Shown here: positions 1-64,000 of the stretch, in pieces
Position numbering within the stretch: the first letter of the stretch is position 1
Layout: the number at the start of each line of letters is the position of its first letter
DNA from: Heterodontus francisci
Lineage: Eukaryota
Direction: 5' to 3'
Assembly: GCF_036365525.1 (NCBI RefSeq)
Contig: NC_090417.1
Span: 2,590,832 to 2,654,831, forward strand
Length of the DNA: 64,000 bases
Notes under the pieces: model-generated
Seen by the model: the letters and a program-made list of their open reading frames with translations, nothing else
What the model was told of the DNA's origin: nothing
Databases searched by the model: none
Translations under genes and position numbers: made by a program

Positions 1-139
1 CATGAGGGTGGTGGCTGCAGTTGCATTGTGGAGGCAGAGGTCAGCTTTCCCCCCAGCATGGTGTTACTGGGGTTTGCAACCTCCTGCTATATCTGTGAAG
101 GCGTGGTCACTCTGGTTATTGTTCAAGCGAGTGTGCTGC

Positions 140-1400
140 AGAGAATCATTGAAATTTCCAGCTGAAAAGGATGCCATTCCACCCAATGTGCCCATGCTGG
201 CTTTTCAAAAGAGCAGTCATATTTTGTCCGTAATCCTGTAAATTCCTCATTCTCAGTAACCTGTCCAACTCCTTTTAAAATTATTGATGAAATCAGCTTC
301 CACCACCTTTTCAGGTAGAACATTCCAGATCCCGACAACTTGGGAGTGAAAACATTTTTCCTTATCTCCCCTCTGGATCTTTTACCAATGATTTTGAATC
401 TCTGACCTCTGGTTATTGGCCCACTTGCCAGTGGGAATAGTTTTTCTCTACCGACTATAACAAAAGCTCTCATCATCTTGAAAACCTCGAATAGGTCACC
501 TCTTAACCTTCTCTTAACCTCTTAACCTAACTTTTCCAACTTCTCTTCAGAACTGAAGTCCCTCATCCCTGGGACCATCCTTGTAAGCCTCCTCTGTCCC
601 TTTTCTAGGGTCTTTACATCTTTCCTGAAATATGCTGCCCAGAATTGACTATAATACTCCAGCTGAGGACATACCAGTGATTTATAAAGTTCTAGCTATT
701 CCTCCATTCATAACCCACAAGTAAACCATATGCCTTTTTAACCACATTGTATAAATGGTCACCAAGGTCTCTCTGCTCATCTACACTTCTTACAATCATG
801 CCATTTATAGTATACTGTCTTTCTACATTAGTTCTTCCAAAGTGTACCACTTCACACTTCTCTGCACTGAACTCCATCTGCCATGCTTCTGCCCATTTCA
901 CTATCTTTCTACATCATCCCAAAGCGTATAACTATCCTCATTGCTATCGATTAATATGTCAAGTGTTGTATCATCTGCAAACTTGATAATGCTGCTCCCT
1001 ACATCCACGTCGAGGTCGTTTCTAAAAATTGAAGAGAGTAATAGCTCCAAAACTGGCCCTTGGCAGACACAATTACAAACCACCACTGAGTCGGAAAAAC
1101 ATCACCACCATCCTTTTCTTCCTGTCACTGAGTCAAATTTGCATCCATAGTGCCATTTTCCCATTAATCCCATGGGCTTCCATCATCTTAATGAGCCCCC
1201 ATGTGGCACTTTGTCAAATGCATTTCGAAACTCCATATATACAACTGCACCACCTTCATTAACATTGTTACATCATCAAGAAAGTCAATCAAGTTACTGA
1301 GACATGATTCCTTTAACAAATCCACATTGGCTCTCTTTGATTAACCCATGTCTTTCCAAATGAAAGTTTATTTTGTCACTGATAATAGTTTCCAATAGCA
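140..1400 (-). mobile_element. CR1-clade LINE, decayed 3' portion (RT C-terminus and 3' UTR)
   Basis: ORF fragments KFADDT, WQMEFSAEKCEVVHFGR and REKLFPL, with stops and frameshifts. Confidence 0.85.
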
Positions 1401-2139
1401 TCCCTAATTTTTTTTAAAATTCTTTCTTTGGTTAACTAGCCCTATTTTAAAAACCCTGGAATATCCAGGCCCATGGAACATTGGAGAGATTTTAATAATC
1501 ATTGAGAATCAGCGAGATCACAAACACATGGAACTTATATATATTTTTAAAGTAATACTAAGCACAGTTGTGAATACCTCAACAGTTACTGTTATAACTC
1601 TCCAAAACACGGTGTCACTTACTGGGATGTCCAAACTATACAAACCACAAACTGATCACAAGAAAACTCATCTCCTATTCTCCCACTATACTAAACTGCA
1701 AAAAGTTTCTACAGAATCTGATTCCACCACCCTTTCAGGTAGTGCGTTCCAAATCTGAACAACCCTCTGGGTGTAGACATATATGTAAAATAATAAATTG
1801 AGGGCAGTAATTGGCTCTGTAGCCTCAGCTAAAATCATGAACAACTCAAGTTTCACTCTGGTTAATGGCAGCATCCCATACCTTGGGCAGGATCATAACC
1901 AAAAAATGGTGTGCATGAATGAATTTGGAAAATCACAGTAACATTCTGCGATCCAGGAGGAATAGAGGGGGTTTTGACATCTTGTTTGTGTGGTGGGATT
2001 GTAGATTGGGTGCTGGAGCATGCATTTGACTGGAGTGATACAGATTCGAGCATATATCTAATTGTAGTAAGCTTGCTGGCAGCCTCTGTTTAAATTGACG
2101 CCTGTGCTTGGCTGCAGCAGAGCCTCAACGGAGAGTAAG

Positions 2140-2370
2140 AACACAGAGAGCTGGAACCAGAGAGCGAGAGATAGAATCAGGCAGTGTTTACAGGAGAGAA
2201 CAAAAGAAGAACGAGAGGAAAGAGACGAGGGATCAAGAAAGAGAAATAAGAAACAGCATAAGAAACTGTGGGACAGAGAATGCGAGACATGAGTAAATAT
2301 CTGCACAAAAGAGAGTGTGCAATAGTCTGGAAGGCAGAGATGTAGAGGAAGATAATAAAATGTAGACAAA
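2140..2370. repeat. Purine-rich (GA) low-complexity tract
   Basis: Runs of gaga/gaaa; these explain the chance charged ORFs here. Confidence 0.6.
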
Positions 2371-4384
2371 GTCTAATTAGCTGTTCCATTTCATTTCTGT
2401 TTAACATACGAGCATCTTGACTGGATTAGTTGCAGCCACTTGTATATTTGTATTGTGGTTTAAATAAATTACATGAATTGTAACCTGGAGCAGTGCCCTC
2501 TTAACTGTGTTTAAGATTCGGTTCTGCCTCAGTAAAACCACAATTCAGCTGCTCAGAAGTTGTATTCATGGCACTGTGTTATTTGTAGTTTCGAATCAGT
2601 TATTCATTCACCCACACCTCACCGAAGCTATCGACTCGCGCGTTTGGTAATGAAATATATTTCCACTCACGGTGAGGATCTGCATCGTGTCCATGTTTCC
2701 AGCTGTCACAGCAAAGGAAAAGAACACACACACACACAAATGGGAATGGGAATTCCGTCGGTCCATCCCTTGCTCACAATGAAGCTGATCGATCAATCCT
2801 GTTTCTCTCCAGAAACATTCGCCTCGGCCTGTACGTCTTGCAATGTGAATCGAGCTGCAAGACTCCCTTCGATGGTTATTTCTTGTGAAATGGTAAAAAA
2901 AAACTTCTTCTTTAGAAAGTGACCAGCTGGTGAGAGCATTGACATGAGCTAGTTAGTCCCTTTTCTGGGTCTTTCACTGGCAACAAGCTAAACTTGGCGT
3001 GAAAAATCAAGAATTATCGCCCCATCCCCCACTCTAACTTCAAACGGTAAATTTCCAGGCCTTCCTCTCTGCTGTATCCCAGTGTCACCTCCAGATTTAC
3101 CCTGACTTCTCTTCCACTCTGTTTGCTGTGCATCATTCACTTTTACACAGGAACAGGCCATTCGGCCCAACAGGTCCATGCAAGTATTTATGCTGCATCT
3201 TTCTTCTTTTCACCCATCAACATGTGGTTTGTTACCACGTCAAAAAGACGTCTCCAGAACTGTTTAATGTAAAATAGGTTTTTGTTCAGGTGGTGATGTG
3301 ATAAGATGTGCTCAATCCTAGAGTCTATTCAGTAGATTTGCGCAGCAGATCTAAAGAAAACGACAAATGCTGAAATGAAGAGAGAACATGTTAGGAACGG
3401 ACAGCGGGTCTACCTGAAAAAGCGACACTCTCCAGGTGGAGAACCTTCATCAGAAGTTGTCACTGTCTAACCTGCTGGGACCCTCTGGCACTTTCCCCTC
3501 ATGTGTTAAGATGATTCGGTTTTCTCTTGACACATTCCTGTTCCGAGACCCGACGGTTGGGGATCTGCATCAGGAAATCGCAGGTGCAGCCTCCATTACC
3601 CGACCATTTCTGGCTGCACAGACCTAGAATTTGTGTTCCCAGCAGGCGAGGGTCTGCCTCTCAAATGTGCAATCTGAAAAATGCACCCTTAGTGTCACTT
3701 TTTTTAAAAATCACACTGTAATTTGCTAAACTGTTAGAGTAGCACAATTCATGCAACAGTTGACTGATCGTTATGACTTCAGGAACTTTCACTGAAAGGA
3801 CCTAAAGAGTTAAATGAATTTGATAACTGTGAACAGAATAGTTGGGTTTTAATCATTGCCACTGTACCGGAGCCAATTTCCTAGTTTGAACAAGCATAAA
3901 TAGCACCACCCAGTGGCTGTACCGATAAACATTCAATAAAAAGCCGGCATGCCATGGGGTCTTTTACATCCACCTGAGAGGGCAGAGGCCCTCGGCTTAA
4001 TGTCTCATGCTGACACTACAAAGAGTTTCGGATCATCTTTTAAAAATCTGCGATTCCAGTGAACTCCCTGACAAAAGCTTTGGGATGATGTCTGGCGCTT
4101 GCCACTGTCTCTAGTTGAAGTCTGATTTCGAAACTATTGTGACTTGCCGTGAAACGCTTATGCTTTCCTATTCTCAGATGCTTTCAATGCTTTTTTTGCT
4201 GGTAAGAAATATTAAAAGCCCCACATTTCTTCCAAATGAGCAGCAACTGTAAAAGGACGAGCACCCTTGCTCCCCTGAAAAATGCCCATTTCCTCAAGTT
4301 GCCTGAATGTTGGTCTTTGACCACTGGCTCCTGTTAGTTTTGTTTCAGACCTGTAATTTTATCTTCCCTGGGGCCAGCAACAGT

Positions 4385-4620
4385 ACAGCACAGGTTAGAT
4401 ACAGAATAAAGCTCCCTCCACACTGTCCCATCAAACACTCCCAGGACATGTATAGCACGGGGTTAGATATAGAGTAAAGCTCCCTCTACACAAAAAAAAA
4501 CAGGTTAGATTCAGAGTAAAGCTCCCTCTACACTGTCCCATCAAACACTCCCAGGACATGTATAGCACGGGGTTAGATTCAGAGTAAAGCTCCCTCTACA
4601 CTGTCCAATCAAACATTCCT
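4385..4620 (+). repeat. Short tandem array, ~69-bp unit (GGTTAGATACAGAGTAAAGCTCCCTCTACACTGTCCCATCAAACACTCCCAGGACATGTATAGCACGG)
   Basis: Four starts of the unit (two full, two partial); one copy is broken by an A-run near 4490. Confidence 0.85.
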
Positions 4621-4907
4621 ACTCAAACACAGGAACTGCACTAGAGTGAAGGGGGCTAAGTTCATTTGGCTTAAAGTCAATGACAACCTGCAAAGAGTGG
4701 TGTTATCAAGTAGGTCAGGTTGGGTTGCAACAATGGGGAGTTGGAAGTCAGAGCAGATGATTACAACTTTCTTCAGCTAGAATGGGTGCATTCGGAGAAC
4801 AGATGGGAGTATGTAGATTACCACTCACTCACCAACATTGCACTGCAGGAACCCCCCTCCCACTCCCTTTCTTGCACTGCATTACTCGCCAAACAAGCAT
4901 TATTCTC

Positions 4908-5052
4908 GAAAATAAAAGCAAAATACTGCAGATGCTGGAAATCTGAAACACAAACAAGAAATGTTGGAAATACTCAGCAGGTCTGGCAGCATCTGTGGAG
5001 AGAAAAGCAGAGTTAACGTTTCAGGTCAGTGACCCTTCAACAGAAGATGATG
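4908..5052 (-). mobile_element. Short Penelope-type retroelement tail with a 13-bp TSD and a decayed hammerhead motif
   Basis: Flanked by AAGCATTATTCTC at 4895-4907 and 5053-5065. Related copies lie at 8231-8319, 37928-38222, 49050-49145 and 52495-52585. Confidence 0.65.
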
Positions 5053-5127
5053 AAGCATTATTCTCTGCTGTACTTGGAGCTTCAATTTAATTCTTCACTG
5101 AAATGTTGTTTTTGATTGGCTCTTCAG

Positions 5128-5278
5128 GAGTCTCGGTGCTCGGCGGATCATGACTGTGGCCCTGGGAAATTCTGCCTTGCTTCTCGACGCGAACAACCCA
5201 TCTGCACTGCTTGCAGGGGGCTAAGGAGACGATGCCAACGGGATGAAATGTGCTGCTCAGGGAGCCACTGTTTAAATG
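5128..5278 (+). CDS. DKK4: Dickkopf-4-like protein, internal coding exon (CRD1, N-terminal cysteine-rich domain)
   Basis: Acceptor ...tcttcAG at 5127 and donor G|GTAAG at 5278; 151 nt, phase 0 to 1. Encodes ESRCSADHDCGPGKFCLASRREQPICTACRGLRRRCQRDEMCCSGSHCLN, containing 9 of the 10 CRD1 cysteines. The CRGLRRRCQRD.MCC segment matches DKK4 as recalled. Confidence 0.92.
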
Positions 5279-5734
5279 GTAAGAATTCAACAGCAGCAGC
5301 ATGAAGTTTCACCAAACAGCAGTGTCTATGTGCCATGTTAAAATGAAGCAGGCTCACTTTGCATTATAGCCTGAAAGGACTCCAGATCAAACTGGCTCCA
5401 AATGATTTTTGTGCGTCAGCCTGTCTGTGGCGAAGCTGGTTGATTCCAAATGATGATGGTGTTAAATATTAACCTGATTCCTTAGATCATCACTGGGTAA
5501 TTGAGGGGCTGGATTTTCTGATTGCCATTATTTTGAAGCTAGGGTAACCCATTTCTGTCTGAACATCAGTGTGAAAAGTAACACAGGTCAGAAAATCAAG
5601 TTCATGTGGTCTGGCATTACCTTCTCATTGTTTGTTGAGGGCCACAAACTCAACCAATGTCTTGCTCAAGATCCACTTTTGAAATGATGCCCACAGACTG
5701 AGGGAATGGAGTCAGGGTCATTCCATCAAACTGA

Positions 5735-6005
5735 TTTTAAGGTGCGAGGGGCAAAATTTAGAGGGGATGTGCGAGCCAAGTTTTTTTACACAGCGGGTGG
5801 TAAGTGCCTGGAACTTGCTGCCAGGGGAGGTGGTGGAAGTAGATACGATAGCGACGTTTAAGAGACATCTAGACAAATATATGAATAGGAAGGGAATAGA
5901 GGGATACGGACCCCAGAAGTACAGAAGGTGTTAGTTACAGCAGGCATCAAGATCGGCGCAGGCTTGGAGAACCGAATGGCCTGTTCCTGTGCTGTACTGT
6001 TCTTT
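5735..6005 (+). mobile_element. CR1/HER1 LINE 3' end
   Basis: Encodes FKVRGAKFRGD...FFTQRVV..WN.LP and ends with the GAATGGCCTGTTCCTGTGCTGTA tail. Confidence 0.85.
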
Positions 6006-7092
6006 TGATTGGAGGCCAAATTCGCCCACAGGCAGAGAGAAACCCATGAAATGGATAGGATACATTCACTGATCCCACACTCCATCTCCTGCCAAGCAAA
6101 GTGTTGGTCCATTACATAACTATTTCTATTTTGATGGCACCCTTTCCCTTATTCTACGGACACTGGGATAATCATGCCTTTTAACAGAATTCTTTAGGAA
6201 CAAAGAAAATGTGAAGGAATGGCAGTTCAGTCAACAACCAGTAGCTGGCAGATGGAGAACGGAAATTAAAGGTACAGAGTAGCAAGTTTACCACTTACAC
6301 AGGTGGAGAGATGAACTGGAAACGGCCCCTGAGCTGTATCATGATACCACCCTGTAAACCAAGCTCTTCGGTTTAACATTCTTTCTGTACTGCCTCCCCA
6401 ACCATGAAGCACTCCCTCAGTAAAACCTGCCTTTCAGGCTGCCAAGATCAAGTGGCCACTGTTGAACATCCTGGACAGTAATGGGTTAAGAACTGAACTT
6501 CCTTGTATCTTAGAGCAATGGACTATTCAAGATAAACAGGTTAGCAGTAGGGTGCCATAGAAGAAAGCTTGGTTTATGTTCCACTTCAAATTTCTCAGTA
6601 TTATCTACAAGAAATTCCTGTGCAAGGAAATAAGTGACTGGGACAACAACGGCCACGAGTGGTTGAAGGTTAACTTTAGTGGCTACTATAATGAACATAG
6701 GCAGAGGGTTACATTGATTGTCGTGTAGAAAAATAAGCAGTACAGTTAAGTTGGGAAGTTTTGGTTGAGAGAAGAATCTTTGAAGTAAAGAACTACAACT
6801 GTTTATGTGTATAGACTGCTTTCAAAGGATTCAGAAACAGATATGTCATGAGATCTTATTTGTGATATGTACTTTTGACGTAGACAAACTAAGGTGTACA
6901 AGGGAGCATGGTTTACAGAGGGTTCAAAAGATAGAGGCAGGAGCAGAATCCAAAAGCCAATCTCAGTGTACAGTTAGGCTGATCAATCCTGTATAAAGTC
7001 TGTTCTGTATACTCCATCATCAAGTGTCTCGAGCTTACTCAAAGTGAATATGGCCTTTCTCACTGTGCAGCGCTTCCTTGGTACTGCCCCTC

Positions 7093-7724
7093 TGTGCAAC
7101 ACTCCTTCAGTACTGCCCGACAGTGCAACACTCCTTCAGTACTGCCCCTCGACAGTGCAACACTCCTTCAGTACTGCCCGACAGTGCAACACTCCTTCAG
7201 TACTGCCCGACAGTGCAACACTCCTTCAGTACTGCCCGACAGTGCAACACTCCTTCAGTACTGCCCCTCGACAGTGCAACACTCCTTCAGTACTGCCCCT
7301 CGACAGTGCAACACTCCTTCAGTACTGCCCCTCGACAGTGCAACACTCCTTCAGTACTGCCCCTCGACAGTGCAACACTCCTTCAGTACTGCCCGACAGT
7401 GCAACACTCCTTCAGTACTGCCCGACAGTGCAACACTCCTTCAGTACTGCCCGACAGTGCAACACTCCTTCAGTACTGCCCGACAGTGCAACACTCCTTC
7501 AGTACTGCCCGACAGTGCAACACTCCTTCAGTACTGCCCCTCGACAGTGCAACACTCCTTCAGTACTGCCCGACAGTGCAACACTCCTTCAGTACTGCCC
7601 CTCGACAGTGCAACACTCCTTCAGTACTGCCCCTCGACAGTGCAACACTCCTTCAGTACTGCCCGACAGTGCAACACTCCTTCAGTACTGCCCCTCGACA
7701 GTGCAACACTCCTTCAGTACTGCC
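7093..7724 (+). repeat. Minisatellite: 20 full units plus 1 partial, in 29-bp and 32-bp variants
   Basis: Unit AGTGCAACACTCCTTCAGTACTGCCC[CTC]GAC; 11 short and 9 long units, otherwise essentially identical. Confidence 0.98.
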
Positions 7725-8230
7725 TCCATTCTGTGTATTTTTGAAATCTCCAAGCGTATAAAATATATATTGAGGGATGAGAATGATATATCTGTAATAT
7801 ATTAAAAATCTTACATCTGCATGCACTCCCTGGCAACCTTTCCATTATAAATTCCTAAGTCCACTCTTATAATGGAAAACATCTATATAAACTTTTCACA
7901 TTGCAATTACATTCTCCTACCAATTTCAGCACCGCCTCTAGTGGGGACTGTAATTCTAACATGCTGGTTTACCTTCAAACACTGCTGGTCTTTCTGCTGG
8001 CACAGTCTGCCTGGAAATTTGGCAATCATTAAATTTAACTTTAGCCACAATGAAAGTTGAATCGTGCTGATGGTTTCATTCCCACCTCTGATCCCACCAT
8101 GCCTTAAGCAATTTCTCAATTTTATTCCCTCTTGCACCATGGAGAGTTCATGGTGTTGCATGTTGTTTAACCAATCAATTTCCCAGATGCAATACCATTG
8201 TAACCTGTAGTGTGCTCCTGATATCAAGCA

Positions 8231-8319
8231 ACAAAAGCAAAATACTGCAGATGCTGGAAATCTGAAATAAAAACAAGAAATGCTACTGCTGAGTATTTCC
8301 AGTATTTCTTGTTTTTATT
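8231..8319. mobile_element. Inverted pair of Penelope-type tail fragments (hairpin)
   Basis: TGAAATAAAAACAAGAAAT ... ATTTCTTGTTTTTATTTCA, with TCAAGCA repeated on both flanks. Confidence 0.55.
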
Positions 8320-10976
8320 TCAAGCACCTACAGTTGGGATTCCCTGCACTTTGAACTATTTACGCACATTCACACAGAAACACAACACACATACAACAGA
8401 TCTGAAAGTTATGTAGTGCTAAAAACCTCAAGCAGATGTCATGTAATTGGGAGCCGAGTTAAAAACTCCAATCAGTGAACATTTGCCAGTCTCCAGGACA
8501 ACAGGATATTTAGGCAAACAGATGGATTGATTTATACTTACTATATTGCATACCTCACACAGAAGATATTAAATGTGAAATGTTTATTTAAATTTTAACT
8601 TTAAAAATTGTACTGTGCCTCAGTGTGGCAGAAGGTATTTTTTTCAATCATACGGTTTGGTTTTGAGTTATAAGCTTATCTTGTGAGTCTTGTTGTGGCA
8701 CCTACAGACACAAAGCTGGATCAGATTCAATGACAGGCACAATGCTCTGTGTAGAAAATAAGTTCAGGCCACAAGTAGATGCTTTCATATGGCTTAAGTG
8801 CCTTGACTAAGCAACCTGTACGCACCAACATATCAGAAGTACACATCTCCATATTGTTAATGAAACAACAGGGGAAGCAGAGAAATTCCTGTAGATCTTC
8901 GAGTTACTACTTTCAGACAGAACCATTTCCTTTTATTGTCACAATCTGCTTCTGTTACCAGCTTTCGTATATAGATATCGTATATTGTACCTATCTATAG
9001 AATATGCAATGTATAGTAAGTGTGAAGCAACCCATCTGATTGCCTAAACATCTTGTTGTCCTAGAGGCTGGCACATGTTCACTGATTGGAGTTTCGAACT
9101 AAACCCCCAATTACATGGCATCTGCTGATTTTCCTTTCATCCATGTCTTGATTATATTAAAAGTCTTACATATGGAACTTGCTCACATGCCTTCTGAAAA
9201 TCTAACCAACATCCACTGAATTGCCTTCACTGATTTAGTTCAACATTTGATTTGCTGTCCACAGTCCCATTGATAATATTAACCGAGTGGAACTTTATGA
9301 TATGATAATGCCTTTTCTTACCTCCACCTGTTTAAACCCTGAACCATGCTTTTATCACCTTTAGACTTCATTTTTGCAATGCCTTCCTTTCTGGCCTCTT
9401 ATCCTCTGCTTTCCACAAACACCATTTTATACGAAATTAGAAGCAGAAGTACGCCATTCAGCCCCTCGAGCCTGATCAGTCATTCAATAAGATCATGGCT
9501 GAAACACAGCTGTCTGTATCCTGTCTCACTCCCACATCATCCGTCTCTCCCTCCTCACTGACTCTCCAACCCTCAGTGTGTCAAATTTAAGCTCCTCATT
9601 CAAATCCTTCCATGGCCTTTCTCAACGACCCTATGTCCAAAACCCCCTTTAAGTACACATATCCCTTACACCTGTTGATTCTCTGACTCTGACCTTCTGA
9701 GTATTGCCCCTTCCCTTTACCTCCCTATAGCAAGAGTAGCTTTCAGTTGCCCACGCCCACGTTGTTAAACCCCTCCACTTCTCTCTCCTTGTTTATAAGC
9801 ATCAAGAACTATCTTTTCAACCAGGCATTCATTCCCCCAAACTCTCCCTCTGTGTTCTGGTCTATTTCTAAATGTGAGACACTTTGGTATTGTTCTTATG
9901 TTAAAGACAATGCAAAATGGAAGTTACTGTTATTAATAGGAGGGAGAATTCTATACAATTCAGATCAGCCATGATCTAATTGAATGCCAGAATAGGTTTG
10001 AGGGGCCGAATGGCCCACACCTACTCCTACAATGTGTAGCAAATTGAAAGTAAAAGATGGGATCGTGCATAGCAATGCATTGTATTAGTGTAACAGGGAC
10101 CATGCATGTAATTATCACATCTGTCTTTAGGGGAAGGTGCAAAGAACAGCTTCACCACAAGGAGCCAGAGAAAATCGAGGGTCTCTGAAATCATTGTTAA
10201 GTTTGGAAAAGGCAACAGATCATTGGAGGAAGGAAGGGCTGAAGAAGTTAAGGAGTTTGACAATTTAGAACTCTTAGGAAGCAATGATTTAGAGGTAGGA
10301 TAAAGGGAGGAGGAAAAGTATGTAGGATGAGCTATTCAGAGCTTGAGAGGAATGAGAAAGGAAAATTCAGAGGAGCAATGATAACCATCTGCTACATTAA
10401 CAGAGGTTTGCGAAGAGGGCAGCTGCTTTCTGACTGGGAAAGAGCATGTGTTGAAAAATGGATCTACAACAACGGAAAAGAACATTGCAACATGAAAAAT
10501 AATCCTTGATGATTAAATGTACACAGGATTTTCCTGCAAATTATTGCGAGTGATCACTTGCAAAAACTGAATGTAATTTTTGTGGCAAACCTGGCTATTC
10601 ATCCAACAGGAAATTGGCTGTCTCCTCTTGTGAAGTTGAGTTCTGTATAAATTGAGAATCTTTAACTCCCTCACATTTCATCAGAAATCTGCTTGGAAAT
10701 ACACCTTTGAAAGGTATCTTTAATCTTAACTCCTTTCTCCTGAGCCTTGACTAGCCGAAGGCAATGCTTTCATACAGCTGCATCCTGCGTAAATCTACAC
10801 CTACCACTGTTAAGTGTCACACAATAAAGTTAGCTTGAAAAGCCTTTCCATCTTGTGAACACAATTCGTGGTAAAGTACTGAAATTGTGTAAGAAGATTG
10901 ATCCCTCGGGAAGATAAGTGCTGGGAGGAGGGGGCGTTGGTAATTTCTGATAGACGTATGTTTTGCTCTCTCTCAG

Positions 10977-11144
10977 ATGTGTGCACACGGTCAGAAGGGC
11001 AGACTGCGGAGAAGTCATCTGAGGCGACACAATCACGGAAAACAAAGAGCAGCAAGAAGGCCAAGAAACCCAATTCCCAAAAAATAATTGAAACTCGGCG
11101 GAAGAATCAAAAGGAAAAGCTCGACAAATCACAAGAGAGCAAAG
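10977..11144 (+). CDS. DKK4: Dickkopf-4-like protein, internal exon (end of CRD1 plus basic linker)
   Basis: Polypyrimidine tract ttttgctctctctcAG, donor AAAG|GTAATA; 168 nt, phase 1 to 1. Splicing restores ...CLN-D-VC (10th CRD1 cysteine) and joins in frame to the last exon. Confidence 0.9.
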
Positions 11145-12357
11145 GTAATACATGTGACCAGCTCCAGCTGGCCACTTTTGATTTGCGCAACTTCTGCATT
11201 GCATTGGTCTTTACCCCACCTCAACACTAAAAACACGCAGAGGTGAAATAGTCATATTACATTGCAGCTCATGGAAAGTAAATATCTGGATACTTCACTG
11301 GTCGCACTGGAGCGTGCTTTAATCCTGCTGGAGATAAATTATGTAATATTCCCATTAAAATACCAGTAATTTGATATAAACATTCACTGCTTGGAGTAAA
11401 GTTGTGGTAAAATGTGGGAGTGAAACAGAAATGTGGGTCCTATGCCAGAAATTGTTGATTGTGCCCCTTTAACTGAATACTTCAAATCGTGCTCTCTTCC
11501 ATGTTCAGAGCCCAATTGTGCAACTGACTGGAATATTGGAACAGGAGCACGCTATTTAGTTCTTTGAGACCATTCAATGAGATCATGGCTAATCTAAGAC
11601 CTAACTCCATGTAGGATTTCTAGTTATTATTGAAAGTTACACAGTGCTATATTCACAGTTGCTATATGTCCAGGTAGAATTGTAGAAGTTGGTCCGTTGC
11701 AAGTTGTTTTTCTCTATTTCACTTTGCTGTTCTTGCAGCAAGGATCGATTTCAGTTCTATAGGGTGTGTGTATGTGTGTGTGTGGACAATACCCACCCTC
11801 ATTCCTTAACTCCAGCCTTTTTGTTTGTGAGATAAGTATCATAAGTACACAGACACTTCAATGATATGATCCAAGGTTGAAAGAACAGAATATATTTCAG
11901 GTCTTATTTTGTAATTCATGTCTCCCTCCTGGATACCAAACACCAATCCCTAGCTGTGATGACAGACACATGACCTTCTGGACTATCATACAGCAGCCAA
12001 CAGTTAAAGATGTAGTAAAACTGGGTCTCTAACCTTCCTCCTTCTTAGTAAGCATATCAAGTCTATTTGCAGCCACACTTCCCAAAAAACTGAGCTGAGA
12101 CCAAGGAGTAGGAGAAAGATGCACTGATTTGTCAAGCTCAATGTTCAGCACGCTTACATCACCAACAAAAATGCTTTTTCATGATTGCATAGAAATATTT
12201 CTCATAGCTTATTAATTTATTTCTATATTTGAGTCTGCAAATAACTTAAGCAAAACTTGTAATAAAAAAGCATTTGGTTAGGTTTATCATTGCCTTATGT
12301 TCAGGCTTGGCACAACATAATTACCATCATTGGATCATGAACTGCTAAAGTTATCAC

Positions 12358-14530
12358 TTAGAAACATAGAAAAGATACAGCACAGAAAGAGGCCATTCAG
12401 ACCATTGTGTCTGCATCGGCTGAAAAATACTAGCCCCCCAATCTAATTCAGCACCTGGTCCGTAGCCTTGTAAGTTGTGGTACTTCAGGTGCAGGTCACC
12501 TTTTAAATGAGTTGATGGTTTCTGCCTCCACCACCGATCCGGGCAGTGAAATCCAGACATCCATCACCCGCTGGGTGAAAAAGTTTTTCCTCATGTCCCC
12601 TCTAATCCTTCTATCAAACAACCTTAAATTTGTGTTCCCTGGTAATTGACCTCTCTGCCAGGAGAAACAGGTCCTTCCTGTCTACTTTATTTAGGTCCCT
12701 CATAATTTTGTACACCTCAATTAAGTCACCCCTCAGCCGCCTCTGTCCTAAGGAAAACAACCCTAGCCTATCCAATCTTTCCTCACAGCTGCTACTTTCA
12801 AGCCCTGGCAACATTCTTGTAAATCTCCTCTGTAGTCTCTCCAGAGCAATTAGGTCCTTCCTGTAACGTGGCGACCACAGCTGTACTCAATTCTCCAGCT
12901 GTTGCCTAACCAGCGATTTATTGCACTTCCTGCATTAAATCCCAGTTTTTGTATTCTATACCTCAGCCAATAAAGAAAAGCATTCCATATGCCTTCTTGA
13001 CCACTTTATCTACCTGTCCTGCCACCTTCAGGGACCTGTGGACATGCACTCCAAGATCTCTCACTTCCTCTACACCTCTCAATATCCTCCGGTTTAATGT
13101 GTATTCCCTTGCTTTGTTTGCCCTCCGCAACTGCATTACCTCACACTTCTCCGCATTGAATTCCATTTGTTACTTTTCCACCCACTCAACCAAACCATTG
13201 ATATCATTCTGGAGTCTACAGCTATCCTCTTCACTATCAATTACACAGCGAATTTTTGTGTCATCCGCAAATTTCCAAATCATGCCTCCCACATTTAAGT
13301 ATATTAATATATATATACACATTAATACACACAATGCACATTAATATATACTGCAAACAGCAAGGGACCCAACACTGAGCACTGTGGAACACAGTGGAAA
13401 CTGCCTTCCATTTGCAAAATCATCGGTCAACCCTTTGTTTCCTTTCACTGAGCCAATTTTGGATCCAACTCACCACATTCTCCCGTATCCCTTGGGCTTT
13501 TACTTTTCTTACCAATCTGCCATGTGGGACCTTGTCAAATGCCTTACTAAAATCCATGAAGACAACATCCACTGCACTACCCTCATCAAACCTCCTTGTT
13601 AGTTCCTCAAAAAAATTCAATTAAGTTAGTATGACACCACCTTCCCTTAACAAATCCTGCTGACTAGCCCTGATTAATCTGTGCCTTTCTAAGTGACAGT
13701 TATCCTATCTCTCAGATTTGATTCTAATAATTTGCCCACCACTAAGGTCAGACTGACCGGCCTACAATTATTTGGTCTATCCCTCGCACCCTTTTTAAAC
13801 AATGTTTGCAGACCTCTAATCGTCTGGTACCTCACCTGTAGCTAGTGAGGATTTGAATATGATCATCAGAGCATCTGCTATTTCCTCCCTGGCTTCCTTT
13901 AATAGCATGGAATACAATCCATCTGGCCCTGGTGATTTATCCACTTTCAATTATGTCAGACCCTCTAGTAAAGGCCTGCTCAGGTCGGGAAAAAGAACCT
14001 GACCCGAACCCAACTGATCCACAGCAGACCCAAGTCCGACCTGGCCCGAGTCCCCCCAATTTTGCCCCGAGCCTGACCCGACTCGACTCGAACCGAGCCC
14101 GACCATCCCTTTACTTACCTTCTGACTCGGAACCTCCAGGAAGCTGCAGCGCATGCGTGATGATGCCATAGTGACGTCACTCCCTCACTGTGCAGACTCA
14201 GTTTCGTCCCGGACTCCCAGCTCAGGTAAGTTTTTTAATTTCAATACTTATCGGCAGAGCAATTATTGTGTGTCTCCGGCCCGACCCAAGCCCAAAAACT
14301 GGACCCGACCTGAACCCGACACATGTCGTTGGGTCCCGTTGGGTTTGGGTCGGGTAGCAGGCCTTTACCCTCTAGTACTTCCTCTCTCATTATACTTATC
14401 ATATCTAATTTTTCGCACTCCTCCTTTAACTACAATGTCTACATCATCCCTCTCCTTTGTGAAGACAGAGACAAAGTACAAATTAAGAACCCTGTTCACA
14501 TCTTCTGCATCCAACCATAAGTCACCTTGT
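12358..14530 (-). mobile_element. CR1/HER1 LINE, 5'-truncated, interrupted by a hAT MITE
   Basis: ORF fragments VDVVFMDFSKAFDKVPHGRL, MEFNAEKCEVM and RLRGDLIEVYKIMR; 3' tail near 12360. Confidence 0.92.
13969..14367. mobile_element. Non-autonomous hAT-type DNA transposon (MITE), 399 bp
   Basis: Perfect 12-bp TIR TAAAGGCCTGCT/AGCAGGCCTTTA, 8-bp TSD CCCTCTAG (13961-13968, 14368-14375) and repeated subterminal ACCCGA-like motifs. Confidence 0.9.
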
Positions 14531-15199
14531 ACGTCTGGACCTTGTACATCTCTGATAGGCTACCAATATTCTGACAAATAAATACTGGACATAAAAACAA
14601 AACCTTTTTAAACTTTTAAAAGTTGTAACTTTCCATAAATAGTTAACCCAGTGTTCTCCCCTCAACCAATAGCACCAAGTTAACAGATTAATTCATCATT
14701 TATCTCATCTGCTATTTGCCAGGTCTTGACTGCGCACAATTGACTGTCAGGTTTATCCTGATAACGAGAGTCACTGCATTTCAGAGTGGTTATTGTACGC
14801 AAAATGTTTTGGGGTGCTTCTCAGAGATGAAAAGGTGCGATATATTTTTTCTTTCATCTGGAGATCAGGGAATATATCTGTGTAGAACTTTCTTATGGAA
14901 GATTAAATGGATGGTGAGTATATACTGGAACAGATTCCACAAGGAACATGGAAGGAGATGCACTGGTTGGTCAAACGGCCTTTATCATTTCCTGTATTCT
15001 TAAAACCATTTTTATTAATGCTCTTTTAATTTGGATTCCGGGAGCCCATGTTAAATCTAATTTCTGAGACTGATGAATTACTTGTGGCCCCACTTCATTA
15101 AATGGCTTCTCTTTAGAAATTAATACCAAAAGGTATTGGAGTAATTTGACAAATGCTGCTGCAAAGCACTGTTCCACATCGTCCAGAAATGCTATCAAA

Positions 15200-15625
15200 A
15201 AATAACGTGCCTTTAATGACCTCATGATATTCCAAATTGCTTTACAGCCAATGAAGTATTTTTGAGGTGTAGTCACTGTTGTAATGTAGGGACAAGTGGC
15301 AATAGAACTGTGTGCAGCAAGGTCCCTCAAGCAATGATGAGATAAATGACCAGAAAATTTGTTTCAGTGATGTTGGAAGTGGGATCCATGTTGCCCAGGC
15401 ACCGAGAGAGCTCCCCTGCTCTTGTTTAAATAGTGCCATGAGATTTTGTGTATTTATCTGTGAGGGCAGACTGGGCCACTGTTTATGGCTTCTTCCAACA
15501 GTGCAGCATGCCCTTGGTACATCACTAACCTAGATTATGCACTCAAATCTTTGCAATGAAGCTTGAAACCACAACCTCTGACACAGAGGCAAAGGTGCTA
15601 CCACTAAGTTGAGGCTGACACCTAA
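15200..15625 (-). mobile_element. tRNA-derived SINE, Deu-domain type
   Basis: Reverse-complement homologue of 50636-50725 plus 51491-51830, with a tRNA-like head near 15560-15620. Other partial copies are near 3950, 14640, 19070 and 22440. The family name is from recall. Confidence 0.55.
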
Positions 15626-16122
15626 ATTGGACCTCAACAATCACACTAAGCAGCACTGCTCCCTCTATGGTAGTCTGTAATTACGGTATTTAACAGGTAC
15701 AAACTTTTAATTAGCTACCATCTGGCTTCTATGAAAGCCCAACCAATTTATTTTTACAGCTGTGAAAATTCAATATTCATCATCTCATTCATTGCTAAAG
15801 ACATAATTTGGTTTCAATCCTGCGGCAATCGCTGTGCCAGGAAAATATAATTAATTTGTTGTGTTTTACATATCACAGTTTAATAACTCAAAGACCAGGC
15901 ATTCTGAGTACTATGCTTGACTTCTCTCAGTCAGCATCGCCACATACAGTCAAAACACTGCAAAGCATATGCGGACCTCGCCAGAGAAGATACTTAAAAG
16001 AGCAGTGTATCTCAAAACGGGATAAGCGTGTTGGGAAGGGTCAACTAGCACTTCAGGCAAGGACAGAGCACAAGGCAAAGATTTGGAACCAGGAAAGGTT
16101 GTGTTAGGGAATGAAAGAGTAG

Positions 16123-17734
16123 GTTATAACCTCCCTGTACATGGATGACGTCGCCGTCTTCTGCTCGGATCCGCTGTCCGTGCGCAGACTGATCAGCATC
16201 TGCGACCAGTTCGAACTGGCCTCGGGAGCCAAAGTTAACCACGGCAAGAGCGAGGCCATGTTCTTTGGGAACTGGGCTGACCGATCCTTTGTCCCCTTCA
16301 CCGTCAGGTCAGATTACCTGAAGGTGCTGGGGATATGGTTCGGAAGGGCCGGGGCGTGCACCAAAACCTGGGAGGAGCGAGTAGCCAGGGTACGACAAAA
16401 GTTGGGCATGTGGGGGCAGCGATCTCTCTCCATTGTGGGTAAGAACTTGGTCATCAGGTGCAAGGCGCTCACGTTGTTGCTGTACGTGGCGCAGGTCTGG
16501 CCCATACCCCATTCCTGCGCTGTGGCAGTCACCCGAGCCATTTTCCGCTTCATCTGGGGATCTAAAATGGACCGGGTCCGGAGGAACACGATGTTCAAAT
16601 CTCTGGACAAGGGCGGGAAAAATGTACCCAACGTGGCCCTCATCCTGATGACCACCTTCGTGTGCGGCTGCATCAAGTTGTGTGTAGACCTCCAGTACGC
16701 AAACTCCAAGTGTCACTACGTGCTGAGGTTCTATCTGTCCCCGGTGTTGCGAAGGATGGGCCTGGTCGCATTGCCGCGGAACGCTCCATGCAGTTGGGCC
16801 GTGCCGTACCACCTATCCTTCGTGGAGCAGTTTCTGTGGGAAAACACCTTCGACCACCGGTCCATCAGGCAGTGGTCTGCATGGAATGTCCTCAAGGCTC
16901 TACGGGAAAAGGAGACGGTGGATCCTGTCGGATGGTTCCCCGAGCAGACCGTCAAAGTCATTTGGCGGAATGCCTCATCACCAGAACTTTCAAACAAGCA
17001 CCAAGACGTAGCTTGGCTGGTGGTGAGAAGGGCCCTCCCCGTCAGATCCTTCATGCACACCCGAAGTCTCGCCCCCTCCGCACAGTGCCCCCGCGTTGGC
17101 TGTGGTGGGGAAGAGACGGTCGCCCACCTCCTCCTGGAATGTGCCTTTGCAAAGCAGGTGTGGAAAGAGATGCAGTGGTTTTTGTCAAGGTTCATCCCAA
17201 GCAGCTCTGTAACACAGGAGTCTGTGCTCTACGGGCTGTTCCCAGGGACGCACACCGAGACAAACATCAACTGCTGCTGGAGGACTATCAATTCGGTGAA
17301 AGACGCCCTTTGGTCTGACCGAAACTTGCTGGTCTTCCAGCGCAAAGAGTTGTCCACCACCGAAAGTTGCAGACTGGCACATTCAAAGGTCCAGGACTAC
17401 GTGCTGAGGGACGCACTAAAGCTTGGGGCAGCCGCAGCAAAGGCTCACTGGGGAAAGACCACAGTGTAAGGTCCTCCCACCAAGCTGAACTGAGGGGCTG
17501 GATCCATGGGAAACCCCTCGAACTGTATCGTTAATATTCTCAATTGCTGTAAATGTAAAACTGTAATTGACATGACAATTGTGAAACGGAAGGGTTGGGA
17601 AGAAACTCATGACAGTATTGAAGGAAACTGATCTCCCTTGCAATGTTTGTATTTTTTGGTGCTGTTTTGAAACTGTTTGGCAATGTAATTTTTACAGATT
17701 TTTATGAATAAAGTATATTTTGGAAATTAAAAAA
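16123..17734 (+). mobile_element. Tx1/L1-clade LINE, 5'-truncated, young
   Basis: Open ORF2 fragment from LYMDD (RT catalytic motif) through the zinc knuckle CPRVGC...ETVAHLLLEC to the stop at 17469. AATAAA at 17707-17712, then an A-tail. 13-bp TSD AATGAAAGAGTAG at 16110-16122 and 17735-17747. Confidence 0.95.
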
Positions 17735-20700
17735 AATGAAAGAGTAGTGGGTATCTTGGAACACTGGACACCATAGTGGATGAATCTTGAGGAGGGGGAG
17801 ATTTCCTGTATTCGTTAAATGTAACAAAATTGCAAAAATATTTACAAGAACCAATCAATTTTATTATATTGAATGGAGCCAAGGAAATTGCTTCTGTTTC
17901 CATCATGTGCAGGAGGAAGAGTATGTACCTGGAATTAGTACGGGCTCTGTTGGTAAAGATCTTGTACTGGAGAACAGCACAGGATGACAGGCCCAGCAAT
18001 ACAGTGTTTTTGTGTCCTTGCCAATGGAGCTAAGGTTCTCACCAGAGGCAGCAATCAACAGTAGTTCAATACAGGTTCCTCTTCCATACCTCAATAGTCA
18101 GCTCCAGAAAAGCTTTAAGAAAAACCTGTCAGCAAGGGGCTTCCTCCTTTAAGGCAAGGAGGTTAATGATGGTTAATTTCTTGCTAGACAAACTGCAAGT
18201 GGGGCAGATCATTTCTATTGAGCAGAAGCCACTGTCTGTGTCTGAGATGGGTATCTATGACACATGCTACATCTGCAATCACACCTGTGCTGTGCAAGTA
18301 CTGTACCAAACTCTCCATACTTTCAGTATCAGTCTTACAGCTGAGCAAGATGGATGAAAACTGTTGGAAGCATCGTCAAAAAGCAGGGAATGACAGGGTC
18401 TAATTCTTGCCTTTTATTTCTACTTTTTGCAAAGTTATGAAAGCAGCTTTCTTTCCACATGATGAGCTGAACAAAAGTTGTTGTTGTTCATTGCATAATC
18501 TTTTAAAACTAAGTTTAATAAGAATTGCAGCCAGAAAATCCTGAACAAAGTGACTAGAATTTCTCCGGGACACCCGATGAATGCCTTCCTGAAGTTGTAC
18601 AACTTTGATCCGACTTAAGGAATACAGCAAGGAATTAAAGAACCACAATATTAGCATTTGAACATCTTAACTTTAAAGGCTTTGCTACATTAATTACACA
18701 GACAATGGTAAGAAACTCAAAGCCTTAATAGTGATTTCTGCTCATCCAGTACTGGATCTCAGACAAGCAGTCTGATAATATAGAGAACAATTTAGCAAAC
18801 ATGATATTCCTATATAAAGTGATACTTAATTTGGAGAGTACTGCAGACAGCAGCTGCAGCACAAGTTGATGGCCTATAAGAATGTTAACAGTATCCAGCT
18901 AATCACCTAGTGGGTAAGTGCATTGGGTGAATCGATACTGAGCCATTGAAACCAGCAGACTCCATGGTTTGACCCTTAATCTGTGTTGAGTTGATTGATT
19001 TTAGCCAAGAAATCACAATTGGCCTCAATATCTTTGAACATGGTTAAAGCACAGGTTAAAACACTTCCCTGAAATTCAAGATCACATGGTACTATTTGAA
19101 GAAGAGCCGTGGAGATCTCTTGGTGTCCTCGGACTCGGTGGGCCGAAGGGCCTGTTTCGGTGCTGTATCTCTCTATGACTCTATGACTAAAAAGCAGATT
19201 ATCTGGCTATGTCATAGCTGGTTGTGGGAGCTTGCTGAAGATCTTTCTGCTTGAAGATTACACCTTAAAAGCTACTTCCATCACAGTATGTTGATTATAC
19301 TGCCACCATCTTGTCCTAGGCCTCTATCCTTCTAAAAAAAAAAGATAGGACAGTGTTCGAGGATTTTATTCTGAGTTAACTCATTTCCCACTCAATATAC
19401 CATTAGAGGATTTTCACTCACAATCTTTACTCCAGGGAAAATACTAGTCTGATATTATCACTAGAGAGGGGAGTGCGGCAAGTGTTGCCGATACCCAGGA
19501 ACATCAGAAGCAGATAGCAGGTATGAGACCAGAAGGGTTTCAGATTTGGTTGATGGATCTCAAGTAAGATGGCAGATAGGGATCTATGATTGACCTTACA
19601 ATCGTAGGCTGTGGAGGGAGGAAAAAGAAAAATCAGCCAGGTGTGGAAGTCAGCATAAAAACGGGATTGTCTTAACTGTGATGCAGTTGAATAGCCTGTC
19701 AACACTCTCTGAGCACACATATGAAGATTGACCACTTGGATGCGAAACTAGTGGGCTGCTGGGACTGCGTGACTGTACACTAGCAACAGTTAAGCATCCT
19801 CAGGAGGGGAACTGAGGAAACTGCAAAAATAATCAAGTGTTATGGTTTGAAAAGGAGAAATTAGTTTCATAACTGCATGAGAATCTGGCAGCATAACTAT
19901 TCTCCGACCCCTCTTCACCTCATAAATAAATTTGATAAAGAAGAAAAGCAAATCTCCAGCATCTTGTGGTAAGCAAACAGCTCAAGCCACAATTTTATAA
20001 ATACATCTTGTGAATTAATCCCACAAGTTTATAATTTATTAAATATGTGGAGAGTTTGCTATTGGGATGTGGTGAACCTTCTGAATGAGTCATCACATTT
20101 TAAACTGTAGGGCTTGGAATCAGGCATGTTATTAACGTAACCATCAGTAGATTGGAGAGTCAATGCCATCCAAAAAGTAATTAGACCAAACGCTGCGCGA
20201 ACAAGCCTGCAAAGCTTAGTGGCAGGACCTCCACATAGATTCGCAGAGAGGCACTGGAGAAACCAACCTGGTACATTTTCTTACCAATTCCAACTGTATC
20301 ACAATATTGAAGTTTGCTTCCACAACAAAGGTCAGTCTGAGGTGCAGACTACCCTCTCACTCATTCATGTCGCTGTTCTATTTCCTTCCCCCACCAAGTT
20401 GGGAGAGAATGAATTAGATTGTGAAATCACCTTACAAAGATAGCGCAAGTTTCAGTTAGTTCCTGATTATACACCCAAAAATTGAATGAAAATTAAAGGA
20501 TTTTTGTCAATTAGTTTATCAGCATTTTTAAACTTTGGGTATAGTAGAGAGAGTAAACTTTGCTTTCGATTGATTGTTTCTCAAGGTACACATTTTGGTC
20601 AAGGAGCTTGAAACACAATGGATATGCATTGGAGTTTTGACTGCATTTGGTTAATGTCAGCTGTTCAAATGGGCAAGCTTTTTATTTTGAAGCTTCTGAA

Positions 20701-23700
20701 CCACAGGGGTTCAATAAACATCGTTTATCTTTGATACTGTGAAATAGAAGCTGATCCATGTAACTAAAAGTACTTTAGCTTGTTCCTAACTTTTGTTTCA
20801 ACATGTTTTCAAAGGATCTTAAAATATGTCAAAGAAGTAAGCCAGCCTTGGATGGTGAAGGTAATTGACAGCAATGACTGAGGTCTATAAGCAGGGACAA
20901 GGTCAATGATTGCCTCTAGCACTTTTATCGACATCTCTGTGGCTAGTAGCCTGAATTGGGGTTTAATTGAGTTGCTTGAACTTTTTTGTCAGTTAGCAGA
21001 CAGTCTGGACTAGTCTGATTCCACGGTAGCCTTTGCCATTCATGAAGTTAGCAATCATTTTCAGCTATTTAGTTATGTTAAAAGATAGCTGGGGGATGTG
21101 CCTTTAGACCTAATAAATCAAAAAGAGTAGGAAAGCTTGTAAAGTTCTGTGAACACACTGCATTGCATTGAGCACTGTCCATTTACCTATCCTCTGTTAA
21201 TTAAATCGTTTTCTGGTTTTTGGCCTGGGGCTCAATCTGATGGACTTTATAATTAATCCATTTACTGGTGATGAGGACAATCATGTGGTGTCACAGGATA
21301 CAGTCCAGTAAACTGGTGTACAGTGACAAGAGTTCTATGATTAATCCCTGAGTCTCACTATTGGTTAACTAGATATTGGGCAAGTAAAAGCATGGAATTC
21401 ATGCCAAACCTAACCAACACCTTGTTGTACATGTAACCAGAAGTGGGAATGTTTCTGTTTGGCTGCATCAAATACATTTTCTTCCAAAAGAAAGTTTCTT
21501 GTCCCCTCTCCACCATGGCCTTCCATCGTCTCCTGAAGACACAGGGCAGAGTTGCCAGGGGAGGGAGATTCCCAAATTCCTGTTATACACCATTTCTTTG
21601 GGTGTTCCTCTGATTTTCTGCTGAAGTTAGAGGGCGATCAGAAGCACCTGTGGAAATTCTACTCTGCTGTCTTTTGCTGACATACTGTTTCAGAAGCAAC
21701 AGTTATCCTCTTGCATTTATCCACGTGTTCATTTGTTATATTGAAATGTCGGGAGAGTAGTAACCTGCAGGAGGCACAACAGCCTGTTCTCACTTTGCTC
21801 TAGCCACTGGATCATGATCACTAACGGAAACCCCAATTTTGCCACGCCCTAGTGTACGAGCATTTAGGCCAATTGTAGTGCATCTGGTTCCATCCAATGG
21901 AGATTAACTAACTCAGCACAGATAGAACATGTGACCTTTTTGGGGGAGTCTGAATAGTTTAGTCCCAAACTGGATAAAACTATAAGGTGGTTAATTTCCT
22001 CAATCAGAGGCTGGCAAAACTTTTCATTTATATAAAGCCCCAGTTGCATTATTGCTCTGCTACAAAGTTTACTGGGTTCAATTTGGCATGGTTTGCTGAC
22101 TAAATGAAAGATAACAATGCCTACAGTTAGCATTTGGCAATGCTATTACTAAGCAACGTATTCTTGCCTGGAACCCAAGCAACTATTTCAAGGATGTGAA
22201 AGCCAATTTCACATTAAGTTGCACATCCCTAAAATACTCGCAGTAGAGTGATGATATTTAAGCCTCAGCAAAATGCAATACTCTAATGTGTAAGTCAATC
22301 AAACAATTGAGATATTGCTGAGATATTGTCTGTGGAGTGTTAGGGTTTGCTGAAATATTGCACAGTGTCTGCTAAATAGTACCATCAACCATAATGCTCC
22401 ATAGTATATTGCCTGCTTGATACAGCTGCATTGTACACAGCTACCAACAATTTGCATTAATATAGCACCTTTAATATTGTAAAACAGCCCAAGGTGCTTC
22501 ACAGGACATTATCAGACAAAATTTGGACACTGAGCCAAAGAAGGAGATATTAGGACAGGTGACCAAAAGCTTGGTCAAAGAAGTCTATTCAAAGGAACGT
22601 CCTAAAGGAAGAGAGTGGTATCAGCCTAATTACAGGGTAAAAGAATCGGGAAAATTCCTCTCCCACCTCCACAAGTAATTAAACTAATCCAGATCACCCT
22701 GCCCCTTATTAACATTACAATAGCAATTGTCTAAAATTACACAAAATAATGGGGAAAATACACCTAAAAGACACAGCTGCTAACCAACAATAAAAAAAAT
22801 CAACAAATTGTAAATATTCTGTAAAATACAACCTCTTACAAGTGCAAAACCCTTTGAAAGAGTAATACAAGTGAGTACGGAACAAGAAACAAAGGCATTC
22901 ATGCTATTGAAACTATTCCTCATTACCCTCTATGTAGAACCTTACTGTTGCTGACTCTCGCCAACTCATTTGGAGTGAGTCTTTGGCTTAGTGGAAGCAT
23001 TGTCATTTGTGCGTCAGAAGGTGCAAGGTTGACACTCCTTACCAGGCAATCCTAACTAATGGGATTGGAGCTATGGCTCTGAATTCTGGGTCAACATCCA
23101 GTGGAATACTTGTGCCGATGGGTGTGAGTGCCCCTCCACCCTCATGTGTGGGGTGGTGGGAGTCCATAAAACTCTCTTGCCATATCGGATGGTGACAATG
23201 GTTGTGGTCTGTCAGATGTTCATCAGTCAGTGAATCTGTCCACTCAAAAGAAGAGTGTGTAGATATAAAAATAACCAACTTATTTAAACTCTTGAAAGGG
23301 TGGAATAAAAACATTGTCAGATTTCTCCCTGAGGTAATCTTGAAACTTCAGGACTAATGTTCCAATTTCCATTATTGAAGACTGTCCAGCTGCGTCCAAC
23401 AGCTGACATGTTTGTGAAACTGACCACTAACTTTGCTCATCCACATGACCTTCAATTGTGCCCCTAATTAAATATTCATGCAACTCTGCTAAAATAGAAT
23501 CAACCACATGTTACTGGAAGTTTACCCTTCTCTAAATCTAACAATACAAGTCAATATTTCATTCATGCCATCTAGTGCTGTGATCACAGTTAAGGTTAAA
23601 CACATTGCTGCTATTTAAGCAGTGCAAAATACAAACACCAATGCACAATACAGAGATGTGATTACAAAGTTCTTACCTTGGCATCCTGAGATGAATATTT

Positions 23701-24841
23701 AATTGTGGAGCTTCGTTTTCACTGTAGAATCACTCTCAGGCTATTTAGCTTGTTGTGGTATGTTGCGAGTGCGTCTCATGCACTAAATCTTGGACAGTTT
23801 TAGGATGACCTAATCACAGGGTAAGAATTTCTCTGGTTGCTGTGATGTTGTTAAATCACTTGTGAAGATTTCCTTTCTTGGGTACTGCTAGCACGTTCCT
23901 GAAGTATTTACTTCCACTTTCACTAGAATAAACAGTAGGACAGGCTGAAAATGCCACTTACAAGTGTCAACATGGGGAGTGAAATTTATATGACAGTCGC
24001 ATTGTCAACCATTTAAATTAATGAAGGTTTGCTTATACATTAACATCTTAAACCAAAATGAGTCAGTCTCACTTCCAAGTAAGTGCTTTACATTAAAACC
24101 TTAAAGCATATACACACCCAAGTTTGACAAACATTGATATATAAAGCAGAAGTTAAAGCCTTTTTATAAAGACAAAGCTAAATAAATACAAGTTGTTTCC
24201 TTATATTGGAAATGCACTGTAAAGCTGTAGAAAAACACGTCTTCATAAAATGAAATGTAATTAATTTGCAATGATAAGAAATTAACAGGAACCATGAACT
24301 ATCGAAGTGTCACTTAGGAGGACAGGAAGACATTTTATCTTGTGTAGGAATCAAAATGGATCAACAGAATATACTTCAGCATGGGATATGGCTTTGGTGG
24401 CTCGATGTATACTCAGAGGAAAAAAACACAGTGAGCTAACACATCAAGATTCCTTATCTTCAGAGGGAGTGCTGCCACACTGAAACACATAGATGCATGT
24501 ACAAATTGGCTAGCAGTGAATTGCTCTATTTTACTTGAAGTGCACTTTATATGTAGGAGTTAACACACACACAAACTGTAAAATACCATATTCAAATGAA
24601 TTGTTCCTTTATTCTGTCATGCATTGCACATATATAGAAGCTGACAATGATGGATGCATGAGCTGTACAGTATAGGGAGGATGGTGGGAGGAAAGATTCC
24701 TTCCCTTTCCCTACTCAGTATGTACCGTACAGGTGCAGAAGCCAACCCAAGCATATTAATCATACCATATTAGCTGACAAAGAACTGCTTTCTTTTAGTC
24801 AGCGTATACTGTTGATAAGAAGTGCTTTTTATATGTTGCAG

Positions 24842-25095
24842 GGCTGGAAGGAGAGACATGCTTGCGAACATCAGACTGTTCTACTGGATTGTGCTGCGCT
24901 CGTCACTTCTGGTCAAAGATCTGTCGGCCTGTCCTGAAAGAGGGGCAAGTCTGCTCGAAACGGGGTCGTAAGGAGGGCCCACAGGGGCCGGAGATCTTCC
25001 AACGATGCGACTGTGGACCAGGATTAGCCTGCCGTAACCAAAACCAAGGCACACCACAAGGCGACTCCAGGCTACGGGTCTGCCAACGTGTCTAG
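24842..25095 (+). CDS. DKK4: Dickkopf-4-like protein, terminal coding exon (CRD2, colipase fold, LRP5/6-binding)
   Basis: Acceptor ttgcAG at 24841. Encodes [64 protein letters not shown]...SRLRVCQRV then TAG. It has 10 cysteines, the DKK motifs CCARHFW.KIC and EIFQRC.C, and the DKK4-type [13 protein letters not shown] and RLRVCQ. Confidence 0.95.
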
Positions 25096-25234
25096 AGAGA
25101 TATCCCGGCCTGAACTCTTTGGTTTAATGGCGTCACAAATTAAGAGGATCAGCTATTGCACCAGTTAAAGTAAAATTAAACTAAACAAAGCTGAAAATGC
25201 CAAACCCCATGCATCAAAATAGATACAAAAAAGT

Positions 25235-25292
25235 ATTAAAATGAGCTTTGTAAGGTGAAGCACTTGAAACATGGTGTGTGTGTGTGTGTGTG
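25235..25292 (+). terminator. Candidate DKK4 polyadenylation signal (ATTAAA) followed by a (TG)9 GU-rich downstream element
   Basis: ATTAAA at 25235-25240 (another at 25155-25160) and a (TG)n tract at 25275-25292, at the spacing expected for a downstream element. The first canonical AATAAA seen on + is at 28063. Confidence 0.35.
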
Positions 25293-28200
25293 CGTGGTGG
25301 AAGAAACGTTAGCTGACTGTACCAAATTGAATCAATAGATGACAGTATTTGAAGGCCAAAGGTGGTGTCCCAGTCTTGAAGACAAGTTGCAGAGAATGCA
25401 GGTTTACAGCAGAACCAACCAGTTCAGTATTGCCCACTAAGATTTCAGTAAAGTATGTGAAAGTTTCATATTATGTTCACTTGAACTGTGAAAAACGTCC
25501 AGCAGTACAATTTGACATTGTGCCCTTCCAAATTTGAGCTGTGTCCACAGAAAGGAATTTGAATCATTTAACACAAGAGTAAAGTATGAAAGAGCATCTA
25601 ACTTGGAGAGGGTGGGAGTAGAAAAGTGCTTTTAATTACTGAGACACACTAAAAGTGTTAAAATAATAGCATAAAATGTTGAAAATATTCAGCAAGTCAG
25701 TCAACATCTGAACTGGGAAAAGCCAAGTTAATGTTTCAAGAAGGACTCTTGTCAGAATTGGTGAAGGGTCTACAGGTGAAGCAGTAATCTGTCTCTTTCA
25801 GATGTTCACTGGCCTGCTGTGTTTTACATCTGCAGCACTTTATTTTGTTTCTCCTATAAAGATGTATTGTTTTTCAACTTGACAGCTGAGAGCTAGATGT
25901 GCAGTCAGGGCTCCTATACAGGCAGCAAACAAATGGTTAAAGCTGTGCATACCCAGGCCTCATTCACTAAAAGAACAAGCAGAGCAAATTCTCCTATTGA
26001 TAAGAAATTAAACGTAGTTTCGGTTTATTTTGGGAAGTGTTCTAAGCTCTGAATGTGACTTTAACTGTGCTTTTTGGACTGTTGCCTGTTGAAGTGCTCT
26101 ACTACTACCCTCTACATGTTTCGCATCTACTTCACATTAGTCAAGCTATTGCATCAAAAGTAAAATATGCTACAGGACTTTTTAAAAATCTAATTGCGTA
26201 AATTCACTAACACTTCTTATTAACTTGTTGAAACTCCATTAACAATGTTTGACTGACATCACAGCAAAAATAATTAGGATAAATACACCAAGAAATGTTC
26301 TTTTCTTCATGGTTTGACTGTTGCCCATACACTAAACTTTAATTTCTTTTCATGCTTTTGCTGCTGCCCTGAGCCAACATGGTGATTTTCTCCTGAGCAT
26401 CTGTGATGTTGTAGCGTCTAAGAGATATTCAAGTCAGTGTACTTCTTTCCTCTTCATGATCCTCCATTTGTACCACACATATTCCCCGCCAGGCAGCCAG
26501 CCATAGCGGGTGCAATAGATCTGCTTGAGAAGTCTTACTCACCAACGTTTTGTCTCTCCATGATCTCTGCTTGGCAGTCTATCCCCTCTGCACCTCCAAC
26601 ATCACTATGCGCTAAATGGAGATGCATTTCTGCATCCAACTGCTCTATCACACTGTGTGTAGATTTAGAATAATTAATTATTCAAAATAATAATTCACGT
26701 AAAGCTCAGTGTTAAATGCATGTTTCAATATCACCACACCAGTTGTTGTTTGAACAGCATTATGAAGGTTGCATGAACAAAATTTCTTCATTTGATTGTT
26801 TAATGTAACTGATGGGAGAAGCGGAGCTTGCATGGTTAACAGCTTATATGCTATTTACAAGCTATCAAAAAGTTGCAGCCTTTTGTAAGAATACTTGAAC
26901 AGAATCCCCATCATCAATATAATCCAATACCCTGTTACTTGTACAATGATGCATATAATCATATGTAACATATGTTTGAAAATGATCATAACACATATTA
27001 CATAAGATATATGTTACACAGGGAAACGACTTTAAACATAGGAGTACACAGATGCTACAAAATGCAAAAAGGCAATTCAGCACCACCAGGCCATGTTGGT
27101 ATTTTATCTTTCACCCAAGCAAATACAACTCAGTGGAAGTCCTGGACTCTGCGTGAATCAGCAGACATTAGGCAATGCTAGGTTCTGCTTAGAGATTGCA
27201 GGCAGTAAACATCTCAACAAACAGTTGCAGAAATGTTTTTCCCATTTCAAGTACCGTATCCACTGCCATGTTGGGTAGGACCGATCCATCATAAGATGTA
27301 AAATCAGTCCCAATGTTGTATGAAATTTAACCTTTGCCAAGTTCAGAATTCTGCATTTCAAATTAGCACAGATACAATTCAGCCCCACCTCCAAGGAAGT
27401 CCTGCGGCAATCTCCTGTCATCTTCTTCCCACCTGCTAGCTCTTCTTCACACTATTTTGCATTCATTTCTAAAATGTTTGAGAAAGTTTGGATCTTTGAA
27501 CAAATTTCTGTATATATTATAAATGAGATCAAATGTGTGTGAAAGCCTGTAAAAGATACTAGTAAATAATTGGGTTAGTAGCTAACCAATTTGGCAAATT
27601 CTATGGAAGTGTTCACAAATAACTACTTAAACCAGAACTATCAGCATACCAATGACGTAGGAGTTCATTGGAGCTGTCCACCCGAACTCAAAAACTGCCA
27701 ACTATTCTTGTCAGTTTCAATTAAATTTGAGGCCCCTCTCCCTACACAATCCTCATTTTGTGCCATAACTATGGTTAATTTATGGCGAATAATCAAAATT
27801 GGCAGATAATTGAGAGTCTTGGCAGCCCAACTCCAGTTGATCAAACTCAACAGCTGACCCAACAACCTAAAACTGCTTTCCAGCACTAAAAAAAAGACAC
27901 AACCCATATCCCTGATCCCACTGTAAGTTGCAGTCCAGTGCATGTTCCAAATCCAGTTAAGTGCACCTAACACACCCAACTCAAAGTTGCAGCTCTGCAG
28001 TTAAAAGATGTGAGCCAAACAAAATCTCAGCCTGACTGGAAGTAACAGCCCAAAAGTTTGATAATAAACCCTAATTGGTACTGGTCTAATTTGTGGACTG
28101 TCTTGATAACAAAGACTAGGATGAAGAACAATTAGAGGCTCCAGGTTTCTTGAAACAAACAGAGAGAGACTGATGAGTAATATAACAAATTGAATAAACC

Positions 28201-29190
28201 CAGTTGGACTGCAGTTCCCCTTTAAACCTCAGTGACATGCCTGATAATGCTCCAATACACAAGGTATTGTAGTTGAAAGTGTTTTGCTGGTTCTTACTAA
28301 TTTACTGTGTGTTAGGATCATTTTGCATTTTAATAAAAGAACAATAACTTACCTTTATAACCTTCCTTTACTTACTCCAACACTGTTAGCTCAATCATCA
28401 GTTCCATGTGATGCTTGAATTGCACCAGCATAGTCTGAAAATAAGCCTGCAATTGTACACTAATATCATCATACATCCATTTTCTTTCATTCTAAACTGC
28501 CCTACTTTTAACTCATTGCAATACAATATCTGCTATATTTTAAGAAACAAGATAAATAAACTAGTTATTCCAGAAAGAACACACATTGCATTAGGAGAGA
28601 TGCCACACAATATTACAAATGAGTTACATGTGTTTGCACCAATTGTGCAGAAGCTATGTCCAAGTACTGGTGTAGACAATGTACAGCATTCACAACTTGT
28701 GCGACATGCACTCCCATTAGAGAACCAGGTGGGAGTGTCGTGTTAGCCCCCATTCAATGTATGCCATATAAACAAGAGATAAGAATGATACACACACAGC
28801 CACTGAATAGTAAATGATCGTGAAGCTTTTACCTAGTGTATACTGCACAATATGTAAGGCTGGCAAAAAGTTGGCCACTAAGATTTGTGCAGTCCCTTAT
28901 TGGTTTTGCAATGAGTTCCTAAACATATAACTCATATACTGTATATACACATTTATGAAACAAGCTAAAGGGCATTGTATGGAAAGTATCAGTACAATTA
29001 GCTTAACTTTGGAAAAGGTGTAATAATAAAAGTTGATGTAGCTTGTGCTGTTTAAGCTGACCTATCCATCTGCATTCCTTTGGCCTTGCTAGTTTTACAA
29101 ATAGTATTGATTAATCGTGTGTAATATTTGTATTTAATATTCTATTTTTTATTCATTATTAAATGTCACATCAATGTGTCTTCAAAGTGC

Positions 29191-29196
29191 TTTATT
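29191..29196 (-). terminator. Candidate POLB polyadenylation signal AATAAA
   Basis: TTTATT on + at 29191-29196, about 170 nt past the POLB stop codon. A second one lies near 29148. Confidence 0.45.
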
Positions 29197-29366
29197 TATA
29201 ATACTGCACAAAACCTTATAGAAAGACTGATCTTCTCTACAAATGCATTCTAACTTCATGCATAATATACTAGTCATATATGCGTATACAAAGTTCTTTA
29301 GCGAAGAATTGCAAAATCCTTTACATTTTATATAAAGAGGTTCTGTGGGTGACCCTCAGATGCCAC

Positions 29367-29461
29367 TCACTCACTTCGCTCTCTCGGCTCTCGATATTGC
29401 CAGTCGATGTAATCGAAGATGTCCTTTTCACTTTCCACTGGCAGTGGTTCACCTGGCACTC
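29367..29461 (-). CDS. POLB: DNA polymerase beta, last coding exon
   Basis: Acceptor ctgtAG on the - strand, then 95 nt to TGA. Encodes (G)[30 protein letters not shown], matching the vertebrate POLB C-terminus (human [31 protein letters not shown]). Confidence 0.97.
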
Positions 29462-31109
29462 CTACAGTTAACACACAGCAGGATGTTAATGATACAGATA
29501 CCATTCTACTGAACACTATTAATTTAGGGTGGAGGTGGGCATAGTAAAACAAAACTGTGGACTAAAAATAAAAGCTACTTTAGTGATACATATTTCAACT
29601 TCAATTCCCAACATTTCATATGCATAATTGAAATCAATTAGGTCGATAATTCTTTACCCCCTTAAGGGTGCTGTTAAGACACTGGGTACAGCGCCAAGGG
29701 TGCATTGGCAGACCTGTGGTACCCTACTGAAGTAAGCCACAACAGGCTATTCAATGACAAGGTGGAGGGCGCCACAGCTGAGGCCTGATGTTTGCATCTG
29801 CATTTCCCAGCAAGAATCACAAGACGGTGATGAGGAAATGGACTCTGAGTAATCAGTTACGTCAACACAGATTAGACAACAAACCTGGGTGCTTCATGAT
29901 GTGCAACACTTAGAATGACCCTGGGACTTAGCTTCCAATTCATCAAAGAACCCTAATTATTAAATGATACATCGAACATTGATCTTACCCCACAAATTAA
30001 TGTATTTTTAAAAATATGTATAATCACAGCATGATGTTTCAAGACAAATAAATTGTAAGTTGACATCCAGAAACTGTCCTGTCCTGTGCTCTGATCAGAC
30101 CACAGAGCAGGGTTGATTGTCAACTGTTTTAGACTGGTATTAATGGAGCAGTAACAGCCTCAAAATGGGGTCTGACCCTTACCATCCCATTAACCTGCTT
30201 CTGTAACAGATCCCTCTACCGGAGAGACCAACCGAGTTAAGTGGCAGGAAGAATGCAGTTTACCCACAGCAAACTGCCATCAGCTTGACCATTTACAGTC
30301 AACCAGCAAAAATTCTCTAACACAAGGCTCTTGCAGATTGAATCATCAACCCGATAAATTCATTTTTCCTCCCAAAAAGTCATTGCAAATCATTTACAAC
30401 AACTGGACAGGAAGTGCTCTAAAAAGGTGGATGACTGACAATAATAGGCTGGCTCTTCCTCCTTTTATCGTACAATAGATAGCTGAAAATCACACACGCA
30501 CATAAGACTAGTTGCATGTCAAAGAACAGGTAAGATGAGTGCAGTTGCATTGTTCTGACAGTCTCAGATGAAATATGGGCACCAAAACACTGATGAAGAG
30601 AAGTAAAATGTCCAGTACAACATGGAGGAGAAAAGCAAAAGCAATAGCACAATTCCTTGCTGCCAAAGGTTTTTAAGTCACTTCGTCACTGTTAAGTTTG
30701 CCCTGTTGCCATTCCAGAATTACAAAAAGTGAAGAAACACCGTTAACCAAGAACTCAATTTAAGGACAGCAGGCATAGTCTCCCACTCAGGATCTACACT
30801 TGGTCACAAATCCACATCTCAGATAAATATCTGTCAATGCCTAAAAATGAATCAATAAGTTTGTTGATATTCTTTTCACAGCCTAAACAAAATCTTAAAA
30901 ATATCACAGTGTTCCCCTAATTGCTAAATGTGAAATGGTACCAGCCAATGTGGAACCACTAAATCTTAAATTTCATCTCCAATTTGCTGAGCTAGTGCAT
31001 CTTAGCCAGAGCTGCAGTTGGAGGTGCTATAAATGACCTAAATGGCCTTACAAGGCTAGACATTAAAAAAAACATTGTTTTCCACTTCTGATGGCCTCTT
31101 TGGAAACTA

Positions 31110-34060
31110 GGGCCGGAATTTTACCTACCGTAATCGGGTCAGTTTGGAGGCGTCCGGGTGGTGAAATGGCATCCAATGACAGTGGGCCGGGGCCCCGGCG
31201 TCATCACGCATAGACGCCATTTCACGACCCAGGAGGTTGGGCGTGATCGAGTCGCCGCTCGCCCGCAAGTAATTTCAAGGTTATTAAAGTAGTTGACAAC
31301 CCAATTGATGGCAAATTTACGAGGGCCGTCTGATTTTACGGCCGTAAATCGGGTCACTGATTGTGTCGGAGACCCGGCAACTTTAAAAGGGCGGAAGGCA
31401 GGCAATCAATAAAGGTGTTGGAGGTAAAGCTTTGGTGTTGCTTATCTGTGAGAGTTTTTGTGTGTTATATAAATTGTAGACATTTGTAGCTTCTGCAGAG
31501 GGCTCCAACTGAGTCTGACTCACTACAGCTCGGGACCTATCTGTTCTGAGTCAGTGAGTGGAAGGAAGGGGGTTATGTGTGCCTGTCCTGACAGCTGGAA
31601 CTTAAGGAATTTTGTCACTGAATCTGGTAACCAGTCCAACGATGGGAATTGTGCATTCTGGAGGCAGCTCTTCGGAGGAGGACCATGCCCCAATCAGGGG
31701 CAAAAGGACAGATGGGAGGGAGAGCAGGTGGCAGAGTCAGGCAAGAGCGAACACACATCAGGAGACGCGGCTACCCAACAGGTAGGGTGTACTGGCTGCA
31801 TCTGAGCTATTTACACCTGTCGGAACGTCAGAAGGCGGCTGCGTCTGCCACTTGAGACTGGGACATTTCTTTGTGAGATGCTGGCAGCGGATGTAACCTC
31901 AAACTGCCTCGGTGGCCATCCAATGCCAGTCACTCTAAAGGTGACCATCGCCTTAACTTTTATACGTGTAGCTCTTTCCAGGCTTCGACGGCAGACTTGT
32001 GCGGAGTCTCCCAAGCAGCTACGCACCAGTGCATAAAGTTTGTGACTGATGCATTGTTCAGTCGGGGCAACAGTTTCATTTATTTCAGAACAGACACCAC
32101 CAGCCAGGCTGAAAGAGCAAGAGGATTCAGTGCAATAGCTGGGTTCCCAATGGTTCAGGGCATGATAGACTGTACACATGTGGCAATTAGATCACCAGCA
32201 GGTCATTTATTAAACGTTCAGCTTATATGCGATCATCGGAAGAGAATCATGCAGGTTCGTGCATGGTACCCAGCAAGTTGCCACAATGCATACATTCTCA
32301 GAAACTCCCAGGTGCCTGCTCTTTTCAGTCCCCCAGACAGACTGGAAGGTTGGATACTTGGCGACAGGGGTTATCCTTTGAAGACATGGCTGATGACACC
32401 CATGAGAATGCCAAGGGGTCATGCTGAGGAACGCTTCAATGAGAGCCATGCGACCACCAGAGTGACAATCGAACAAACAATTGGCCTGCTCAAGATAAGA
32501 TTTAGGTGTCTGGACTGCTCAGGTGGAGCACTGCAGTACGCGCCAGCATGGATATTGTTGGTCGCTGTGCGTTGCATAACCTTGCAATGGAAAGGGGAGA
32601 CGCCATTGAGGAGGCTCAAGGTAACCGTGAGGCGTCATCAGATGAAGATGGAGTTTCTGGTGAGGACGATGGGCACCACCTACATGATGGCAGGGGAGAG
32701 GAAGCAGAATGTCCTCTGGGATTAAGAGCACGAGAGACCTGGGATGCCCCAATAGACAGGCGTTTCTCTTGAGAGGATCACTACATGCAAAGATTTCACA
32801 TTGTGGCGTGCAATGAGCTATTGTGGGATTCCGAGAGGGGAAAGACATGCACATCCAAGGGAAGAGATCAGATTAAAAACATCATGTCACGATGAACCCA
32901 ACTCAAGTGTGTGACCTCAGCAGCGCAATGATGTCTGATGCTACCTCATGGATGACGTATGCAAAGTTAAATGTTGAAAGCATAGATTTATTTACAGTGA
33001 TCTATGTGCAATTCAGATAAATAATTGGAAGGTAACCCAGTGAACCAGAAGTAATGTTACTGTGATTTCTTAAAATGGTTTCAAGTGCTCTTGCGTGTCG
33101 ATGATGCATCGCCACCAGACTCACCAGAGGCAGGTGGCTGATCGGACTGTTGCCCTGCTCTTTATAACTTTGGTGGACATCCTCTGCCTGCTCTGCCAGC
33201 CGTGCAGGCCGCAACAAATCAGGGTGCTCATGAGAAATATCAGGGACACCCTCTAACACCCTGGGAGTTTGCGGTTGACATGTAACTAGCGGAGGGATTA
33301 AGGGGCTGCATGATGCATCAGGAGCGCCCTGAGAGGAGCTCCCATGTGCTATTGGCTGCTGCCCCTGTGCCCTCCCGAGGCTCGACTGGTTCTCAAAGCT
33401 GACCTCAGCGGGATAAGCAGCCTCAACCTGCCACGTGTATGAGCTTGTACTCTGATGGTCTGGTCCAGGGAGGCTACACTCCCCCGGAGATCACGGATGG
33501 CTTCCAGTACTGGCCCCTCTACTGCAGCCGCCAATCTGTCAATGGAGGATGTCAGGATGGACAAATGCCTGAGAGTTTGCAGCTGACATGTGCTATGGGC
33601 TCGCAGCATCTCAGGCAACTCCACCAGATGTCCATGCACCACATGTTGAACCTGCAACATCTCGTGCTGAATGGATGTTCTCAGAGGCGCATTACCAGCT
33701 TGCAGCTCTGCAACGGCCTGGCCTCCCACAGTCCTCTGGTGGCTGGTCCGGCGACTGTGCTGTGCTAACACCCGTAAGTGATATAGTTTCCACGGAGACA
33801 GTAATTCCAACTGTGGTGGTAATCTCTGCGCTGGTGCTTGGTGAGGTGCGATGATGTGACGGTGCACCCTCTGAGGCGATCTCCTCATCCTCAGAGGGGG
33901 ACTGTTGAGCCCCCGAGAACCCCCTTGGTCGCTGATGTGTTTCACCTGCCCCAAGTCATTGTATTGATACCATTGTCGTGGTATTTTGGGTTCAGTGTTA
34001 GGACTACAATTGCCCACTATCATTATTTCTTGACTATCAGCAGAAGCATGTCTCAAGGTG
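31110..34060 (+). mobile_element. Decayed PIF/Harbinger DNA transposon: HARBI1-like transposase on +, remnant second ORF on -; right end missing
   Basis: Transposase motifs VQGMIDCTHVAI, LNVQLICD, ILGDRGYP and IEQTIGLLKIRFRCL (~31580-32770, frameshifted). Left terminus GGGCCGGAATTTTAC. A convergent ORF remnant at 33349-34056 fits the two-gene Harbinger layout. Confidence 0.88.
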
Positions 34061-35016
34061 AATTAAAGCACTTTTATGTACTGTTGATATGATCAGAAGG
34101 TAGATACTCCAAGCTGATCTGGTACCTTTGAGCAGCCCTGGCAACAGGTTGCCTGCTGGGCAAAAGTAAGGAAGCTAAGAAAATAAAATGACAAAAAAGT
34201 TATGAAGACAGGACAAAGCAACATGTCTGCTGCTTGTCTTTAATTTCACAAAGATAATCAGAGACTTTAAACTAATATTATGAGCATGTGAACAGTTAAA
34301 AAAAGTAAGTGGAAGTGCTGTATTAAGCACATAAAAACCAGATTATCAGTCCTTGCTCAGTATTAAATGTGCTAATCTCAGATCCATTACCAGTGTGACA
34401 TCGGCTTCTGTATTCGTGATGTGGTGACGCGAAAGAGGAAATTGACTAGAATTTCCATTTTTGATCAAAATCTAGACCGGAAGATGATTAGCTTGGTGAC
34501 GATGACCACTGCAGTTGATGGGGTTCAGACATGACGGATGCCCATTTGGAAGAGATACCAGAGGCGAACAAGGGAAGCATAGTCCAGCATAAATCAGTGC
34601 CTTCAGGAGAGGAAAATTCAGTGGAGAAAATGGGGCAAAAATTCAAAGGCAGCATGAGCATAATATGGAGTAAATTTTAAGATTGAGTGCTCCTAGCACA
34701 GAACTGCTTTTAGATGGAAAATCATGTCTGTGAATTAGTCACACCATTTGGCACACCAAAATCCCAAAATGTAATCCTGTCATGCAAGGCTCTGTGCAGG
34801 ACAGTATCAAGGTCAGAAAAAGCAGAACAGCAGAGGAGATAAATCAGGACATAGTGATTGGGTTTGGAGAAGGAGAACAAGATTGAGAGAGATGAGTTCC
34901 ATAGTTTTGAGGTCATGGGCAACAATGTGTTAGAATAATAGATGGTGCGACATGAGGAAATATAGGGTGGAGTAAGAGTGTCTATGTCAATGTACTTGGG
35001 ATTTAGAAGCACTTAC

Positions 35017-35290
35017 CTTCTTCTTTGGCCTCCTTGTCTCGAGAGACAATGGGTAAGCGCCTGGAGGTGGTCAGTGGTGTGTGGAGCAGCGCCTGGAGTG
35101 GCTATAAAGGCCAATTCTAGAGTGACAGGCCCTTCCACAGGTGCTGCAGAAAAATTTGTTTGTCGGGGCTGTTACACAGTTGGCTCTCCCCTTGCGCCTC
35201 TGTCTTTTTTCCTGCCAACTGCTAAGTCTCTTCGACTCGCCACACTTTAGCCCCGCCTTTATGGCTGCCCGCCAGCTCTGGCGAACGCTA
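35017..35290 (-). mobile_element. RTE-clade LINE, short 3' fragment
   Basis: Highly similar to 41892-42160. Encodes C-terminal CSTCGRACHSRIGLYSHSRRC, followed by a GAA-type tail. Confidence 0.9.
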
Positions 35291-36109
35291 CAGTACTACA
35301 GTAACACACATTAATAATAAAGACAAAAGAGAATTGGGATGGAGAGACAAATTAAAATCTTCTCGAGATGGAATGAGGTAAAATAAGAAGTTATGATTAG
35401 GCAATCCAAAGCTTAGTATCTGGCACCTTGTGTATAAGTATGCTGGCACAGGATACAATTATGGAAATTCAGGGTCAATCGCAGCAATTTAAAGAAGTAC
35501 AAATAAAAGTTTCATGCAAAGGGTCTGATATTTTTAATGAGATGTCTGCAGGGTTGGTTTACATTTCCAAATTTATGTAAAGAATATTTTAAGTTTTGTT
35601 GAAACATGACAGAAATTAGTTAAAAAGTTTAATGATGCTTTGACATTATTTCATGCAACACCGACAATACTTGTAAATACCTTCAGGGAAAAAGGCCATC
35701 TTTCAAATCACAAGCCAATTAACAGCAACTTATAATTTTAACTACTTTTGCAACAATACCTAGGGAAGTTAATTCTGTAATGCCTATTTGCACTTTGTCC
35801 CAGGTTTCCATCAGATGTTCCTCCTCGAGAGCCAAGTCCATTATTTTACAAAGGAGCCCTGATACACATTTATACACAGTAATCTATTCCACTGGATACT
35901 GGAGGATATTCTAGTGTTCAAAATCTAGCCTGAAAACAGCTTTTTTTCTGTAAAACCTGACATTTTTCTGCTCTACTGAAGGCTCCAACTCATGATTCCA
36001 TGAACAGTATATTACAGTGAACTGCACAACTGATAAATTCCCATACTTCCAGAGAGGAAACAATATGGATAATACATCTATATTTTTAGGGAATCAAGAT
36101 CCCCAGTGT

Positions 36110-37842
36110 ATATAATCTAATTTTTGGGTAATTTAAGGGGATAAATTAAGGGTAAGTCATGGGAGGGCAGCTCGGCAACGTGGAATGCTCCTCCTGTGCA
36201 ATGTGGGAAGTCAGGGGCACTTCCAGTGTCCAGGGCGAACACGTGTGCAGGAAGTGTCTCCAGCTGCAGCTACTCGAAATCCGCTTCGGATCTGGAGTGG
36301 TGGTTGGAGACACTGTGGAGCATCCGCGAGGCTGAGATCATCGTGGATAGCACGTACAAGGATGTGGTCACACCGCAGGTAAAGACTGCTCCGGCAGAAA
36401 AGGAATGGATGACCGCTAGGCAGGTAGTGCAGGAGTCCCCTGGGTCCATCTCCCTATCTAACAGATTTTCCACTTTGGATACTGTTGGGGGAGATAGCTT
36501 CTCAGGGGAATGCAGCAAGAGCCAGGTCTGTGGCACTATGGGTGGCTCAGCTGCACAGGAAGGGAGAAAAAGGAGTGGAAGAGCTATCGTGATAGGGGAT
36601 TCTATCGTAAGGGGTACAGATAAACATTTCTGTGGCTGCAAACGTGACTCCAGGATGGTATGTTGCCTCCCTGGTGCTAGGGTCAAGGACGTCACGGAGT
36701 GGCTGCAAGTTATTCTGAAGGGGGAGGATGACTAGTCAGAGGTCGTGGTACACATTGGTACCAACAACATAGGTACAAAGAGGGATGAGGTCCTGCAACA
36801 AGAATTTAGGGAGCTAGGTAGCAGATTAAAAAGCAGGACCTCAAAGGTTGTAATCTCTAGATTACTCCCGGTGCCACGTGCTAGTGAGTATAGGAATAGG
36901 GAAGATAGAGCAGGTGGAATGCGTGGCTGAGGAGATGGTGCAGGAGGGAGGGCTTTAGTTTCCTGAATCACTGGGTCTGTTTCTGGCAAAGGTGGGACCT
37001 GTACAAGTTGGATGGGTTGCACATGAACCGGAATGGGACCAACATCCTTGCTGGGAGGTTTGCTAGTGCTCTTGGGAGGGCTTTAAACTAATTTGGCAAT
37101 GGGATGGGATACAGAATGGAGGTACAGGGGGTGATGCAGTCAAATATAAAAGAAAAACTGAGTCAGTCTGGAAGGCAGAGCAAAGAGAGATCTGTTAAGG
37201 CACAAGTGGAAAAATGAAAGACTGGATTTCATCTATTTTAATGCAATTTTAATACTTGTAAGGCAGATGAATCGAGGGCGATGACTAGCACATGGGATTA
37301 TGATATTATTGCTATCACAGAGAGCATCATTGAGGTAGAGACAGAACTGGCAGCTCAATATTCCAGGGTATCGAATCTACAGGTGAGACAGAGGAGGGGG
37401 TAAAAGAGGAGGTGGCATTGCACTGTTGATCAAGGACTCAATTATTGCAGTAAGGAGGGATGATATCTTAGAAGATTCCTCAAATGAGGCCATATGGGTG
37501 GAACTTAAAAACAAAAAGAGGGCAATCACTTGGCTGGGAGTGTACTGCCGGCATCCAAACAGAGATAGAGAAACAGATATGTAGGCAAACCTCAGGGAGG
37601 TGTAAAAATAATAGGGTGATAGTAGGGGATTTCAACTTCCCCAAAATCAACTGGGATAGTCTTAGTGCAAAAGGCTTAAAGGGAGCAGAATTCTTAAAAT
37701 GCATACAGGAGAGCTTTTTGAACAGTACGTAGAAGGTCCTACAAGAGAAGGGGAAGTAGTGGACCTAAATGAAGCTGGAAAAGTGGTAGAAGTGTCAGCG
37801 GGGGATCAGTTCGGGGATAGTGACCAATACTCTGTAAGATTT
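36110..37842 (+). mobile_element. CR1 LINE 5' part: ORF1 (zinc finger plus SGNH esterase) and start of the ORF2 endonuclease; 3' part missing
   Basis: ATG at 36159 leads to ECSSCAMWEV...HVCRKC. Esterase blocks AIVIGDSIVRG and VHIGTNNIG; APE endonuclease motif VIVGDFNFP. Confidence 0.9.
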
Positions 37843-37927
37843 GAAGCAAGTTCAACAATGCCACTGTCCATGCTGTTGGTTAACAAAAGGTCTAAGAGCC
37901 TTTTACTCAATTACACCATCTTTTATG

Positions 37928-38222
37928 GTGCGTCTTTCAGCACACTATTAACATATTGTTTGCCTTTGCTCCATGACCTTTGGTCAGCTGTGTGGTCTTG
38001 TCCAATCTGCACCTTCTCCATTGTTATCTCTTGCCCCACCCCCACCTTACTTGCTTGTAACCTGTGACATTTTTAATATTTGTCAGTTCCGAAGAAGGTT
38101 CACTGACCAGCAACGTTAACTCTGCTTCTCTTTCCACAGATGCTGCCAGACCTGCTGAGTGGTTCCAGCATTTCTTGTTTTTATTTCAGATTTCCAGCAT
38201 CCGCAGTATTTTGCTTTTATAT
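37928..38222 (+). mobile_element. Penelope-type retroelement 3' tail with an 11-bp TSD and a decayed hammerhead motif
   Basis: Flanked by CATCTTTTATG at 37917-37927 and 38223-38233. Its last ~135 nt are the reverse complement of 4908-5045. Confidence 0.65.
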
Positions 38223-38398
38223 CATCTTTTATGATGTTGGAAGGTGAGAAGAATATAATTCTAAAATTAAGGAAAAAAATCAAATATCCTTATTTACTAC
38301 TGAAGCCCATAGAAGTTTAAAAGATGGAGTGTTTGGACAATATTCTGGTACAATTTAAACTGAGTCCTGGTAGGATGTGCTGAAATACCCTTTAGGAA

Positions 38399-38733
38399 CG
38401 GCACAGTGGCGCAGTGGTTAGCACAGCTCCAGCGACCCGGGTTCAATTCTGGGTACTGCCTGTGTGGAGTTTGCAAGTTCTCCCTGTGTCTGCGTGGGTT
38501 TTCTCCGGGTGCTCCGGTTTCCTCCCACAGCCAAAAGACTTGCAGGTTGATAGGTGAATTGGCCATTATAAATTGTCACTAGTATAGGTAGGTGGTAGGG
38601 AAATATAGGGACAGGTGAGGATGTGGTAGGAATATGGGATTAGTGTAGGATTAGTATAAATGGGTGGTTAATGGTCGGCACAGACTCGGTGGGCCGAAGG
38701 GCCTGTTTCAGTGCTGTATCTCTAAATCTAAAT
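38399..38733 (+). mobile_element. HE1-type V-SINE (tRNA head, V domain, CR1/HER1-derived tail)
   Basis: A-box TGGCGCAGTGG and B-box GGTTCAATT. V-domain TGTGTGGAGTTTGCAAGTTCTCCCTGTGTCTGCGTGGGTTTTCTCCGGGTGCTCCGGTTTCCTCCCAC. Tail GGGCCGAAGGGCCTGTTTCAGTGCTGTA is shared with local CR1 3' ends. Confidence 0.9.
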
Positions 38734-40687
38734 CGTCTTGTTTACTTAATTAGGCAAGTATTTTGATTGAATGTAATTATAGGTTAACAAGGAGTTGTGA
38801 ACCCAACACTTATATTTTTGTTGAAACCAAAAAGTTTTGTGTGCAGAGAGAGGCTTTCTAAATTGTATCTTTTTATAGGTGTGCTTCTGAGATTACAAGC
38901 CTCAGGAATGCCTGATACACTAATTATAGGTCAATAAAGTTATGTCAACGCCTGCCAGCAGCCCAGCAAGGATCTGCAGTACAACTGAGCTCCATACCTC
39001 TGTGATTCTGCCTCAAGTCTTGGTCACAAATAGCACATCTGACTTGATTTACATTACATATAATTATTCACAGTTTTACAGTTTTATTATGAAGACTTCT
39101 AACTCTTTCGCAGCTGCTGGAACATTTCTACATCCAAAGGAAAAAACTAGAAGAAAACAATTTGGGGAATTACCGAAAGAATACTTTGAAATAAGGCAGA
39201 TTTTCAGAATCTGTATATTCCTTGAATCCCCCTTTTTTGACTATTCAGGAAAGGAAAATTATAGGTAATCAGAGATGAATGCAAAGATATGGAAACATGT
39301 TGAGTTTTGAAAGTTCACTCAAGTTAGCCAGCATAAGCCAGCAGCCCATTTGTTCTTACAATACTTGCAGACCCTTGCTGGTAGCATTGGAAGGTTTCCC
39401 AAGTTCGTATATTGTTGTACACCTGTTGTAGATGGGTGAAAACTACTTCACGTCACTGTGATGCCAGTGTTAAGCACCAGTCAGGATGAATGGGTCTTCA
39501 TAACTGTTATTTACAGTTTCTAGCTTCTCTGACTTACCAAGTTTATGGAAAGCTCTCAAATCTACTGTTAAGTATCCTGCTTCCCAATCACAATCTTCTG
39601 GCTTATCATCTGAAGTCAGACTATTTTACTTTTTGCTATGAATGGATGGTCAAATAACTTTTTACCTTTATTTCTTTCTGTTAAACTGAAAGTAAACACC
39701 TGAAACAATCTCCTAATTATGCCTGCTTGTTTCTTATGCTCTCATACTGAAATTTGCAAGTTGCTGGCATGTAACAGTTATCTTATTTTTGAATATATTT
39801 AACAAATATCATTGCTGAATTAGGTAGCAGATGTGCAGTCGAAGATGCTAATACAATTTCAACTTTTGCAATAAATTACCTCAGTCCTTTGGGGGAAAGA
39901 AAGCAAAACCAAAATCAGGCAATGGGTTGATGTGAATACTGTAACTACAGAAATCCTTTCAAACAGTCCAATTATGGCATTAAACATATTTCTAGAAAAA
40001 GGCATACCTTTAGTATAGGCTCTTTGAAATGCATCTCATTGCCTTTTAAAATAATGCACACTGAGCTTTTAAAAAACGGAAGTATTAGACAATAACAAAT
40101 GAGACAATTCTCAATTTAGAGTGTGAGAAATCGAGTGGAAAAGAAAATGAACAAGTTGGTGTTTATCCAATGTCTCACTACTGAAGTGGGCTTAATGCTA
40201 ACCTCTCGTATTTTTCAGTGGGAAAGCAAGTAGACTGGAGTGTGCCAATGGACAGAACCAAACAGAAACGTGGAGCCGTTTGTACAGGAATCACATGCCA
40301 TGGAAAGTTTGTGCCAAACATCATATTGTCTATGATTGCACCATAAAGTACACTAATATTAAATAATGGTCACAAAAAAGTTAATGAAAAGGATATATGG
40401 GAGCATATAAGACCAGATAAAAATCTAATGTCAAGGCTGTTGCTCAGCAAATTCTTACTTGTGCAATTAATGAGCAAGAAAAAAGGAAGTTGAACAGTAA
40501 CAGAGGTTCATAGAGATCTGCATATTGAATTAAAGTCTTGATAAAAGCATGCACTTCCTGGAAGTACCAGACTCATTGTCTGAACCATTTTCCCAATCAC
40601 ACTGGTCACATTTTATGAATAACTCTATTTAATTAAATGTAACACAGCATCTCCTCCAACTCACTGTAAATAATGCCATAAGAGAAC

Positions 40688-41814
40688 CATAGAAACATTA
40701 CAGCACAGGAGGCAGCCATTCAGCCCATCATGTCTGCGCTGGCCAAAAATCTAGCTGCCCAATCTAATCCCACCTTCCAGCACCTGGTCATAGCCTTGCA
40801 GGTTACAGCACTTCAGGTACATGTCCAGGTACCTTTAAAATGAGTTGAGGGTTTCTGCCTCCATTACCATTTCTGGAAGTGAATTCCAGGCACCCAAATC
40901 TGTGCCCCCTGGTAACTGACCTCTCTGCCAGGGGAAATAGGTTCTTCCCGTCTACTTTATCTCGGCCACTCATAATTCTGCACACCTCAATTAAGTCACT
41001 CCTCAGCCTCCTCTGTTCGAAGGAAAACAACCCTAACCAATCCAATCTTTCCTCACAGCTGCTATGGCAATATTCTTGTAAATCTCCTCCGTACTCTCTC
41101 CAGAGCAATTAGGTATTTCCTGTAATGTGGTGACCAGAACTGTACACAATACACCAGGTGCGGCCTAACCAGTGTTTTATACAGTTCCAGCATTACATCC
41201 CTGCTTTTGTATTCTATACTTCGGCCAATAAAGGAAAACATTCCATAAGCCTTCTTCACCACTCTATCTACCTGTCCTGCTACCTTCAGGGACCTGTGGA
41301 CATTCACTCCAAGGTCTCTCACTTCTTCTACCCCTCTCAAAATCCTCCCATTTATTGTATATTACCTTGCTCTGTTTGCCCTCCCCAAATGCATTACCTC
41401 ACGCTTCTCTGGACTGAATTCCATTTGCCACTTTTCTGCCACTCAACCAAACTATTGATATAATTCTTGAATCTACAGCTATCCTCTTCACTATCGACGG
41501 CCAATTTTTGTGTCATCATCAAATTCCCTAATCTTGCCTCCCACAGTTATGTCCAAATCATTAATATATAACACATGCAGCAGGGGTCCCAACACTGAAC
41601 CCTGTGGAACGCCACTGGAAGCCACTTTCCATTCGCAAAAACATCCGTCAACTACTACCCTTTGTTTCCTGCCACTGAGCCAATTTTGGATCTATCCTGC
41701 CACATTCCCCGTATCCCATGGGATTTCATTTTTCTGACCAGTCTGCCACGCAGGACCTTGTCAAATGCCTTACTAAAATCCATGTAGACCACATCCACTG
41801 CAGTACCCTCATCG
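40688..41814 (-). mobile_element. CR1/HER1 LINE 3' fragment in duplication copy A
   Basis: Encodes VDVVYMDFSKAFDKV and LELYKTLVRPHLVYCVQFWSPHY; absent at the matching site in copy B. Confidence 0.92.
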
Positions 41815-41891
41815 ATATATAGAAAGAAAAATATAATTAGATAGTGCCACCAGTCATATTTTATATCCTGCTGCAATGGTGGTCCTGGAAT

Positions 41892-43293
41892 TCTCTTTTG
41901 GGCCTCCTTATCTCGAGAGACAATGGATACGCGCCTGGAGGTGGTCAGTGGTTTGTGAAGCAGCGCCTGGAGTGGCTATAAAGGCCAATTCTGGAGTGAC
42001 AGGCTCTTCCACAGGTGCTGCAGAGAAATTTGTTTGTTGGGGCTGTTGCACAGTTGGCTCTCCCCTTGCGCCTCTGTCTTTTTTCCTGCCAACTACTAAG
42101 TCTCTTCGACTCGCCACAATTTAGCCCTGTCTTTATGGCTGCTCGCCAGCTCTGGCGAATGCTGGCAACTGACTCCCACGACTTGTGATCAATGTCACAC
42201 GATTTCATGTCGCGTTTGCAGACGTCTTTATAACGGAGACATGGACGGCCGGTGGGTCTGATACCAGTGGCGAGCTCGCTGTACAATGTGTCTTTGGGGA
42301 TCCTGCCATCTTCCATGCGGCTCACATGGCCAAGCCATCTCAAGCGCCGCTGACTCAGTAGTGTGTATAAGCTGGGGGTGTTGGCCGCTTCAAGGACTTC
42401 TGTGTTGGAGATATAGTCCTGCCACCTGATGCCAAGTATTCTCCGAAGGCAGCGAAGATGGAATGAATTGAGACGTCGCTCTTGGCTGGCATACGTTGTC
42501 CAGGCCTCGCTGCCGTAGAGCAAGGTACTGAGGACACAGGCCTGATACACTTGGACTTTTGTGTTCCGTGTCAGTGCGCCATTTTCCCACACTCTCTTGG
42601 CCAGTCTGGACATAGCAGTGGAAGCCTTACCCATGCGCTTGTTGATTTCTGCATCTAGAGACAGGTTAGTGGTGATAGTTGAGCCTAGGTAGGTGAACTC
42701 TTGAACCACTTCCAGAGCGTGGTCGCCAATAGTGATGGATGGAGCATTTCTGACATCCTGCCCCATGATGTTCGTTTTCTTGAGGCTGATGGTTAGGCCA
42801 AATTCATTGCAGGCAGACGCAAACCTGTCGATGAGACTCTGCAGGCATTCTTCAGTGTGAGATGTTAAAGCAGCATCGTCAGCAAAGAGGAGTTCTCTGA
42901 TGAGGACTTTCCGTACTTTGGACTTCGCTCTTAGACGGGCAAGGTTGAACAACCTGCCCCCTGATCTTGTGTGGAGGAAAATTCCTTCTTCAGAGGATTT
43001 GAACGCATGTGAAAGCAGCAGGGAGAAGAAAATCCCAAAAAGTGTGGGTGCGAGAACACAGCCCTGTTTCACACCACTCAGGATAGGAAAGGACTCTGAT
43101 GAGGAGCCACCATGTTGAATTGTGCCTTTCATATTGTCATGGAATGAGGTGATGATACTTAGTAGCTTTGGTGGACATCCGATCTTTTCTAGTAGTCTGA
43201 AGAGACCACGTCTGCTGACGAGGTCAAAGGCTTTGGTGAGATCAATGAAAGCAATGTAGAGGGGCATCTGTTGTTCACGGCATTTCTCCTGTA
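41892..43293 (-). mobile_element. RTE-clade LINE, 5'-truncated, young, with an uninterrupted RT ORF
   Basis: Open frame from QEKCREQ through FIDLTKAFD, GVKQGC and LLFADD to CSTCGRACHSRIGLYSH (stop at 41945). TSD TCCTGGAAT at 41883-41891 and 43294-43302. Confidence 0.95.
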
Positions 43294-43447
43294 TCCTGGA
43301 ATGGGGCATAGATTATCCCCAGAAATGTTTAAAACCAAGCATTAATGACAGTTAAATCGTGGAAAGGCTCCAGTTGTGATGGCTTTAATACGGCCAAGAA
43401 TCACAAACTCCAGTGCTAACGCAACTTGCTCTTCTAAGAGGAGCTTT

Positions 43448-44468
43448 GTCATAGAGTTTTACAGCACAGAAACAAGCCCTTCGGCCCACCGCACCTACGC
43501 TGACCATCAAGCACCTGTCCAAAACTAATGCCACTTCCCCGCAGTCTTGTATGTTATGGCGTGTCAAGTGCTCATCTAAATACTTCTTAAATGTCTTGAG
43601 TGTTCCTGCCTCTACCACCCCTTCAGGCAGTGTGTTCCAGATTCCAACCACCCTCGAGGTGAAAAATCTTTTCCTCAACTCCCCTCTAAACTTCCTGCCC
43701 CTTACCTTAAATCTATGCTCCTTAGTTATTGACCTCTCTGCTAAGGGAAAAAGTTTCTTCCTATCTAGCCTATCAATGCCCCTCATAATTTTGTATACCT
43801 CAATCAGGTCCCCCCTCAGCCTTCTACGCTCCAAGGAAAACAATCCCAGCCTATCCAGTCTCTCTTCATGACTGAAATTCTCCTGCCCAGGCAACATCCT
43901 GATGAACCTCTTCTGCAGCCTCCCCAGTGAAATCACATCCTTACTATAGTGTGGTGACCAGAACTGTACACCGTACTACAACTGCGGCCTAACCAGTGTT
44001 TTATACAGCTCCATCATAACCTTCCTGCTCTTATATTCTGTGCCTCGGCTAATAAAGGCAAGTATCCCGTATGCCTTCCTAACCACATTATCTACCTGTG
44101 CTGATACCTTCAGTGATCTATGGACAAGTACACCAAGGTCCCTCTGACCCGCTGTACTCCCTAGGGTCCTACCATCCATTGTATATTCTCTTGCCTTGTT
44201 AGTCCTCCTAAAGTGCATCACCTCATACTCCTCAGTATTAAACTCCATTTGCCACAGCTCCGCCCATCTTACCAGCCCATCCATATCGTCCTGTAATCTA
44301 AGGCCTTCCTCCTCACTATTTACGACACCACCAATTTTTGTGTCATCTGCGAACTTATTGATCGTACCTTTTATTTTCATGTCTAAATCATTAATCTACA
44401 CTACAAACAGCAAGGGGCCCAGCACCGATTCCTGCGGTACCCAACTGGTCACAGGCCTCCATTCACAA
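43448..44468 (-). mobile_element. CR1/HER1 LINE 3' fragment in duplication copy A
   Basis: Encodes KFADDTKIGG, WQMEFN and RRRLRGDLIEVYKIMRG, plus a 3' tail; absent in copy B. Confidence 0.93.
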
Positions 44469-44718
44469 AATGTTGTGTTGCACAAAGGATCTGAAAATCT
44501 CACCAGTAGGGTTGAAGACAAACTTGATAATCTGTAATCAATGCAAAATTTGGAGGTCTAACTCTGATTTTACACCAGAGGATGGTTGGTTGGAAGTTGA
44601 AAATCTTTTCCCAGTTGAAATGCCAACAAGGACCTGACTGGTTGCAATTTGCAATATAGTACCTACAATGTTCCTCTGTAAACACTGAATCACTACTGTA
44701 CAGTTAATTTCTTACCAC

Positions 44719-45555
44719 TGTTTGATCCTGTAGTTTTTTTTCCCGGGAAGTATGTGGTGTGCCTTTAAGGCTGGAAAAGGATTAGTACTGCTTTAAGGCA
44801 ACAAGCTCCAGGGACTGAGATTCAGAGAATGCATTCTGGTTGCCCCGGGATACAGCCACTCAGGACCAAGGACATGAGATACAATGCTGCCAAATGACGT
44901 TTGAAACTAGTTTAAAAAACTGGCTTGTGTGAGACAGTTAACAAACACAGACAGACAGCTGGACCAGCATGAATTGAACAGAGATTTCCGACAATTTAAA
45001 CTGAATGAAGGGAAGTTAGACTGTGACAATCTTTTATCCCTCAAAAATTCCAAAGCCAAATTGATTCATTAAAAAGAATTTGCAAGTTCTTAATTGCTGA
45101 ATTCATTACTGGATTACTGGAGAAGAAAAGCATCACTTCATTTGCTGAACTAGACTACAGACTGTTCTACTGTTGAAGAACCTTTTTTTTCCTCATCAGA
45201 TGCTGTGAGGACTTCAAGCAACCTTGGACTGTTTCACGATGGAAGATTTCACTTCGGCAAGAGCGTAAATCTGCAAGGACACTAATTTTTTCTATCTTAA
45301 ATGTTGTTTCTATCTTAGTGTTTAAGAATTTAGTTTTTCTAATTAAACAGATAATTTGTTGATCTAAAGACACCTGATTTGGTTAGCCTCATTCAGGGAT
45401 TAATAGATGGTACAATTCTTTAATTTGGAAAGTTTAAAATGACATGTTAGGCGATCTGTGGAGAAGCGGGAATGAATCAACAGTGTGTTTCTCCTACCAC
45501 AATCCGAATCATATATTTTGATTGGGGGATTTGTCTTGACCGGTCAGTCGTAACA
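44719..45555. mobile_element. Solo LTR, 837 bp, TG...CA, 4-bp TSD
   Basis: TGTTTGATCC...GTCGTAACA flanked by CCAC/CCAC. Copy B has the empty site TTTCTTACCACCCAGT at 48782-48797. Confidence 0.9.
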
Positions 45556-46454
45556 CCACCCAGTCAAGCATGCATAAACTCTCAAGATTGCAAACTTATT
45601 TTTACACCATACTCAAAAACATAATATACCACAGAAAAATAAGTTTATCGAGTTCACTCCAAAATTTACTTGAATGAAGATTTGAACCACCCAGAGTATG
45701 CACCAGGCAGGAAGATTGAGTCTTCACAATTGTTATTTACAGTTTCTACTTCCCCTAACCTCCCCAAATTTATGAAAAGCTCTCAAATTGACCAATAAAT
45801 CTCTGCTTTCCAAATTGCAATCTTCGGGGCTATCATCTGAAGTTAGGCTTCTTTTGCAACGAAGGGATGGTAAAATAACATTTTTACCTTTACTTTTTCC
45901 TGTTAATTTTAAAGTCAATACTTGAAACAATTTCTTAATTCTGCCTGCTTGTTTCTTTTTATAGTGAAAATTTGCAAGCTGCTGGTATGTGACTTTTATG
46001 CTTCTGATATAATTAATAAATATCATTGCTGAATTAGGTAGTAGAGGTGTAGTTCTCAGATGCTAACTTAATTGCATGGATTACCTCAGTCCTTTTTGGG
46101 CAAGAAAACAAAATCAAAATTGGGCAATCTGTTCATATGAATAAAAGTAGAGGGGAGTATTGTAACTACAGAAATCCTTAGAAATAGTACAATTATGGTC
46201 TAAAACATATTTCTAGGACAAGTTGTACATGTAGTATAGGCACTTTGAAATGCATCACTTTCTACCTTTTAAAATTATGCACACTAAGCATTTAAAAATG
46301 GAAGTATTAGTTAGTAACAAATGAGACGATTCTCAATTTAAAGCGCGAGGAATGCAGTGCAAAAGAAAATGAACAAGGTGATGTTATGCAATGTCTCACT
46401 GCTGAAGTGGGCTTGATTCTGACCTCTAGTATTTTTCAGTGGGAGTGCAAGTGG

Positions 46455-47845
46455 ATCACAGGAACAGGAGTATGGCTGATCTGCAGCCTTACTCCACAAT
46501 CCAGTCTTTGCCCCATATTCCTTAAAACCTTTGGTTAACAAAAGTCTATTAATCTCAGAATTTAAAATTATTAATTGATCTAGCATCAACTGATGTCTGG
46601 GGAAGAGTGTTCCAAATATCTACCAACCTTTGTGTGTGTAAGTGTTTGCTAATTCCACTCCTGAAAGATCTGACTCGAATTTCTAGACCTAGTTCTAGAT
46701 TCCCCAACCAGCAGAAATGGTTTCTCTCTACCTACCTTATCTGTTACCCTTTGTCAACTGTGTATAAATTGTGTTGAATTATGCGCCGGTGTAGAGCATT
46801 AATTCGGGTTTTACTTGAGCACATATAAAGAGACACTTACTGTGGTGTGGTTGAGTTAGGAGGTGTACGCTTGTAATGTTTCACTCTCTAGATAAATGTT
46901 AGACTGAGTAAAGATTGGCTCCAGTACTATCCTTCACCAACTGGCTTTCTGGCATAAAACACCCTTAATATCTTAAAAAACTTCAATCAAATTACACCTC
47001 AAATGTCTAAATTCCAGGGAACACAATGTCAGTTTGTGTAATTTCTCCTCATAATTTAACTCTTTGAGTCCAGATATCATTCTGGTAAATCTACACTGTA
47101 CTCCCTCCAAGGCCAATATATCCTTCTTAAGATGTGGTGCCCAGAACAGCTCACAGTACTCCAGGTGTGGTCTCACCAGGGCTCTGTATAGCTGTCGCAT
47201 AACCTACACCCCTTTGTATTCTGGTCCTGTAGATATAAAGGCCAGCATTCCATTATCCTTTATTATTATTCCTGGATCTGTTCATGACATTTTAATGATA
47301 TATGTACATGGACCCTCAAGTCTCATTTGACCTACATAGTTTTGAGCTTTTCACCTTTTACAAAGTCCTTTGTTCTAACCTTTATAGGTCCAAAGTGGAT
47401 GACCTCACATTTTCCTGTAACGAAATCCATTCATCACAGTCTTGACCATTCACTTATTCTATTAATATCATTGTAATTTTAGGCTTCCAGCTACACTGCT
47501 TACAATGTCATCTATCTTTGTGTCATTTGCAAACTTGGATATGTGGCCTTCCATCTCATCATCTAAGTCATTCATAAATACGGTGAACAGTTGAGGTTCT
47601 AACACAACATAGCAGGGCACCACTCGTCAGATCCTGCCAGTTAGATTACCTGTCCATTATCCCTTCTCTCTGTCTAACCAGATAAATAATTCAATTCCAA
47701 TGGCTTCAGCTTTATATGGGAGTTTATAAATGCCTTCTGGAAGTCCACATAAGTACAACCATAGATATTCCCCTGTCCAGCACGTAAGTCACATCTTCAA
47801 AAAATGCAATCAACTTGATAAGGCATGACCTACCCTTTACAATTT
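46455..47845 (-). mobile_element. CR1-clade LINE fragment in duplication copy B, carrying a nested LTR
   Basis: Encodes LYRALVRPHLEYC...WAPHLKKDILALEGVQ.RFTRMI; absent in copy A. Confidence 0.88.
46752..46961. mobile_element. Small solo LTR, 210 bp, TG...CA, 5-bp TSD
   Basis: TGTCAACTG...CATAAAACA flanked by CCCTT (46747-46751, 46962-46966); interrupts the CR1 sequence. Confidence 0.85.
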
Positions 47846-48962
47846 AAAATTAGACAGGAGTGTGTCAATGAGCAGAGTCAAACAGAAACCTGGAGTCGTT
47901 CATACAGGGATCATACACTATGCAAAGTTCTACTCAGCATACTTTTGTCCATAATTGCACCACAGGAATAGTAAAGTGAACTTATAATAAATAATGATCA
48001 CAAAACATAGTTAAATGAAAAAAAATATGGAAATATATAGGACCAGTTAGAAATCTAATGTCAAGGCTGCTGCTTGGCAAGTCCTTACGTGTGAAACTTA
48101 CTGAGCAAGGAAGTTCAACAGTAAAGAAAGTCCTTACAGATCTGCATATTGAACAAAAGTCTTGATAAAAGCATGCACTTCCTGGAAGTATTACACTCGT
48201 TGTCTGTACCATCACACTTCCTGATCGCATTTTATTAAACTGATAAATAAAATATAGCATATCCTCTGATTCACTGGAAGCAGCAATGCCACGGGAGAAC
48301 TGCTACATATGTATGTTCATAATATAATTATATCTTACCACCATACTATTTTATATCCTGCTGCAATAGTGGCTACCTTGTTCTGAAATGGGGCAGAGGC
48401 AGCCCAGTGATGTTTAAAACCAAGCACTAATGACAGTCAAGTCGTGGAAAGTCCTAATAATGGCCGAGAATCTCAAACTCCAGGAATTTCCTCAATTTGC
48501 TCTTCAAAGATGAGTTTTGTATTGCACAAAGAATCTGAAAGGCTCACCAGTTGGGCTGAAGACAGACTTGATTATCTGCAATCAATGCAAAATTTAGAGG
48601 TTCAACTCCAATTTGACACAGGAAAAGTGCTCGGCTGGGAGTGGAATTTCTCTTCCCACATGTGTGAAGATACATTCTTGAAACACCAACATGGTCTTGA
48701 CTGGTTGCAATTAGATTACAACTTGCAATACTGAACCAACAGTGTCCCTCTATAAGCACTGACCCACTTCAAAAAAGTTAGTTTCTTACCACCCAGTGCA
48801 CAATTTTCAAATTAAGTTACTGCATCAAAGTCAAGCAGGCATAAACTCTCAAGATTGCAAACTTATTTTTACACAATAATTAAAAACATAATATACCACA
48901 GAAAGACAAGTTGGTTGAGTTCACTCCCAGATTTACATGAATCAAGAAATGTTGAAGATTCT

Positions 48963-49829
48963 GGGCTGCACAATGGCAGTTCGCGGAGCCGCCACGATAT
49001 CCAGCGGGACTACTCATTTAAATGGCCGGGATAGACGGCCTAACCTGATGTAAAAACAGAAAGGGCTGGAAATACTCAGCAGGTATGGCAGCATCTGTGG
49101 AGAGAGAAGCAGAGTTAACGTTCCAGGTCAGTAACTTTCATTAGTACCTGGAGGGGGTGGACTGTCTGTCCCCAGCAATGACATCAGGCCTATTGCGCAG
49201 GCACCAACATCATTTTTAAAGGGCTTTGAGCCCTCCATCTCAATTTACTTTTTTAAAGGAATAGTGCTTTAAAGTAGATATGACAAAATTAAATAAATGT
49301 TTCTAGCCCCTCTCCACCCCCCCCCATAACCATATAATTCATTCCTTGCCCTCTCCCCCACCCCCCGAAATACTTACCTTGTGCACCTGACATTCCTCCC
49401 CTAAAGTTGATAAACTGTGCACTTTACCCCTTCCCAGCATCCCTTATACCAATTGGATGAGTTTGACCCTGTTCCCCCCCACACTGAAATATTTACCTGC
49501 TCCTGCCTCCCCACCAGTGTCCCGCCTCAGATCCCGGACCGGTATTCAAAGGCGTGGGAGTGTCGACCACCGGCAGCAATATCACTCCGGAATGGAGAGC
49601 GGGACCGATTAAGTAAGTAATTCATTAATATAAATAAATTTACCTATGCAAATTTGATTCCTGTCGCCGAGCAACAGGGGTCCTCCATGAGGCCTCGCCA
49701 CCACCAGCAATATCGGGTCAGGCCTTCCCGGCATCGAGGCCCGTGGCAGGCCTCTGCTGGAGTCATTTTCCGGCATCCCCTCACCTCTGCCACAATCCCC
49801 GACATTGAGGGGATTGTAAAATTCAGCCC
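48963..49829. mobile_element. GC-rich non-autonomous element, probably Harbinger-derived, with a nested Penelope-type tail (49050-49145)
   Basis: The right end reads GGGCTGAATTTTAC on -, resembling the terminus at 31110. The left end is degenerate. Confidence 0.5.
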
Positions 49830-49889
49830 TCGTGTTTTATTAGTTAGCTCAACCCAACTTATTTTCAAATGTGGTGTAACAGCAAAGTT

Positions 49890-50590
49890 ACATTGAGTCC
49901 ACAGCACAGAAATAGGCATTTGGCCCAGCTGGTAATACTGATGTTTATGCTGCACATGTACCTCTTCCGACTCCTTTTCATCTAACCCTATCAGTATATT
50001 GTTCTATTCTTTTCTCCTGAACTCCTTATTGGATTTATTAGTGACTATCTCATGTTTATGACCTCTAATCAAACCTTTGCATTATCCCAAAGACCTCTAT
50101 CAGGCCATCCCTCCGCCTTCTCTTTTCTGGAGAAAAGGGACAGTGGCAGCGAGGATTCAAAATTGGCTAAGGGGCAGAAAGCAGAGTGTACTGGTGAACA
50201 GTTGTTTTTTTTTAGACTGGAGGGAAGCATACAGTGGTATTCCCCAGCAATCAGTATTAGGATCACTGATCTTTTCTTGACATGAATTAATGACATGGAC
50301 TGCTGTACACAGGGCACAAATTCAAAGTTTGAAGAGGATACAAAAGTCAGAAATGTTGCCAACAATGAGGAGGATAGTAACAGACTTCAGGATGACATTC
50401 GCAGACTACTAAAATGGGCAGGTATGCAGCAGATGAAATTTAACGTAGAGGAGTGTGAAGTGATACATTTTGGTAAGAAGAATGAGAGGCAACATAAATT
50501 AAATGGTACAATTTTAAAGATGGTGCAGCAAGAGAGAAGCCTTGGGATGTATGTACTCATATCTCTGACAAGTGGAGAAGGCTGTTAGTG
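49890..50590. mobile_element. Two abutting CR1 fragments in opposite orientation (- 49890-50120, + 50130-50590)
   Basis: Reverse CR1 tail, then IQNWL..RKQ.V and SKFEEDTK...QMKFNVEECEVIHFG. Confidence 0.7.
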
Positions 50591-50635
50591 CCACTATATC
50601 ATGGTCTCATGTGGCTACTTGTGCTTTAGTTTCAG

Positions 50636-51830
50636 CCGCAGCTCATTTGGTAGCCCTCTGAGTCTGAAGGTTGTGGGTTCAAGTCCTACTCCAGCACTTG
50701 AGCACAAACATCAAGGCTGACACTCTCACTTTTTTCTTCACACATTTTTTCTTTACTCTGGAGTTAGCCTCTTCGAATATTACTGTAGGAATGCTCAGAT
50801 GCGTTTGTATGCAAGTCCTTTTAAATGGGCTGGCAGGCAGGTTCAAGTAGTGGACAGATGAATGTGTTGGAACAGTGATTGCAAACAACTGAGTTTCAAG
50901 GTGTTTTGGTCTGTTCTCAGTCTTGCTGCAGATTTTCAACCATTTCACTTTAAAAAAAAAGCATTCTCTTTTCTGTGGTTGGATTTGCCGCCCCATGTTA
51001 TATTTATGAGAATAAAATCACTGCATAAAATGGAATAAATGAAACAAGTCATCCGAGCACAGAAGCTGGGGTTATGGGAGCTCCACCCTTGGGACTGTTT
51101 TCTTTGGAGAAAAGACTGAGCAGAGATTTGATAGATGTATTCAATTTCATGAGGGGTCTAGACAGAGTGGATAGGGAAAACCTGTTCCCGCTCCTGCAAG
51201 GATCTAGAAGGGGAGTGCATAGATTTAAAGTGATGGGAAAAAGCAGAAGCGACACGAGGAATAACTTTTTCACGCAGTGAGTAGTTCAGATCTGCCTGAG
51301 AGTGTGGTGGAGGCAGGTTCAATCGAGGCATTCAAAAGGGAATTAGACTGTTATCTGAAAAGGAGGAATGTGCAGGGTTACGGGGAGAAGGCGTGGGGGA
51401 CGGCAGGTGAGTTGCTCATCCAGAGAGCCGGTGCAGACATGATGGGCTGAATGGCCTCCTTCTGTACTGTAAAAACTCTATAATTCTATAACTCCAGTGC
51501 AGTATTGAGGAAGTGCTGCACTGCTGCAGGTACGGTCTGTTCTTTCAGGTGGACGTAAAAATCCCAATGCACTATTTCAAAGAAAAGCTGGGGAGATATC
51601 TCCAGTGTCTTAGCCAATATTTATCCCTAAATCAACATCACAAAAATAGATTGCCTGGTCACTGTCACATTTGCTGTATACGGGAGCTTGCTATATGTCA
51701 AGTGACTGCTACATTTCCTACATTACAACAATAAGTACACTTCAAAAAAGTATTTCATGGGCTATAAAGCTTTAGGATGTCTGGTGGGTGTGAAAAGTGA
51801 TACATAAATTCAAGTCTTTTCTTTTTCTTG
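50636..51830 (+). mobile_element. Deu-type SINE split by an insertion that ends in a CR1 3' end (51085-51490)
   Basis: The SINE head ends ...GCTGACACTC at 50725 and resumes ACTCCAGTGCAGTATTGAGG at 51491. The insert contains LGLFSLEKRL...FFTQ and a CR1 tail. Confidence 0.65.
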
Positions 51831-51934
51831 CAGCTCACAAATCTTATTTACTCTGCAACTTGCAATTACACACAACACTCCAAACTCATCTTAGTTTGCT
51901 GTGCATTTTCTCCCTGTCTAAAGTATCCTCTCAA

Positions 51935-52150
51935 GCATTCATGTTCTTCCTAAAGTGTGATGCCCAGAATTGGACACAATACTCCAGCTGGGGCTGAGTA
52001 GTGTTTTATACAGGTTGATCAGAACTTCCTGGCTTTTGTACTCTATGCCTCTATTTATAAAGCCCAGATTCCATATGCTTTGTAACATCCTGCCACATTC
52101 AAAATTTGTGCACAAATACCCCAAAGTTAGCCCTTCTCCCATAAAGAGCC
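51935..52150 (-). mobile_element. CR1 fragment
   Basis: Encodes GFINRGIEYKSQEVLINLYKTL. Confidence 0.8.
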
Positions 52151-53597
52151 TTTACTTTTGACTGTAGCTTGTCCTGATTCTCCTAGTTCTAACAGTTGCT
52201 GTTGGTCACTGCACTTAAATCTCAATGGTAGTCATTTGCTTCATCCTCTGTTGCTCCTGCAATGGGGAAAGGGCAGGGAAAATGGAACTCAAATAGATAG
52301 CATTGCACAGATGCACTGGCCCGAATGGTCTCTTTCGGTATTGTTACTTTGATATCTGCACATCATTGCCTTTATTTGAAGCAAGCTTCTGAAAGACTTC
52401 CCACAGTTTTTTGATTGAGGCCTTGCTTCAACCTAGTAGTATAATTTTCATTGGTACCATTTCCCCATAATTATTGAAGAACTGCTTGACTGAGGAGGAG
52501 TTCAACCTGAAAGGCAATGTTTCTCTCTCCACAGATGCTGCCCGACTTGCTGAGTATCTCTAGAATTCTCTGGTTTTATTTATTATTATTGACTGAGGAT
52601 GGTTCTTTCTTAAACCAAAGAAGTGAAGCATTTTGGGCCATGAGTGGGACCAAGTCGTTTTATTGTAGTTGATGCTTCATTATCCTCACTGAAAGAAGTC
52701 TCAATAAGGAATCTGCTAACCTGATTGAATCTTAATCTTCGCAATCTCCGACACACAGACAGAATTCATTTCTAAACCTTCAAATCCTCCAACAGAACAA
52801 TGAAGTAAAGCCGAAGATATGCATTTTAATCTATATCAAGATCTGGGATTGCCAAGACTGGTAACTTTGTTAACTATTTATTGATTTGGCTTCATTACTT
52901 TAACACTCTCCTTTCTACATGCACTTCAACAGTTCAAGAAGGCACCACCTTTTCAAAGGCAATTAGGGATGGGCAACAAATGCTGGCCTTGCCAGCGACA
53001 CTCTCATCCATGAATGAATAAAGAAAATGCACTAAAATATTACTGCACAATAATTAAATGCCTAACACTACTGGTAGTGTTACCTACCTCCCTCTCCTAA
53101 CTCAGATTGATTTTGAGTGTCGTGTCTGAATCATTGATAAAATATTAGTCAAAATTACCATATGGACTCTCCAGCTTTGCATATTCTCCAAATTAATCAT
53201 GGGCATTTAATTTTTCTTTAAAACCTTGTGAAATACCTTAAAATTGAACTATTTTGTCTCTTCTGTGTGCAATAAAAGCACAAGCAGATTTGATTTAACC
53301 ATTAGCACAAAGCAATATTTTCTTCAGATACTCACAGTTCACTCCACTAAAGGGGTAAAATTAGTTCAAGTTGCGAACCCCCCACCAGGGTGACAATAAT
53401 GCCCAACTTAATACATTTATTTAATAACATTTCTCCATCAAAAGTCTTTTTGAAACATGATATGGGGTTTATTAAAAATACAGAGAAATGCTTTGCATTT
53501 GACCTAAACTTTTTAAACAGGAATCTTCATCAATTTAGCAAAGCGGCATTCAAAGCCCGTGATAATGCCTAAGCTTCCAATATCATTTAGCTCCTAC

Positions 53598-53737
53598 CTG
53601 TGCTTCCCAGTGGGCGAATTGTGTACTCATTCAATGTGAAACCTTTTTCTAGTGCCTGGGTCCTCATGTTCTTGTTAAAAAGATCACTGCCCGTGAAATA
53701 AAGCACGCCACAGAAATACTGATCTTTTGGAATAAGC
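53598..53737 (-). CDS. POLB: DNA polymerase beta, penultimate exon (nucleotide-binding subdomain); absent from the ORF track
   Basis: The - strand reads cctgcAG|G CTT ATT ... AGC ACA G|GTAGGA; 140 nt, phase 2 to 1. Encodes (R)[46 protein letters not shown](G), with the X-family YFTGS motif, N279, R283 and E295-Y296. Confidence 0.97.
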
Positions 53738-55639
53738 CTGCAGGAGAAGTACATGATTAGCAATCAGTATCCAAAGTAATAGACACAACATAAGACAATA
53801 TGCTACTGGATGGTGGAGATACTGGAGTCCCAAGCCCATTCAAACTGGGTAACATGGTATAGTTGCTTATAAACATAATCTGTCCAGTTTCTGAAACACT
53901 GGCAATTGAAATTAGCTTTTAAGAATAAAAACAGAAACAATCAAAACTTCCTTCAGAGGCACAGCTGTCTCCTCTTGAGCATCGTTTTCGAACTGTTGAT
54001 CCGTAGTCCCCGATTCCAGCAATATGTCTAGAGATTGTAACATCTGCGGTCAATCTACACAAATATAGACTGGTGCTCCATGAAGGATTAGTCTGTGGCT
54101 GCTCAAGTCCAAAAAGAGAACACATTCGAAATGGATGTCTCTAGCACTAAGTCTAAATAAAGGGACTTGACGTCTTAGATTTACGTGGAATAAGTTCCAC
54201 CCCCAACTGGATTATCAATATCACAGAATGATCTATTTCATGATGGTGTTTTCAGTTAAGCAGCAGTGCACACTCAGCAAAACAGTGCTATTACTGCTAA
54301 ATATGCACATTACAGACATCAGAGCTTTACAACAAAATTACATACAATTGAACATAAATCATCATGTGATTATTTTATTCATAATCTCCTTAAAAACTTC
54401 TACCTAAAACCGTGGCAAGCAAAATGCCACAGTTCTAACTCTGGAATAACCATTACAATTAGTTTTGACTTCTTGCAGTCGAAATTGTCATTTTAACAAC
54501 TTGAGGATGTTCAAATAAGTATTTGTATTATGAGTCAGATACAAGAAATGAGTATGACATTATTTTAAACAAAATGGAGGAAAAAACAACCAAAGCCCGT
54601 CTTATATTAGTGGTTACAGGGTCAAACACCAAAATCATCTAAAGCTGAATCTGTCAGCCACATTATCCATATTGCCAGATCAATAGAATCCTCAATAACT
54701 TAGCATAATGCCTCTTAATCATTGGCTATGTTTTTAATCATAAGGTCAGACTTTCATAACTTACATTTAAACAAAAGTTCATATAAAAAAAATTTAAAAT
54801 TAAATTCATTTCAAGCTGGTATTGCTTGACCTCAAATCGAAAATTGCTGGTTGCACCAGGGTTGAGGAAAGTGGTCAGCCTATGGTTTCCAAATGGAAAC
54901 TCAATTCTGATGTGAATTTAAACAATGAAGAATAGTGAGTATGGGAGGTCCACTGTGCTTAAGCTAAGCAAAGACAAAACACAAGCCACAATGATGAACA
55001 TATGGCAATCTAAGCTGAAACCCTATATGGAAAATCAAGCAAGACAATACAAGCTTAAGTAATACCTCCATCTAAAAGCAATGCACAGATTACATTGACA
55101 TCAGAATGGTAAAGTTGATGGTAAATCGAGCTATGGCAGTCAGGCTTTTGGAAGTATCTTACCAACAAAGAAACCCCCATCGACCCTACAGATTGAATCA
55201 TTTGAAGTAGCCCTGTCAGCTCCCAAAAACAGCCAAAAAATCATGTTTGGGTAAAAATCACCCATTCTCAGTATTTGTACACTTAAAAATGTCCTCTTAT
55301 ATCCTGCAAATCACCTTATGCATTCCTGCAATCCTCCTGATCACCTTTTATTCTTAACTCATGCAGGATACACTGCCCAATCCCTCTGTTAGATTTTTGT
55401 TTTGTGCTGCTCCATTTACTTCTGTCTTTTCTCCAGTGTTAGGCCATTTACCTCTCATCTATAATTTGCTTGTCCATATTTCTTGGAAAGATTGGAGCTG
55501 GAATCATTCTGCCAGAGTAGTCAATGTTCAAACTGCCCAGTCGCCTTTTGGGAGAAGCATTACACAAGAATTGACAGTCAACTCAATTGACCAATAAAAT
55601 AAAAGAGGTTTATAAAAAAAAAATCAAATGAAAATAAAG

Positions 55640-57002
55640 AGTAAATTACACTGTTGTCTAGAAATTTGGGCACGTGGAAATGGCGAGTCCCAAGGTGTAC
55701 CCGATACTGGGGCTGCAATGAGCATGCACTTCCTGTCTGGCATATTGGCAACTTAACAGGCCATTTAGTGCCCAAAGAGTGGGAGCTGCATGACTGATTC
55801 GCCATAATTCACAGCAATTACCCACAAGCAAGAACCAAGACTTTGAACAAGCGGAAACAGTTGAAGAGATGCCACCTCCATGGAAATCTCTCCTCTATTA
55901 TTGGTGGTCTTCCATCTCCTGAAATTGCAGACTGGTTTAATTTTTAGAGTGCAATCCTTGGAGAATTAGATGAACGTAACTACTGCTAGCTAACCTGTTT
56001 CAATTGTTCGTCTCAAGAAGTTGCACAACTGAAATAAAGTTTAGACGATTCAAAACCACAAGGTGAAATTTGTAAGTCTTGTGACAAAACCACACCTGCC
56101 AAATGGAAACATATCAATTTTGTCATATGGAACACTATATGAACTTTTACTGGATATTGAACATAACTTTTTTACAAAGACCACAGAGCTGACAGCTGAA
56201 AACATGGCTGCACATTTGCATTGAGAGACAGTTGAATGATTCAATTAGCAAGATTGGGCTGGGCAACCATGATGATTCACATCTTGTCTGTGTAACAGCC
56301 GGCACTCCACCGCTCCACCCACCCCCCACTACTGCAACCGGGTGTGTCTAGTACGAACAATAAGCTTTGAAGAATTAACAACTCTCGTAGGTAATGCTGT
56401 TTCAAACAAAGAGCTGGTCACATGACTAACCTGCTGGCCAACCTGGGAATTGATTGAATTGTGCCTCACAGAAAGGTTTGGGGCAGACTGCAATTGAACT
56501 TCAAAACGAAAGCACCCCTCTCTCTCCAGCAAAGTTCCAAAGACCCACGGAAGCAGCATAAGAGGACTTCTTCAGCCTTCTGGTACCAACTAAACAAGCT
56601 TAAAAGTGTGCACTGGCCCCCACGAGAACTGCAAGACTTAACTTCACTCAAGGTCTTTACATCCAAACCAAAGACAGGAACCGAATTCCATTTACTACTC
56701 CAAACCTCCCCACCCTTAATTCTTTCTTCCCTTCTGCAATTACTTGTATGTGTGTGTTTAGCATGTATGCATGCTAACATAATTGTGTCGTATATTTTTA
56801 GTAACTTTAACTGAGTTAAGAGTGTTAAGGCTAATAAACTTACATCTTTCTTGTTTAAACCTAAGAAAGCATATCTGATTGGTTCCTTTACGATTACAAT
56901 TAGACAGCAGTGAGTAAGGACTCACTGAGGTGAAGCTAAAACACCAAACCAGGAAAGGGGCGAGAGAGGAGCCCGAAACCCCTTCCTTACCCGGTCGTAA
57001 CA
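55640..57002 (+). mobile_element. LTR-like element; right end clear, left end undefined
   Basis: Ends in GGTCGTAACA, like the LTR ending at 45555, and abuts a CR1 fragment. No TSD identified. Confidence 0.45.
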
Positions 57003-57460
57003 GTATGAAGTGGGTGCAGGAGCAGAAGGACCTGGAGGTATACGTGCACAAATCACTGAAGGTTGCAGGGCAGGTTGAGAAAGTGGTTAACAAAGCATAT
57101 GGGATCCTGTGCTTTATCAACAGGGGCATAGAATACAACAAGGAAGTTATGATAAACCTGCATAAAACAATGGTTCGGCATCCACTAAAGTATTGCATTC
57201 AGGTCTGGGCACCACATTTTCAGAAGGACGTCAAGGCATTTAGAAAGGATGCAGAAAAGATTCATCAGAATGGTTCAGGGATGAGGAACTTCAGTTACAT
57301 GGATAGGCTGGAGAAGCTGGGTTTGTACTCCTTGGAGAAGAGAAGATTTAATGGTGTTCAAAATCATGATGGGTCTGGATAGAGTAGATAGAGAGAAACT
57401 GCTCCCATTGGCCAAAGGATCCAGAACCGGACGACATTAATTTAAGGTGACTGGAAAAAG
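57003..57460 (+). mobile_element. CR1 fragment
   Basis: Encodes DLEVYVHKSLKVAGQVEKVVNKAYGILCFINRGIEY. Confidence 0.88.
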
Positions 57461-57464
57461 CAAC

Positions 57465-57975
57465 TGCGACATCCACTACCTCCACCGCCAATGCACAACG
57501 GCAGTGGTGTGTACCATCTACAAAGTGTACTGCAGCAGCTCTCCAAGGCTCCTTCTCTAGCACTTTCCAAACCCACGACCTAGGAGGACAAGGGAAGCAG
57601 ATGCATGGTCACCACCCTGTGTAAGTTCCCCTCCAAGCCACACACCATCCTGACTTGGAACTATATCACCGTTCCTTCAATGTCTCTGGGTCAAAAACCT
57701 GGAATTCCCTTCCTATAAACACTGTGGGTGTACCTACACCAAATGGACTGCAGCGGTTCAAAAAGCTCTCCTAAGTTTTGTCAAACTTGCTGCAATTATC
57801 TTCAACTGCTTGCTAATATTTAAGACATTGATATCCCAAGCTCAATTGTGCATAAACCAATGTGTAGTGTCTTTTTTTAATTTTTAATCATTCATGGAAT
57901 GTGGGTGTCATTTTCTCAAGGGCAATTAGGGATGACCTAGTCAGTGACACCCACATTCCATGAGCGAATAAAAAT
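57465..57975 (+). mobile_element. 3' end of a second LINE family (CR1/L2 group), disrupted by an inverted duplication
   Basis: The tail TTCTCAAGGGCAATTAGGGATG...CCATGA..GAATAAA is also seen uninterrupted at 52930-53005 and reversed at 58900-59000. Confidence 0.6.
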
Positions 57976-58086
57976 TAAAAGACACTACACATTGATATCC
58001 CAAGCTCAACTGTGCATAAACCAATGTCTTAAATATCAGCAAGCAGTTGAAGATCATTGCAGCAAGTTTGACAAAACTTAGGAGAG
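57766..58086. repeat. Inverted repeat with ~143-bp arms and a 34-bp spacer
   Basis: 57766-57910 is the reverse complement of 57945-58086, except for a 27-bp internal block that is in direct orientation. Confidence 0.93.
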
Positions 58087-60047
58087 ATTCAGAAATTGAT
58101 ATTTTAAATTGGCGGTTAATGTTACACGGAAAGATTTACTGAATTGATGGATTGAGTAATTTTAAAAAAGGTTCCAGCTTGGAGATATTAACCAAAGCAT
58201 TGAGTTACCAAACACTTCCTTTTATAAAATAATGGAACACACTCCATTATTAACAGATCATTTTATTAATGTTTCCTGACAGTTAAATAGAGAAAAAGCA
58301 GGCAAATCAGAGAATTTAAAGAGAATGTTTCCAAATAAACTCCATTGGGTGAAAGAAAGAAAAAGTGAAAATCCAGACTTTTTAGTTAGAAAAGTAGCTG
58401 ATGAGCCAGACTCATAGTAAATGATACCACCAACAATTAATACAGTTAGGAGGCTAGGAAGATCAAAGACTAGTGATTAGGTAATGCTAAGTTTGGGTTT
58501 TAAAGCCTGAGGAAGGTAAGGAGTTCAGAGTTACGAGACCCTGGAAAAAGAGTTAAGAGTAGGAGACCGTGCAATAACTAATCATCACAGTAGAGCTGGA
58601 TGAAGAAAGAAGGAAGTGTGTAAATAAGCATATCTGGAGCTTTGAAGGAAAGCTTATACAGTAGTGACCAAAGTTTCAATAAAAAACATAACGACAAAAA
58701 AGACTGTGATGGAGACAGCTAGATTGGTGGTGTGTGAGGGATCGGCAATCAGACAGCAGCTTTTCCCTGTATACTGTTTGATGACTGCTAGAAGGTCCCA
58801 AAATATGGAACAGTATAAAGATCTTTGAGAGACTTGTATAGAGCTAAGTTGTTGAGGAAGAAGAGTATTTAGCATGGTGGAGAAGCCAAACATCATCTTT
58901 TGGGCGTCGCTGGCAAGACTGATATTTATTGCCCATCTCTAGTTGCCCTTGAGAAGCTGGTGGTGGGCCGTCTTCTTGATTCACTGCAGTCCATGTGTCT
59001 TGCATCTAACAATTTTTTTGTTCGGGCTTCCAGGACTTTGACCCAGCTCATGTGGAGGAAGCTTTGGTGGTAGTTGGTAACCTTTCAAGTTTTTAGATCC
59101 CATTGTCCTGTGGCTCTCTAGGACTTATATTCCAGTAAATTTCCTATTTGGAGTAATTTATCTTGTATCTATGAAATAATAGATTCATCTAATGAACACA
59201 AAAACCCTTGTGCGCTATTGATAAGTGTTGTGACCAGTGGCCCTGGCACCTCCACCAGTACACTTGCCTTTTATTGCCTCATAAACCGAAATGTAGCTGG
59301 CAGTATCAGGTTAATTTTTTATATGTCTTTACATTTCCTCTTACAGGCCACACACACAAAGCATCTCCAGCTAGGAGGTCCAGGCCACAGCTACAAGACC
59401 ACCATAAATCGATATTTGATTGGCTATTTGAAAAGACAAAGTAAGCAGAATCAGATGCCAAATTAGGACTAATTGAGTAATGTATTCTAGATGTGTTTTT
59501 CTATGTGTTAATTACAAGTCAACCCTTGCAATTACTGATTGTGAATTATTAATTACATGGAGGAAAAGCCAAAATCAAGCATTCTGGCATCAAATGAAAG
59601 TTTTTCAGCATGTTTGCTTTACCCCTATCGGTTTATATAAATTTAGTTCCAAGCTGGCTTAATACAGAATTATGCATTTCCTTTTTATCATCTCCTGTGC
59701 CCCCCACCTCCCTTTTTCTCCTGAAGGCAATAACTAATGCTGCATTATAATTCCATAGACCCCAGCAACCATCTTGCACCACATTCAAATAACTATTGTT
59801 CACATAATCTTAATAATTAGTACTGGCATGATATTTAGTCAAGTGGGAGGACATCAAGACTCAGCCCAGATCCTTTTCTCTTCCCTGTCATCCATATTTT
59901 TCAGCAGGAACAGGAAACACTCAGTAAATTTTCTACTCTTACCTCAGGAATACTAAGGTGAATTGTAGCACCCCACTGCTGCCCCAACTAACTGAACAGA
60001 TTAGGAAATTAAATCTCGATCTTCCTGAACTGGAAAACGGAGAATTA

Positions 60048-60305
60048 CTATAGAGTCATAGAGTTATACAGCACAGAAACAGGCCATTTGGCCCATCGTG
60101 TCTGTGCTGGCCATCAAGCACATAACTATTCTAATCCCATTTTCCAGCACTTGCCCCATAGCCTTGTATGCTATAGCATTTCAAGTGCTCATCTAAATAC
60201 TTCTTAAATGCTGTCAGGGTTCCTGCCTCTAACACCCCTTCAGGCAGTGCGTTCCAGATTCCAACCACCCTCTGGGTGAAAATGTTTTCCCTCAAATCCC
60301 CTCTG
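60048..60305 (-). mobile_element. CR1/HER1 3' end
   Basis: Encodes FTQRVVGIWNALPEGVLEAGTL, followed by the tail. Confidence 0.88.
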
Positions 60306-60749
60306 CTGCATTCACCCATTTAGTTCTTGGGGCCCATGTCAAGAACTTATGTTAGGCATAATTTGGCTGTTTAGCTTAGATTTATAATATTAATTTCATG
60401 GGAACCACACTTAAAGGAGTGTAAATAGAAAACAAAGGCAATGGGATTGTACCTCTATCTCGAGCCCCCAATCTCTGAACTTAGCTTCCTGCTTAAGTGC
60501 AGCATCTTTACCCTTATAGTCCAAAATAACTTTCCTGATCAGCTTTTAAATCCAGTTCAGACTGGTTTCTTGTAAAATGGACTTTTGGTAGTCAGAGTCT
60601 AGTGACCAAAGCGAGATAAAACTCACAATTAAGGATGAATTTGTACTAAATTCACCATCTTATACATATATTCATCGGCAACACTAGCTACTAAAGAGTC
60701 GTCACCTTCAGGTGTCAAGGGAAGAAAACAAGGGAAAATAGGAACAAAC

Positions 60750-61612
60750 AACACAAAAGTGAGGAGTTTAGCAAACAACAAGGAGGACTGTAAAAGATTG
60801 CAGGAAGACAAACAGGTTAGTGGAATCGGTAGACAGATGACAGATACAACATAATGTGGAGAAGTGTGAGGTACTAAATTCTTTGAGGAAAAAACACGGA
60901 ATGAGAGTACACACTCAACAAAAAGACTGGTGCAGATAAAGAAAATGACATAGGGTTCAAATATGTAATTCCCTGGAGAGTAAATGCAAGCAGATAAAAT
61001 CATTAAAAAGGCCAATAACATTTTGGGCTTAATAAATAAGGGACATAGAATAAAGCAACTATTGTATGAGGAATGGTTAGAGTACTGCATGCAATGTTGG
61101 GTGGTCCATTATGGGAGAGAGGTGAAAGCTGTAAAGAACACATAATCTTGACCAACCAAGTTAATGCCAGGAATGGAATCTGTAGCTTTGAGGAGAGACT
61201 TGAGATATTGTCACTATTTCCGATGGAACTGTGAAGGCTAAGAGAAGATTTAATCGTGTTTTAAAAATTATTCAGGGTTTTCATAGAATGACTACGGAAA
61301 GGTTAATTCCTGTGATTGTGGATCCAATGAGAAAAGGTCAATTTAAATGTCATTAAGAGACTGAAGAGAGAGGCAGAGAAATTTTCTTATGTTGAGGTTG
61401 CTGGAGCTGGAAAGTTTGATGCAAGGTGTGCTTGAAACATTCTATCTTTTAAGGGAGAATTGGATAAATATTTGAAACAGAGAAAAAAATATAAGGCACA
61501 GGCAGGGAGCAAAGCAATGTGATTAGTTTTGGATTGCTCCAACAATAGGCTGGCATAGACAGGGTGGGCTCAATGGCCTTGTGCTGTGCTATAAGCTTCT
61601 ATGATTCTATGG
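60750..61612 (+). mobile_element. Old, highly decayed CR1 fragment
   Basis: Degenerate RT C-terminal sequence ending in TGTGCTATAAGCTTCTATGATTCTATG. Confidence 0.7.
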
Positions 61613-62313
61613 ATTTCAAATGCTTAGGAGTAAGGGCAACAGGTCATGGAATCAGTCTAATCCAAGAGAGAGAGGAAACAACCAAGATGAGGAGTTACAA
61701 GCAAAAATCGGCACAAAAATATAGGCAATAGAATATTAGTATTCAAGATTAATTATTACTAGCTAACATTCTACCAATAAATGGGTCATGGTGGACAGCG
61801 ACAGATGGGTAGCTCTTGATTAGATCATATTATTTTCAAAGAAAGTGCTGCTCAGCAGCTGAGTTAGCAACTTGCATATATAAATAAAACAATATTAATG
61901 GAGAAAGTTCACTCCAAGACACTTCACAAACGTAAGGAAAAATCTGGCACAATTTACTAAAAGATAGCAGAGAATATTATGGCCCCCATATCAACTTGCT
62001 CGGTGCACAAATTCCCGGCAATGATGCACCTGCAGTCAATTTAATTTTTATATGAATCCTAACTGCTTCTTCCTGAGATTGCAGTGTGGAAGAGTAGAAT
62101 GATTAACACTCAAATAAGCAAATCACTAAAGAAAACAAGGTCAGAAAAAGACCTCATTTAACATCTACTTACTTCACCAAATAGCTGTTTCCAAAATATT
62201 TTCTGACAAATAGTGTTTTCATATCAAATCTGGGGTTTTGACCAGACTGATCAGATAGGTGTGAGTTGTGGGGAGTAGCACCCGAGCTTTTAAATATGAT
62301 GTAATTAACTCAC

Positions 62314-62378
62314 CTAATGTCAATTCTCCTGAATGGATACTCACTACCATCACTATCATCTGGCAATCGACAGACACC
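62314..62378 (-). CDS. POLB: DNA polymerase beta, third-from-last exon (contains catalytic Asp256); absent from the ORF track
   Basis: The - strand reads ttcttcaacAG|GGT GTC TGT ... GAC ATT AG|GTGAGT; 65 nt, phase 0 to 2. Encodes GVCRLPDDSDGSEYPFRRIDI(R), matching human GVCQLP...[10 protein letters not shown]. Confidence 0.96.
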
Positions 62379-64000
62379 CTGTTGAAGAAGGGAAAGCAAA
62401 GAAAGAGAGAATCAGCAAAATACCATGGCTCGAGTGACTATCAGAGAATCATACAGCACAGGAGGCCAATTCAGCCCATCTTGCCTGTGCCAGAGCACAA
62501 AACACTGCTCTTTTAGTATCTTGGAAGTACAAAATGGTAGTTGCACCAGCATAGTTGCTGCAGTTATGTAAGCAAGTTCAAGGATACCACTCTTTCATTC
62601 GCAGACAAAGACTGACATTCCTCATGTTCATTTTGCTAGTTTTGATGGTCAGGGAGCAATTTTACAAAATACAGCCTCAGAAAGCTGGATATGTTTTAAA
62701 ATATCAATGTTTGTGAAAAGAATAGGCCTGCTGGGTTAAATGACATGGATAGGTTCAGTTCCAATCTCCCATCTTCAAGCCAAACCAAGTTTCGATATTG
62801 CTAACCTAATGAATAGTTACTATTTGCTAAATATGGCAACTATAACACAGTAACGTATGCACCACTTCAAGTAGTAGCAATACTGCACTCTTATGGTTAA
62901 AGTTTCCTGTTTGATTCATTCCAATCAAAAGAATACTGAAAGAAAGAATACTGAAATCAAAGAGGAGCACGTGCACGCAGCAAGTAAATGGAAAATGACC
63001 CTGGACTTCATGTGCAAACATTCTTGAATCAGAAGAACAGTAATGTGGATTTTTATGATATATTAATACAGAACAGATGGAAGTTGTGAGATGACAGTGG
63101 ACAATCCCAATGAGGAGTTTTTTTTTAATGGTCAGCTTTGATTATTCAAGTCTTCTCTTGCATGTTTCTTCCAAACTAGTTACAGGGCGACAGAGGCCGA
63201 TCACTCATTGTAGCATAAATAAATTGTTCAAGATCAGATAATAAATGCTTTACTGTATCTTTTCCTTTTGGCAGATCTGAGTTTGCTCTTGTAATATTGC
63301 TTTTTGTTGTGTTCTTTTATGTTGACAGTTAGCAATTAGTTTTCAAAGTGAAATAAAGATTGCTGGTATGCAAATCAGACTGTGGATTTTACAAGCCCAT
63401 GTGTTAACACAGCACCAATGAACATTCCAGTGTGTTTAATGATGAGAATAAAGAAAACTGATTTTAAAAAACCCAAGGCATACCCAAGTGCTTCAATCCA
63501 CCTCAGATCTCCCCATTGTTCCTCACAAGCACACTGGGATGCTCACTGCAATGAAACATACAACATGAACTTGCAATATTGCGGTGAGGTGAAACCGTTG
63601 TGCTCATTCGAGAAATATTGCCATTTATCCCATTCAATTGGGTCAATGGAATTCCTCTTTTACAACACTCAGTGAGTAACATGGATTTTACAATACAGCT
63701 CATGCAAAAGGTATAATTTTGTAATCGTCATGTAGAGTAATCCTCACTAAGCATTTTGTAGAAAGAGGAATGAAGAGCTTGGAAAAGCAATGATATTCAG
63801 AGTTCCAATGGACAGATTGTTGTCTCGAAGTTTTTATTTAAAAGTATTTGTGTTCTGCCTTTTCCTGGATCATTTCCTGTTGAATTAGTAGCAGTATCTC
63901 CTAGAAAGTGAGAAGTACAGTAACAAAATATGGACAGAAATAAAAATATAGAAGTATGATTTGTCATGCACACAAGAAGTGCGATGATTCAAATTAAGGA

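Follow-up and report, generated by a model that had tools for sequence, protein, structure and literature searches.

We are highly confident that the window, by which we mean the whole 64,000-nucleotide stretch of Heterodontus francisci DNA analyzed here, holds exons 2-4 of an intact, spliced shark DKK4 that converges with POLB, and that encodes a predicted secreted inhibitor of canonical Wnt signaling. The open frame with its 20 cysteines and the spliced contigs that join exon 3 to exon 4 agree with an earlier reading made from the sequence alone, in which the gene had been described as apparently intact. The evidence comes from the exon structure, a phylogenetic analysis of DKK1/2/4-type proteins, the neighboring POLB gene, and assembled contigs from four sequencing runs. 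All positions are counted from the first letter of the window.

Coding exons and the full-length protein

The part of DKK4 that lies in the window consists of three coding exons.

5128..5278, + strand: DKK4 exon 2 (151 nt), encoding CRD1 with 9 of the 10 CRD1 cysteines
10977..11144, + strand: DKK4 exon 3 (168 nt), encoding the final CRD1 cysteine and then a Lys/Arg-rich linker (net charge +8)
24842..25095, + strand: coding part of DKK4 exon 4 (254 nt), encoding CRD2 (10 cysteines, HFW, EIFQR) and ending in a TAG stop

An AG lies directly 5' of all three exons and a GT lies directly 3' of 5128-5278 and 10977-11144. When spliced, the exons form one frame of 190 amino acids that contains 20 cysteines and ends at the TAG. 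Dickkopf_N (PF04706) from Pfam matches exon 2 with an E value of 8.7e-16, and both DKK1/2/4 C-terminal subdomains (PF21481 and PF21479) match exon 4 with E values of 1.3e-19 and 6.8e-16, respectively. The sequence-only description of three in-frame GT-AG exons encoding 10 + 10 cysteines was therefore borne out. Three alternative sets of exon boundaries were rejected because they violated either the frame or the GT-AG rule.

As had been proposed, the HFW and EIFQR segments are present in CRD2, as seen in its alignment to DKK1 and DKK2 PDB chains. HFW and EIFQR are LRP6-contacting segments in DKK proteins. Both, however, are common to DKK1 and DKK2 as well, so they serve as indicators of function and are not diagnostic of DKK4.

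The 190 residues are identical throughout to residues 40-229 of RefSeq protein XP_067879456.1 (P0001), which is named "dickkopf-related protein 4-like" in Heterodontus francisci, and the RefSeq gene and the window gene are in effect one gene. The match agrees with the shark origin that the sequence-only reading had given as probable. The N-terminal 39 residues of this protein, encoded by exon 1, contain a hydrophobic leader (judged by eye) and an NxIR motif in the form NTIR. A tblastn search of the 64-kb window with XP_067879456.1 returned just the three known exons, and no candidate with both a hydrophobic leader and NxI[KR] was found among the ATG-started frames with phase-0 donors at positions 1-5127. 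Exact 5-mers of the first 39 residues gave at least 6 isolated chance matches in the window. We infer that exon 1 lies upstream of window base 1 and that the window opens within intron 1; the signal-peptide exon is known here from the RefSeq model rather than from the letters of the window.

The two DKK4 introns in the window measure 5.7 kb and 13.7 kb (13,697 bp between exons 3 and 4). The following repeats and fragments of mobile elements were also found in the window.

4390-4601: tandem repeat, 110-bp unit, ~2 copies
7081-7724: tandem repeat, 29-bp unit, ~21 copies
16123-17469, + strand: reverse-transcriptase fragment of a non-LTR retrotransposon (Pfam zf-RVT/RVT_1)
31877-32725, + strand: DDE_Tnp_4 transposase fragment in the last POLB intron (Pfam)
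41945-43312, - strand: reverse-transcriptase fragment of a non-LTR retrotransposon (Pfam RVT_1)

Orthology and linkage to POLB

A search with the exon-4 protein returned 281 matches, and the best 15 of the 120 listed are all chondrichthyan DKK4 or DKK4-like records from 13 species. Among the matches listed, CRD2 is 87-95% identical to these other chondrichthyan records. Our main maximum-likelihood tree (LG+G4) comprised 47 rows representing DKK4, DKK1, DKK2, "DKK2-like," and amphioxus and echinoderm outgroups; it was derived from a set of 65 rows by leaving out 18: 13 paralogue rows that were thinned, 4 rows that were unplaced or sat on long branches, and 1 outgroup. The window protein falls within a chondrichthyan DKK4 clade (98/95) that is nested in DKK4 (99/99), and a quick tree of all 65 rows under a mixture model gave the same DKK4 placement (99). 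AU tests rejected trees in which the window protein was forced to group with DKK1 (p = 7.4e-5), DKK2 (p = 1.1e-9), or DKK2-like (p = 5.1e-5). DKK1 (99/97), DKK2 (100/99), and DKK2-like (94/97) each form a separate clade; how the four paralogue clades branched relative to one another is not settled by the 47-row tree. Chondrichthyans carry separate members in each of the DKK1, DKK2, and DKK2-like clades, and Heterodontus francisci has its own distinct DKK1 (P0130). The CRD2 loop is longer by one residue in 26 of the 29 DKK4 rows scored versus 0 of the 31 DKK1/DKK2 rows; of the remaining DKK4 rows, two have the loop by eye and platypus is without it. Together with the POLB adjacency described below, the tree and the AU rejections uphold the assignment to DKK4 rather than to DKK1 or DKK2.

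DKK4 is one of four DKK1/2/4-type paralogues of jawed vertebrates. According to the tree, it occurs in chondrichthyans, non-teleost ray-finned fishes, coelacanth, lungfish, and amphibians, which contradicts statements in the accessible text of two papers that place Dkk4 in mammals and reptiles only (PMC6078440; PMC10606412). The fourth paralogue, annotated as DKK2 or "DKK2-like" (P0233, P0405, P0513, P0241, and P0236), was observed in sharks, chimaera, coelacanth, and lungfish; its HFW and EIFQR segments are altered and the motifs are absent. The DKK2-like clade may be the fourth ohnologue. We also observed that a record labeled Lampetra planeri (P0215, on a 28-kb contig) clusters with teleost dkk1a (98 in the 65-row tree), for which contamination of the Lampetra planeri assembly is a possible cause.

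Downstream of DKK4, three exons on the opposite strand belong to POLB.

29367..29461, - strand: last coding exon of POLB, with a TGA stop; matches the POLB C terminus (E = 2.6e-11)
53598..53737, - strand: penultimate POLB exon (140 nt)
62314..62378, - strand: third-from-last POLB exon (65 nt)

Read as 62378-62314, 53737-53598, and 29461-29367, these exons join in a single open frame. The last POLB intron is ~24 kb long (29462-53597). The DKK4 and POLB stops are convergent and 4,271 bp apart, in agreement with the 4.3-kb, tail-to-tail arrangement noted from the sequence. A POLB-DKK4-VDAC3 fragment is described as highly conserved in human, soft-shell turtle, and the whale shark Rhincodon typus in section 3.3 of a previous study (PMC10967326). 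The convergence seen here and this published whale-shark block support the view, also put forward in the sequence-only reading, that the DKK4-POLB linkage dates to the jawed-vertebrate ancestor.

The novelty implied by that reading did not hold. Shark DKK4 is already known, being annotated in Heterodontus francisci and 12 other chondrichthyans (the catshark record, for example, is XP_038641147.1), and because the shark gene and its synteny already appear in section 3.3 of PMC10967326, both the linkage and its dating are on record. As for the remark that research on DKK4 has been almost confined to mammals, it is broadly correct, but a function in chicken (PMC13652249) and expression in turtle (PMC10967326) are reported in the available portions of those papers.

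Transcription of DKK4 and an antisense exon

Assembled contigs from four of seven listed runs, X1, X2, X5, and X7, were aligned to positions 10900-30899. The contigs are unstranded and the run type was guessed to be RNA; X1 and X2 represent one sample from one study, and X5 and X7 represent organism B. In X1 record 1 and X2 record 8, which have 0 and 1 other letters, respectively, exon 3 runs directly into exon 4; the joint is equivalent to 11144/24842 once a shared AG is allowed for. Although the run type was guessed, the removal of a GT-AG intron of 13,697 bp in these contigs indicates an RNA source. Both junctions had been singled out for checking in RNA data, and the contigs of this one sample cross the second of them. 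For the first, the same spliced contigs reach 220 and 181 letters further upstream, which equals exon 2 plus 69 or 30 letters; junction 5278/10977 therefore fits in length, whereas the joint itself and exon 2 lie outside the aligned stretch. Runs X5 and X7 have almost no cover on the DKK4 exons, and holes in contigs were not counted as evidence.

Three further transcribed features were recognized from the contigs.

25096..26558, + strand: likely DKK4 3' UTR; a contig with the spliced joint extends to 26558 (X2 record 8; X1 records 1 and 6)
26543..29366, - strand: likely long POLB 3' UTR, ending at a splice-donor consensus at 26543/26542; strand inferred from splice signals
23677..23922, - strand: noncoding antisense exon of 246 nt in the last DKK4 intron (X1 record 5; X2 record 11)

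The 25096..26558 segment is likely the DKK4 3' UTR, with an end that is not fixed since the contigs are unstranded. X1 and X2 contigs cover practically the whole gap between the convergent stops (25096-29366), and an X7 contig, from the second organism and a second study, spans 26208-29177. Because the cover is nearly complete, the 3' UTRs of DKK4 and POLB likely abut or overlap.

Contigs from X1 and X2 cover exactly 23677-23922, the ends of which carry a minus-strand pyrimidine-rich acceptor and a GTAAG donor, and at the acceptor end each contig has an overhang of 30 letters. X1 contigs also branch exactly at 26543-26572, the site of the minus-strand donor consensus. Across the 64,000 minus-strand positions of the window there are 33 donors and 460 acceptors of this kind, so the coincidence of splice signals at 23677-23922 and 26543 is not due to chance. 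All three reading frames of the 23922-23677 exon contain stops, and one contig that contains it runs 420 nt onward into an exon without a located position. In organism B the donor GT at 26543 reads GC, and a joint from 26543 to 23922 is absent among the 15 joints listed of 154. We consider it fairly probable that the antisense exon is linked to POLB, and POLB likely has an isoform whose long 3' UTR splices across the last exon of DKK4 into the DKK4 intron. With its donor 2,824 nt beyond the POLB stop, this antisense isoform would be a probable NMD substrate.

These results bear on two other accounts of the locus. One assigns the gene to DKK1, to DKK2, or to the fourth, DKK2-like group instead of DKK4; it could draw on the PDB matches of CRD2, which scored 110 bits to DKK1 and 105 bits to DKK2 with no DKK4 CRD2 chain among the 6 matches, and on the hedged "-like" in the RefSeq name. 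The AU tests, however, reject all three placements, chondrichthyans own separate members of each paralogue clade, and POLB adjoins the locus, leaving this account with next to no probability. The other, in which a silent or decaying gene relic is crossed by transcripts that come only from POLB read-through, is slightly less remote and still very improbable: a spliced minus-strand exon does sit within DKK4, and exon 1 is absent from the window, but the DKK4 frame is open with all of its cysteines, CRD2 is strongly conserved across the other chondrichthyan records among the matches listed, and plus-strand GT-AG splicing from exon 3 to exon 4 is visible in the contigs.

Linker charge and a possible role in placode patterning

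According to the accessible text of PMC6078440, CRD2 of human DKK4 binds LRP6 E1E2 and Kremen1, while its NXI(R/K) region shows weak LRP6 binding; the residues that contact LRP6 are conserved across Dkk1/2/4. Since the LRP6-binding elements are kept in the shark protein, it is likely a secreted LRP5/6 antagonist. Going by the biochemistry of mammalian DKK proteins, shark DKK4 would be secreted, its CRD2 would bind the beta-propellers of LRP5/6 as well as Kremen, and its NxIR peptide would add a weaker contact with LRP6 E1; Wnt/beta-catenin output would be expected to fall upon binding. By analogy with mouse, the gene is probably induced by Wnt and would act in feedback. Our literature search found no binding or Wnt assay for any shark DKK4.

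The linker between the two domains has a calculated net charge of +8 to +12 in all nine shark and chimaera DKK4 rows and of +1 to +8 in five batoid rows. Among 15 bony-vertebrate DKK4s the charge ranges from -4 to +4, with all five mammals between -3 and 0, while 17 DKK1s range from -10 to +2 and 14 DKK2s from -2 to +4. By predicted charge, then, the shark and chimaera linker is more basic than that of most batoids and of all bony vertebrates sampled, an observation that is new in this analysis. A linker this basic would probably attach to heparan sulfate, limit spread, and favor local action, and a limited spread would fit poorly with the role of a long-range inhibitor.

That role had been suggested in the sequence-only reading, with shark DKK4 as a candidate long-range inhibitor in a Turing system of Wnt and DKK that would set the spacing of denticles and teeth. 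The suggestion supplements the identification of DKK4 and does not replace it, and we consider it unlikely. Several published observations are compatible with it: in the mouse, Dkk4 is induced by Wnt and serves as a marker of hair placodes (PMC5507405), a long-range inhibitory role has been proposed for Dkk4 in cat patterning (10.1101/2020.11.16.385609; reviewed in PMC10903485), and denticle spacing is consistent with reaction-diffusion (PMC6221541). In addition, DKK4 is intact in 13 chondrichthyan species. Against it, the accessible text of the denticle study names bmp4 as the inhibitor and has DKK just in a reference (PMC6221541), and two studies of shark teeth describe dkk1 and, in the available portions, do not name dkk4 (PMC9249395; 10.1101/2025.08.26.672487); the supplementary gene tables of the latter, a preprint, may list dkk4. 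Primary hairs of the mouse are normal under a Dkk4 transgene (PMC2850388), and unrelated roles of DKK4 are described in chicken Mullerian duct regression (PMC13652249) and turtle testis (PMC10967326). The difference in linker charge between sharks and chimaera on the one hand and mammals on the other would also favor a short range. We found no paper on shark dkk4 expression in a literature search that was thin on subscription journals, and in the accessible part of a study of snake scales Dkk4 appears only within a reference (PMC10266723).

A little more doubtful still is a composite in which shark DKK4 is a Wnt-induced inhibitor in denticle and tooth placodes, with its range set by a polybasic linker specific to the lineage and its dose set by spliced antisense POLB read-through over the last exon. 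If a patterning role were true, the Wnt-DKK4 module that spaces hairs would be as old as jawed vertebrates, and the finding of dkk4 in shark placodes would push the feedback module of hair placodes back to the jawed-vertebrate ancestor.

The window DKK4 can be compared with three sets of known proteins. DKK1, DKK2, and the DKK2-like proteins of sharks, chimaera, coelacanth, and lungfish have the same domain plan but form distinct clades. The whale-shark DKK4 (XP_048474442.1) is the same orthologue, with 95% identity over CRD2 and likewise a POLB neighbor; the accessible text of PMC10967326 covers the whale-shark block in one sentence and a figure, without shark phylogeny or expression. Mammalian DKK4, for which human CRD1 structures are available (5o57 and 9x64), resembles the shark protein in its two 10-cysteine domains and, going by the RefSeq model of the latter, its NxI(R/K) motif, and both have a basic RRR patch in CRD1, the longer CRD2 loop, and POLB as a neighbor. 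The shark gene also differs in its introns of 5.7 and 13.7 kb. The two proteins differ in the linker, which has 59 residues and a net charge of +8 in the shark, whereas that of mammalian DKK4 has 49-54 residues and a charge of -3 to 0.
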